A stretch of 64,000 bases of DNA from Macrostomum lignano (lineage: Eukaryota). The notes beneath the pieces were generated by a model. It saw only the letters and a list, made by a program, of their open reading frames with translations, did no database searches and was not told the origin of the DNA. Positions 1 through 64,000 of this stretch are shown here, one piece after another (within the stretch, counting starts at the first letter, position 1; each line of letters begins with the position of its first letter). The stretch spans positions 78,522-142,521 of the forward strand of contig NIVC01002056.1 of NCBI GenBank assembly GCA_002269645.1, given 5' to 3'. Made by a program: the position numbers and the translations under genes.

Positions 1-1077
1 ACGCGGGTTCTATTTTTAGAACCAGCTGCAGTACCCTGTAGGTCAACCCTGGATCAATAACGTAGTACGTCTGCTGCATTATAGATTGTAGACATGCAAG
101 ACTGCACAAATGTAGGGACCCGAGTTTGAATTTTAAAATTGTAATTTTTTTATGAAATAGCTTTTCTAATGTCAATAAAACTAAAAAAAGAAGCTTAATG
201 TAAATCATAAAGAGTTTATTGGTGAATTGCTAATACGTCAAGCCGCGTGGGAAATTTCTGAGATGTCAATTCTGTCAATTTCGGCAATGTTTCTAAAGTT
301 GTGTTGTGATGAAATAATTTATCAAAACGCAACTTTTGGACATTTTGGACTCTGGACAAACTTGAAGAAATATAATTAGGATTTGAATTGCAGTTCGAAC
401 AGATAAATCTCCGAGCTTGAACTACTTTTGAGCAATACAACTACGAAAAGGCAAGCGAAATAATATTTGTTTCCCGGAGGGGTCATGACCCCCTTAATAT
501 TCTCGGGGTGGGGTAAGCCAACCCCCTACGCAGTTTCAGGTTGAGCTCCTCGTAGTGCAGTTTTAGTAGAATCTAAAATAAACCTTGACTCAAAGCCTCT
601 TAATATGCTCGTCACGTACCTCTGCTTGAGTTAAGCATATGGTATTATTCCGAGAACCTGCAACTTTTGAACTTTCAACCTTACAATTGTACGCACGAGC
701 TTCAAAAGCCCGCGGTAGTAAACACAGATTTACAAGGTCAGGCGAGATCCTTACTTCTAAGCATGGAACGAAACCTACAATGTCTGCAGGGAGTGAAGAG
801 CCTTCCTTATCAGATAGCAGGAAAGACAACGTTGAAGCTACGTTGTCGTTGAGCCTCTATACAATAGCAAGGTACAGTAGCAATCAATCGGAAAAACTCC
901 TTGCCATTCTATGTAACCTATAAGATCCAACGTGCCAATCTGACTCCACCAGCTGGTGCTAAGAACTGATAACTGCCGGTTTCGTGTTATATAAGCAGCC
1001 AAACTGTAGCAGCAATTACAATTCATGATAGTTTGTGTATTTTGTTTTATAGGTAAAATCAATATTAGCTTTTAAAA

Positions 1078-4000
1078 ATGAAATTCATCGGCCTCTGTAT
1101 AGCCGCTTCTCTGCTGGTCGGCTGCGGTAAGTCTACATATACATCTACGATTCAGCCAAGAACGTTGAAGCAACAAACAATTTGTTAGGGAAGATTAGAG
1201 TAAAATTTCAGTAGCTCAAAAGAAGACTCAGAGAAAAATCCTATAATATACAATGTGATAAAAATTCCACCTATAATTCCACCTATTTTATCCCCAATTA
1301 AAACCTCCGACGACAGCCGTCGCGCAGGACTGGGACGACCTTCGTGTCAGGTTTGGCATGAATCCGCTGTCCAACTTCGTCCAGATGCCTCGGACTGTTG
1401 CCGACGCCACTAGCCAGGGCTTCAAGCAGGAGACCAACTGCGATGGTGCGTTTTGGTGTTTTTTTGCTTTGATAATTTCTTGCGGCTTGTGACGGTTAGG
1501 GAGAATTAGGCTTGGGAAAATATTGGAAACGGTTTCTACAGCGATGTTGAATAAGCTATACTTACTAAAAACTGCATTTCTCGATGACATCGAAATAGAG
1601 AATAGTATACGAGTATGAGGACAAACTTTCAATTTTGTCAGGGAGATTGACGGATATAAGCAACAATCTGCTAGAGCGGGGGTCAGTAAACTTTTTCACC
1701 TCAAGAACCAGATAGAGAACCCAGCGCATGACTGCGGGCCAGAGAGGGGAGAAACGAGACGGAATAGAGAAGAGAGATAGGAGAAAGAAGAGACAAGGGA
1801 ATAAAGGAGAAGAGAGGAGAAGAGAGGAGGAGAGGAGAAAAGAGATGAAATAAGGAAGGAGAGAGAGAAGGAAGAGGAAAGAAGATGGGACAGGAAAGAG
1901 AGAAGGGAGAGGAGAGGAGAGGAGAGGAGAGGAGAAGAGAGAGAGGAGAGGAGAGGAGAGGAGAGGAGAGGAGAGGAGAGGAGAGGAGAGGAGAGGAGAG
2001 GAGAGGAGAGGAGAGGAGAGGAGAGGAGAGGAGAGGAGAGGAGAGGAGAGGAGAGGAGAGGAGAGGAGAGAGGAGAGGAGAGGAGAGGAGAGGAGAGGAG
2101 AGGAGAGAGGAGGAGAGGAGAGGAGAGGAGAGGAGAGGAGAGGAGAGGAGAGGAGAGGAGAGGAGAGGAGAGGAGAGGAGAGGAGAGGAGAGGAGAGGAG
2201 AGGAGAGGAGAGGAGAGGAGAGGAGAGGAGAGGAGAGGAGAGGAGAGGAGAGGAGAGGAGAGGAGAGGAGAGGAGAGGAGAGGAGAGGAGAGGAGAGGAG
2301 AGGAGAGGAGAGGAGAGGAGAGGAGAGGAGAGGAGAGGAGAGGAGAGGAGAGGAGAGGAGAGGAGAGGAGAGGAGAGGAGAGGAGAGGAGAGGAGAGGAG
2401 AGGAGAGGAGAGGAGAGGAGAGGAGATTATAGAGAAGGGAGCTAAGAAGAGTTACTCATGCAAAACTTGATCAGACGAATGATTAAATGACCCTATGGCC
2501 CGATAGAGAGGCTCTGGGACCGGGAGTTTGTTGACCCCTATACGGAAATACGGAACTGCAGTACACAGCACACGGTACAACGTGCAGATAATCAATGACA
2601 CTTTCTGTACAAAAGGAATATAAAAAACAACAACAGCAAACTTGCTAAAAAACCGCCTCGAAGATTTCCCCGGTTAGTCTTTCTATTTGTTATTCAATGT
2701 CTTTGCTTGCCTCTTTGGCTTGCCATCAGGTGCCGCAAACAAGTTCCTCGGACGCAGGTTCGTTCACAGGAGCGGCGACCGTTCCATCATGCTGCTGTAC
2801 GATGTTAACGGAATAATTGCCGGAATTCAGACTAACGTGAGAGCGCCAACCGATGTTCAACCAAGCGTTTGCTAGTTTTAATTAATACAGTTTCTAAAAG
2901 TTTAAAATGCACTTTTCTATCCGCAGGTGCCCAAGTCCACCGGCTTCCCGACAGCTGCTCACAAGAAGTTCCACGACATGTGGGTTGAAGAGCCGAATGC
3001 CCATGTGCTCACTGCCTACTTTGTGGATCCAAGTGAGTTGAATAAGAGCTGACCTCTCTTCTATAGGATGGCTAATGTACACTGCTCAACTCTTGCACCA
3101 AACACATATGACACTGAACTAAAGGTACCACTATCTAAGAGCTATAATTAGATTCAGCTGTTTGAACTGTGGGTAAACATAATTTTCTAAAATAGTTTAT
3201 TGTTGGCCGTCAACAACTAATATGTTATGGCTAATAAAACACAGAAAAACTGTCAAGGAAAAACTATTGACGACAATATTGACGAAAATATGATATACAA
3301 TTCACAAATCCTGTACAATACGAGCGTATTAGATATAAAGTAGGTTTCAATAATAACCCAAAGCTAAAAATAGAGTCGAGATTAGACCAAAATCTTAAAG
3401 ATTACGCTTGTATAGGTGCAACCGTGACCAGCTATTTCCAATAAACTGTCAACTGAATTTGGGTTCCTTCTATTTAGAACGTACACAAACTCTGAACCGT
3501 GGAAGCTTAAACCGATAACAATCTTCTTCCTCAAGGCATCGTGTGCACCACCGGCCGCAGCGCCGCCCAGCTGAACAACCAGGGCACTGGCACCGGCCTC
3601 TACCTGCAGAAGGGCCGCGCCAACAGCAACAGCGGCGTCAACTCTTTGCGGATCCCCAAGAACGAGGCTGACATGCCAAGCACCGCCTGGTCTAAGGGCA
3701 AGTGCTTCGTCTTCATGGGTAAGTTCGGATCCCAGATCCTCAGGTTGAGCCACCACACGATCCCAGATCCTCAGGCTAAGCCACCACACGATCCCAGATC
3801 CTCAGGCTAAGCCACCACACGATCCCAGATCCTCAGGCTAAGCCACCACACGATCCCAGATCCTCAGGCTAAGCCACCAAACGATCCCAGATCCCCAGGC
3901 TGAGCCACCACACTCCCAGATCCCCAGGCTGAGCCACCACACTCCCAGATCCTCAGGCTGAGCCACCACACTCCCAGATCCCCAGGCTGAGCCACCACAC

Positions 4001-4675
4001 TCCCAGATCCTCAGACTGAGCCACCACACTCCCAGATCCTCAGGCTGAGCCAATACACGTTCCCAGATCCTCAGGCTGGGGTTTAACACTCCCAGATCCT
4101 CAGGCTGAGCCACTACACGATCCCAGATCCTCAGGCTGGGGTTTAACACTCCCAGATCCTCAGGCTGAGCCACCACACTCCCAGATCCTAAGGCTGAGCC
4201 ACTACACGATCCCAGATCCTCAGGCTGGGGTTTAACACTCCCAGATCCTCAGGCTGGGGTTTAACACTGATTGCCAGCAATCTGCACCAGTCAATAAAAC
4301 TCCCTCCCTCCCCCTCCCACCCCAGGCCAGCACTATTGGTACAACATGCGCAAGAACATGAACTGCGATGACTTCATGCCCTACTTCCTGCTGTACAATG
4401 GCGGTAAACTGGACGGTTTCGGCTTCGCCATGACTGCCAACTACAATGGCGAGTACTATGAGCACCCGACCGTGTCTGTTGCTGGGGTGAGTCCTGACAC
4501 AGTGGCCATTGTCATTTCTGAGCACAGACAGCAAGTAGTTACTCCTACATGTATTTTTCAGAGCTTCTTCCCATTTGTCCCGGACTGCATGCACCAGCCG
4601 ACGCACCCCCAGACCTTCACCACCGCCCATGTCTACATGTACAAGCGGCCCTGGACCAAGCTGTGTGTCTTCTGA
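1078..4675 (+). CDS. Secreted cysteine-containing protein of unknown function, 7 coding exons, 282 aa
   Basis: Exons 1078-1126, 1317-1445, 2730-2836, 2927-3032, 3536-3718, 4326-4486, 4562-4675. All introns are GT-AG with compatible phases; total 849 nt = 283 codons with no internal stop. Starts with a signal-peptide-like MKFIGLCIAASLLVGCAVA and contains LLYDVNGIIAGIQ, GKCFVFMGQHYW and LLYNGGKLDGFG. AATAAA at 4760. Confidence 0.88.
1677..2540. mobile_element. Old hAT/Charlie-like MITE carrying an AG-rich microsatellite (intron 2 of gene 1)
   Basis: Left end CGGGGGTCAGTAAACTTTTT...CCAGATAG...GCGGGCCA; right end GGGAGTTTGTTGACCCCTA. These are imperfect TIRs resembling the CAGGGGTCAGCAAAC ends of hAT-Charlie elements. 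No intact TSD seen. Confidence 0.5.
1907..2426. repeat. (AGAGG)n pentanucleotide microsatellite within a wider AG-rich tract (about 1741-2440)
   Basis: Directly visible near-perfect GGAGA repeats; source of the spurious GEERR ORF. Confidence 0.97.
3725..4268. repeat. 29-31 bp minisatellite (CACGATCCCAGATCCTCAGGCTGAGCCACCA) in intron 5 of gene 1
   Basis: TCCCAGATC recurs at 3761 and 3792 (period 31) and at 3914 and 3943 (period 29). Confidence 0.95.
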
Positions 4676-5465
4676 GCTGTTTAAGCCGCGGTGTTCATCA
4701 AGCTACTGAAAGTAGACTAGGAAGATTTCAGTTGAGTAAAGAAATATAAAAAAGTAGGAAATAAAACTGATCAAACATTGAAATTGTTTCAATTTTTACG
4801 TTATTTCTTTGTAATTTGCTTTTGGCATGGCATAAACTGAAATGTTTGCTAAATCACAGAAAATTTAATACATGTATGTACTTCTCGCACCTCACAATCA
4901 TATAAAAACAATATTTAAAGCATAGCGTAATATTATTGTTCACCGCGGCTGGGTGAATAATACGCTCGTCCAAAAGTTAAACAAGAAAAATCTCGAAACT
5001 GTGTACCTTCTGTTAAACATAAAGTATTTATTAAATCATTATTCAAAACTAAGACATACTACACAGTGGTAGTCGAACCTTATTCAAGGCTAAGATGTAC
5101 TTTAATATATACTTTATTCACTTTCCAGTCTATTCACTTCACTGCCAGTCTAATTCAAAGTAAAATTCAAAATACGACAAATAGACATCCGCGCACGTGC
5201 AATGCATACCAATCACCAAATTCTGCGACATCAAGGACCATAAACTAATTTGAGAGCTGTTGTCATGACAGTTGACAGTGTGGAATGTCTGTCAAAGAAA
5301 GCACTGTATGGTAACGAAATGGTTTATTAGCTCAAGGCTTGAAAAATTAACTGTGTAATCGTTATATTGCGTTATTCAAATTAAAAAATCTGCTCGATTT
5401 TGAAGTGTGACGACAATTTCGCTTTTATAGTTCATTGTGTTTACATTGAGCTGTCTTCTCAACGT

Positions 5466-8400
5466 TTATTGCGGAGGCGGCGCAGTTGCCATGGCGAACA
5501 CCGGGTAGCTGGGCGCCCACTGGGAGGTGCCGTTCACGTTTTTTCCAGCGCCCTCCTCAGGGTCCATGTTCACCCGGCCGAACATGCACTCTTCGTAGGT
5601 GGGCGGCGCTGCGAAAGAGCATATTTTTTAATGGCTTTAACATATTATCAACGCATAGCCTACTAACGAGTAGCGAGAACTGAATATGAGACTCCAAAAG
5701 GAAATTTCTAGCCTCTGTCATAGTGGTGTCCCCCTGTTACAGGGAGCTGTAAGCCCAGCGGTCTAGCGCGGCGTTCTGGTGTGCCTGCGGCCCAGGCTCG
5801 ATTACAGTCACATTAATTTGGGCCTAAATTTGAATCTCGGCTTAGCTCTGCTCGTGCAATTATCGCCCATTCAGGCCAAACCCCAAGACACAGTGAAGTG
5901 TACATGCCTAACGATAAATAAAGTTAGGGCCGCTGTACACTCCTGTGTGAGTGTGTGCCTGTGCGTATGACTGCGTACGTAAACGCGCGATTGTGTACCT
6001 GCTCAGAGGAGTCGGTGGAATGGGCAGCAATGCCTCTCGCTGGTTGTGTGACAATTTTCGATATTATCCTATATACTAAAATTTGATGCTATGTTCGAAC
6101 ATTATTCGATGATGTGGGAACATTTTGAAGGGATTGCGTAGGCGAAAACTTATCATAAATAGCGCGATGGTTTACGTACAGTATATTCTTCTTACATTGC
6201 TACTAACCTAGGCCCCGTGTGAATCAAGGGTAACACTGAGCACTACCATGACTTATTGTCACATGAATTCCTGTTTAAAGGTCTTTATAGCTAACTATAT
6301 ACAAGCTTAGGATACAATTTAGCTCATCAATAGTATTTAAACGAACAATCAAACTTGCCCCCCCATTCGAGGCGCCCAATAAGCAAGGCTTGCTTTAATA
6401 TGCTTATATCATATGTTAAGATAAACTAATAAATACATTTAGAGCTACCTTATCATCTGATCATTTATTCAAAATCTAATCGCTAATGTGCTTGTAATAG
6501 TGTAGATGATGATCTACGCTAATTATTAATCACACGCGAGTTCACATCAGTCAGTAGCTCGTACTTACGGGGCACAGCTGGAGCCGGCGGCTGAGACGTG
6601 ATCGCCATCATTGGACCGTCATAGCCGTAGCCGGGTCCTTGACCCCACGGCATCGAGGACCAGAGCGGCACGGTGCCGATCAGCAGCTCGCAGCACTCCT
6701 CCTTCATGGACAGGCAGCAGCCACCGTCTGCGTTCACCTGAATGAGTGAGGTTTGCGTTGTGGGGTACTCACCGTACTCAAAATTTCAGGTTGATCAGTC
6801 TGCTTTTTCATCGAAGAAACACTCCCCATTGCGGTTTATAGTGTTTGTCCAGACGATAAACACACTTCCCATTGCGGTTTATAGTGCTTGTCCAGCCGAT
6901 AAACACACACTCCCCATTGCAGTTTATAGTGCTTGTCCAGCCGATAAACACACTCCCCATTGCAGTTTATAGTGCTTGTCCAGCCGATAAACACACTCCC
7001 ATTGCAGTTTATAGTGCTTGTCCAGCCGATAAACACACTCCCCATTGCAGTTTATAGTGCTTGTCCAGCCGATAAACACACTCCCCATTGCAGTTTATAG
7101 TGCTTGTCCAACCGATAAACACACTCCCCATTGCAGTTTATAGTGCTTGTCCAGACGATAAACACACTCCCCATTGCAGTTTATAGTGCTTGTCCAGACG
7201 ATAAACACACTCCCCTTTTTAAGTCAGCTAGTTCAACTTTCATCATTTCTTTTAATGAGCCCAGAACGACCTCCTTAGTCAGCGTGAATTTACTTACTCA
7301 ATGTGTAGGCAAATGAACTCAACGCTGAACTCACCCTGAAATAGTAGAACATTTCAATATTGTTGCAGCCCTCGATATGCGAGCTGGGCATCGGGTTCAC
7401 CGGCAGCAGGTGATCTAAATAGATGCTGGCTCCCTTGGCAACGCCTGGCAAGTCAACCGAGGAGGCCACCCGAGTAGTGGATCGCGACTTGCTAGTTGCA
7501 TGGAACACGCATCTCTGCGGGTTGAGGAGATTATTAGTACAATATACTCTGTGCACATTCTTTCTGATGAGTCTGACGCACGAATACTAGAAACTTGGCT
7601 ACGATCTGCCTCAAAAAAGTCTGACGAGACAGCAAACTAGAAGGGCAAACAAGTGGGAGCAAAACTTACTTCCGTTTCGCTCAGGACTTAGTCCCTCGTA
7701 CAATGCTCCTTACGGATCAAGGTTAATGCAGCATTCTTATCGACAACATGTAGAAACAGTATGTGCCTTATTACACAGCTAGAATTCTGCAATTCAATTC
7801 TGAGTAGCTAGAGCCAAGAAAAATTGATGCGTGTAAATCCTTGGCCGTCTGCAAAACAGCGATACACGCTACAGTGGCTCACAATATATTTATGTGGCTT
7901 CCTGTGTCCAGAGGCTCTTCAATGACAGATTTGCGTTCTTAAACTCCAACAGTGACCCGATGTCCTACTTTATATTCCTACTTTATATTGTCCTGTCCAT
8001 TTATATTCTCCAGTGTGCATCCCATACTCCCACTATTTCCTCATCATTCACACCCTTTCCCATCCTCTCACTGTTTCCCCATTCTTCTTCACCGTTTCCC
8101 ACACTCCCACAATTTTCCCATCCTCTCACCGTTTTCCAATTCTTTCTTCACCGTTTCCCACACTCCCACCATTTTCCCATCCTCTCACCGTTTTTCCATC
8201 CTCTCACCGTTCTTCATCCTCTCACCGTTCATCATCCTCTCACCGTTCTTCATCCTCTCACCGTTCCTCATCCTCTCACCGTTCTTCATCCTCTCACCGT
8301 TCCTCATCCTCTCACCGTTCTTCATCCTCTCACCGTTCCTCATCCTCTCACCGTTATTCATCCTCTCACCGTTCCTCATCCTCTCACCGTTCTTCATCCT

Positions 8401-9877
8401 CTCACCGTTCCTCATCCTCTCACCGTTCTTCATCCTCTCACCGTTCCTCATCCTCTCACCGTTCTTCATCCTCTCACCGTTCCTCATCCTCTCACCGTTC
8501 TTCATCCTCTCACCGTTCCTCATCCTCTCACCGTTCCTCATCCTCTCACCGTTCTTCATCCTCTCACCGTTCCTCATCCTCTCACCGTTCTTCATCCTCT
8601 CACCGTTCCTCATCCTCTCACCGTTATTCATCCTCTCACCGTTCCTCATCCTCTCACCGTTCTTCATCCTCTCACCGTTCCTCATCCTCTCACCGTTCTT
8701 CATCCTCTCACCGTTCCTCATCCTCTCACTGTTCCTTATCCTCTAACCGTTTCCCCGTTCTCCCACCGCCTTCCCTATCTTCTCACCGTCCTCCCAAACG
8801 TCCCACCGTCTGACACCCACCCACAACTTAATCTTCATCCAAACCACTCTACCCGATCCAGCCTCCCCTCCCCGCAGATCCTATTGAACTCCTACCTGGT
8901 ATATCTCCAGGCTGACGCTCTCTAGCTCGGTGCCGCTGGTGTTGGCGATCTCGCCGGTGACGCGAACCTGCTCGCCGGGCACGAAGCCCCTCTTCGGTAG
9001 TTGGACTCTCACGAGCAGCTTACCAAAGCAGCAGTTGAAACAGTAGCAGCAGTTCACATCGAACTCGTTCTCAGTAAAAAACGGCCCGATTGCGTCCATT
9101 GGCCTCGTGTTCAAATCGAAGTCGCGAATCACCGTGTAGAATGCCTGGGTGTAGTTGTCGAACTTCCACGGCCGATCGATGCTGGCCTTGACGTAGTACC
9201 GAATCCGACCGACGTCGCCTTCGAATGAGTTGGGCGCGGTTGGCGGGATCTGGAAAGTCAGCGGGTAGTAGTACTCTCCCGCAGGGTGGTGCTCGGCGTT
9301 CGGGCCCGTGCCGCTAGGAGCTGCGGGTGGCGGATGGCGTTGAGCAGGTAACACACCTGGGTCTAACTAGTGAACACATTCAGATCTACACACCGAATCT
9401 AAAAGGTGGCACCGATATCTAGAAGTAAATTAATCCCTATAGCAGAACTTGATCAGAGAGTAATATAACTCACTAAACACCGGAACTTTCTGTTCAATGT
9501 AGATTTCCTCAGATGAGTAGTGTTTGGTGTAGGAGCTCTTCCCGGATTGCTTGCGTTCAGTCCAGTGGACGTAACTGTTGCCGAATAGTTTAACGTAAAT
9601 TGCTGGAATGATACAGGCATACGAGTATTTAAGGCCAAGAAACTGACTGACTGACTGACTGACTGACTGACTGACTGACTGACTGACTGACTGACTGACT
9701 GACTGACTGACTGACTGACTGACTGACTGACTGACAAAACCCATTCCTACCTCGGCACTTGACGGGTTCCCGCAGCACCAGATGCACTCTGAGCGCAACT
9801 GTCTGCCCGGAGCGGTACACGGCTCGAGGATTTTCGGAGGCATCGTCGAACAAAATTTCCAGCGTTTGAACTTTCAT
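5466..9877 (-). CDS. ARRDC: Alpha-arrestin (arrestin domain-containing protein), copy A, 6 coding exons, 390 aa
   Basis: Exons 9877-9751, 9602-9474, 9320-8896, 7514-7335, 6737-6569, 5608-5466; GT-AG, phases consistent, 1173 nt. Arrestin-N motifs (VYRSGQTV, FGNSYVHWTE, PAGEYYYPLTFQIP, SFEGDVGRIRYYVKASIDRPW), arrestin-C motifs (LPKRGFVPGEQV, PSSHIEGC, LLIGTVP) and a C-terminal PPTY. Confidence 0.93.
5740..6050 (+). mobile_element. Possible tRNA-derived SINE in the last intron of arrestin A
   Basis: GC-richer island starting with A-box-like AAGCCCAGCGGTCTAGCGCG and B-box-like GGCTCGATTAC; no second copy in the window to confirm. Confidence 0.3.
6815..7215. repeat. 42-45 bp minisatellite (CCCCATTGCAGTTTATAGTGCTTGTCCAGCCGATAAACACACT)
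   Basis: About 9 visible tandem copies in intron 4 of arrestin A. Confidence 0.95.
8015..8790. repeat. 18 bp minisatellite (TCCTCTCACCGTTCYTCA) with degenerate flanks
   Basis: Directly visible; explains the 6-aa periodic ORFs in all frames; intron 3 of arrestin A. Confidence 0.97.
9642..9735. repeat. (ACTG)n tetranucleotide microsatellite filling most of intron 1 of arrestin A
   Basis: About 23 perfect copies. Confidence 0.98.
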
Positions 9878-10011
9878 GGCGGAAAAAATCTGTAAGGGGC
9901 GAGTTTCGGTGAAGAATTCTGAGCTGGCTGGGTTGGAAACCTGCGATGTGGAATGAATGTCTCAAGTGTAAAAAGAGAGACTCCCTGGTGACAGATAGTA
10001 AAAATCTCACA

Positions 10012-10565
10012 ATAGAGACACACTGAGAATCTTACCGTAGAGACACTGTGAATCTTACCGTAGAGACACTGAGAATCTTACCAAAGAGACACTGAGAATC
10101 TCACCAAACAGACACTGAGAATCTCACCAAAGAGACACTGAGAATCTCACCAAAGAGACACTGAGAATCTCACCATAGAGACACTGAGAATCTCACCAAA
10201 GAGACACTGGGAATCTCACCATTGAGACAAAGAGAATCTCATCATTGAGACAAAGAGAATCTCATCATTGAGACAAAGAGAATCTCATCATTGAGACACT
10301 GAGAATCTCACCAAAGAGACACTGAGAATCTCACCAAAGAGACACTGAGAATCTCACCAAAGAGACACTGAGAATCTCACCATAGAGACACTGAGAATCT
10401 CACCAAAGAGACACTGAGAATCTCACCAAAGAGACACTGAGAATCTCACCAAAGAGACACTGAGAATCTCACCATAGAGACACTGAGAATCTCACCAAAG
10501 AGACACTGAGAATCCCACCAAAGAGACACTGAGAATCTCACCAAAGGGACACTGAGAATCTCACA
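10012..10565. repeat. 23 bp minisatellite (AGAGACACTGAGAATCTCACCAA)
   Basis: Directly visible tandem copies; each contains the palindrome TGAGA-A-TCTCA. Confidence 0.96.
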
Positions 10566-11044
10566 TCTCATGCAAACGAGAAAGACAAATTTGCTCACCT
10601 AAATTAATTAATTCTGCCGCATTAGAAAAGTTCGTCTCAGTAATTAATGAGTAGTGCAAGTTTGATCTCTCGCTGGCTAATAAAGATTTCTGTTTAATCA
10701 ATTCGTCCCTAACTGTAGGTTTTTGAGCAAACAACCGGACAGAAGGTTGGGGTAAATACAATCGTTTTCTACCCCCTCCCCACACCTCAGTTCGGACTCA
10801 GCCACATTGCAATGAGAGAAGAAGGGCGATTGGGCAGGATTATACAAGCTTAGTATGCCGTACGGTTTTATGCCAAGATCAGTGAGCGTGAAAATGAGAA
10901 TTTAAATGCAGGAAAACCACGGACTGCGCTGCTGTTTCACGAATAAGAAACACTGCTCAAATAGGGGTGTTTTGCACCTCAGGAATGTACTTTTACGCTG
11001 TCTGTAGCGTAACTATTATTATATATTGCTTAAATATTGTCTGC

Positions 11045-12690
11045 ATCTACACCTATCATTATAAAGGACTGCTAATCTACACCTATGATTAGAATGGATT
11101 GCTAATCTGCACCTACATGATTAGATGTATTGCTAATCTACACCTATATGATTAGTTGGATTGCTAATCTACACCTATATGATTAGTTGGATTGCTAATC
11201 TACACCTATATGATTAGATGGATTGCTGATCTGCACCTATGTGATTAGATGTATTGCTAATCTACACCTATATGATTAGTTGGATTGCTAATCTACACCT
11301 ATATGATTAGAATGGATTGCTAATCTACACCTATATGATTATAATGGATTGCTAATCTACACCTATGATTATAATGGATTGCTAATCTACACCTATGATT
11401 AGAATGGATTGCTAATCTACACCTATATGATTAGAATGGATTGCTAATCTACAACTAATGATTATAATGGATTGCTAATCTACAACTAATGATTAGAATG
11501 GATTGCTAATCTACAACTAATGATTATAATGGATTGCTAATCTACAACTAATGATTATAATGGATTGCTAATCTACACCTATGATTAGAATGGATTGCTA
11601 ATCTACACCTATGATTAGAATGGATTGCTAATCTACAACTAATGATTATAATGGATTGCTAATCTACAACTAATGATTAGAATGGATTGCTAATCTACAA
11701 CTAATGATTATAATGGATTGCTAATCTACAACTAATGATTAGAATGGATTGCTAATCTACAACTAATGATTAGAATGGATTGCTAATCTACAACTAATGA
11801 TTAGAATGGATTGCTAATCTACACCTATATGATTAGAATGGATTGCTAATCTACAACTAATGATTATAATGGATTGCTAATCTACACCTATGATTATAAT
11901 GGATTGCTAATCTACAACTAATGATTAGAATGGATTGCTAATCTACACCTATGATTATAATGGATTGCTAATCTACACCTATGATTAGAATGGATTGCTA
12001 ATCTACACCTATATGATTAGAATGGATTGCTAATCTACACCTATGATTATAATGGATTGCTAATCTACACCTATATGATTAGAATGGATTGCTAATCTAC
12101 ACCTATGATTATAATGGATTGCTAATCTACAACTAATGATTATAATGGATTGCTAATCTACAACTAATGATTAGAATGGATTGCTAATCTACAACTAATG
12201 ATTATAATGGATTGCTAATCTACAACTAATGATTATAATGGATTGCTAATCTACAACTAATGATTATAATGGATTGCTAATCTACACCTATGATTAGAAT
12301 GGATTGCTAATCTACACCTATGATTAGAATGGATTGCTAATCTACAACTAATGATTATAATGGATTGCTAATCTACAACTAATGATTAGAATGGATTGCT
12401 AATCTACAACTAATGATTAGAATGGATTGCTAATCTACAACTAATGATTAGAATGGATTGCTAATCTACACCTATATGATTAGAATGGATTGCTAATCTA
12501 CAACTAATGATTATAATGGATTGCTAATCTACACCTATGATTATAATGGATTGCTAATCTACACCTATGATTATAATGGATTGCTAATCTACACCTATGA
12601 TTATAATGGATTGCTAATCTACACCTATATGATTAGAATGGATTGCTAATCTACACCTAAGATGAGATGGATTGCTAATCTACACTACGA
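11045..12690. repeat. 30-32 bp minisatellite (TGATTAGAATGGATTGCTAATCTACACCTA), about 1.6 kb
   Basis: Directly visible; unit contains the inverted pair GATTAG...CTAATC. Confidence 0.97.
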
Positions 12691-13239
12691 ACAAATACAT
12701 GTACATGTATACTGGATTATAGATACATTACTAAAGTTGCCATAACTACCAAGATAAGTAAATGAGACTTACCACACAAAATGATAAAACACTGACAGGC
12801 CTTCGCCAATAACTGGCAGAAATTTTTTAAAGCTCGCCCAGAGATACCGCTGCTCGAGTTCGCCGCACTTTTTAAGCAATCTCGCAACCAATGCTGTCCA
12901 ATGGCGTGGGAAGCCCAGAGGTCGATAAGAAGGTATAGAGAGTGACTGTGAACGTACGGCTTGCCTCACAGCTCAACCTGATAAGAAATGCTTGTTGCTA
13001 TTTTTGGTTAATCTTTAAAAAAGCAGTTTAGCCCAAATAGACTTAAGCTGCGATGCGATACCCTCCTGAGCATGACTTTTGCAGTCATATTATTTTGAGA
13101 AAATGCATTCATAAGAATTGTACTTTAACTCCTTGCCTTTGCTGTACCAATTATAAATTCATGCATATGAGTCATTGCGCCTGTCTTGGATCATGCTCAC
13201 TCAATTTATAGTTGTACAGGGGTTACAAAATAAATCAAT

Positions 13240-13706
13240 AGTGACAAAACTGAAATCAAGAGTGACAAAACTGACATCAAGAGTGACAAAATGACATCAA
13301 GAGTGACAAAACTGGCATCAAGAGTGACAAAACTGACATCAAGAGAAACAAAAATGTCATCAAGAGTGACAAAACTGACATCAAGAGTGACAAAATGACA
13401 TCAAGAGTGACAAAATGACATCAAGAGTGACAAAACTGGCATCAAGAGTGACAAAACTGACATCAAGAGAAACAAAAATGTCATCAAGAGTGACAAAACT
13501 GACATCAAGAGTGACAAAATGACATCAAGAGTGACAAAACTGGCATCAAGAGTGACAAAACTGACATCAAGAGTGACAAAATGACATCAAGAGTGACAAA
13601 ATGCCATCAAGAGTGACAAAACTGACATCAAGAGTGACAAAATGACATCAAGAGTGACAAAATGACATCAAGAGTGACAAAACTGGCATCAAGAGTGACA
13701 AAACTG
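13240..13706. repeat. 20-21 bp minisatellite (CATCAAGAGTGACAAAACTGA), left block
   Basis: Directly visible; same unit as 14110-14285. Confidence 0.96.
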
Positions 13707-14109
13707 TAACAGGTCGTTTATCGGTAGTCTCTGAAGGCCTCTCATGCCAACCACCTTACACGCCTGCTACCCGTCTGCCACGACAGGCAGAAACTTCGAA
13801 GAACTCAGACAAGTCCTTTTCTTAGGTTTGAGCTCAAACTTTACTGAACTCGGCGGTGGAAAACCTCGGCTCTTCGAATTGCATTGTATTTATAATGCTC
13901 GACATTGTGCTCGGGGGCAGTGTTGGGGTGGTGGCGTGATATTTTTCCGCCCCACCCATCTTATTTGCTTTTTTTGCATAGTTAGCTAGCTAGATACACA
14001 GAGGGCACGCATGGTCTGCATGGCTGTTTTAGTGTAGGCAAATGGGTGGGTCTAACATTAAAAATCTATGATAAGTTTGTAATAGCATGTCAGCGTTTTG
14101 AACGCTGAT

Positions 14110-14285
14110 AAAAACTGACATCAAGAGTGACAAAACTGACATCAAGAGTGACAAAACTGACATCAAGAGTGACAAAACTGGCATCAAGAGTGACAAAAAT
14201 GGCACCAAGAGTGGCACAACTGGCATCAAGAGTGACAAAACTGGCATCAAGAGTGACAAAAATGGCATCAATGTGACAAAACAAA
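14110..14285. repeat. 21 bp minisatellite (CATCAAGAGTGACAAAACTGA), right block
   Basis: Same unit and orientation as 13240-13706, separated by about 400 bp of unique sequence. Confidence 0.94.
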
Positions 14286-14529
14286 TATTTGATCAATGTA
14301 ACTTTATTTGATGACAATCTGGCATGACAAGTGTGCATCTAGTGCTTCTTCGATAAATGAGAAGTTTACTACTATGAGTGGCCACAGGATGCTGCTACTC
14401 AGAAAAAATTTTGCAATGACACAAATCGTTAAATTGCGAAAAGGAGCAATAATTTTTTGTGAAAATTATAATTTAATTTTTTCACTATTATATTGCACAA
14501 TTTAAGATACTAATAAAAAGCACTCTACC

Positions 14530-15090
14530 AACCACCCCACTCCGCTAACCACTCCACTCCGTCATAAACCATACTCTGCCAAACACCTCACTCCGTCAAA
14601 CACCCCACTCCGTCAAACACCCCACTCCGTCAAACACCCCACTCCGTCAAACACCCCACTCCGCCAAACACCCCACTCTGCCAAACACCTCACTCCGTCA
14701 AACACCCCACTCCGCTAACCACTCCACTCCGTCATAAACCATACTCTGCCAAACACCTCACTCCGTCAAACACCCCACTCCGTCAAACACCCCACTCCGC
14801 CAAACACCCCACTCCGCCAAACACCCCACTCCGCCAAACACCCCACTCTGCCAAACACCTCACTCCGTCAAACACCCCACTCCGCCAAACACCCCACTCC
14901 GCCAAACACCCCACTCTGCCAAACACCTCACTCCGTCAAACACCCCACTCCGCCAAACACCCCACTCTGCCAAACACCTCACTCCGTCAAACACCCCACT
15001 CCGCCAAACACCCCACTCCGCCAAACACCCCACTCTGCCAAACACCTCACTCCGTCAAACACCCCACTCCGCCAAACACCCCACTCCGCC
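14530..15090. repeat. 17 bp minisatellite (AAACACCCCACTCCGCC)
   Basis: AAACAC recurs at 14581, 14598 and 14615. Confidence 0.95.
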
Positions 15091-15189
15091 AGTCTTACTT
15101 TACTCTAACGAAACAAGTAAAGTAAAACAACTAAAATCACATAACTCTAAGACCAAAGATTCTTTAGAGTCTGCGAGCTGCACCCCCAC

Positions 15190-15318
15190 CTGCAGCTCAA
15201 CTGCGTCGGCTTGAAAGCAATCGAGTCAAAAGTCAGTCTTGCTGGTGTTGATGAGGCTGTCTCGAAGGTCGATCGCTTCGCCGGGCACCAAGCCTCGTTT
15301 TTCCAGGTGCAGGCGCAC
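15190..15318 (-). pseudogene. Isolated alpha-arrestin C-domain exon relic with in-frame stop
   Basis: AG|VRLHLEKRGLVPGEAIDLRDSLINTSKTDF*LDCFQADAVELQ|GT aligns with VRVQLPKRGFVPGEQVRVTGEIANTSGTELESVSLEIYQ of copy A; TGA at 15228-15226. Confidence 0.7.
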
Positions 15319-16004
15319 CTGAATCCTGCCTGAATCCTGAAGTACAGCTGGAATTGCCCAAATTTCAAATGGAAACGAGAATTAATTCGCTCCAACCCAA
15401 CCCTGAGGAGAGATAAAGGATTAGATCGATGCATACTGTACAAACGCGATCATGCGTACATTTTCAAGGCCAAGTGGTGAACACTTTTACGCCTGTCCTT
15501 CTTATGGCTACGTTCAAAGGAGTATATTACTGTACGGGTATATGGATATCTGCGTGCACTTTTTCTATGGGTGAACGAGTGCCCGCAGGGGTTGACCTTG
15601 TATGAAAAGAATGCAGACGAAGTACACAAATTGAACTCAATTGCACTTTTTCAGCACTCGCATTGTTATGCTCTACATCTTTATGACTCCTTTACATGTA
15701 CTTTACTGTACATGTAGGCTAGTATAGAAAGCACTGACTGAGTAGTCTATGCGCTGGGTGAGGAGTGCTCTTACAAGTTTAGCTACATGTACAGTAACTT
15801 CCTCAGCAGAATCTTGCATTGTTTTCTATTGTTTTATATTGTTTTCTAGAACAATTATTGGAAGTACATGTACCGGTATTTCATCAAATTTTAAAGCTGG
15901 CTTCATACATGTAGTTGTGTTTCATGATGCAGAGGCGTATTGAGAAAATTTAATATAGTTGGAGCTGGGGCCTCAATCCAAGAGAGACAAATATAATTAT
16001 ATTT

Positions 16005-16100
16005 CGGTGTCTTGGTTGGTTCCGGCCAGCTCTTGGTTGGCGCCCCCTCAGCTGTATCTTAATAGGCGCCCTGTCTTTTGGTGGGCGCCCCGTCTCTTAG
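16005..16100. repeat. Short degenerate cluster of the GGCGCCCCTGTCTCTTGGT unit
   Basis: About 4-5 decayed copies (e.g. GGCGCCCTGTCTTTTGGTGGGCGCCCCGTCTCTT) matching the array at 62230-62762. Confidence 0.6.
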
Positions 16101-17122
16101 TAGGTACCACAGTGGTATATCACACAGAATGTTCATTCGCCTAATTAAAAACTATGAACGAATTAAAACGCCACGACCCACTCTTGGGTTGAAGAAAGCA
16201 AGTAGCACAAACCATATAGACACTGCAAAAGTAGCTTACATGTATATTTGCTCAATGTTTATTCGTTCATCGCTTGTATAGTTTGACACTGCTGAGTAAA
16301 ACAGTAAGATATAGGAGCCATGTGGCACAGTCGACCAAATGAGAAAGTGCTACGTCATGTACTTCAGGACGAGGATAGAGGCGCGAGAGGGTGTGCCAAG
16401 TGGAGCAACGCTTTGATAAATTTATACGAGTGCGCGTATAGCTAGTATTATTAAATGAATAGTTTATTTTTGTAGATTAGAAATATATTTACAGCAAGCC
16501 ATTTAAGCATACTTTTTTACTAGTATACATATATTCTTAATATTCATTACATTAGCGTTAAAACAAATAATTGCACATTGTTACTTTTCAAAAAAGCAAT
16601 AAATACTTATGGAACATTTGTGACGATAAATTTGAAATTGTTTGCGGCAAGGTATCGGGACGGGTATAATAATTCAACATTTAATTTTACAAGTTTTATA
16701 TTAGTTACGCGACGCTTACCATTGTATTATATTTTATTACGCTCATATATTACAGTGGCTATAACACTTTAAGAAAACTAAGACTTAATTGTCTTAATAG
16801 TTATATGTGCATTACGCTCGTATAACTAAGTGCCTAACAAAAGACAATAACTATATAATAAAAGGGTTTGTAAATAGTTTTAGTATTGTAACAAAACTTA
16901 CATTAAAACAAAGAAAAGTCCATTTAATTTTTATAGCAATGTATGAAATAAAACTATTTGAGTAGCTTAAAAATGTCACACAGTTAAAAAGAGACAAGAG
17001 ACAGAAGCCTTTACATGGAAATTCGCGAATTTATCGAAGTCTCATATGCAAATTGTATATAATCATTTCATAAATTTGAGTTTTTGTCTTCCAAGTTTAG
17101 TTGAAAGTGGTGCGCTAATTTT

Positions 17123-20100
17123 TTAGTCGCCCAGCTTCTTGTTAATGGCTGCAATGAATATTTCAGTCGGATTACATATAAAATTCATCCGATTGCACAA
17201 AACCAAGAAATACCAAAATCTACAGATATCAGCTGGTACGAGTCTCAACAATAAAACAGAGATAAAGCACTATCCCAAGCTGTCCTGACTATAAAGCTGA
17301 TTAAAATATCCCCATAGCCAACTCACAATATTATAAACGCATCGACTCACGATCGTGTACAATCGTAAGTCCTTAACGATTTTCAAGCGTTTAAAGTTAT
17401 TGTGTGCCTTAAAAATAACAGATTTGTTATAGTTTCATATAAAACTTGCTTCTTGCACCAAGCATTACAAGATCAACTATCATTATAGTAAATATTCTAC
17501 AAAGCTCTTTCAAACTTTTTTCATCTTGTCAGTTTAACCAGTAAACTACAAAATATAATAGGGACAAAATATATTTTAAGTTTTTATGCACTTTTCCTTT
17601 AAATTTTAAGTAGGAATTTCCTTGACAAGATCGAGATCGAATATTTATATGCTTTTGTGGTGATTGCTCTCGTGTCCAAATCCAACCAATTCACTTGTTT
17701 CATGGATTAAAGAAACAAAAAATTAATGTATATAATTACCTTCAGCCAGCGGAATAAAAGCGTTAATGTCCACGGGCCATTGCTGGCCGATGGGCACGGT
17801 GCCAATGATCAGCTCGCACAGGTCCTTTTTCACAATAGTAAGAGTTCCTGCTGCTCGAAGCTGTGGCGTTGATTGGTTGGTAGCATGATTGATCGATGGA
17901 TTGTTAAATAATTATTGATTGATTAATTAATCGATTGTGTTAATGGAATGATTTTTAGTTGGCTTATTTATTTTAGTGCCTGCATGATTGATTTTAGAGT
18001 TCATGGCTTGACAGTACAAAGCAAAGTTAACAAAGACTCACTCTGAAAAAGTGGTTCAGGGTTATGTTGGTGCAGCCTTGCAGGTAGCTGCAGTTGACAC
18101 CCCGCACCGGAAGCAGGTGGCTCAGCTGCATAGTCTGACCGGAAGCTAGCGGCGGCAAGCGCACAGTTGACGCTATCCGCCACCTTTGGCGACTTTTTCC
18201 ACTTCCTTGGAATTCGCACAGCTTTCGATGATAAAATTGAAATTAAAACTGAATTAAATACGGCCCACAATACACCAACTCAATCGCAATAAAACTAACT
18301 CCACAGCTCTCTAACCCCACTGCAATAAAACTCTACAGCACACCAACCCCATTGCGATAAAACTCCACAGCTAACCAACCCCACTGCAATAAAATTCCAC
18401 AACTCGCCAACCCCACTGCAATAAAATTCCACAACTCGCCAACCCCACTGCAATAAAATTCCACAGCTCGCCAACCCCACTGCAATAAAATTCCACAACT
18501 CGCCAACCCCATTGCAATAAAATTCCACAGCTCGCCAACCCCACTGCAATAAAACTCCACAGCTAACCAACCCTATTGCAATAAAATTCCACAACTCGCC
18601 AACCCCATTGCAATAAAATTCCACAGCTCGCCAACCCCACTGCAATAAAACTCCACAGCTAACCAACCCCAGTGCAATAAAATTCCACAACTCGCCAACC
18701 CCATTGCGATAAACTTCACAACTCGCCAACCCCATTGCAATAAAACTCCACAGCCCGTATATTTTTTCTAGAACCAACGCAAGAAAGTCTAAGGCAAAAC
18801 ATTTACCTCCGCAATTTCCATGGTAACCAAACTGAAGTCCACACTGCCTGCATTGCGTAGCTCCCCAGTAACTTGGATCTGCTCGCCAACGGCGAATCCG
18901 CGCTTGTTTAGTCGGACTCGAACCTCAGCTTTGCCCATGCCTCGATTAAGAAAAGCGCTACAGGAGACTCTGGTGCGCTCCTGACTCTCGGATTCGTAGG
19001 GAGCAATCAACGATGGCGCAATCACGTTCAAGTCCAAGTCGCGAATTATGATTATCCTTTTAAAGAATCTCTCGTCGACGTCTGCTGTGCGTCGCATTTT
19101 TGCTTTGATCGAGTAGAAAACATTGTTTTGCGAGTCGTACACGAAGCTGGCAGCGATGTTAGCGGGCAGGTCGACAGACAATGGGTAGAAATATTCTCCG
19201 GGTGGATGAAAACTCTGACTTGCATCCGGAGGAGCTAAACGTTGCGAATGGAATATTTTCATATGGTGAGGTGACAGGACACTACAGTTACAAAAAGACA
19301 CTACAGTGACAGAGGGACACTACGGTGACAGAGGGACACTACTGTGACAGAGGGACACTACTGTGACAGATGGACACTACGGTGACAGAGGGACACTACT
19401 GTGACAGAGGGACACTACTGTGACAGAGGGCCACTACTGTGACAGAGGGACACCACTGTGACAGAGGTGACAGATGGACACTACGGTGATATAGGGACAC
19501 TACTGTGACAGAGGGACACTACTGTGACAGAGGGACACTACTGTGACAGAGGGACACCACTGTGACAGAGGTGACAGATGGACACTACGGTGATATAGGG
19601 ACACTACTGTGACAGATGGACACTACTGTGACAGAGGGACACTACTGTGACAGAGGGACACTACTGTGACAGAGGGACACCACTGTGACAGAGGTGACAT
19701 ATGGACACTACGGTGATATAGGGACACTACTGTGACAGATGGACACTACTGTGACAGAGGGACACTACTGTGACAGAGGGACACTACTGTGACAGAGGGA
19801 CACCACTGTGACAGAGGTGACAGATGGACACTACGGTGATATAGGGACACTACTGTGACAGATGGACACTACTGTGACAGAGGGACACTACTGTGACAGA
19901 GGGACACTACTGTGACAGAGGGACACCACTGTGACAGAGGTGACATATGGACACTACGGTAACAGAGGGACGCTACTGGGACAGATAGGCACTAATTTTG
20001 TAAAAAAAACAATGTCAATGAGAAAGGATGACTAAGGCACCACAGCTGAGCAAAAATATTCTCACCAAATACAGGCAGCTGCAATTCCATCATGGTTTCA

Positions 20101-20620
20101 GTCGATGAGTATTTAGATCTTCCCTTGCTCCAGTAGACTTTGGACTTGCCCTTAATTTTCACGACAATATCTGCAAGTGCAAAAGGGTTTTGAGCAACCA
20201 ACTAAAGGTACTAATTTTGGTTTATATTTGTGAAAGTAAACTGAAAGATATATTATTCCTCAAATCATAACAAGACAGTCACTAAGAAGACATTTCTGAG
20301 TGCTGGCAACAGGTCTCCGAGGTTCCGTTACAGATGTCCACTGTCCCAAAGAATACTCTAACTCAGGGCGGTCCTTGGAAACTTCACAATAGCAATCCGC
20401 CCGCTCAATGTTTACATCTCTTCCCACCGCTCTTCTTTCTAATCTTCTCTCTCCTCTCTCCTCTCTTCTCTTCTATTCCCAGTGACTCACTTTCGCACTC
20501 GGTAGGCTGCTGGCAATAAACCCTGACTTTGAGTTGAACTGTCTGACCAGCTCGATAGATGGCGTGCGGATTCGAGTTGGCATCGTCGAAAATAATTTGC
20601 AGAATTTCTGATTCGCTCAT
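17123..20620 (-). CDS. ARRDC: Divergent alpha-arrestin, copy B, 6 coding exons, about 329 aa, no PPxY
   Basis: Exons 20620-20491, 20170-20066, 19234-18807, 18221-18042, 17860-17740 and probable last exon 17148-17123 (AINKKLGD*). Intron positions and phases match copy A. The last exon is inferred from phase and the AT-rich 3' UTR; read-through of exon 5 to a stop at 17723 is the alternative. Confidence 0.82.
18280..18750. repeat. 32 bp minisatellite (CCAACCCCACTGCAATAAAATTCCACAACTCG)
   Basis: CCACTGCA recurs at 18381 and 18413; intron 3 of arrestin B. Confidence 0.95.
19290..19985. repeat. 19 bp minisatellite (CACTACTGTGACAGAGGGA) with a 123 bp higher-order repeat
   Basis: The variant TGTGACAGAGGTG recurs at 19561, 19684, 19807 and 19930; intron 2 of arrestin B. 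Confidence 0.95.
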
Positions 20621-21334
20621 AGCCTCTGCTGTTAGAAGGAAAATTGCTCCGACTGAAATCGTGCTCGGTGAGACTATAGAAATTTCTGACAAAACTTATT
20701 ATTAGTGCTGGGAGGGAGTCGGGACATGCAGGTGGACAGTGAGGAATATATTACAAGGTTTATGCAGGGGACAGCGTACGCTGTGCTGTACACTTCCCTG
20801 GAGAAATTGGGATATGAAAAACAGTGTACAAGCTGGAAATGTATACGAGCCATGTAGCAGGGGCGGCTGGCCCAGATTGTACAATAAGGAGGAATCTTGT
20901 GGGAGCGGCAGCACTGTACAGTGCAGAAGTTTCTCGGGGTTAAGAAAGATGTCGGTGTTAACGGCTATGCAACTACCCGGTAATTGCCGGTAATATGCAA
21001 CTAAGGGATAAATAGATTTATTTTATTTTTAAACAATAGCTAAGCCTTAATTTAAGCAAGTTTAAGTGTGAAACGAAACGGTCTTTGAAACGTTCAAACG
21101 GTAAATAAACATTAAATAAAACGAAGCAAAAGATGGAAAGAGGAGTAGACTCTATAAAGCCTTCCCCATATAGCGCTGGATCTTTTAAGATGCAATTTTA
21201 ATCGCGAACTTGACTTCAACAAAAATGCCTACATTTCTCTTGGCATGTAAGCTGCAGGACAGAAAAAATCAAATTTTCAGCTTTTTAAATCACAAATTTC
21301 AGAGCCATGCGTACAGCTATAGCTATTTAAATCT

Positions 21335-21588
21335 AGGGGGTAGATGAGGGGGTGGAGAGGGGAGAGAGGAGAGAAGTGAGAGGAGAGGGAAGAGGAGAGG
21401 GGAGGGGAGAGGAAAGAGAGTAGAGAGGAGAGAAGAGGAAGGAGAGAGGAGAGGAGAGGGGACAGAAGGAAGAAGAGAGAGAAAGCTGAAAAGAGACACA
21501 AACCTTGAGCGGGTCGGATTGCTATTTTAAAGTTTCAAATTATACGAGGGCCGGATGGAGAGGCTTTGCCGGATTTTGCCGACCCCTG
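21335..21588. mobile_element. AG-rich tract plus the right end of the same hAT/Charlie-like MITE family as 1677-2540
   Basis: GGGCCGGATGGAGAGGCTTTGCCGGATTTTGCCGACCCCTG resembles GGCCCGATAGAGAGGCTCTGGGACCGGGAGTTTGTTGACCCCT at about 2497-2539; left TIR not found. Confidence 0.45.
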
Positions 21589-22632
21589 CCTGTTACATCG
21601 ACTTTAACTTCCGGACATGAAAGTGTGGTATGGAGTTTCAGCAACTCTACACTTAATTATAGTTATTCCCCGCCGTGCTAACGATTAAAGGCTCGTGAAG
21701 CATGTCCGTGTTAATCCGGACATTGTTGCAAGGTTGGTGACAGATCATAGCATATACAATGCATGATGCAACGCACAAGTTCTAGTCGGGCTAGGTTGCT
21801 AGCTACCATTTCAAGCTGACGAGAGCGTTGGGAGCGTCGAGAGCGTCGGGTCGGTACGATTGGGCCAAGCTGCAGTGCCCGTCCACTATCCGCTGCGCCC
21901 AGCGGCGACTTCAACTGGATTCGAGATTCGAGATTCGTGGACGAGATTCGAGCCGAGGGCTACTGCCCCCTGTTCAGGAGGTCCTCCTGCTCACCTTGCA
22001 GGGCCCGTTCAGGCAGGGTCAAGTTCAAACCCGTCGATACGTGCATGGACTGCCTGCTGTGCGACGCTGGGGCGCCCGAGACTGCCAGCGGGGCGGAGCG
22101 GACCTATCGCTCTGTCGTCAGCTTTCTACTCTAATTCGGATAGTGTTAGCAGTAGGGTTAGGTCGGAATTACTTTTTAATAATTATGGGGAGTATATTGC
22201 TGCAAAATCGTTTACTGCTGCCCGCACAACGAGAACTTCACTCAGCTGATTTTCGGCATCAACATGATGTGTGCGTCAGGGCATGACCTGCATAACCACC
22301 CACATTGTCTGCCGCGAGTTTTCAACTATCTTGCCATGAATTTTGTAAAAGAGCTGACTTTTTTACCGGAGTCGGCTTCAGAAACAACAGGCGCCAGATC
22401 GCGAAGCTTCACATTTCATCACTGCGTTCAAGCAGGAATGAGCTACATGTAGCTTCCAATTAATTGCTTGCAAAATATTTCACGGTTCATCAATTTATCA
22501 TTTTTAATCCAGTTTTATCATAATATGAATTTTTTTAAATTTCTCGTCGATAACTTTAACCTTCTATATGCAGTTTGTAGTGACTGGCTGCTAGCTGGTT
22601 ATTCAGCAGCATTCACTAGCTTTCCCTAAGAG

Positions 22633-23592
22633 TGCTGTGATCCGCTGCACAGTAGCTCAGTCCACCTGATCTAGTGAGAGAGATACCCTGTGCTGGGCCT
22701 AAGTGTTTACTGCCCGATGACTCATCGCCTGAGCAGGCGCGGGCAGCCACACTCAATGTCTTCCCACTCGCGCTGAGGAGGCATAGCAGGATGACTCATC
22801 ACCTGCGCGGAGTGAAATGGCTGCCTAGAGGGAAACAGGATGACTCATCCGCCCAAATTCTATTTTTAGCACAAAATAAGCACGTGACTGTGCACGCACG
22901 CTATGCGTGGCCACTGACCTTGGGTCACGCCACTGCCGCGTGACAGGGTTGCCTTATTTTGAAGTTGGCCTTGGATCACGCGTCTCTCGCATGATTCCAT
23001 TGACCAAATAAGGAAGTTTCACGCGCTCACCGCATGAAACTCACGTGACTTTTGGGTGTCCGCTCGGCTATAAATACGGAGCATCTGAGAGCCGTTTCTC
23101 TCCAGATCGTGAGCCGCGTTCGGGAGCCTCCTCGATTGGAGCTGCCTCTGCCTCCGAGCTCTCCTCTCTCATTTCAGGTTTACAGGTTTTCAGGTTCGAG
23201 CAGCATTCTACTAAGACGATCGACTGTCGAGACATTTTTCAGATTTGCCTTTGCTCCGAGCGACTTCGTTATTTTATTTCAGGTGACGGAAAGACAACTC
23301 TGCCGACGCGTCGAGTCCGCACACCAAGGTGGCAGCAACCCTACCAAGTCAAGGCTAACGTTTTAGGTTCATTTTCAGGCAAATCGATAGGTAGTACAAC
23401 GGTGCTATCTAGCTACTTCAGGAGCAGCGGGTTCTATTTCTAGGAACATCTTCAAGAACCCGAGAAGAAGCAAAACAAGTTCTTTATTCAAATTACTTAT
23501 TGAAACTATATAAGTGAGTATTTAGTCAGAATTATTGTGCAAATAGTACACTGGCTCTGTAAGGAATATTGGGGCAGAATTGCGCCTCCACA
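22633..23592 (+). mobile_element. Solo LTR of an LTR retrotransposon, 960 bp
   Basis: Starts TG (22633) and ends CA (23592), flanked by identical 5-bp AAGAG (22628-22632 and 23593-23597). Contains an enhancer cluster and TATAAATA at 23069. No gag/pol and no clear polyA signal seen. Confidence 0.65.
22717..23076 (+). promoter_or_regulatory. Enhancer/promoter cluster: 3x GATGACTCATC (AP-1/GCN4-type), 2x CACGTG E-box, TATA box
   Basis: ATGACTCAT at 22717, 22791 and 22840; CACGTG at 22881 and 23042; TATAAATA at 23069-23076. Confidence 0.6.
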
Positions 23593-23751
23593 AAGAGGTT
23601 CTTATCTATAGGTTCTAGTTATAGAAAAGTCCTTGGCCTAGTTATCCATAAAAATCCTGAATAAAACACTGCTCCCATCATTAAAAGCCTCGCTATACGT
23701 TATCCGCAGATGCCTCAGCTTCCCGCATGCCCGTGCATTGCCCAGCACGTC

Positions 23752-24855
23752 TGTCGCTCAGGAGTCAGGAGTGAGGGAGAGAGACTGACTCCATATATCA
23801 ACTTTATTGAATCCTCTACTTGGCCCTCTGCTGCAATGCCTCGCTGCCTTCAATAAAGTTGCGCGTTAATTTTAGCAATTTGTCTGCATGCTGGTTGAGT
23901 TGAGCCGTTGAGCTTTGGAAGCAACGGAGAGAGGCAGTGGGAGAGCTGGCATATGGTAATGCATGCAGACCAGTCATTGCTGACTTCGCTACTCCAACAG
24001 GATCCTCAAGCCAAAGTGATGTGTTCCTTACTACCAAGACTTTTTAGTAGTCAAGGAACAATCACTTCTAGCTTCTTTGCTATCCAACCCAGTTATCAGA
24101 TAAAGGTACTTCTTACCTTGACTTCGATTGGAGATATCTCTTCAGGAGTTCTCTTGTAGATCTCGCTTGGATCTCTCTTTGATCTCGTAGATCAGGCGCC
24201 TTGGTTCTCCTGTTGCTCTGGTCCTGGTTTTCTTGTACTTCCGATGAAGTGACTTCCGGCCGGTGTCTGCAGTCAGGACCAATCAGAGGCCTCGTATCAA
24301 ACAATGGGTACCCTGCGCCGAATAGCGGTTTCTCCTTAGCCTTCTCCTTCTAGTAGTGCCTCTATGCACTCTAGGTAATGCTCCGGTAATAATAATCCAA
24401 ATTATAAGAAAGTCCTTCGGGCGACTACTGCCAATGGAGTCTCAAATGGACTCAAGAGTCTCAACAGACTCTAACACTATAACAATAGAGAGTCGACTCA
24501 ACAACAACTGGCGCAAATGAGAAAGGCTTACCGCAAGAGCTCGACCGAGTCTCGATTGACTTGGTGATCAGGAAGTCTCGCTAAGGATTTCCTCTTCGGA
24601 GCGCTCCTCTTCCGTGGGGAGAATGGCTCCGGTACCGCTTTGGGCCGCTTGTATTTATAGACGATTTTGCAGGCCAAAAAAAGTAACATGACTCATGGGT
24701 TGCGCTATAATTTGTAACATGACTCTTTGCGGCTATTATTAGAAAGTGATTCATTCCGTTGCTATAAATAGTAACATGATTCATTCTGCTGATATAAATT
24801 GTAACATGATTCATAACATGATTCATCGTTAAAGTTTAGGTGCGCATGCGTGCAC
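23752..24855 (-). mobile_element. Second LTR-like element, converging on the first; 5' boundary uncertain
   Basis: On the minus strand: repeated ATGA(A/G)TCAT, CTATAAATACAAGC, and a 3' end of AATAAAGTTG...CTCCTGAGCGACA (polyA signal then ACA, ending at 23752). No matching TSD found; it could be two nested elements. Confidence 0.42.
24652..24826 (-). promoter_or_regulatory. TATA box preceded by tandem AP-1-like sites
   Basis: TATAAATA on minus at 24659-24652; ATGACTCAT at 24688 and several GTAACATGATTCAT variants upstream; candidate splice donor GCG|GTAAGC at 24532. Confidence 0.5.
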
Positions 24856-26101
24856 TTATTTACTTATAGTAGCATCCTAGGATTGTCAATTACTTATTTT
24901 GCGGGAGGTAGAACACTATACAAAAGCATCTCACAGTGCTTTGATGGGTTGAAAAATCCAAAAGCGCCATCTCAGATGTGCTCAGATTTCAACAGCCATT
25001 CAGAAAGTCAACAGGCAGCACTCACGATTGTTGCTAACTACGAGAGCGTAATATTTTATCATAAGGATTCATAAAATATGAGGATAGAAAGTTTTGTGTA
25101 TAATTGTTAGAAAACAAGTACGAGATAAAAGGTTAATATAGTATAGCGACAATTACAGTAACTTACAGCTACTGTAAAAGTATCGAAGAGTCTCGCTACA
25201 GACATTAAAATCTTAATGACTCTGGTTAGCTAAAAATATTATTCTCACTTCTGTCACCGCAACATAAAGTTTTTTTCTTCATCATTGAGTGCTATAAGTG
25301 TGACGTTGCTAGTTTAAGTGGTCCCGAAAAAGGGCCGTTGGACTATAGTTTCCCTCGCAATTTCTCATATTAATTTCTCCAATAGTTTATTTTAACGTTT
25401 ACTTATAGTAGCGTGCAAGTAATCTGTATCAATTGCTAATTCACTGTGTATTTGGTAGGCCTCACGCTCGCCTGTGAATTTTGGCACGATCGATAATTTC
25501 AAGTTCTCTCGCCAGCCAATGAAAACTCTCCGTGTTTTACGCTCCCCCCTTTTGCGCTCTTTATTAACCCCCCGCCTGGCGGCGGGCACTCCTCACTTTT
25601 CTGTTCTTCGCGGCTCTTGTTTTCCTTCTCCTGCCTTCTGTCTGCCTCCTTATCTCTCGCCACGGCTCCGCTGTCTGGGCCAGCCTGTTTACACTGCCAC
25701 TGCCTGCCACGGCTAACGCCAATCTCACCACTACGCATCTGCCTCTTCTGTGCTCATCGCCGCTACTCACCACGTTGCATCGCCCTGCATCACTCGCCTA
25801 CCACTCGACTACAACTTCTAATTCACCTTCAATTCAAAACATTGTTGCAGCCGCCAGTGTCCCAAAAGTAGAATAAGTTCTGTATTAACGTTAACCAAAT
25901 TTGAATATTGATTTAAACAATAAAACAACTACGGCAGTTACCTGCCTTGTATGCCAAGTGCTCCGCTACACAATCCGCTTCTCAAGACTTGACTCGATTC
26001 ATTTTGGGACTACGACTTACGGCAACTCTCGTAAAACGGCCCTTCTAAGGGTCATAGCCTCAACACCAATAATCGTGACAATAAGGTAAGCTGTCAAAGT
26101 T

Positions 26102-26645
26102 GGGGGCGCTTCATAAGACCTAAACTTCACAACGCCTAAAATCGAAAATGCAGCCTCCTTCACAACGCCTAAATTTCACATCGCCTAAATTTCACAACGC
26201 CTAAAATTTCTGCACGCTCCTTCACATCGCCTAAACTTCATATCGCCTAAATTTCACAACACCTAAAACTGAATGTGAAGGAGAGAAGCAAAGATTTTAG
26301 GCGTTGTGAAATTTAGGCGATATGAAATTTAGGCGATGTGAAGGATGCTGCATTTTCGGTTTTAAGCGTTGTGAAATTGAGGCGATATGAAGTTTAGGCG
26401 ATGTGAAGGAGCGTGCAGAAATTTTAGGCGTTGTGAAATTTAGGCGATGTGAAATTTAGGCGTTGTGAAGAAGGCTGCATTTTCGATTTTAGGCGTTGTG
26501 AAATTTAGGCGATATGAAATTTAGGCGATGTGAAAGAGCGTGCAAATATTTTAGGCGTTGTGAAATTTAGGCGATATGAAATTTAGGCGTTGTGAAGTGT
26601 GGTGGTTTTAGGCGTTGTGAAATTTAGGTCTTATGAAAGCGTCCC
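26102..26645. mobile_element. Foldback/MITE with 8-bp TSD, built from inverted ~16 bp subrepeats
   Basis: Ends GGGGGCGCTTCATAAGACCTAAA and TTTAGGTCTTATGAAAGCGTCCC. Perfect TCAAAGTT duplication at 26094-26101 and 26646-26653. CACAACGCCTAAATTT repeats in the left half appear reverse-complemented in the right half. Confidence 0.88.
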
Positions 26646-27711
26646 TCAAAGTTTAGTACAGCGATCAGTTTTAAGAACGAATGTTAAAACAAAGACTTGC
26701 TTTAATAAGCAAAAGCAACTCTACAATGGGTCAAGAAGCAGACCGGTTGAAGAAAAACCTTCAGCTGTTTAAAAACACTCCAAAATTACAAAGAAAACGA
26801 TCATTTCATGCAGGCATGCTGCGCCACCAACCTAAACCAAAGCTGCTAGAGCTTGCATTAAAAAAATTACTGTTGGACAACATTTGTCCTGAAATTATTG
26901 GGGTCGTGACTCGACAAATAAATTAACGCAGCAGCTGACCTGCAGAAAATTTGAGCCACAGTTAGGAGCTCAGCTGGATATCAGACTTCAAACGTCTTCA
27001 TCGAATACGATGGTATTTGTCATATTTTTAGTTGGGGTCTCGATAGCGCATGCCTGCTAGCAAAGTATTCAGCAGCTTGTGACCCCAAGCCACGGTTGTG
27101 GAAGCTTTACGAATTCCCCACTAGCCCAGAACTTAAAAATTAACTAAAAATGATTAGTGACACAAGGCTAAACAGTCTAGTTTAAATTCCAGAGGTTGGA
27201 ATAAGCTTAATTTTAGTAAATAATTACGGACAAGCAAGCAATCATTCATTCAAACATACAAATCTTAGAGATTTAGTGTATTTCGATTACTTCATCCCTC
27301 GGACGGTGCAGTTTTTTCTTCGCAGGCACTTTAATTCTCTTTGATTCAACAGCAAATCCCTTCAATACTCTCGCACATCACATATATAGATGAGAATATA
27401 TGAGCTCATGGGAGAACTGCTAAGATGTCGAGGCTTAACGGAAAATCTCTAAGATAGTTAGATGTCGAGGCTCATGGGGGAATTGCTAAGATGTCAAAGC
27501 TTATGTGGGAATCGCTTAAAAATATGTGGCATTAACAAGCTTTAGGAAATTAACAATAGCAACTGGTACTCGTAGATAAACTCGAAGTTAATTCAAAAAT
27601 GTATATCTTTCTTTGTTGCCTCCCTGTTGGGGGGGGGGGCACAGATTGCTAGTCTACTATACTAAAAAACGCATTTTGATTTAACCCAATAATTTGATAA
27701 CCAATCGTCAC

Positions 27712-29159
27712 CTTGCGAATCTCAATGGTAGTTTTGTTCAGCTCTCGACACGATTGGTTGCGAATTTCGCCTCTGATGCTAAATGACTCGCAGGCAGAAA
27801 ACCGCGCCTATACAGGTGAATGTTGGCCACAATGTCTCCGGCGCAAAGACAGCTGAACAAACTGCAGCACGACCTGGCTGGGGATCAGAAGCTGTAAGTG
27901 GGAATCCCATTTTAATCCCATCCCTCCTCCCTGATGCTTCAGTGGCGCCTCCTACTCCCCGATGCCTCAGTGGGTGCCTCCTCCCCGATACTTCAGTGGG
28001 CGCCTCCCGATGCTTCAGTGGTGCCTCCTCCTCCCCGATGCTTCAGCGGGCCCCTCCTCCTCCCAAATGCTTCAGTGGTGCCTCCTCCTCCCCGATGCTT
28101 CAGTGGGCGCCTCCTCCTCCTCCCAAATGCTTCAGTTGCGCCTCCTCCTCCCCGATGCTTCAGTGGTGCCTCCTCCTCCCCGATGCTTCAGTGGGCGCTC
28201 CTCCTCCTCCCAAATGCTTCAGTTGCGCCTCCTCCTCCCCGATGCTTCAGTGGCACCTCCTCCCCCCGATGCCTCAGTGGGTGCCTCCTCCTCCCCGATG
28301 CTTCAGTGGGCGCCTCCTCCTCCTCCCAAATGCTTCAGTGGGCGCTCCTCCTCCTCCCAAATGCTTCAGTTGCGCCTCCTCCTCCCCGATGCTTCAGTGG
28401 CACCTCCTCCCCCCGATGCCTCAGTGGGTGCCTCCTCCTCCCCGATGCTTCAGTGGGCGCCTCCTCCTCCTCCCAAATGCTTCAGTGGGCGCCTCCTCCT
28501 CCTCCCAGATGCTTCAGTGGGCGCCTCCTCGGCTCCTCCCCGATGCTTCAGTGGGCGCCTCCTCGGCTCCTCCCCGATGCTTCAGTGGGCGCCTCCTCGG
28601 CTCCTCCCCGATGCTTCAGTGGGCATCCCCTTGTTATCGTCGATGTAAGCTTCCTGGGACGCGTAGATTTCCCTGTCCTTTCCAGTGCCTTGTCAAATTG
28701 AACCTGGCTGCTTCCGAATGGCGTGACTTCAATGCCTGTAGGACCAATTCAGGACAGCGTTTCAATCAGGAATCTTCACAAATAAAAAACACAACAAAAG
28801 AGACCACTGCCATGAGAAACTACTACTGAAACTATTTTGGATAAATTCGAATGGGCTATCGCTACAAACTTGTCAACTCGTTCAAGAAAAATCCCCACTA
28901 AAAATGCACTCAGTCGAGAGAAACAACGCAAATTTTGACATAACCTTGCCTAATTGCCACACTGGGGCCAGCAGTATTTCTAAGAAATAAAAATATGCAT
29001 GTTGATCTGACTGCTCCGTTATCTTAAGTATTAACGTAACATTAGGTAAACCACAAACTGGCTTAATTTTCTAGCTATCTGAACCTGACCAGGCCGGTAA
29101 ACAGACTGCGGGTTGATCTCGGAGTCTAGAAATTCAATGCTGAACTGTCTAAGTTTCAT
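27712..29159 (-). pseudogene. Decayed alpha-arrestin paralog (exons 1-3)
   Basis: Exon 1-like 29159-29031: MKLRQFSIEFLDSEINPQSVYRPGQ.... Exon 2-like from 28735: IEVTPFGSSQVQF/QGTGKDREIYASQEAYIDD, with a frameshift, running into a minisatellite without a donor. Exon 3-like 27891-27712: CSLFSCLCAGDIVANIHLYRRGFLP/ESFSIRGEIRNQSCRELNKTTIEIRK|GT, with a frameshift and about 250 nt missing relative to the paralogs. Confidence 0.8.
27925..28625. repeat. ~28-32 bp GC-rich minisatellite (CCTCCTCCCCGATGCTTCAGTGGGCG)
   Basis: Directly visible; occupies what would be intron 2 of the arrestin pseudogene. Confidence 0.95.
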
Positions 29160-29464
29160 ATTTCAGGCCGACAAAACAACTCGGTTACCTTAATGAGCTT
29201 TGATCAAAATTGCTCTTAGGACTTTTTTCAATCAAAGATTTTTTTGAGCAGACTTAGAATCTTGCCTTGCCGTACATACAGACTGATGCTGTACTTTCTT
29301 GAAAAGAAAATTCTGGTACAGCCTCGCGGCAAATGTATTCAGAAGTGTACCAATTATAATGTACATCTTGGGACTACTTGTATATATCTTATGACCAGAA
29401 TATTCCTGCTGTCTGAAAGTCAATGATTGATACTACTGAGTCGGAAATGTTAAGTAGTTAAATC

Positions 29465-31376
29465 AGATCTGGATTATTGCAATCGGATCTGGTCATAGCA
29501 ATCGGATCTGGGTCATTGCAATCAGATCTAGGTCATAGCAATCGGATCTGGGTCATTGCAATCAGATCTAGGTCATAGTAATCGGAACTGGGTCATTGCA
29601 ATCAGATCTAGGTCATAGTAATCGGAACTGGGTCATTGCAATCAGATCTAGGTCATAGTAATCGGAACTGGGTCATTGCAATCAGATCTAGGTCATAGCA
29701 ATCGGATCTGGGTCATTGCAATCAGATCTGGGTCATTGCAATCAGATCTAGGTCATAGCAATCGGATCTGGGTCATTGCAATCAGATCTGGGTCATTGCA
29801 ATCAGATCTAGGTCATAGCAATCGGATTTAGGTCATAGCAATCAGATCAAGGTCATAGCAATCGGATCTGGGTCATTGCAATCAGATCTAGGTCATAGCA
29901 ATCGGATCTGGGTCATTGCAATCAGATCTAGGTCATAGCAATCGGATCTGGGTCATTGCAATCAGATCTGGGTCATTGCAATCAGATCTAGGTCATAGCA
30001 ATCGGATCTGGGTCATTGCAATCAGATCTGGGTCATTGCAATCAGATCTAGGTCATAGCAATCGGATTTAGGTCATAGCAATCAGATCAAGGTCATAGCA
30101 ATCGGATCTGGGTCATTGCAATCAGATCTAGGTCATAGCAATCGGATCTGGGTCATTGCAATCAGATCTAGGTCATAGCAATCGGATCTGGGTCATTGCA
30201 ATCAGATCTAGGTCATAGCAATCGGATCTGGGTCATTGCAATCAGATCTAGGTCATAGCAATCGGATCTTGGTCCTTGCAATCAGATCTAGGTCATAGCA
30301 ATGGGATCTTGGTCCTTGCAATCAGATCTAGGTCATAGCAATGGGATCTTGGTCATTGCAATCAGATCTAGGTCATAGCAATGGGATCTTGGTCATTGCA
30401 ATCAGATCTAGGTCATAGCAATCGGATTTAGGTCATAGCAATCAGATCAAGGTCATAGCAATCGGATCTGGGTCATTGCAATCAGATCTAGGTCATAGCA
30501 ATCGGATCTGGGTCATTGCAATCAGATCTAGGTCATAGCAATCGGATCTGGGTCATTGCAATCAGATCTAGGTCATAGCAATCGGATCTGGGTCATTGCA
30601 ATCAGATCTAGGTCATAGCAATCGGATCTTGGTCCTTGCAATCAGATCTAGGTCATAGCAATGGGATCTTGGTCCTTGCAATCAGATCTAGGTCATAGCA
30701 ATGGGATCTTGGTCATTGCAATCAGATCTAGGTCATAGCAATGGGATCTTGGTCATTGCAATCAGATCTAGGTCATAGCAATCAGATCAAGGTCATAGCA
30801 ATGGGATCTGGGTCATTGCAATCAGATCTAGGTCATAGCAATGGGATCTGGGTCATTGCAATCAGATCTAGGTCATAGCAATCAGATCAAGGTCATAGCA
30901 ATCAGATCTGGGTCATTGCAATCAGATCTAGGTCATAGCAATGGGATCTGGGTCATTGCAATCAGATCTAGGTCATAGCAATGGGATCTGGGTCATTGCA
31001 ATCAGATCTAGGTCATAGCAATGGGATCTGGGTCATTGCAATCAGATCTAGGTCATAGCAATGGGATCTGGGTCATTGCAATCAGATCTAGGTCATTGCA
31101 ATCAGATCTAGGTCATAGCAATCGGATCTGGGTCATTGCAATCAGATCTAGGTCATAGCAATCGGAACTGGGTCATTGCAATCAGATCTAGGTCATAGCA
31201 ATCGGATCTGGGTCATTGCAATCAGATCTAGGTCATAGCAATCGGAACTGGGTCATTGCAATCAGATCTAGGTCATAGCAATCGGAACTGGGTCATTGCA
31301 ATCAGATCTAGGTCATAGCAATCGGAACTGGGTCATTGCAATCAGATCTAGGTCATAGCAATCGGAAATGGGTCAA
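29465..31376. repeat. 20 bp satellite arranged as a 40 bp dimer (GCAATCAGATCTAGGTCATA / GCAATCGGATCTGGGTCATT), 1.9 kb
   Basis: Directly visible; 30061-30420 is duplicated at 30421-30780. Confidence 0.98.
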
Positions 31377-32364
31377 GATTCAAGAATAGACTCGAAATAG
31401 AAATAGACTCAAAATTTAACAATAAATAGTGCAAGGCACACATGTGCTGGCTTTACCATAGTATAAGTATATTTTGATCATGAAACGTCAGATTAATATT
31501 GATAGGCTTTAAATTTTATAACTGCACCATCGTAATAATAAGAACATGAGTTAATTTTTTGCAAGATTGCAATACACGCTATTGATAAATAAAATAACAA
31601 GTAAAGCGTTTTTCAGTTATTCTGTAACAGATTCAGCTCGCTTTGCCATATATATAAGAAAACAGTAATCATAGGAAATTTGTGGGAATCCATGCAGGCG
31701 CTCTACCCATTCCGCCGACTCCACGCACTTGTACACACGCTCAAACGGGGTGTACAGCGAACCCTCGAAGCAACCATTGGTATCGTGGCGCGAGAATAAG
31801 TGCTCTGGTCCCCAGGACTTTACCATAGACTGTAAAATTAAAAGCACTGCTTTTAAGTGAGGGAGGTGAGCTGGGTGTGGGTGCCTAGCCTCACTTTGAA
31901 CCATAGACATTCTATAGAATCTGATGTACATATATGATTCTGATTTACGAGTAAAGCCCATTTAATTATCAGTGTCGATTTTTATCTTCCATCGAAATGA
32001 CTGACGAATATATGAATACAAAATTCTCTAGTAGATTACTTGTAGAATTTTTTTGCAGTTTATGACCCTTGAAAAGTCGTTTTATGCTATAGATCACATT
32101 GAGCTGGAGTTGGTCCCGCGGTGAGAGCCAATCATGGCCCCCATGCATATGCATCAACGTCATCAACAGTTGTTAATGGTAATAAAAATATTCAGTTGGT
32201 AAAAACATAGTTGTAGTGATGATACTGATTTCTTGTGAAATGCGAAATTCTACGAAAATCTCTAAACAGACGCTCAATTATAAGTAGTATCATTGTCGAA
32301 TAAAAGTGTATCTAGCGTTCTAGATATCTGTGCTTTTCATAAATTCAGACTTGCATGCTTATAT

Positions 32365-32670
32365 CAGTCCTAATAAATAATAATAATTGATTACATCTGC
32401 CCTAATGAGCAGATGTGCAACCGAAAGCTCAGCCGCAGCTATTGCAAGGCGCATCTGAAGGCTGCGTACGGCTGTTCAGTCCAAGGACTGGGGGGGGGGG
32501 GGTCGCCACACACACCCTCAACTACCCCAGCTAATGCTGACACCCATCTTACAGCTGTGTGAACTGACGTAATGCAGAGTTAAGCGTCTTGCTCAAATCA
32601 CACAAATTGTTCTATTGGGATCGGGAATCGAACCCCCCACCCCACCGACCTTCAAGCCGACTACAATAAG
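32365..32670 (-). mobile_element. tRNA-derived SINE, copy 1 (head partly deleted)
   Basis: Closely matches 43520-43834 (AGCTCAGCCGCAGCTATTGCA...GCATCTGAAGGCTGCGTACGGCTGTTCAGT...GGAATCGAACC). Confidence 0.8.
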
Positions 32671-33104
32671 TGTCACTAGTTGAAGCATGTAGAGCCAATG
32701 GCATTTCAGGCCAGGGCCATACACATAGAAACTGTCCACAAACAAAATGACACAATTTATTGAAAAAGCTAGAAAAATGAATTATTGCAATTTTAAAATG
32801 ACATCATTTACTAAATTGCTTAATAAAATCTCCCCATAAAATATGAAACAATAAAAAATTAGGTATGCAATCATATTTTTTAGCGTAATAGGACAATTTT
32901 TTGCACCAGCTGAAGTCACGAATCTGGCCAATGAATAAAGCAATACAATTACCATAAAAACTGTGCACGAAAATAACACATCAGCATGTGCGTCTTCACT
33001 TGCAGTAAGGCTCTGCTGTATTTAAAACGGCTAAAAAGCTTAAAAATAAATTCAAATTCAGTTTTAGGATGAAAGAAATTAGGACCATCTGAAATAAAAT
33101 ATAA

Positions 33105-36100
33105 GCTCGGGATCAGGGAGGCTGGCCCAGAACTGAGGATCTGGGAGGCTGGCCCAGCAACTGGGGATCTGGGAGGCTGGCCCAGCAACTGAGGATCTGG
33201 GAGGCTGGTTCAGCAACTGAGGATCTGGGAGGCTGGCCCAGCAACTGGGGATCTGGGAGACTGGCCCAGCAACTGAGGATCTGGGAGACTGGCCCAGCAA
33301 CTGGGGATCTGGGAGGCTGGTTCAGCAACTGAGGATCTGGGAGGCTGGCCCAGCAACTGGGGATCTGGGAGACTGGCCCAGCAACTGAGGATCTGGGAGA
33401 CTGGCCCAGCAACTGGGGATCTGGGAGGCTGGTTCAGCAACTGAGGATCTGGGAGGCTGGCCCAGCAACTGGGGATCTGGGAGACTGGCCCAGCAACTGA
33501 GGATTTGGGAGGCTGGCCCAGCAACTGGGGATCTGGGAGGCTGGCCCAGCAACTGACACTCTGGGAGGCTGGCCCAGCAACTGACACTCTGGGAGGCTGG
33601 CCCAGCAACTGGGGATCTGGGAGGCTGGCTCAGCAACTGGGGATCTGGAAGGCTGGCCCAGCAACTGACACTCTGGGAGGCTGGCCCAGCAACTGACACT
33701 CTGGGAGGCTGGCCCAGCAACTGGGGATCTGGGAGGCTGGCCCAGCAACTGGGGATCTGGGAGGCTGGCCCAGCAACTGACACTCTGGGAGGCTGGCCCA
33801 GCAACTGACACTCTGGGAGGCTGGCCCAGCAACTGACACTCTGGGAGGCTGGCCCAGCAACTGACACTCTGGGAGGCTGGCCCAGCAACTGACACTCTGG
33901 GAGGCTGGCCCAGCAACTGGGGATCTGGGAGACTGGCCCAGCAACTGAGGATCTGGGAGGCTGGCCCAGCAACTGGGGATCTGGGAGGCTGGCCCAGCAA
34001 CTGAGGATCTGGGAGGCTGGCCCAGCAAATGGGGATCTGGGAGGCTGGCCCAGCAACTGACACTCTGGGAGGCTGGCCCAGCAACTGGGGATCTGGGAGG
34101 CTGGCCCAGCAACTGGGGATCTGGGAGGCTGGCCCAGCAACTGGGGATCTGGGAGAATGGCCTAGCAACTGACACTCTGGGAGGCTGGCCCAGCAACTGA
34201 GGATCTGGGAGGCTGGCCCAGCAACTGAGGATCTGGGAGGCTGGCCCAGCAACTGGGGATCTGGGAGGCTGGTTCAGCAACTGAGGATCTGGGAGGCTGG
34301 CCCAGCAACTGGGGATCTGGGAGGCTGGCCCAGCAACTGGGGATCTGGGAGGCTGGCTCAGCAACTGGGGATCTGGGAGGCTGGCCCAGCAACTGACGAT
34401 CTGGGAGGCTGGCCCAGCAACTGGGGATCTGGGAGGCTGGCCCAGAACTGAGGATCTGGGAGACTGGCCCAGCAACTGGGGATCTGGGAGGCTGGCCCAG
34501 CAACTGACACTCTGGGAGGCTGGCCCAGCAACTGAGGATCTGGGAGGCTGGCCCAGCAACTGGGGATCTGGGAGGCTGGCCCAGCAACTGAGGATCTGGG
34601 AGACTGGCCCAGCAACTGGGGATCTGGGAGACTGGCCCAGCAACTGAGGATCTGGGAGGCTGGCCCAGCAACTGACACTCTGGGAGGCTGGCCCAGCAAC
34701 TGGGGATCTGGGAGACTGGCCCAGCAACTGAGGATCTGGGAGGCTGGCCCAGCAACTGGGGATCTGGGAGACTGGCCCAGCAACTGGGGATCTGGGAGGC
34801 TGGCCCAGCAACTGAGGATTTGGGAGGCTGGCCCAGCAACTGGGGATCTGGGAGGCTGGCCCAGCAACTGGGGATCTGGGAGGCTGGCTCAGCAACTGGG
34901 GATCTGGGAGACTGGCCCAGCAACTGGGGATCTGGGAGGCTGGCCCAGCAACTGAGGATTTGGGAGGCTGGCCCAGCAACTGGGGATCTGGGAGGCTGGC
35001 TCAGCAACTGGGGATCTGGGAGACTGGCCCAGCAACTGGGGATCTGGGAGACTGGCCCAGCAACTGAGGATCTGGGAGGCTGGCCCAGCAACTGACACTC
35101 TGGGAGGCTGGCCCAGCAACTGAGGATCTGGGAGGCTGGCCCAGCAAATGGGGATCTGGGAGGCTGGCCCAGCAACTGGGAATCTGGGAGGCTGGCCCAG
35201 CAACTGAGGATCTGGGAGGCTGGCTCAGCAACTGGGGATCTGGGAGGCTGGCCCAGCAACTGGGGATCTGTGAGGCTGGCTCAGCAACTGGGGATCTGGA
35301 AGGCTGGCCCAGCAACTGACACTCTGGGAGGCTGGCCCAGCAACTGGGGATCTGGGAGAATGGCCCAGCAACTAGGGATCTGGGAGACTGGCCCAGCAAC
35401 TGAGGATCTGGGAGGCTGGCCCAGCAACTGACACTCTGGGAGGCTGGCCCAGCAACTGACACTCTGGGAGGCTGGCCCAGCAACTGACACTCTGGGAGGC
35501 TGGCCCAGCAACTGAGGATCTGGGAGGCTGGCCCAGCAACTGACACTCTGGGAGGCTGGCCCAGCAACTGGGGATCTGGGAGGCTGGCCCAGCAACTGAG
35601 GATCTGGGAGGCTGGCCCAGCAACTGAGGATCTGGGAGGCTGGCCCAGCAACTGAGGATCTGGGAGGCTGGCCCAGCAACTGGGGATCTGGGAGACTGGC
35701 CCAGCAACTGGGAATCTGGGAGGCTGGCCCAGCAACTGAGGATTTGGGAGGCTGGCCCAGCAACTGGGGATCTGGGAGACTGGCCCAGCAACTGGGGATC
35801 TGGGAGGCTGGCCCAGCAACTGACACTCTGGGAGGCTGGCCCAGCAACTGAGGATCTGGGAGGCTGGCCCAGCAAATGGGGATCTGGGAGGCTGGCCCAG
35901 CAACTGGGAATTTGGGAGGCTGGCCCAGCAAATGAGGATCTGGGAGGTTGGCCCAGCAACTGGGGATCTGGGAGGCTGGCCCAGCAACTGGGGATCTGGG
36001 AGGCTGGCCCAGCAACTGGGGATCTGGGAGGCTGGCTCAGCAACTGGGGATCTGGAAGGCTGGCCCAGCAACTGACACTCTGGGAGGCTGGCCCAGCAAC

Positions 36101-36367
36101 TGGGGATCTGGGAGAATGGCCCAGCAACTAGGGATCTGGGAGACTGGCCCAGCAACTGAGGATCTGGGAGACTGGCCCAGCAACTGGGGATCTGGGAGAC
36201 TGGCCCAGCAACTGGGGATCTGGGAGAAATGCCCAGCAACTGGGGATCTGGGAGGCTGGCCCAGCATTTGTGGATCTGGGAGACTGGCCCAGCAACTGAG
36301 GATCTGGGAGGCTGGCCCAGCAACTGGGGATCTGTGAGGCTGGCTCAGCAACTGGGGATCTGGGAGG
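33105..36367. repeat. 28 bp minisatellite (GGCCCAGCAACTGGGGATCTGGGAGGCT), about 3.26 kb, roughly 115 copies
   Basis: GGCCCAGCAA recurs at 33151 and 33179; source of all the LGQPPRS ORFs. Confidence 0.98.
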
Positions 36368-36641
36368 CCCCAAAATTTTATCTTAGCTTGGGAAGAAAGT
36401 TAGCTGAACAGTACAGGAAGTGGAAATGAAAATAACAGTTTCAATTTTTCTGCAAGCTCTAAAGCCACTACTTTAAATAGTCAAGCATTGAGAAGGCGAA
36501 GCATGTTTAACAGCTATGCTCGGTGAAAAAATGAAAAATATACTTTTTCTGCGGTCGAAACGGTTCTTTTACAACTATAAATTCCTTTTCAATTGGCTCG
36601 CATTAAAACATATTGCCATACTGGCAGTGCTGCAATTGTTG

Positions 36642-39600
36642 CTAGGCAACGGTAGCACCAGTTTTCCATCTTGACGCCTGCGCCGCCGCAGGCGGGGCGG
36701 TGGCCGCCAGTGGGAAGTAGGGGTAGCTGGGCGCCCACTGGCTTCTGGCGTTGAAGCTCCTGCCCTCCTCTTTGTCGATTTCCACTCGGCCGAACATGCA
36801 CTCGGCGTAGCTGGGCGGCGCTGCAATGCAAGGCGGAGCAATTCCTGTTTTTTATTGGGATCTTAGCACTTCTACAATAGAATCTGAGCACTCTACAATA
36901 GAATCTGAGCACTCTACAATAGAATCTGAGCACTCTACAATAGAATCTGAGCACTCTACAATAGAATCTGAGCACTCTACAATAGAATCTGAGCACTTCT
37001 ACAACCGAATCTGAGCACTCTACAATAGAATATGAGCACTTCTACAATAGAATCTGAGCACTCTACAATAGAATCTGAGCACTCTACAATAGAATCTGAG
37101 CACTCTACAATAGAATCTGAGCACTCTACAATAGAATCTGAGCACTCTACAATAGAATCTGAGCACTTCTACAACCGAATCTGAGCACTCTACAATAGAA
37201 TATGAGCACTTCTACAATAGAATCTGAGCACTTCTACAATAGAATCTGAGCACTCTACAATAGAATCTGAGCACTCTACAATAGAATCTGAGCACTCTAC
37301 AATAATATCTGAGCACTCTACAATAGAATCTGAGCACTCTACAATAATATCTGAGCACTCTACAATAGAATCTGAGCACTCTACAATAATATCTGAGCAC
37401 TCTACAATAGAATCTGAGCACTCTACAATAATATCTGAGCACTCTACAATAATATCTGAGCACTCTACAATAGAATCTGAGCACTTTACAATAATATCTG
37501 AGCACTCTACAATAGAATCTGAGCACTCTACAATAATATCTGAGCACTCTACAATAGAATCTGAGCACTCTACAATAATATCTGAGCACTCTACAATAGA
37601 ATCTGAGCACTCTACAATAATATCTGAGCACTCTACAATAATATCTGAGCACTCTACAATAGAATCTGAGCACTCTACAATAATATCTGAGCACTCTACA
37701 ATAGAATCTGAGCACTCTACAATAATATCTGAGCACTCTACAATAGAATCTGAGCACTCTACAATAATATCTGAGCACTCTACAATAATATCTGAGCACT
37801 CTACAATAGAATCTGAGCACTCTACAATAATATCTGAGCACTCTACAATGGAATGTGAGCACTCTACAATAATATCTGAGCACTCTACAATAGAATCTGA
37901 GCACTCTACAATAATATCTGAGCACTCTACAATAATATCTGAGCACTCTACAATAGAATCTGAGCACTCTACAATAATATCTGAGCACTCTACAATAGAA
38001 TCTGAGCACTCTACAATAATATCTGAGCACTCTACAATAATATCTGAGCACTCTACAATAGAATCTGAGCACTCTACAATTCTTCGTTCAGTGAAAAACA
38101 GCTGATGGAAAGCCATATGCTGTAAGTACACTGACATGCTTTCGCGCCTGTGCACCGGTATTTATTAGAGAAGCGAAATCTGAAGCTGATTGGCAACGAT
38201 GATTTCTTATCGTTTGATCGAACGTACAAGGCTTTGTTGGTCAAATCGCTTCAGCAAAAAAAGGCTGTAGGCAGCGGTCCAAAGTACTGTCCAATTGACG
38301 ACAAAGACTTCAACCGCCTACGCCTCTATTTCGATCGTTCGACGCCAGCTTGACTGCAATTTGAAGTTCTGTTCAAGATTGTTTATGGCTTTGGTTTTTG
38401 CGGCAGGGAGTGGCTGCGAGAGTTGACTAAAGCCGATGTGAAAATTTACGAGCATGACGGTGTTCGCTATGTGGACCTGCTGAAGACATCTATCGAAAAA
38501 ACTGTGTCTGATAGTAATCCGTCGACATCTAAGAGCTTTATCTTAGCCGAGACACCGGATTATCCAGGCTCATGTCCTGTACGGGCGATTGAGTTGTATC
38601 TGTGGGTCATTCCAGAAGATGTTGCCTGTCTCTGGCCCAAGCCTTTGAATCAAGCCGACAAAGACGGTATGTGGTACCACAAGACCCTGGTGCTTGGTAA
38701 GAATTGGTAAGATCAGGCTGGTCTGAGTTGCCGTTCCCACACAAATCATTGCATTCGAGCGTTGGTAGTGTCAAACCTTATCGAAGATGAAGTCACTAGA
38801 TCAGACATTCAAGTCGTAACCGGCCACAAAAGAATCGAGAGTGTGGACCTCTACAACAAGAGAATGAAGTTCTCGAAGAAGGTTGATCTATCAAACACTA
38901 TTAGTCGTCGACTGGCTGTTCCAGGCCGGTCTGAAACAAGCTTTACCGCATCGAACACGTCGGTTGTATCGACTGGAGACGTAATCGAGAGATCGGCTAC
39001 CGACTGCTCGACTAGCTCTGTAGCGCCGACTAAGAACTCATTCACGAGATCAGCTACCAACTACTCTATTGCAGTCGGCAGTTCACAGAGTGCAAGCTCA
39101 CTGTTTGGAAATTGCAAGTTTGAAAATTGTACGTTTAACTTTAATCAATCAAACTAAGGTCAGGAGGTATACCGCGTGAGAAATCTAAAGACTGTCAATG
39201 GACTATATATCTAATGTTTATCTCATGTTAATGTTAATATCTAATATTAGCTGAAAATATACACATAGTTTCTTTGTGCCCACTTGGGGCCATAGACAAC
39301 TTTTGCTGGCGGGCAGACATCGTAGCTTTCACCCTCGTTTCGGCAGGCTTAGGACTGCTACAATACAATCTGAGCACTCTACAATAGAATCTGAGCACTT
39401 TACAACAGAATATGAGCACTCTACAATAGAATCTGAGCACTTTACAACAGAATATGAGCACTCTACAATAGAATATGAGCACTCTACAATACAATCTGAG
39501 CACTCTACAATAGAATCTGAGCACTCTACAATACAATCTGAGCACTCTACAATAGAATCTGAGCACTCTACAAAGGAATCTCAGCACTCTACAATGGAAT

Positions 39601-42600
39601 CTGAGCACTCTACAATAGAATCTGAGCACTTCTACAATACAATCTCAGCACTCTACAATGGAATCTGAGCACTCTACAACAGAATCTGTGCACTTCTACA
39701 ATAGAATCTGGGCACTTCTAAAATAGAATCTGAGCACTCTACAATAGAATCTGAGCGCTCTACAATAGAATCTGAGCACTTCTGCAATAGAATCTGAGCA
39801 CTCTACAACAGAATCTGTGCACTCTACAATAGAATCTGAGCACTCTACAAAGGAATCTCAGCACTCTACAATGGAATCTGAGCACTCTACAACAGAATCT
39901 GTGCACTTCTACAATAGAATCTGGGCACTTCTAAAATAGAATCTGAGCACTCTACAATAGAATCTGAGCGCTCTACAATAGAATCTGAGCACTCTCATTA
40001 GGGTCTGAGCATTCTCATTAGGGTCTAAGCACTCTCTTAAGTTAAAGAAGAATCGCCGAAGATTCAGGCGATCGCTCATCTTTGATAGCTTACGCGGAAT
40101 AACCTGGCCACCAGGCTGCGGCTGCTGTTTGATGACGTCACTCATTGGCGCCGTTGGCAGCGGCGGTGGCATTCCGAAAGTCGACCAGAGCGGCACGCTG
40201 CCGATCAGCAGCTCGCAGCACTCTTTCTTCACCGACAGGCAGCAGCCGCCGTCTGCGTTTAGCTGGACACAGGATGAAAAAATGTACGAGTGCACTTTGA
40301 TTGCTACTGATGTACTTTTGATGGCACTCGTGTACTTTTAACGGTACTGATGTACTTTTGACGGTACTAGTGTACTTTTAACGATCCTGATGTACTTTTG
40401 GTACTAAATTGGTGAATGTTACTAAAAAACTTATAACGTTACTGGTGTACTTCTCATGAAATTGAGTACATTTATAATAGTACAGATACATGTAATTTAA
40501 ATTTCTAATGTTAATATGATACACTTTCAAGATAAGCGAGGTCGGCAATAAGCTTTTATTCGTTCCTTTAGAATCAGATTACTTGATAAAAATAACTTCT
40601 AAATAGTAATTTCAACCTACTCGAAAGTAGTAGTGCACGCGTATATTGTTGCAGCCTTCAATGTGCGAACTGGGCACGGGGTTGACCGGCAGAAGATGGT
40701 TGAGCTGCATCGACTGGCCCTGCTCAATGCCGGACAGGCTGACAGAGGACGCCACGCGGGACGAAGTTTTGCGCTTGCTGGGCGTTATGAATATGCTTTG
40801 CTGCAATGGCGGGATGGAATGTAGGAACTTGGGTTAGTTAAGTGAAATTATGTCAGAAATCGATGCTAGTCCTGTACTCTACAACTCACTTGAACGTTAC
40901 AGAATTCAAAACAGTATTTCTTTTTACAAACAGAATACTCTGTGCTTGATTGTGCACAGGGTCAGGTGGGCTAACGCCCCCAACTGCCCCTGTCCTTCCC
41001 CCGCCCTCCGCAGGGCCCTGCTTGGACTCAACCGCAGGGACATCAGGGCGGTAACCATGGGCCCTCTCGGGTCCGCTACCTGAGGGCTACAGGGCGAGCG
41101 ACAATCCACTCCTGGACTCTCCTGAGGGGGACCATGCTGCACCACCGGATTTCCCTGCGCGACACCGCAGCACCAGGGGTTAAGCGGAATGGGCGGTGAC
41201 GCCTCCCCCTGTATCCGGAGCCCCATGCAGCCAAGTCAAGTGCTTAACTTTTTACAAGCCTTGATGTGTTGGACTTCATAGATCCTCTACTAAACTGAAT
41301 AATCAGACATCAGACAACAAAACAAAGACTGCAGGATTAAAAGCCCTGGTCATCTGGTCTCTGCTCTGTTCTGGATAATTGCTGAGAATCATAACCTCCC
41401 CACTTTACGATATGCTCATTCTATCTCTGCAACTTGTGAACTTTTGGTTAAAAAAAGGTGAAGCTGTAGACTGTAGGTTAAACAAGTTAGCCAGACCTGA
41501 TAAATCTCCAGGTTGACGCTCTCCAAGTTGGTCTTGCTGGTATTGCAGATCTCACCAGTGATGTGCACCTGTTCTCCTGGCACGTAGCCTTTCTTAGGCA
41601 GGGCTACGCTGACTCTAACTTTGCCACAGCAACAATTGAAGCAATAACAGCACTTTACGTCAAAATCCTCCTCGGATTTGAACGGTCCAACCTCGTCGGG
41701 TAGGCGAATGTTCAAGTCTAAGTCGCGAATAACGGTGAAATTTTTTTTGGTGTAGTCGTCAAACTTCCATGGCCGATCAATTTTAGCCTTGATCTCATAG
41801 CGAATTCGACCGATGCCGGATTCGAATGACGATGGAGCAGTCGGCGGTAGTTGAAACGTCACTGGGTAGATGTACTCCCCAGCTGGGTGGTGCTCCGCCG
41901 AGGGGCCCACAGTCTCGGGAGCTGTTAAGGCGGCGGGCACAACAAGGATGTGCAGCTGCGCGAATGACTAATAGACCAATAGATACTGTAGCTATTGACA
42001 CTATACCGATACAAGGTGACGTAAAAAATGCAATCTGCTCAACTATAACAATTTTAGCATGGTTAAAACTCCGCTTCGATCACAAGCACATGGCGTTCGT
42101 CCGACAGTCTAGCATATGGTACACGATTCTGGGACTGATCTTGCTCCTCCGCAGCAGTTGCAAAGTAAAATATAGAGGTGAAAATATAGAGCCGCTATGG
42201 ACCAAATTGATGCTTGTCGGATTGTTAAAAAGCAGAAAGCTTTAGGGTCCTAAATTCAACTGAAATTCTGAATTCGTAATCATTTATGCTGAAATAACGA
42301 CCGCTCTGAAAGTTTTTCATTAAACAATCGCTGTGCGTAAGATACAATGACGTTGCATAGTAGGTAACGGACCGTTACCTGCTATACAATCCACCATTAC
42401 TTTCACAAGCATATCTTGGATTAAGTGCCTGAGCGGTAAGAAACTGAACTAAATTCCCTATTTTATCCCTAATTATTCCTTTACTCAGTCCAAATTTAGG
42501 CAAACCACAAAACAAGGCCGACTGTCTTCTCTTGTCTGCTATCCTCTACCGGTTACTCCTCCTTCCTCTCTGCTAGTTCAACCCTTTTTACTATAGAATG

Positions 42601-44262
42601 AGTGAAGCAAAACGCTTATTTCTTGAAAAACCGAATCGAAGACTCGGAGGACGAAAATCCCACGAGCTAAAAATGCTTGTATTTATAGCCGCTTGGAGCG
42701 AGGTTGCGGTGCGCGGGGTAGGTTGTAACAAAAATCAATTTAAACAAAGTTTTCTTCACGTTAATAAATTTTCCGTCTATAACAACATATAATCCACTTT
42801 AACAAATATCGTTGACTTAAACAAAATATCCGATTCAAACAAATTATTTACGTAACTAAAGGATGTTTTTAGCGGAGATTCAAAATAGGGCGTGCCTTAC
42901 TAGTAAATTTTCATAATTATTCATAATTAGTCTTTTCAACCTTAAAAATTTTTTGAAGCCGCTTTGGATTTTTTGCTAGTTTACATGTACTAAATTTTGC
43001 GCACTCATATGGCAAATCTGATCTTCCCAAAGAGGAATCATTGATTAATGTAAATTTGCTTGCTGCAAATATAGACTTGAACATATTCCCTTTGAATTTC
43101 CAATACGGAAGTTACATACAAGCAAAAATTGACAATTCAAACAGATCTCACTGTAAATAGCCACTTTCTGATCGATGTAAACTTCCTCAGATCTGTAGTG
43201 CACCGTTTCAGTTCGACGGTTGTTGCCAGATCCGGTTGACCTGCTCTCGGTCCAGTGTACGTAAGAATTGCCGAATAGCTTAACGTATATCGCTGGAGTA
43301 GATAAGTGTTGGGTGTGATTACTAAATTACGCTAAGCTGACTTAATTTCAGATGGAGGTCCAATCATTTCGAGATTGGGGGGTTGTAAAGTCGATTGCAA
43401 GTATGAAAAGATTTGAAAATGTTCGCTTTCCAAAACACAAGTGTTGTACGAGTATAACAATCAGATTGTATCAGGAAGATTTTTAGCTAAACCTCGATAC
43501 GCTAAACTAAAGCAGAAAGATTGTAATAATTATAATAATGATAATTGATTACACCCACCCCAATTGGGCCAGACGTGTAACCGACAGCTCAGCCGCAGCT
43601 ATTGCAGGCGCATCTGAAGGCTGCGTACGGCTGTTCAGTTCAAAGACTGGGGGGTCGCCACACACCTCAATTACCCCAGCTAATGCTGGTGCCCATTTTA
43701 CAGCTGAATGAACTGAAGCAATACAGAGTTAAGTGTCTTGCTTAAGGACACAAACTGTTCCAGTGGGATCAGGAATTGAACCCCCCGACCTTCAAGTCGT
43801 GAGTCTGACGCTCTAACCACTAGGCTACAACCCCTACTAGAAGGATTGTACACTGATCGATCACTGATCCTCACAACTGCGAAAGAAGCAAGCATGTTTC
43901 TTTTGCGTAAAGTTGATTCAAAAGTTTTCGATATAAAATTAGTAATTATTTTGGTTAATCAGTACAGACATTTCGTGTATAGTAGTAAAAAAGGAAAATA
44001 CGAGTATTCTATCGCCCCTATTAAATTTGTAAGCTTGTAAGTGCAACAGCCTTCTATGTTTGTTTTTAAATATTAAAAGCATGTAAAAATGAAATGTTTT
44101 ATAATTTATTGTAGCTTGAAACAGTGTGTACCAACCTCTGCACTTGACAGGCTCGGTCAGTCTCAGGTGAACCTGGAATGCGATGGTCTGACCGGAGCGG
44201 TACACAGCCTGTGGATTCACCTCGGCATCGTCGAATACAATGTCGAATATTTCCACTTTCAT
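36642..44262 (-). CDS. ARRDC: Alpha-arrestin, copy C, 6 coding exons, 406 aa
   Basis: Exons 44262-44136, 43292-43152, 41921-41497, 40800-40621, 40262-40094, 36820-36642; GT-AG, 1221 nt. Exons 1, 3, 4 and 5 have the same lengths as in copy A (127, 425, 180, 169 nt). C-terminal PPSY. Confidence 0.93.
36865..38080. repeat. 21 bp minisatellite (CTACAATAGAATCTGAGCACT), left block
   Basis: Directly visible, about 58 copies; last intron of arrestin C. Confidence 0.98.
38081..39357 (+). mobile_element. Decayed Crypton/DUF3504-type tyrosine recombinase, 5'-truncated
   Basis: One frame 38150-39157 with stops at 38351 and 38708, plus an upstream frameshifted piece (DGKPYAVSTLTCFRA). Motifs GFCGRE (GxRGRE with R>C), CPVRAIELY, TNHCIRA (HxxR), TGHKRIESVDLY (H and catalytic Y) and C-terminal FGNCKFENCTFNF. 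Confidence 0.85.
39358..40036. repeat. 21 bp minisatellite (CTACAATAGAATCTGAGCACT), right block, more diverged
   Basis: Same unit and orientation as 36865-38080; decays after about 39995. Confidence 0.97.
40958..41241 (+). mobile_element. 3' fragment of a non-LTR retrotransposon (I/LOA/R1-like C-terminus)
   Basis: RVRWANAPNC...LRRALLGLNRRDIRAVTM(A)LSG resembles the LLxLSRxDxRxxxxxLTGH segment after RNase H in these LINEs; GC-rich island ending in a CAAGTCAAGT tail. Confidence 0.45.
42670..42730 (-). promoter_or_regulatory. LTR-start-like segment with TATA box inside intron 2 of arrestin C
   Basis: Minus strand TGTTACAACC...GGCTATAAATACAAGC shares CTATAAATACAAGC with the element at 24660; no 3' end or TSD established. 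Confidence 0.3.
43520..43834 (-). mobile_element. tRNA-derived SINE with CORE-like body, copy 2
   Basis: A-box TAGTGGTTAGAGCG (43822-43809), B-box GGTTCAATTCC (43782-43772), body GCAAGACACTTAACTC...CAGCTGTAAAATGGG resembling CORE-type SINE cores, AT-rich tail; second copy at 32365-32670. Confidence 0.82.
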
Positions 44263-46269
44263 TATAGCGATTGTAGTTTGGCGAGAGCATGAAATTTCAG
44301 GCAAGGTGAATCAATATGCTGCAGTCCCACGGGTGTGCTAGGGAAAGGCGGGAGTGTGTCGGGTGGCCTATGCTCATGAAATATTGGCCTAAGCGCTGCA
44401 GATATATCGAGGGGTGGACGGTTTTCAAAGTGGGACTGCAAACATCCAACTTGCGGTTCCGCTCTCTCTCTTTCTAACCCCTTTGAACTAGCTTTGGATG
44501 CCTCTTTCTCACTGACCAATCAACCGTTTGCATTCATGGTTTCTAAGGTTTTATCCTTGAGCTGCTGGGCAGACTTTTCCCTTGATCGAACGGTTTTTTG
44601 AGAATAAGACTGAAAAATTTCCGGCAAAACAACCAGGGAGGACTGGGTGCAGCTGCTAGCGGTTCATAAAAGCGGAAGATTTGAGAGCTTCCCTACTCCA
44701 AAACTCTACCCTGGCTGAGCTAAATTATACCGTATAAGACTACTGTCGGGCGCATCCAGGCACTAAACAGTTCAGTTCTTAGTTCGGGCTTCTAGAATGC
44801 CCCAAACTCAAACACAAAACGAGGGGATAGAAAAAATGCCGACTTCCTCATTCGCCCTCTTGCTCCCCTTCCCACGGAGTCGAATTTTCATTCACCCCTA
44901 TCCCCAACTCTCCTTGATTTGCATTTCTCTGGTCTCTCGTGCCCCATATAACTGATTGGCACGGGTGGTCAAAAACCACCCGGATCAAAGATTGGACCAC
45001 CGCGGTGCAGCCCCCAAGCCATGGAGTTCTCATAAATTATCGGAAGAGATCGTCTAGTCTAGGCTCACTCCTAACCAGATTCTAGCTCTGAAACTCCATA
45101 AACGAAGCTTCCGTTACTAATTCTCTTACAGAGGAGAGAAAGGGAGGCAGACAGAAACGCGCAGTAGAGAAGGAATCTACAGCCAGAGAAATGCGAGAGC
45201 ATCTAGATGCATGCCAATTTCTCGCGCAGGGGAGAAAATATTACTCAGTTCTGCGTGGAAATTTTTTGTACAAGAAAAATATGGTTCCCCGTCTTTTTGG
45301 CTGCTCGGCTGCTATGGCTGCCCGCGGCAATGCAAAAGAATATTGAAGAGTAGTTCAGAGAGTGTAAAAGAGAGAGAGAGACACTGGGTGAACGCACAGC
45401 GCTATTAAAGCAAAGTCAGCCGTCTAAGCGCACCCCATGTTAGCCTGTACAGACAGTCAATGCAGTGCAAACAGTTAAAGTCGAATTAATCGTACGCGCC
45501 TGCAACACATGCAGACAAAGCGAAAGGCGGAGCCGCAGAAGTGTACCAAATGCACCCTGACTTGAACTATTACTTCCAGGCAACCCAGACAGCCAACAGA
45601 ATAAATCATTGGTACACAATTTCAACCATCAATTTTGTTATATTTCACCAACCGCAGCTACTGAGAGTAATGTAAGTAGAGGCAAAAGCAGAAAACTCGT
45701 CATTGATAATGTTTCTCAGAATTTAGATAAATATTACGTATTCACAGCTGGAATAATTGGAATTTAAGAACCTGCCACAACTGCTTTACCTTCAACTGCT
45801 TCGGGTGAAAAGCACTAAAAAACATAATGAAAATTTTGTTAATAAAAATAACAATCCAAATCAAAAAGCCACAATAACGGATCTTTGGTTAGTAAGAAAC
45901 GCAGTTTCAAATTGAAACTGTGCAGTTAAGGACACATTGTATAAACGATAGTACTGTATACAGATTGTACAAACAATTCCAACAAGATTAAGCCATAAAA
46001 AACGATGAAAACTCAATCGGTCTATATAAGAGAGAAGAGCTGAATATAAAAAGTATAATGCTTGAATAAAACATCACCACTAAACGACAATACCGAAAAA
46101 TACCCAAAAGCTACCTTCCACATAGAAATGGTGCCTATCTGAGTATTCGGGAATAACTGCAGAAGAAAAAAACCACATACTCGTAAACTTAGTGAAGTCT
46201 CAGTAATTCAAAGACAGACTCATAAAGACATTAATCATCCAGGGTGGTAGCAGGATACAAATTGCGACC

Positions 46270-48153
46270 TTATTGTCCACCAGAATATGGTGCACCACCT
46301 TGCTGTGCAACCGGATATGGTCCACCACCTGGTTGTGCACCAGGATATGGTGGTGCACCACCTGGCTGTGCACCAGGATATGGTGCACCACCTGGCTGTG
46401 CACCAGGATATGGTGCACCACCTGACTGTGCACCAGGATATGGGGCAGAACCAGGCTGCATGCCAGGGTAAGAAGCATCGCCAAAAAAGCCACCCGAAAT
46501 TCCGGCACCACCAGCGGCTGACGGAGCGTCGTTGCGAACTCGAGGCGGACCAGCTCGAATTCCGCGACGCCTCATCCACTCGCACACCTGATTCGGAAGC
46601 TCCGCCAGTACCTCCTTCGCCAAGGCATACCTGCTGCGATCAATGTTGCCACCCTGAATGAAACGACGCAAAGGAACGAATTGGACGACATCTCTTTCGG
46701 CGATCATCGACCCGCAGCGAAGTCGTTTGTCGTCTGAGTCCAGATCCTTCATAGCCGAGAAGTCCTCGTTTCCGACACCAACTATGATTATAGACATCGG
46801 TAGAGATGACGCCTTGATGATTGCCTGCTTCGTCTTCTCGAAGTCCGTGATGATTCCGTCAGTGATGATCAGCAGTACAAAGTACTGAGCTCCTGTCTGG
46901 TGAGCCGCAGCCATTGACGCTACGTGGTTGATCACGGGCGAAAAGTTTGTCGGGCCGTACAGTCGCACCGCTCTGATGCAAGACCGATAGGCCGCGAGAA
47001 GACCTGGCATTCCTGCGCAGTACGGGTTTTCGGACTGCAGAGTCAGCGAGAACGCATCCTGAACTCCCGAGAACATTGGAGGCAACAGAGCTCCGAAGCC
47101 CAGTCCGGGAAACTGCTTGTCTGAGTCGTAGTCCTGCACAATCTCTCCTACCGAAATTATCGCCAGCTCGTACTGGTTCGGTCGGCCGTCGGCGCTCACG
47201 TGGTGCAGCGAGCGAGGGTCTCTGGGGTCTCCATTGCTACCCGTGAAGTCGATTGCAACCGTGAAGTGCAGCTCAGTGCCGCCCTGAATGTAGTCGACGA
47301 ACGAGTCGATGGTCTCGATTCCGATCTGGCTGAACACGATGGTTCCAGCCGACTTTTTCTTCTTGCTGATGAGGGTTCGTTGGGCGGAGCGGCTCCGGGC
47401 GACCTCCTGCTCCAAGCTCTCCAGGCTGCTGTAAAAGCTTCCTATCAGATCATGAGAGCCGTCTCCGTCATAATCATAGCAATCAAATCGTAGGATTAAA
47501 CGCTTATTACCACGACAGATTCGAGCGACTGGTACAGAAAACATTGCCCATCGTGGGTTCAAGTTATTCTTAATAACCTCCGTTCGATGCACAAGAGACC
47601 AATTGCGAACGTGGTTTAACTCGTCTTCGCTTGTTACATCTTCAAGTGGTTGATAGATTTCAAGAAATGGATCTGATTTGCCAAGAAAGTCTTTTTTATC
47701 AAGTTTGTGCCCTTCAATTTGAAAGTTAACAACTTGCTTGCACTCTTGAACTTCTACACAGTTTACAGTAATGATGGACGTCTTCGAACTTTTTGTCCTG
47801 CAAAGTTTAGTTTCGAATCGACGTCGGCTTACAAGCTCGCCGATCGAAGTCTCCAACTCGCCGAGAAAGTCGTGCTCAGACAGTCGAGCACTCGGACTGT
47901 CCAAGTCGTAAATTTGAAACTTCACCAGCTGACGCTCCTCGAACATGAAGTCGACAATGAACCGATGGCTGAATTCGGGATCAAGCGTGTTGTTCAGTCT
48001 CTCAGTTCTGCCGATTTCTTGAAAGTTGGAAGTTCCCGGCTGGCGCAGGAACAGGACGCACTGAGGATCCGACTTGGAGGTGACGTCGCGGTCAGGCAGA
48101 TTTCTGCAGGACACGCTGATCTCAACGCGACTGGTTAGGCTTGGGCCGGACAT
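46270..48153 (-). CDS. CPNE: Copine (C2A-C2B-vWA) copy 1, intronless CDS, 627 aa, PYPGAQPGGA-repeat tail
   Basis: Single ORF with C2 motifs DRDVTSKSDP/YDLDS/HDFLG and DKKDFLGKSDP/YDYDGDGSHD, vWA motifs AIDFTGSNG, YGPTNFSPVINH, LLIITDG and PMSIIIVGVG. ATG at 48153 is directly preceded by TTACAG. Confidence 0.95.
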   Translation of the reverse strand: MSGPSLTSRVEISVSCRNLPDRDVTSKSDPQCVLFLRQPGTSNFQEIGRTERLNNTLDPEFSHRFIVDFMFEERQLVKFQIYDLDSPSARLSEHDFLGELETSIGELVSRRRFETKLCRTKSSKTSIITVNCVEVQECKQVVNFQIEGHKLDKKDFLGKSDPFLEIYQPLEDVTSEDELNHVRNWSLVHRTEVIKNNLNPRWAMFSVPVARICRGNKRLILRFDCYDYDGDGSHDLIGSFYSSLESLEQEVARSRSAQRTLISKKKKSAGTIVFSQIGIETIDSFVDYIQGGTELHFTVAIDFTGSNGDPRDPRSLHHVSADGRPNQYELAIISVGEIVQDYDSDKQFPGLGFGALLPPMFSGVQDAFSLTLQSENPYCAGMPGLLAAYRSCIRAVRLYGPTNFSPVINHVASMAAAHQTGAQYFVLLIITDGIITDFEKTKQAIIKASSLPMSIIIVGVGNEDFSAMKDLDSDDKRLRCGSMIAERDVVQFVPLRRFIQGGNIDRSRYALAKEVLAELPNQVCEWMRRRGIRAGPPRVRNDAPSAAGGAGISGGFFGDASYPGMQPGSAPYPGAQSGGAPYPGAQPGGAPYPGAQPGGAPPYPGAQPGGGPYPVAQQGGAPYSGGQ

Positions 48154-49586
48154 CTGTAATTTTTTGCACAAATTTTCTATCGCTTAAGTGTTGAAAAATT
48201 GTAGGAACATCTCAACTTAAGCCATACTGACTGACAATTAGGCTAGTTCTGTCGGCTGTAAACTTAAGTATTGCGTTGGATATAGCATTGAGACACAGTC
48301 GGGGCTTATATTATATATTAAAAAAATTGAACCTTAAAATACAGAAGAAACAAACATTTATTTTGCAACCAATTTACCGCCAAAACATTAAGCTAAATAT
48401 AGAACCATGGCGGACGCACCAAGTTTAATCTAGTAAAAGCAAGGTAGAAATAAAAATTGCTTGCTTCATTTACGCAACTATGTAGGTCATTGCTTCACTT
48501 TCGTCGCTTTGCGAAAAGAGTTAGTCATCTTTTCAGCAAAGCTTGCTACAGGCAAGAGAGAGACACTTAAGCGCCTGTTCAATAACCAAACACACGTAGC
48601 ACTGAAGCAAACTCGTAACAATATAATGCTTTCGTATACGTGATGCTTGCATACTACGAATTTCTAGCGACTGCCAAAACCACAAAATATCTTTACTGTC
48701 TTGTTGTGTGGGTTAGTATGCCAGAACCTTGTGCAAACATTCAGTGTAGCTATTTCAACTCGATTTGTAAGGCCACATTCGAATACACGCTGAGCATTCA
48801 AGTGTATGCTTATCGAGAAAATCTAAAAATAGCCTGCTTCTCAAACTTAATAAGATATGGTAGCTACATTTAGATTCAATGTACGCTCGTGCAGTATATT
48901 CATCGCCATATACTAAATTTAGTATACAATTAATATATTCTGAAACTCTGAATAGCTTCCAGAAGGTCGTCTAGCGTAATCACTTATTCATAGTTTCAGT
49001 TAAAATAAATTGACTAAAAAGCAATGTTTTTCGCCAGGAAAACCTCTGGGAGCTATACGTATATTATTCACAACTAGCGTAAACTGGCAAAACTTCACGG
49101 ATCGCAGGACAGTAACAAAAAACAAATAATTATAAAGGAATAAAGACGGATTGCTTTTTTAACGCTGAATAAACACAACTGGAACCTCCATCGGACATTG
49201 TATGGATGTGTATGGATCCTAAAAATATGTGTATGGATAGGCTTGTACATATCCTTTATAGCTTACTTTTCGTTAATGTAAGCAATGGTGGTATGAGTAG
49301 AACCGAGAGCTTCGAACCGGATTGAAACATAGAGAGAAATATATGGCCGGGAAATTGCGTTGTAGGCAAAGTTCTGCGTGTTGACGTAACTACTGATTGC
49401 TTCTCTTAGAGAGAAATCACCTGATTGGTTACTATACAGTGAAAAATCGATTAAATATGTGTATTAATATGATACAAAAGCTCTGATTTAGTAAATACCT
49501 GGAGGATGAAGTATTGTATACGTCATTCCAAACTATTGTAGTAGTGTCAGTGAATGGAGCACACACGGCACAGAGGGAGGCGTGGG

Positions 49587-50296
49587 CACAGAATATTACA
49601 TGCGAGCAAAGAGTATTTGAGGTCGCCCAGTATAGAGTGCCAATAAGGATGAAAATCTGAAGCCGATTTTTAGAATCCACCAACCCCTCCGGTCACCAAG
49701 CCTTCCAGTCTATGGCACAAGTTGTGGCTAGAATGATGTACAAAGCCGATGCTCAGAAATATAAGACATCTCACACTTAGAAAATGCATGTATCAAATAA
49801 GCAGGACAACATCGCTCAGTCACCAGACTCAGTTGCCGTCGTCGATACACAACTCCGTAACAGTCATGCCATATAGCCTTATCACTTATGCCTTTTGCTT
49901 TTCCCATTGCTGCACCTTCACTCTGCTTGTTTATCACTTTGTTTTTGTCTTTCCGACTCAGCTGCAAGAATCCTGCTCAACTTCTTTTCTCCTTACACAA
50001 TGCAATCATCGTACGTACGGTTACAGTATAGATACAGAAATAAAGTCTTGAGGACGTCTTAAGCATACATGGTATTCGTCCAGCTACATTAGCTACTTGT
50101 ATTTTTCTCATGCACTCTATGTATATTTCTGAGCATCGGCTTTGTACGCCATTCTAGCCACAACTTGTGCCATAGACTAAAAAGCTTGGTGACCGGAGGG
50201 GGTGGGTGGATTCTAAAAATCGGCTTCAGATTCTCATCCTTATTGGCACTCTATACTAGGCGACCTCAATACTCCTTGCATACGAGTAATTCTGTG
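49587..50296. mobile_element. Foldback element with ~180 bp inverted arms
   Basis: About 49587-49770 is the reverse complement of about 50122-50296 (e.g. AAGCCGATTTTTAGAATCCACC versus GGTGGATTCTAAAAATCGGCTT); no TSD seen. Confidence 0.75.
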
Positions 50297-50318
50297 TAAA
50301 TTCCTTGGATGTGGGGAA

Positions 50319-50693
50319 CATAGATAAAGTATACATAGATTCCACCCCTACCCCCGCGGAGTGTCTAAACTGTGACCATCACTTTATTCACTGCGCTCCT
50401 ATTGGCTGGGCCACGCTATGCACATTGAGTCCACGTGTGTACATTCCCCCAACTTGCGTGTCGACTTCATTCTTGCTAAACTGTTGAAACTGGTAAGACA
50501 TCCTTTCGTTCCGCTTCCGTTTCGTTCCCGTTCCGCTTGTGTGGAAGGGGTGAGGGAATGAAATCGAAGGGGTTGAAAGGAAGGCTTTCGCGCCAGCCAA
50601 TGAGAGCACGGTGAGTTTTATGGTGGTCAAAGTTTGGACACGAGCGTGTGTACATTCTGGGCAGGGGTGGAATCTATGTATACTTTATCTATG
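50319..50693. mobile_element. MITE, 375 bp, with perfect 8-bp TSD
   Basis: TIR CATAGATAAAGTATACATAGATTCCACCCCT at both ends; GTGGGGAA duplicated at 50311-50318 and 50694-50701. An 8-bp TSD fits the hAT or P superfamily. Confidence 0.9.
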
Positions 50694-51844
50694 GTGGGGA
50701 AGAAGCCCTCGCTATCTACCATAAACTAAGTTTCACTGCAACAGGCTAAATAAAAACGTTTCTGTAGTCTATGGCCGTGCCTAAGCGGGGAATGAACTTT
50801 ACTTAGTGTATTTTGGTATGATATTAGCAAGGCTGCAAAAAGTAACAAACTGGACTCAAAATGAGAAGCAAACAACAGCATAAAAACAAAACAATTTTTG
50901 GTTGCAGAAAAAAATATAAAATTGTCGATAAAAATTCTGCAAGAACAATACACATTAGATTAAAAATGTGCTGCAAAATTTAAGAAATCATCACTTTTCG
51001 ACAATAGCAATGTAATTATTCATATTTAATTTGTTGTACAACATAGCTAGCTGTACCGAAATATTAAATTCAACACATAGACACTTAATATTATAGATAT
51101 AAATATTTAGCTCAAGACACTAAGCGTAGGAAAGAAGCGATCCTTAGTTTAAAACACAGTTTAGAGCTAATTATAAAATTGATAATAGAAACGCCGATAC
51201 GGAAGCCAACAAAAGCAGTAAAACATAATTAAAATGATCTACTGGATTTGAAAATTGCTCTATAGGAAACACTTTTTACGATTATACTTGAATAGTGACT
51301 GGTTACAAGCAATTTAAGCACTAAAATATTACATGATTAATTCAATAATTAGAATTTTTATCGTCAATATTGCTTTGGTCGATTAAGAGCTCATTCACAC
51401 CGCCATTAAACAACGCCAAGTTTCATGTCATTACAAAATTTGTACATTCTACATTAACTCCTTCTCAACATCAGTCGTGGAGTGCCGGCCATAAAACAGC
51501 CATGATATCTGAGAGCTTGTGCACGAGTGCGCAGAAGTCAGCGGAATGGGCCTTACAGTCTGTAGGGACGAAATCACCGAAGGCGTTGCATTAGAGAGCC
51601 CACGATCCCTTTATTACAGTGAATGACTGTAAACGCTTCATTTATGACAATATGATGACGGTGTGAAAAAATTATGGTGACAAGAAATCACTGTTTTAAT
51701 AAATAAAGTACGAATGTTTAGCTATTGGTCATCATTGATTAAAACTCAAAATTCTTGATGCAGTGCTGCATAACTGCAATTTTTATCGGTAAAGTGGACA
51801 GGAACATCCAACCTGAACATAAACAAATGTACAATAACATCGAT

Positions 51845-53743
51845 TCAAGGAGCACTGGGAGGCACACCCAGATACGGAGGTACTGAAGCCTGGGCGCCGC
51901 CAGAAGCGGCAGGATAGGCCGGCGGTGGTGCAGTCGGAGCCGCAGCTCCAGGAGCATAGACTGGACCTGCAGGATAGCCAGGCTGAGGGGCGCCAGGATA
52001 TCCTGGACCCGATTGAGGCACACCGGGATACGGAGCACCAGGATATTGAGCTCCTCCTGGTTGAGTGCCAGGGTACGGAGCGCTTCCAGGAATTCCGGCA
52101 CCACCAGCAACTAACGGAGCGTCGTTGCGAACTCGAGGCGGACCAGCTCGAATTCCGCGACGCCTCATCCACTCGCACACCTGATTCGGAAGCTCCGCCA
52201 GTACCTCCTTCGCCAAGGCATACCTGCTGCGATCAATGCTGCCACCCTGAATGAAACGACGCAAAGGAACGAATTGGACGACATCTCTTTCGGCGATCAT
52301 CGACCCGCAGCGAAGTCGTTTGTCGTCGGAGTCGAGCTCCTCCATCGCAGAGAAGTCCTCGTCTCCGACACCAACTATGATTATGGACATCGGTAGAGAT
52401 GACGCCTTGATGATTGCCTGCTTCGTCTTCTCGAAGTCCGTGATGATTCCGTCAGTGATGATCAGCAGTACAAAGTACTGAGCTCCTGTCTGGTGAGCCG
52501 CAGCCATTGACGCTACGTGGTTGATCACGGGCGAAAAGTTTGTCGGGCCGTACAGTCGCACCGCTCTGATGCAAGACCGATAGGCCGCGAGAAGACCTGG
52601 CATTCCTGCGCAGTACGGGTTTTCGGGCTGCAGAGTCAGCGAGAACGCATCCTGAACTCCCGAGAACATTGGAGGCAACAGAGCTCCGAAGCCCAGTCCG
52701 GGAAACTGCTTGTCTGAGTCGTAGTCCTGCACAATCTCTCCTACCGAAATTATCGCCAGCTCGTACTGGTTCGGTCGGCCGTCGGCGCTCACGTGGTGCA
52801 GCGAGCGAGGGTCTCTGGGGTCTCCGTTGCTGCCCGTGAAGTCGATTGCAACCGTGAAGTGCAGCTCAGTGCCGCCCTGAATGTAGTCGACGAACGAGTC
52901 GATGGTCTCGATTCCGATCTGGCTGAACACGATGGTTCCAGCCGACTTTTTCTTCTTGCTGATGAGGGTTCGTTGGGCGGAGCGGCTCCGGGCGACCTCC
53001 TGCTCCAAGCTCTCCAGACTGCTGTAAAAGCTGCCGATAAAATCGTGCGACCCGTCGCTGTCGTAGTCGTGGCAGTCGAAGCGAAGTAGCAGCTGCCTGT
53101 TTCCGCGGCACAAACGGTTCAGTGGAACCAAAAATTTGGCCCATCGCGGGTTCAAATTGTTCTTGATTACTTCGGTACGATGTACAAGTGTCCAATGTCG
53201 GACTTTATTGACTTCATTTTCACTCGTAATTTCCTCCATTGGCTGATAAATTTCAAGGTAAGGATCGGATTTTCCAAGAAAGTCTTTTTTGTCAAGCTTT
53301 TTTCCTTCGGCAATGAAACTGACTATTTGTTTGCACTCTTGAAGCTCGAAACACGTGATTATAATTGTGGACTTCTTGTGTCCAGTTTTGGACAAAGTAG
53401 TTTCGAATCGACGTCGGCTTACAAGCTCGCCGATCGAAGTCTCCAACTCGCCGAGAAAGTCGTGTTCAGACAGTCGAGCACTCGGACTGTCCAAGTCGTA
53501 AATTTGAAACTTCACCAGCTGACGCTCCTCGAACATGAAGTCGACAATGAACCGATGGCTGAATTCGGGATCAAGCGTGTTGTTCAGCTTTTCAGTTCTG
53601 CCGATTTCTTGAAAATTAGAAGTTCCCGGCTGGCGCAGGAACAGGACGCACTGGGGATCTGACTTGGAGGTGACGTCGCGGTCAGGCAGATTTCTGCAGG
53701 ACACGCTGATCTCAACGCGACTGGTGAGGCTTGGGCCGGACAT
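51845..53743 (-). CDS. CPNE: Copine copy 2, intronless CDS, 632 aa, Pro/Tyr/Gly tail with PTAP, PPAY and terminal PSAP
   Basis: Single ORF with the same C2-C2-vWA motifs as copy 1; tail ...AAAPTAPPPAYP...VPPYLGVPPSAP*. Confidence 0.95.
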   Translation of the reverse strand: MSGPSLTSRVEISVSCRNLPDRDVTSKSDPQCVLFLRQPGTSNFQEIGRTEKLNNTLDPEFSHRFIVDFMFEERQLVKFQIYDLDSPSARLSEHDFLGELETSIGELVSRRRFETTLSKTGHKKSTIIITCFELQECKQIVSFIAEGKKLDKKDFLGKSDPYLEIYQPMEEITSENEVNKVRHWTLVHRTEVIKNNLNPRWAKFLVPLNRLCRGNRQLLLRFDCHDYDSDGSHDFIGSFYSSLESLEQEVARSRSAQRTLISKKKKSAGTIVFSQIGIETIDSFVDYIQGGTELHFTVAIDFTGSNGDPRDPRSLHHVSADGRPNQYELAIISVGEIVQDYDSDKQFPGLGFGALLPPMFSGVQDAFSLTLQPENPYCAGMPGLLAAYRSCIRAVRLYGPTNFSPVINHVASMAAAHQTGAQYFVLLIITDGIITDFEKTKQAIIKASSLPMSIIIVGVGDEDFSAMEELDSDDKRLRCGSMIAERDVVQFVPLRRFIQGGSIDRSRYALAKEVLAELPNQVCEWMRRRGIRAGPPRVRNDAPLVAGGAGIPGSAPYPGTQPGGAQYPGAPYPGVPQSGPGYPGAPQPGYPAGPVYAPGAAAPTAPPPAYPAASGGAQASVPPYLGVPPSAP

Positions 53744-54772
53744 CAGGAACAAGTTAGTACCGATTAAACTCGATTCGGTTTAATACAGATTACCGCCCGT
53801 GTAATTAGTGTAGCTTTACTTTACTTGCATAGAAAAATGTCACCCTCATAATGCTACAATCGATGAGCAAAGTAAACATCCTGCCCTAAAATAGGTTTGC
53901 TGTTATCGTACTTTACTCGTTCAGGATCTGAAGAATGAGATTATATGCCTATGCAAGAGGCCATTGGCAATGAACTAATCTTAGTAATTACGACCTAGTT
54001 CTAGATTAGGCATGCAAACTTGGCTGAAGTTACTATTTTAGAAAGATTAACTGGAATGTTGTCAAGAAGCAGTAAATGATTTATTAACTAATAATTTTAT
54101 CGTACTTTTGCACAATTCCATAAGGAACAATTTAAATATTTGGAAAATCAGCACTTTTTGAATAAGCGAGATTTTTTTAGGCCTTGATCAAGTAATATAA
54201 CGAAGCAAAAATATAATGAATATACAATTTCATTATTTAGCTTGACGGCAATGTCGGAATAGCAGACGTACCGGTAGGTATTCAAAACCAGTAAATATTA
54301 ATTTCGTGGATACATGATTTAAAAACATACAATTGCGGCAAAATTGGATTGGCAAATAGTAGCAGTATAAATAGAGTGGGAAAAGTATTTTAATTAAAGT
54401 ACAAAACAGTTCACGTCCTATCCATCGGATGCATTAATCCTCTCTTGTGGAAAGCAAAAGCAGAATAACTATTTAGTAACAAGAATTATATTTTCATAAC
54501 TACTGACGCGCAGTACTTTAAATTACGATTTCCAATATCATTCTATAGAAAAATTAATAATTTCGATAATTCCGTCAGACAGTAAATTAGGCCCTTTTAT
54601 TGCCTCTACTAGTAATACAAATTAAAGCCAGCTTAGATCATTAACAGCTAGCAGAAACTCTGCCGATTACAATAGAAAACCAGTTTGAATCTTTTTTAGG
54701 CATCTCAACTTTATGACAATTTGGTTAGGATGCATTCGAGTTGCTGATACTGGCATAGAATTTCTATTCCTT

Positions 54773-55740
54773 TCAGTGTGGCCATAGATAAGTGAAACAA
54801 GCGGGGAATAATGTATCGGTATTTATTCCCCACTACTCAGGCCTGGCCATAGACTATAGGAATGTATTCCTTCGGCCTGGCGCAATAAAACCAAGGACGA
54901 CTTAAGTAGAAGGACGGGAAACCTCGTTTCTTAGAAAATTTTTGAAGGCACTTTTTTTCCGAAAAAATACACTGCGGAGATAGGAAATTTTCATTTTTTC
55001 AGCACAAAAATTGCTATTACTTTTGATAGGAGGCAGATCCAGTGTTCATCTTTTGATATGTTGTGCCTTTTTTATTGCTCTATCGATATTTATAAGGCTT
55101 TTCGTTCAGAAAATTAGATTTCTATGTTAATTTTTCATTCTACGTATATTTCCTGTACCTGAAAATCACAATAATGCATGACACAGCTCCAATATTTGGT
55201 TTTATGAATCTATTTTATCATCTCTGTTACGAATATTTGCTACACAGTCAGTTAAGAATGACAAAATAGACTTATGAAACCAAAGAGCCGAGCCGTGGCA
55301 GTCTAATGTATTTCAAGCACAAGACGCGCGAAAATATACGTAAAATAAAAAATTAACATAGAAATCTAATTTTCTGAACGGAAAGCTTCATAAATATCGA
55401 TAGAGCAATAAAAAAGGCACAACATATCAAAAGATGAACACTGGATCTGCCTCCTATCAAAAGTAATAGCAATTTTTGTGCTGAAAAATGAAAATTTCCT
55501 ATCTCCGCAGTGTATTTTTTCGGAAAAAAGTGCCTTCAAAAATTTTCTAAGAAACGAGGTTTCCCGTCCTTCTACTTAAGTCGTCCTTGAATGAAACTCC
55601 AATAAATATGTTTCTATAGTCTATGGCCGGGCCCAAGTGGGAAATAATAAACATTATAAGCTAGTATATGCTACTTAAACGCACTATAGTTTAATTTATT
55701 CAGAGGAAAAAGCTGTCTATGGTTGCAACTGAGGGCTTCA
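54773..55740. mobile_element. Older palindromic element hosting the 54892-55589 MITE
   Basis: GCCTGGCCATAGACTATAGGA (about 54841) and TTCTATAGTCTATGGCCGGGC (about 55612) are inverted; a related sequence occurs at about 50760-50795. Confidence 0.4.
54892..55589. mobile_element. hAT-like MITE, 698 bp, ~255 bp TIRs
   Basis: Ends CAAGGACGACTTAAG...CTTAAGTCGTCCTTG; flanks AATAAAAC (54884-54891) and AATGAAAC (55590-55597) form an 8-bp TSD with one mismatch. Confidence 0.88.
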
Positions 55741-56126
55741 CCCTCACACCAAATACTGGCCCCACACCGACTGTCGCAATGGCAGTGTGACTTAGGCATA
55801 AATGTCTATGACACCATATTAATAGGATAGCCATAGCAACTCTTGACTCCAAAACAAAATGATAAAAAAATGAAAAAGCCATTAAAAGCTACAAATTCAA
55901 TGCACATGGGTAGGCTGGATGATAAATAAGAGCATTAAAACAATACTGAAAAATCAACGCATCGAATTCCTTTAAACGAAATAAATTAAAGAGTAATTAC
56001 AACAGCAGACGTATTGTTTTTTTAAATGAGGAGATTACAAGACAATTCAAGACAAATAGAGCTAGCCATCAATGTTTTATATCAAATTTATACAGCAGAC
56101 AGCAAGACTCGCAAAAAATCGTCTGT

Positions 56127-58294
56127 TTAAGGAGCACTGGGCTGCGTCCCTCCGGCTACAGAGTAATTTTGAGCCAAGTGGCCATAGCCGGCTTGACGAG
56201 AGCTCACTTGAATACCGGGGTAATTTGCGGCGCCATACTGGCCTGGACCAGTAGGATATCCTCCAACATTTTGATAAGCACCAGGATACCCTGCGCCACC
56301 AGTAGGGGCACCAGGATACCCTGCGCCACCCGCATGGGCACCAGGATACCCTGCGCCACCCGTAGGGGCACCAGGATACCCTGCGCCACCCGCATGGGCA
56401 CCAGGATACCCTGCGCCACCCGTAGGGGCACCAGGATACCCTGCGCCACCCGCAGGGGCACCAGGATACCCTGCGCGACCCGCAGGGGCACCAGGATACC
56501 CTGCGCCACCCGCAGGGGCACCAGGATACCCTGCGCCACCCGTAGGGACACCAGGATACCCTGCGCCACCCGTAGGGGCACCAGGATAAGAAGGAGCTGA
56601 AGCAGGAGAGCCATCAGTACCTGGTGCGGCAGTAAATGAGGATGGGGCAACAGGGCCTGACGCTGGAACATTTGAATCAGATCGCACTTTAGGCGGACCA
56701 GCTCGAATTCCGCGACGCCTCATCCACTCGCACACCTGATTCGGAAGCTCCGCCAGTACCTCCTTCGCCAAGGCATACCTGCTGCGATCAATGTTGCCAC
56801 CCTGAATGAAACGACGCAAAGGAACGAATTGGACGACATCTCTTTCGGCGATCATCGACCCGCAACGAAGTCGTTTGTCATCGGAGTCGAGCTCCTCCAT
56901 CGCAGAGAAGTCCTCGTCTCCGACACCAACTATGATTATGGACATCGGTAGAGATGACGCCTTGATGATTGCCTGCTTCGTCTTCTCGAAGTCCGTGATG
57001 ATTCCGTCAGTGATGATCAGCAGTACAAAGTACTGAGCTCCTGTCTGGTGAGCCGCAGCCATTGACGCTACGTGGTTGATCACGGGCGAAAAGTTTGTCG
57101 GGCCGTACAGTCGCACCGCTCTGATGCAAGACCGATAGGCCGCGAGAAGACCTGGCATTCCTGCGCAGTACGGGTTTTCGGGCTGCAGAGTCAGCGAGAA
57201 CGCATCCTGAACTCCCGAGAACATTGGAGGCAACAGAGCTCCGAAGCCCAGTCCGGGAAACTGCTTGTCTGAGTCGTAGTCCTGCACAATCTCTCCTACC
57301 GAAATTATCGCCAGCTCGTACTGGTTCGGTCGGCCGTCGGCGCTCACGTGGTGCAGCGAGCGAGGGTCTCTGGGGTCTCCGTTGCTGCCCGTGAAGTCGA
57401 TTGCAACCGTGAAGTGCAGCTCAGTGCCGCCCTGAATGTAGTCGACGAACGAGTCGATGGTCTCGATTCCGATCTGGCTGAACACGATGGTTCCAGCCGA
57501 CTTTTTCTTCTTGCTGATGAGGGTTCGTTGGGCGGAGCGGCTCCGGGCGACCTCCTGCTCCAAGCTCTCCAGACTGCTGTAAAAGCTGCCGATAAAATCG
57601 TGCGACCCGTCGCTGTCGTAGTCGTGGCAGTCGAAGCGAAGTAGCAGCTGCCTGTTTCCGCGGCACAAACGGTTCAGTGGAATCGAGAATGGAGCCCATT
57701 TTGGGTTTAAATTCTTTTTAATGAATTCGGTTCTGTGCACCAAGACCCAACTGCGAACTCTGGGTACTTCTGATTCAGTTTGTATTTCATCCATCGGCTG
57801 ATAAATCTCCAGAAAAGGGTCAGACTTGCCAAAGAAGTCTTTCTTGTCAAGTTTGACGCCTTCGACGCGAAAATTGGCAATTAGTTTGCACTCCTGAAGC
57901 TCCAAGCAGGTCAGTATAATGAGAGATTTTTTGTACTGCCAGTCTTGGTCAAAGCCGCCTCGTACTGTCGCCGACTGACAAGTTCACCAACAGTGGTCTC
58001 AAGTTCGCCTAAAAAGTCATGGTCCTGCAGGGCTGCGCGCGAGCTGTCAACATCGTAGAGCCGAAAAATGACTACCTGTCTTTCCTCGAAGCAGAAGTCT
58101 ACTTGAAACTTGTGATTGAATTGCGGGTTTAGGGTGTTCTGTATGCATTCAGTGCGACCAAATTCATGCGTTGATGTTGGCGTTTTCATGAACAGGACAC
58201 ACATTGGATCAGATTTGGACATGACATCACGATCTGGCAAGTTCTTGCAAGAGACAATGATCTCCACCCTGCTAGTGAGCTGAGGAGCTGCCAT
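56127..58294 (-). CDS. CPNE: Copine copy 3, intronless, interrupted by a 1-nt frameshift at 57927-57932; about 722 aa if corrected
   Basis: ORF 58294-57911 encodes C2A; ORF 57905-56127 encodes C2B-vWA-tail. One more A in the A6 run restores TKKSLIILTCLELQECK, matching copy 2 (HKKSTIIITCFELQECK). Ends in PSAP*. Confidence 0.88.
56280..56590 (-). repeat. Coding 30 bp repeat encoding YPGAP(T/A)GGAG, 10 full copies plus 1 partial
   Basis: CACCAGGATACCCTGCGCCACCCG(T/C)AGGGG at 30-nt spacing on +. Confidence 0.95.
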
Positions 58295-58861
58295 GTCTGT
58301 GAATGTTCATAAATTGTAGCAACTTATTATTATTTTACTAGCCTATAGTAGAGAAATTTAACAAGATCAAAAATGTTTTGAAAAAATCAGGAAAACTATG
58401 CATTTATGATGTGTTGAGTGCATGCTTAGGGATTAGTGGAATATGTATCTAGCTACTAATTTTTTGACCAGCTATGGCTAATATGTCTATATTGTAACAT
58501 TGATTTATTATTAACTTAAAGACCCTAACTAACCTAAATTTGAGCTAACAACAGAAAAGGATTTCAATTAGTTGCAAAGCTATAAATATGATCAATTTGT
58601 TACTAAAATGAACATATATTCATTGGTATTATATATAGGGTTAATATTTATACTTAAAAACTTCAAAGATAGCCAAGTCCCAACTGTATATATGCTAAGT
58701 AATAGCCTACTGAAAGAATATAATATCCTATTCATAGGCAAGTTCTAGCTAGTGCTATCATAAACCAACTATAACAATATATATGCAAGCCTAATTCTAG
58801 TCTTAATATATACAAGAGGTTTAATCTTATGCATAAGACTAAAATTATATGGCTAGATAAT

Positions 58862-58876
58862 AAAATAAATATTTAA

Positions 58877-58907
<31 letters not shown>

Positions 58908-58908
58908 A
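58862..58908. repeat. (TAAA)n microsatellite
   Basis: Directly visible within an AT-rich region upstream of copine 3. Confidence 0.85.
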
Positions 58909-61900
58909 TTTATTTATCTTTTGGCACGAATTTGAATTTAAAAAACAATACTAGATATAGGCCTATGGCATACTAAACCAAAGTTTTTTATCAATTGATT
59001 TTATAAATATAAGTTTATATAAAAATGCTAATTAAAAACAACCTAGACCTAGACCCTAATGATAATATATGTAGAATATAAAGTAATAATTTATAATAGA
59101 ATTAATAATAGAAACAATTTAAGGCAATTTATTTATACATTAAAGTCAATTAGGCTAAGCTAAAACATAAAAATTTATTTTAGTCTGAGTAATATTCCTA
59201 AGCAAATATAAACAAAAAATATAAGGTCTTTATAATAAACTATATAAAGTTAATAGACACTTCAAAAAGCATTTAGCATTAGATAGGGCCTAGGGCCTAT
59301 ACAGTATAAATAAAAAGTTTATTATCAACTTCCAATTAGCTAAGCCCAAAAGGTATAGAAGTGAAGAACGCTGTTTTAAAAATTTGATTCAAGTTGCATT
59401 TAGATTTAGGCTTATTAAGCCATTAGTATTGAAATTGCCAAATGTTAGGCTTAGACATAGCTAGGCTTAAGTAAGGATTTGAAATCTAGTCTATGAATCT
59501 ATCAATTGTTTTTTAATAAAAATAATGTAAATTTACTTAATTTTCATTGGCTAGCCTACACTACACATAATTTCTTTCTTTTCCTATTATTTATGGGCGT
59601 CAGTTTTAATGACACTGTAATTTTATTAGAATGGTCTTTATGCAGTATGCAGCCAGTACTACTATTGCCATAATTATTGCTACAAGGAATAGTCCTGGCT
59701 AGTGACATTAGAAGAAATAAGTACTCGTAAAATAAAACACTTTACTTAGGTTAACTAATTTGAAGTTAGAGTGAAGTTATAGAAGTTATAGAATCATTGT
59801 GGCCATAGGCCTATTATCCTAGGGGCTAGGCCTAAAACGCTTTAATAAATTACTTGCCCTAAGGGTGCCCTAATGCTTAGGCCCTATCTTGAAAGCATTA
59901 CCTAGTACTAGTAGGTCACTAGGGCCATCACATGTGATGTGTGTATGTAATAGTTTTAAAAATCAATGCAAGGACCCATGTTAAAAATGCCGTTTGTACA
60001 CACTGTATCAACTTAAACTAAATATTATAAACTATACTATATCATTGGTTTGATTTAAATAACGATTAATATTGCTGTATTTAGCAAAAAATTATTTATT
60101 AAATATTAATTTTTGAACCATAGTCCTCTAAAGTTTAATGTTTCGTGTATCGTGCTAACTAGCTTCCCAGTCCAGGACTACTCAAGCAGAGGACAGGACA
60201 CTTGGAAAATATTAGGAGGCAGGTTTTACCGAAAAAATATATTACGGAGTTGCGATTAATCGAATTATTATTAGTTGCCAAGTTCAGGGCCAAGAATTCA
60301 ACAGGGCATTACCGCGTACCTGCATTCTAATCTTGCCAGCTCTGCCTATTTTCTCATCTGCCATTGAATCGTGGCATGAAGTGTGAGTAGAGATTGCGCC
60401 TGTCACAGGGGATGGAATAGAAGCTGAGGATCAGAGTGCAAAATTACCGAGTATGATCGCCGAGTACATCCAAATATAATGATCATAACAGTGTAACGTA
60501 TTTCGAAGTACATAAGTGTACTATTCGAGCCCCATCACATGTACATGAAGTAGGAAAAGACATTAGAAAGACGTTATCTATTATCTACCTTTGTGATCCT
60601 GGGGCTTGAGGGAATTGTAGCCTAGAATCGCCAACCAACTATAAATGGGGATCATTTTATATCCAATTAAAGTCCTCGTTCACAACACTGTCTATAACTG
60701 TCCCTTATGTGTGGCGTTTATTCGCGACCTGGCCTTGAGGCGCGCCTTGTGATGCTGAACGCGTATTCTGTTGTTGTTGCTGTACTTGAAGATGAGCAGT
60801 TAACTGCTTCCAATAAGAAATACTGCCATACTGTGACAAATAACTATATAGTTCTTATCGATCTGTATAGTGTATTTTTAGGAAATTTAACCAAATATTT
60901 TCTTAGAAACGAAGTTTTATTTCCCGTCTTTCTGCACACTTATATTTTGTCCTTGTGTAAGTACACTGTAATGTGCATCAAATATGTGCACCAGTTGAGC
61001 TGCTGCTGACGTTACATGTACGTCCTACTCGTGAAAAGCTATATGATCGTAGCTCTGAAAAATCCAATTGTGACTTGACTTGGATCATTTGTTGTGGTAT
61101 ATAATTGTAGAATGCACTGTACATGTATATATAGAAGTAGTTCTTCTTACGCGGGATGCTTAGGCATGATGTAGGACGCATGCTGGCCGTAAGTGGTTCG
61201 TAAGCCGGAGGTACATGTAGCGGGGGCGTAATCTGGGAAGAAAATGTTATAGCGTGTTCACGCCCAAAAGCATTCCACTTTATGTTCTTAGAACGCGTCA
61301 TGTAAGTCCACTCGCTGTACTGCTTCTAGCTCGTAGCCTGCCCTCCGCTCGTTTTCAAACATAATAGAACGTTGCCTTGCTACTATGACTATAGTAGCCG
61401 TCTATACAAATATATTGAGTTTCCTGTTGGCACAACCGGTGTATTCTAAAGTCACAACAGAAACAAAATGACATGAAAAAACGGCCCAGTTGCTAAGACG
61501 TCTCAAAATTATCCATTTTCTAAAAGGAAATTCTGTTTCTGATTTTTAGTAGCTGCTCAATGATTCAGAATATTTAGAAAAAAAACGCCCTGTCTGTATA
61601 AATGTACATGTGCATATTTGTCCATAGTGCGCTGAATTTTGGGCAGAGACTCGATTGTATTTTACGGAGTCTGCCTCGAGACAGACGGATGTCTGGAGTT
61701 TGAGCACAGTGCACATGAACTCGTAGCTTGCACTCTGCTTTATTATGGTGTGTTAAATTATATTAAAAAAGTTTTTATGGATTTTTTATTAAAATTCAAT
61801 ATTTTGTCCTTACATTTTCGAATTATAAGTGAACGCGAAACGAGATTCCCGACTCACCCTCTGCATCAGAAATAACGGATAGCTAAATATCCGCGAGAGG

Positions 61901-62229
61901 GCTTTTGCTTAAATGTCCGGTATTAGATTTATTATTCAATAATTTGAATTACTGTGCGAATCTTACAGAATTTGAGCAGCGAGGTGAGACAACCAATTGC
62001 TGCATGCTTTGTGGCCAGCGATTTTTTTGCGTATATTTCGCTGTAGCCATGGCTGCAGAATGCCAAAATGGAAGGCAAAAATAGCTGGAATATTTCTTAT
62101 ACGTTGGTTTAATTTAATTTTTCTTACGCTTCTTACAAAACGCTTCTTAAAGTCCATGCAAATGCTAACGGTACGATAGCAGGTTTCAACAAAAGTACCA
62201 TTTGTACCATTTTAATAAAAATATGTCCC

Positions 62230-62762
62230 TTGGGGGGCGCCCCTGTCTCTTGGTGAGCGCCCCCGTCTCTTGGTGGTCTCCCCTGTCTCGTGGTGGGCGC
62301 CCCTGTCTCTTGGGGGGCGCCCCTGTCTCTTGGTGAGCGCCCCCGTCTCTTGGTGGTCTCCCCTGTCTCGTGGTGGGCGCCCCTGTCTCTTGGGGCGCCC
62401 CTGTCTCTTGGTGGCCGCCCCTGTCTCGTGGTGGTCCCCTGTCTCTTGGGGGCGCCCCTGTCTCTTGGTAGCGCCCCTGTCTCTTGGTGGTCGCCCCTGT
62501 CTCTTGGGGGGCGCCCTGTCTCTTGGTCTCCCCTGTCTCGTGGGGTCTCCCCTGTCTTTTGGGGGTGCCCCTGTCTCTTGGTAGTCCCCTGTCTTGGTGG
62601 TCGCCCCTGTCACTTGGTGGTCGCCCCTGTCACTTGGTGGTCGCCCTGTCACTTGGTGGTCGCCCCTGTCACTTGGTGGTCGCCCCTGTCACTTGGTGGT
62701 CGCCCCTGTCTCGTGGTGGGCGCCCCTGTCTCTTGGTAGTCGCCCCTGTCTCTTGGTGGTCA
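62230..62762. repeat. ~20 bp GC-rich minisatellite (GGTGGTCGCCCCTGTCTCTT)
   Basis: Directly visible; explains the periodic ORFs on both strands. Confidence 0.96.
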
Positions 62763-63250
62763 CCCAGCTGTCTCTTTGTATCCTAGGCTGCTGGATCCCA
62801 CGTCTAAGAGGAGACAAAAGTTAGGTTTGGATTAAGTTTTAAGACAGGTCCAGGTTAGGGCTCAGTTTTAGGTTAGGCCATTATGATGTAGGATAAACTA
62901 ATTTTAGGGTTAGGTTCGACAGCCAACCGTTGTATAGACGCAGTTTTATCCTAAATAACTTTGGTTAAAACCGATCCCGAAGCAATCGACAAAATCAAGA
63001 CAAGTGTTTAACGCGTGTGGTATGCTGTGCAAAGGGCGTCCAATGTTTTAACTTTGCACTCATATCTTTTTATTTATTCTGAGATTGACTACTAAATTAG
63101 ACTCAATTATACTCTAAATCTGATGATAAATAGTTGATTGTTGGCATTCAGATTTTTTAGCATCTATTTATCCGACAAATAGTTCGTATTGTCGTTTGCC
63201 ACAGTTCCAAGCTCTTTAAATAATTAGTCGCTCTTAACAATAATAACATT

Positions 63251-63800
63251 TCATTCGTTTTCAAACACCACGGCCTCGGCGCAGTAGCCGCTGAGGTAGC
63301 GGACGGTGCAGGTCCGGCAGCAGCACCTCTGCACCAGGTTGTCTGTGTTAAGTCTGCACCTCAGCTTCAACAAAGAGACGTTCTTCTTCATTCTCTCGCT
63401 GCCTGAAACAACAGATCAATTAGTGAAACGCTTACTGTGTCTCTGTATTCTGACTTTTAATAAAAGCTGCATGGTTTCAATGCAACACGACTCTCACTGA
63501 GTATCTCTCGAGTCCTCTTTGCGGTGCGGAACCTGCCGTAGCTGTTGTACATCCTGCCGTCGCAGACTTTAGCCACGGCGTCGATTAGTTCGCGGCCGCA
63601 GAAGTTGACAACCGTGTTCTGCGGGTAATAGACAGATTAATGTGCTAATAGCATTATTGACGGTAGCGTTTGCACGATAAAAGTACTTTGTACGAGCTCA
63701 CCGGATTTTTCTCGTCGAAATCCAAATAGTTATAGGAAGCGAGAAGACCACTGAAACAGCTGAGCAGGATAACTGCGAACAGTACATTTGCAAATTGCAT
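63251..63800 (-). CDS. ILP: Insulin-like peptide precursor, 3 coding exons, 123 aa
   Basis: Exons 63800-63702, 63618-63498, 63402-63251 (372 nt, GT-AG). Signal MQFANVLFAVILLSCFSGLLA; B chain FCGRELIDAVAKVCDG (C-x11-C); dibasic KR and KK sites; A chain RCCCRTCTVRYLSGYC (CC-x3-C-x8-C). Confidence 0.9.
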
Positions 63801-64000
63801 GACTAGTTGGGAGAATAGGATTTTTAAATAAAAATTGGCAAGGAGTGGCGCTTGCTTGTCTGCAGTTATTAACGAGCAGCCTTCAACGGACGCAGCATTT
63901 TGAGGCAATGAGATTTCGGCTTACATTTTATTGATTTTATAGACTTTGCGAAGCCAAGGTGATTGGAGGCTCATGGAAAACAATTGAATATAACAAATAC

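What the first reader, a model, noticed from the sequence alone, without database searches (positions are those of the whole stretch)
46270..58294. Copines with ESCRT/Nedd4 late-domain motifs next to a PPxY arrestin array: a candidate Ca2+-triggered membrane budding or repair module
Seen: copines 2 and 3 both end in PSAP*, encoded by the same CCCAGTGCTCCT although the tails are otherwise unalignable. Copine 2 also has PTAP and PPAY; copine 1 has PPYP; arrestins A and C have PPxY and a terminal ATAPP. Established: P(S/T)AP binds the TSG101 UEV domain (ESCRT-I); PPxY binds Nedd4 WW domains; PPYP-type motifs bind ALG-2; mammalian ARRDC1 uses PSAP plus PPxY to bud microvesicles; copines bind phospholipids in a Ca2+-dependent way. 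Inference: these copines may recruit ESCRT-I directly to Ca2+-exposed membranes, and the two co-expanded, adjacent families may act together. Adjacency in an animal genome does not itself imply shared function.
Basis: partly seen in the sequence, partly recalled or inferred. Interest (0 to 1): 0.72.

Follow-up and report, generated by a model that had tools for sequence, protein, structure and literature searches.

The report
Flatworm copines with ESCRT-type tail motifs
Three tandem calcium-sensor (copine) genes of the flatworm Macrostomum lignano carry floppy proline/glycine/tyrosine-rich tails, two of which end in PSAP. I find the same end-of-tail motif far more often than chance in copines from protists to fish, so a link between copines and the ESCRT membrane-budding machinery is a real and testable hypothesis, whereas the neighbouring arrestin genes look like coincidental neighbours.

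Summary
The window is Macrostomum lignano contig NIVC01002056.1. It holds three intronless, minus-strand copine genes (2×C2 + copine/vWA). Copines 2 and 3 end in PSAP*, encoded by the same 12 nt. Copine 2 also has adjacent PTAP and PPAY. Copine 1 has one PPYP and no PSAP. Copine 3 carries a 1-nt homopolymer frameshift that another gene model reads through.

The paralogs are old: synonymous sites are saturated in the C2 regions and dN≪dS. About 0.9 kb of the vWA region has been homogenised by gene conversion. The tails are coding 30-nt minisatellites.

The main result is that terminal P(S/T)AP is not a local curiosity. In 31 long copine tails it lies in the last 36 residues of 20 (about 1 expected). 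In 95 independent representatives it occurs in 13 (1–1.7 expected). Residue preferences match P-[ST]-A-P exactly. PPxY is enriched too. Named carriers include a trout, a trematode, nematodes and euglenids.

A conserved C-terminal late-domain-like motif on copines is therefore well supported. TSG101 or Nedd4 binding remains untested. The strict ALG-2 motif is absent. Arrestin–copine linkage was absent at four other copine loci. I found no literature on copine P(S/T)AP or PPxY motifs.

The parts
46270..48153 (-). Copine 1: intronless CDS of 627 aa from the ATG (2×C2 + copine/vWA + 105-aa PGY tail). It ends ...APYSGGQ* and has no P(S/T)AP.
   Evidence: ORF; Pfam PF00168 ×2 and PF07002, E=8.7e-79; tail motifs. 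No gene is called here in the GenBank annotation shown for L001.
46274..46458 (-). Coding 30-nt minisatellite in the copine 1 tail (about 6 copies of the decapeptide GGAPYPGAQP). It contains 5 PYP and the single PPYP (46342-46353).
   Evidence: TRF period 30, 6.1 copies, 85% matches; motif coordinates.
51845..53743 (-). Copine 2: intronless CDS of 632 aa (= P0001). Its 111-aa degenerate PGY tail ends in PSAP*.
   Evidence: ORF; Pfam; exact match to the database protein on contig NIVC01002056.1.
51914..51937 (-). Adjacent PTAP (51926-51937) and PPAY (51914-51925) in the copine 2 tail, a back-to-back P(T/S)AP-PPxY cassette.
   Evidence: The same order, P[ST]AP then PPxY at the extreme C-terminus, recurs in other copines (P0063, P0071, P0178, P0214, P0225).
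51848..51859 (-). Terminal PSAP codons of copine 2 (CCCAGTGCTCCT), followed directly by TGA.
56127..58294 (-). Copine 3: intronless CDS of about 722 aa with a 1-nt deletion in an A-run at about 57927-57928. Its 202-aa tail ends in PSAP*.
   Evidence: ORFs 58294-57911 and 57905-56127 lie in different frames. P0122 reads the site in frame. Pfam.
56278..56588 (-). Coding 30-nt minisatellite in the copine 3 tail (10.4 copies of GGAGYPGAPT; 11 GYP).
   Evidence: TRF period 30, 94% matches, score 552.
56130..56141 (-). Terminal PSAP codons of copine 3 (CCCAGTGCTCCT), followed directly by TAA.
52133..53033 (-). Gene-conversion tract (copine 2 coordinates; equivalents are about 46540-47440 in copine 1 and about 56688-57588 in copine 3). 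The vWA/copine domain is 98-100% nt-identical in all three genes, while the C2 regions are 58-73% identical except that copines 1 and 2 share a 95-99% identical C2A. The outer flanks and 3' regions are 23-47% identical, and the repeat tails are only weakly alignable (14-66%).
   Evidence: Sliding identity. Nei-Gojobori: vWA pS 0.01-0.05, against pS 0.47-0.80 in the linker+C2B region and 0.86-0.90 in copine 3's C2A.
36642..44262 (-). Arrestin C (alpha-arrestin/ARRDC-like, 6 exons, about 419 aa): 44262-44134, 43296-43144, about 41931-41494, 40803-40618, 40277-40092, 36820-36642. PTAP at 40146-40157; PPSY at 36807-36818; then APSYP...AATAPP plus 15 aa.
   Evidence: tblastn with the Macrostomum arrestin P0127 and tblastx of A against C; GTAAG donor and CAG acceptor read; Pfam Arrestin_N + Arrestin_C.
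5466..9877 (-). Arrestin A (ARRDC-like, 6 exons): 9877-9749, 9606-9466, about 9321-8893, 7517-7332, 6752-6568, 5608-5466. PPTY at 5595-5606; ends ...APSYPVFAMATAPPPQ*.
   Evidence: Pfam.
18030..20608 (-). Arrestin B, a diverged paralog (38-41% aa identity to C). Exons were detected at 20608-20471, 19220-18804 and 18242-18030; the tail exon was not found. Arrestin-like fragments with in-frame stops lie at 15330-15163 and 29159-28989.

Best explanation
What is shown.
- The region holds three tandem, intronless copine-8-like paralogs of Macrostomum lignano.
- They are old duplicates under purifying selection whose vWA domain is kept identical by gene conversion.
- Each has the complete Ca2+/phospholipid-binding architecture (two C2 domains with the conserved Asp clusters, and a vWA domain with the DxTxS MIDAS-like motif). 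Each also has a disordered C-terminal tail built from a 10-residue Pro/Gly/Tyr repeat that expands and contracts as a coding minisatellite.
- Downstream of the repeats, copines 2 and 3 keep an identical terminal PSAP. Copine 2 adds an adjacent PTAP-PPAY pair.
- A P-[ST]-A-P motif in the last ~7-35 residues, often with a PPxY, is a selectively maintained feature of copine tails across eukaryotes.

What is inferred.
- The terminal P(S/T)AP is a docking site for the UEV domain of TSG101 (ESCRT-I), and the PPxY is a docking site for Nedd4-family WW domains.
- When Ca2+ rises (wounding, signalling), the C2 domains bring the copine onto the plasma or endolysosomal membrane. The tail then brings ESCRT-I and a HECT ligase there. 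This would nucleate ESCRT-III-dependent shedding or repair, or sort the copine and its vWA-bound partners into vesicles.
- The PYP/GYP repeats probably act like the N-terminal PGY regions of annexin A7/A11, as multivalent low-affinity sites for penta-EF-hand proteins or for self-association. That part is weaker.
- Copine 1 lacks the motif and would be a subfunctionalised or competing paralog.
- The arrestin genes next door are ordinary PPxY alpha-arrestins and are not required for this model.
For: Domain architecture. Invariant Ca2+-loop Asp residues and the vWA D301/T303/S305 in a 27-sequence alignment.

Organism and contig.

Purifying selection and conversion: (pN 0.12-0.25 against pS 0.77-0.90 in the unconverted C2 comparisons; vWA pS 0.01-0.05).

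Terminal PSAP with identical codons.

Family-wide enrichment:
- 20 of 31 long tails have P[ST]AP in the last 36 aa, against 0.58 expected (whole-tail shuffle) or 1.13 (shuffle within the last 36 aa).
- 13 of 95 representatives clustered at 50% identity have it, against 1.04-1.68 expected.
- PSAP occurs in 19 tails, against 0-4 for ten of the eleven other orderings of P, P, S, A.
- Motif density is about 6 times higher in the last 36 aa than upstream. In the last 36 aa, PxAP has x = S 27, T 11, G 7; P[ST]xP has x = A in 38 of 51; P[ST]Ax has x = P in 38 of 43.
- PPxY in the terminal window: 22 observed against 4.5 expected in the last 30 aa, and 25 against 6.0 in the last 36 aa.

Taxonomic breadth.

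Precedents: annexin A7 → ALG-2 → ESCRT-III repair (PMC6491720); sorcin/annexin A11 (PMC13486606); copines in the Ca2+/injury surface proteome and copine-4-ALG-2 binding (PMC5037681); NEDD4L ubiquitinates CPNE1 (PMC10666796, which cites the primary study). That P(S/T)AP binds the TSG101 UEV domain and that ARRDC1 uses PSAP+PPxY to bud microvesicles is established knowledge; I did not re-derive it here.
Against: - No binding, localisation or expression data exist for these genes.
- In Macrostomum the PSAP is the very C-terminus, whereas most other copines have at least 3 residues after it (modal start 7 residues from the end). A free carboxylate on the last Pro could weaken UEV binding.
- Copine 1 lacks the motif, and copine 3 is frameshifted in this assembly.
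- The closest Macrostomum paralog (P0004) has PPPY but no P(S/T)AP.
- Most listed copines have tails of 35 residues or fewer, and these were screened only in part. The motif is therefore not essential to being a copine.
- Strict ALG-2 ABM-1 is absent.
- I did not confirm that M. lignano TSG101 has the PTAP-binding pocket.
- The relatedness of the sequences inflates significance somewhat, although the 50%-identity representatives largely address this.
Confidence: 0.5

Rival explanations
1. The motifs make the copine a client rather than a recruiter. PPxY attracts a Nedd4-family ligase that ubiquitinates the copine. P(S/T)AP then helps sort the membrane-bound copine, and whatever its vWA domain holds, into multivesicular bodies or extracellular vesicles for turnover or export. 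ESCRT assembly itself is not triggered by the copine.
For: NEDD4L ubiquitinates and destabilises human CPNE1 (PMC10666796, citing the primary study). PPxY is as enriched as P(S/T)AP at copine C-termini. From my own knowledge, untested here: copines are common extracellular-vesicle proteome components.
Against: Sequence alone cannot separate this from the recruiter model. Both need the same contacts, and ARRDC1 and retroviral Gag are both recruiters and cargo.
Confidence: 0.2
2. The functional unit is the PGY repeat region, not the late-domain-like motifs. On this reading it is an annexin-A7/A11-like low-complexity region that binds penta-EF-hand proteins (ALG-2, sorcin, peflin) or drives Ca2+-dependent self-association on membranes. 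The terminal PSAP would then be a minor or different ligand site, for example a generic PxxP for SH3 domains.
For: Tandem PYP/GYP decapeptides occur in copines 1 and 3. Long PGY/Q-rich tails are widespread in copines. The ALG-2 review accepts PYP/PxYP and variable spacing as '1-like' sites in annexins A7/A11 and TSG101 (PMC5037681).
Against: ABM-1 is not met, strictly or relaxed. Repeat sequence and copy number are not conserved, whereas the terminal P-[ST]-A-P is, with residue preferences more specific than PxxP. The motif also occurs in short 28-33-aa tails that lack repeats. This reading is compatible with the best explanation rather than exclusive of it.
Confidence: 0.15
3. The copine array and the adjacent PPxY arrestin array are a co-evolved, co-regulated unit that acts together in Ca2+-triggered budding.
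For: Three copines and three arrestins (plus two arrestin-like fragments) lie on one strand within 53 kb. Arrestin C carries PTAP plus PPSY, the ARRDC1 combination.
Against: No arrestin lies within 10 kb of the paralogous Macrostomum copine loci L002 and L003, the Owenia locus L004 or the Lottia locus L005 (the Lottia locus was checked by its called-gene list only). Intergenic distances of 2-4 kb and separate repeat-laden introns argue against an operon. PPxY is generic to alpha-arrestins. Tandem duplication of both families is sufficient to explain the picture.
Confidence: 0.07
4. The motifs are chance products of Pro/Ser/Ala-rich low-complexity sequence and have no function.
For: Within the window alone, the per-tail shuffle probability of one P[ST]AP is 2-8%. 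One of the three copines lacks it.
Against: Family-wide excess is 8-18-fold under two shuffle nulls (p below 1e-5 by simulation). The motif is confined to the last ~36 residues whatever the tail length (25-277 aa). Only the PSAP/PTAP ordering of the four residues is enriched. The 15-nt end is identical in two paralogs whose synonymous sites are otherwise saturated.
Confidence: 0.03

Closest known systems
Copine family (Pfam PF07002; animal copine-8/copine-3-like, including nematode NRA-1)
   Same: Two N-terminal C2 domains plus the vWA-like copine domain. Identity to invertebrate copine-8-like proteins is 45-57%. Many invertebrate relatives also have long PGY/Q-rich tails with a terminal P(S/T)AP or PPxY. 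Ascaris NRA-1 ends ...QPSAPPPP.
   Different: These genes are intronless, whereas the closest Macrostomum paralog has 5 exons. They form a tandem triplet with a gene-converted vWA domain. The tails are recent 30-nt minisatellites, and PSAP is the literal C-terminus. No publication found here treats copine tails as late-domain carriers.
Annexin A7 / annexin A11
   Same: A Ca2+-dependent phospholipid-binding core is fused to a Pro/Gly/Tyr-rich disordered region. That region binds penta-EF-hand proteins and couples membrane damage to ESCRT-III (PMC6491720, PMC13486606, PMC5037681).
   Different: The fold is unrelated (annexin repeats, not C2/vWA). The disordered region is N-terminal. The link to ESCRT is indirect, through ALG-2/ALIX or sorcin, rather than through a P(S/T)AP. 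The resemblance of the repeat sequences is recalled from memory and was not tested.
ARRDC1 (alpha-arrestin that buds ARMM microvesicles)
   Same: A membrane-associating protein whose C-terminal tail combines PSAP (TSG101) with PPxY (Nedd4-family ligases). Copine 2 has PTAP-PPAY...PSAP, and several other copines have P[ST]AP followed by a terminal PPxY.
   Different: ARRDC1 has an arrestin fold and constitutive plasma-membrane association, with no Ca2+ switch. The window's own arrestins are members of this broader family. Arrestin C has PTAP+PPSY, and arrestin A has only PPTY.
Cellular and viral P(S/T)AP / PPxY late domains (HRS, ALIX, retroviral Gag, filovirus matrix proteins)
   Same: The same short linear motifs sit in disordered Pro-rich segments, sometimes back to back.
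   Different: Those interactions are experimentally established. For copines the motif is defined only by sequence conservation.

Membership tests
Copine family | Two tandem N-terminal C2 domains | tested here: met
   PF00168 matches twice in copines 1 and 2 (E about 1e-28), and once in each half of the frameshifted copine 3.
Copine family | C-terminal vWA-like 'copine' domain (PF07002) with a MIDAS-like DxTxS | tested here: met
   PF07002 E = 4e-79 to 1e-78, matching profile positions 1-216 of 218. D301, T303 and S305 are invariant in the 27-sequence alignment.
Copine family | Conserved Ca2+-coordinating Asp clusters in the C2 loops | tested here: met
   D29, D83, D85 and D95 (C2A) and D151, D154, D160 and D226 (C2B) are invariant across the alignment, including the window proteins. 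Ca2+ binding itself was not tested.
P(S/T)AP late-domain carriers (TSG101-UEV ligands) | P-[ST]-A-P in an accessible disordered segment | tested here: met
   Copine 2 has PTAP and a terminal PSAP; copine 3 has a terminal PSAP; copine 1 has none. The tails are low-complexity repeats.
P(S/T)AP late-domain carriers (TSG101-UEV ligands) | Evolutionary conservation of the motif beyond composition | tested here: met
   Observed/expected: 20/0.6-1.1 and 13/1.0-1.7. The effect is position- and order-specific.
P(S/T)AP late-domain carriers (TSG101-UEV ligands) | Direct binding to the TSG101 UEV domain and ESCRT-dependent function | not testable with these tools
   This needs peptide-binding and cell assays.
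Nedd4-WW ligands (PY motif) | [LP]PxY in a disordered segment | tested here: met
   Copine 2 has PPAY; copines 1 and 3 have none. Arrestin A has PPTY and arrestin C has PPSY. Binding was not tested.
ALG-2 binding motif type 1 (ABM-1) | PPYP and YP separated by 4 residues (PYP/PxYP tolerated), per PMC5037681 | tested here: not met
   No match to PPYP.{4}YP or P.?YP.{3,5}YP in any of the three tails. YP units recur every 10 residues, giving a spacing of 8. Only a loose '1-like' resemblance remains.
Alpha-arrestins (ARRDC/TXNIP) | Arrestin_N + Arrestin_C domains with a PPxY-bearing C-terminal tail | tested here: met
   Pfam PF00339 + PF02752 on the central exons of A, B and C. PPxY lies in the last exons of A and C. 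B's tail was not found.
Annexin A7/A11-type repair adaptors | Annexin repeat core | tested here: not met
   Pfam finds only C2, Copine and vWA domains. The resemblance is functional analogy, not membership.

The most novel reading that the evidence does not exclude
Copines are an ancient, so far unrecognised class of Ca2+-switched ESCRT adaptors. Their C-terminal tails carry conserved P(S/T)AP and/or PPxY late-domain motifs from euglenids to animals. These motifs would recruit ESCRT-I (TSG101) and Nedd4-type ligases to membranes the moment Ca2+ rises. That would supply a direct Ca2+-to-ESCRT-I link for membrane repair or ectosome budding, and the Macrostomum triplet would be a lineage-specific amplification of it.
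Probability: 0.3. Interest if true: 0.8.

Novelty: new variant of a known kind. Interest (0 to 1): 0.6.

Why it matters
Copines are conserved and abundant, yet their cellular role is still poorly defined. How a Ca2+ influx is turned into ESCRT recruitment at damaged or budding membranes is also an open question; the known routes go through ALG-2, annexin A7 and annexin A11. A selectively maintained P(S/T)AP/PPxY cassette at the end of copine tails would give a simple, directly testable mechanism. C2 domains sense Ca2+ and bind the membrane, and the tail docks TSG101 and Nedd4 ligases.

The hypothesis is cheap to test with peptides and point mutants. It applies to tractable animals: Macrostomum, and nematode NRA-1-type copines (the motif was seen in Ascaris and Auanema; C. 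elegans was not checked). It would also explain why copines turn up in injury proteomes and, from my own knowledge, in vesicle proteomes. The arrestin adjacency should not be over-interpreted.

Tried and rejected
- A protein search with the copine 3 tail alone returned nothing: 300 word-sharing candidates, none scoring E ≤ 0.001, possibly because the query is low-complexity. The recalled similarity to annexin A7/A11 N-termini therefore stays untested.
- A search with the arrestin C central exon found only three relatives. That was enough to map exons but not to survey arrestin tails.
- The genomic context of the Lineus, Patella and Antedon copines is not on record. Synteny could be examined at only four other loci, each with 10-kb flanks, which is low power in large genomes.
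- Strict and relaxed ALG-2 ABM-1 patterns were searched in the tails and rejected.
- I looked for a decayed PSAP end downstream of copine 1 and found none.
- I considered copine 3 a pseudogene. This is unlikely, because the only defect is a 1-nt change in an A-run that another model lacks, and dN/dS is low.
- I considered chance. It was rejected using shuffles of the whole tail, shuffles of the last 36 residues only, permutation controls and position-specific residue tables.
- The Rfam and tRNA scans add nothing relevant to the finding.

Full report
**Identity of the window.** Copine 2 is identical to a database protein (P0001) encoded on contig NIVC01002056.1 of assembly GCA_002269645.1. Its cluster mates carry Macrostomum lignano names. 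The window is therefore from this free-living flatworm. It is dense in minisatellites.

**What is at 46270-58294.** Three long minus-strand ORFs lie in this region. They are copine 1 (48153-46270, 627 aa from the ATG), copine 2 (53743-51845, 632 aa) and copine 3 (58294-56127).
- Pfam gives two C2 domains and the copine/vWA domain for each (PF07002, E about 1e-79).
- In a 27-sequence alignment, the Ca2+-loop aspartates and the vWA DxTxS are invariant.
- All three genes are intronless. The nearest Macrostomum paralog (P0004/P0123, 55-57% identity) has five exons. A retrocopy origin followed by tandem duplication is therefore likely; this is an inference.
- Copine 3 is split by a 1-nt deletion in an A-run at about 57927-57928. 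An independent UniRef gene model reads the site in frame, as GSTKKSLIILTC. I treat the defect as an assembly error or an allele rather than decay.

**History of the paralogs.** A DNA alignment shows a mosaic.
- About 0.9 kb of the vWA region is 98-100% identical in all three genes.
- The C2A region is 95-99% identical between copines 1 and 2 but about 60% identical to copine 3.
- The linker and C2B are 58-73% identical.
- The outer flanks and 3' regions are at noise level, and the repeat tails are only weakly alignable.
- By Nei-Gojobori counts, pS is 0.77-0.90 in four of the five unconverted C2 comparisons and 0.47 in the partly converted copine 2/3 C2B region, with pN 0.12-0.25. In the vWA tract pS is 0.01-0.05.

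These are therefore old duplicates under purifying selection, with ongoing gene conversion of the vWA domain.

**The tails.**
- Copines 1 and 3 carry tandem 30-nt units (6.1 and 10.4 copies). They encode GGAPYPGAQP and GGAGYPGAPT. The units look related by eye but were not aligned.
- Copine 2 is a degenerate version.
- Downstream of the repeats, copines 2 and 3 both end in PSAP*, encoded by CCCAGTGCTCCT followed by T[G/A]A. These are the only exact matches to that 15-mer in the window, and there is no remnant after copine 1.
- Copine 2 also has PTAP immediately followed by PPAY.
- Copine 1 has one PPYP and ends in SGGQ*.

**Is PSAP more than chance?** Inside the window alone it is only marginally so: residue shuffles give 2-8% per tail. 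The decisive evidence is comparative.
- Among the best 120 relatives of copine 2, 29 have tails of 45 aa or more. Many are Pro/Gly/Tyr/Gln-rich (Lineus, Tubulanus, Owenia, Ptychodera, Antedon, Patella, several bivalves).
- With copines 1 and 3 added, 20 of 31 tails have P[ST]AP within the last 36 residues, whatever the tail length (47-277 aa). The expectation is 0.58 from whole-tail shuffles, or 1.13 when only the last 36 residues are shuffled.
- PSAP occurs in 19 tails. Ten of the eleven other orderings of P, P, S, A occur in 0-4 tails. The eleventh, SAPP, overlaps PSAPP.
- A profile search of 1.84 billion representatives clustered at 50% identity gave 95 largely independent copine tails of 25 aa or more. 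Thirteen have P[ST]AP in the last 30 residues (1.04 expected, or 1.68 under the conservative null). The modal start is 7 residues from the end.
- PPxY is enriched as well: 22 observed against 4.5 expected in the last 30 residues, and 25 against 6.0 in the last 36.
- In the pooled terminal windows, PxAP has x = S 27, T 11, G 7. P[ST]xP has x = A in 38 of 51. P[ST]Ax has x = P in 38 of 43. Upstream, PxAP is dominated by the repeat-derived PGAP.
- Named carriers of the terminal motif include Salmo trutta copine-3, the trematode Calicophoron, the nematodes Auanema and Ascaris (NRA-1), and the euglenids Entosiphon and Ploeotia. Sea-urchin and holothurian copine-8 have it in 33-aa tails.
- Several copines show P[ST]AP followed a few residues later by a terminal PPxY (P0063, P0071, P0178, P0214, P0225). 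Copine 2 has the same order.

The pattern is what is expected of a short linear motif under selection. Its residue specificity is that of the TSG101-UEV ligand.

**The arrestins.** tblastn and tblastx and splice-site reading give three alpha-arrestin genes on the same strand.
- Arrestin A spans 9877-5466, arrestin B about 20608-18030 (diverged, tail not found), and arrestin C 44262-36642. Two arrestin-like fragments carry in-frame stops (29159-28989 and 15330-15163).
- A ends ...PPPTYEECMFGRV...APSYPVFAMATAPPPQ*.
- C ends ...PPPSYAECMFGRV...APSYPYFPLAATAPPAAAQASRWKTGATVA*.
- PPxY is therefore present, as in alpha-arrestins generally. ATAPP is not a P(S/T)AP motif and is not terminal in C.
- Arrestin C does have a true PTAP in exon 5 (40157-40146), which gives it the ARRDC1-like PTAP+PPxY combination.

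**Linkage.** No arrestin lies within 10 kb of the paralogous Macrostomum copine loci L002 and L003, the Owenia locus or the Lottia locus. The Lottia locus was checked only through its called-gene list. Three other loci could not be retrieved. The paralogous copine sits 2.2 kb upstream of a VPS25 (ESCRT-II) gene, which I record as a curiosity. Nothing beyond adjacency supports a copine-arrestin module.

**ALG-2.** The review PMC5037681 defines ABM-1 as PPYP and YP four residues apart, tolerating PYP or PxYP and perhaps variable spacing. It lists copine-4 as an ALG-2 partner through its vWA domain. It also notes copines and annexin A7 in the injury surface proteome. None of the three tails matches ABM-1, strict or relaxed; the YP spacing is 8. 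The tails are at most '1-like', as in annexins A7 and A11.

**Mechanism.**
- Shown: the genes have a complete copine architecture and are under purifying selection. They have disordered PGY repeat tails. A terminal P(S/T)AP (± PPxY) is conserved across the family.
- Inferred (confidence about 0.5): Ca2+-driven membrane binding by the C2 domains places a TSG101 and Nedd4 docking tail on the membrane, coupling Ca2+ to ESCRT-dependent repair, shedding or sorting. The repeats may add penta-EF-hand binding or self-association. This parallels annexin A7 → ALG-2 → ESCRT-III (PMC6491720) and sorcin/annexin A11 (PMC13486606).
- Rivals: the copine is cargo or a turnover substrate (NEDD4L-CPNE1, PMC10666796). 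The repeats alone are the functional element. The arrestin module idea. Chance, which is effectively excluded.

**Novelty.** Six full-text searches found no paper that treats copine tails as P(S/T)AP or PPxY carriers. The 'PSAP' co-occurrences appear, from the paper titles and abstracts, to be the gene symbol (prosaposin) or the PSAP motif of ALIX rather than a copine motif; only PMC5037681 was opened to confirm this. The genes themselves are ordinary new members of the copine family. The conserved late-domain-like C-terminus is a new variant of a known kind of adaptor logic. The library does not cover subscription journals, so prior description cannot be excluded.

**Verdict.** Interest is 0.6.

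Noticed in passing
L003 17688-18233 (contig NIVC01003313.1): The closest Macrostomum paralog of these copines (Mlig006534, 5 exons, tail with PPPY but no PSAP) lies 2.2 kb upstream, on the same strand, of a VPS25/ESCRT-II gene. An older UniRef model even fuses the two (P0126, named VPS25). This is probably coincidence, but it is notable given the ESCRT hypothesis.
   Followed up: partly
window 57927-57928: Copine 3 has a 1-nt deletion in an A-run that splits its frame. An independent gene model reads through it, which suggests a homopolymer error in this assembly or an allelic difference. The GenBank annotation calls only a 354-aa fragment of copine 3, and no gene is called over copine 1.
   Followed up: partly
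window 52133-53033, 46540-47440, 56688-57588: About 0.9 kb of the vWA-coding sequence is 98-100% identical in all three copines, while their C2 regions have saturated synonymous sites. This is a clear gene-conversion tract with sharp edges.
   Followed up: yes
window 63251-63391 (-): An exon encodes an insulin-like A-chain (…CCCRTCTVRYLSGYC…). The GenBank annotation has a PF00049 insulin-family gene here, just upstream of the copine array.
   Followed up: no
window 33109-36368; also 29461-31363, 11045-12685, 36860-38080, 39358-40035, 8174-8793: The window has very large minisatellites, for example a 28-nt unit ×116 that gives long spurious ORFs. Several sit inside arrestin introns. The first intron of arrestin A also holds an (ACTG)n run at 9642-9735.
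   Followed up: no
window 43764-43834 (-): A weak tRNA-like Rfam match (31.9 bits against a gathering score of 29) lies inside intron 1 of arrestin C. ARAGORN does not call it. It may be a tRNA-derived repeat or a decayed tRNA.
   Followed up: no
window 40146-40157 (-): Arrestin C has a genuine PTAP in exon 5, upstream of its PPSY. This gives it the ARRDC1-like motif pair. Arrestin A has PPAP at the equivalent place.
   Followed up: partly
L005 26072-32246 (Lottia gigantea KB202283.1): The Lottia tail-bearing copine is next to a second copine gene in tail-to-tail orientation, so local duplication of copines is not unique to Macrostomum.
   Followed up: no
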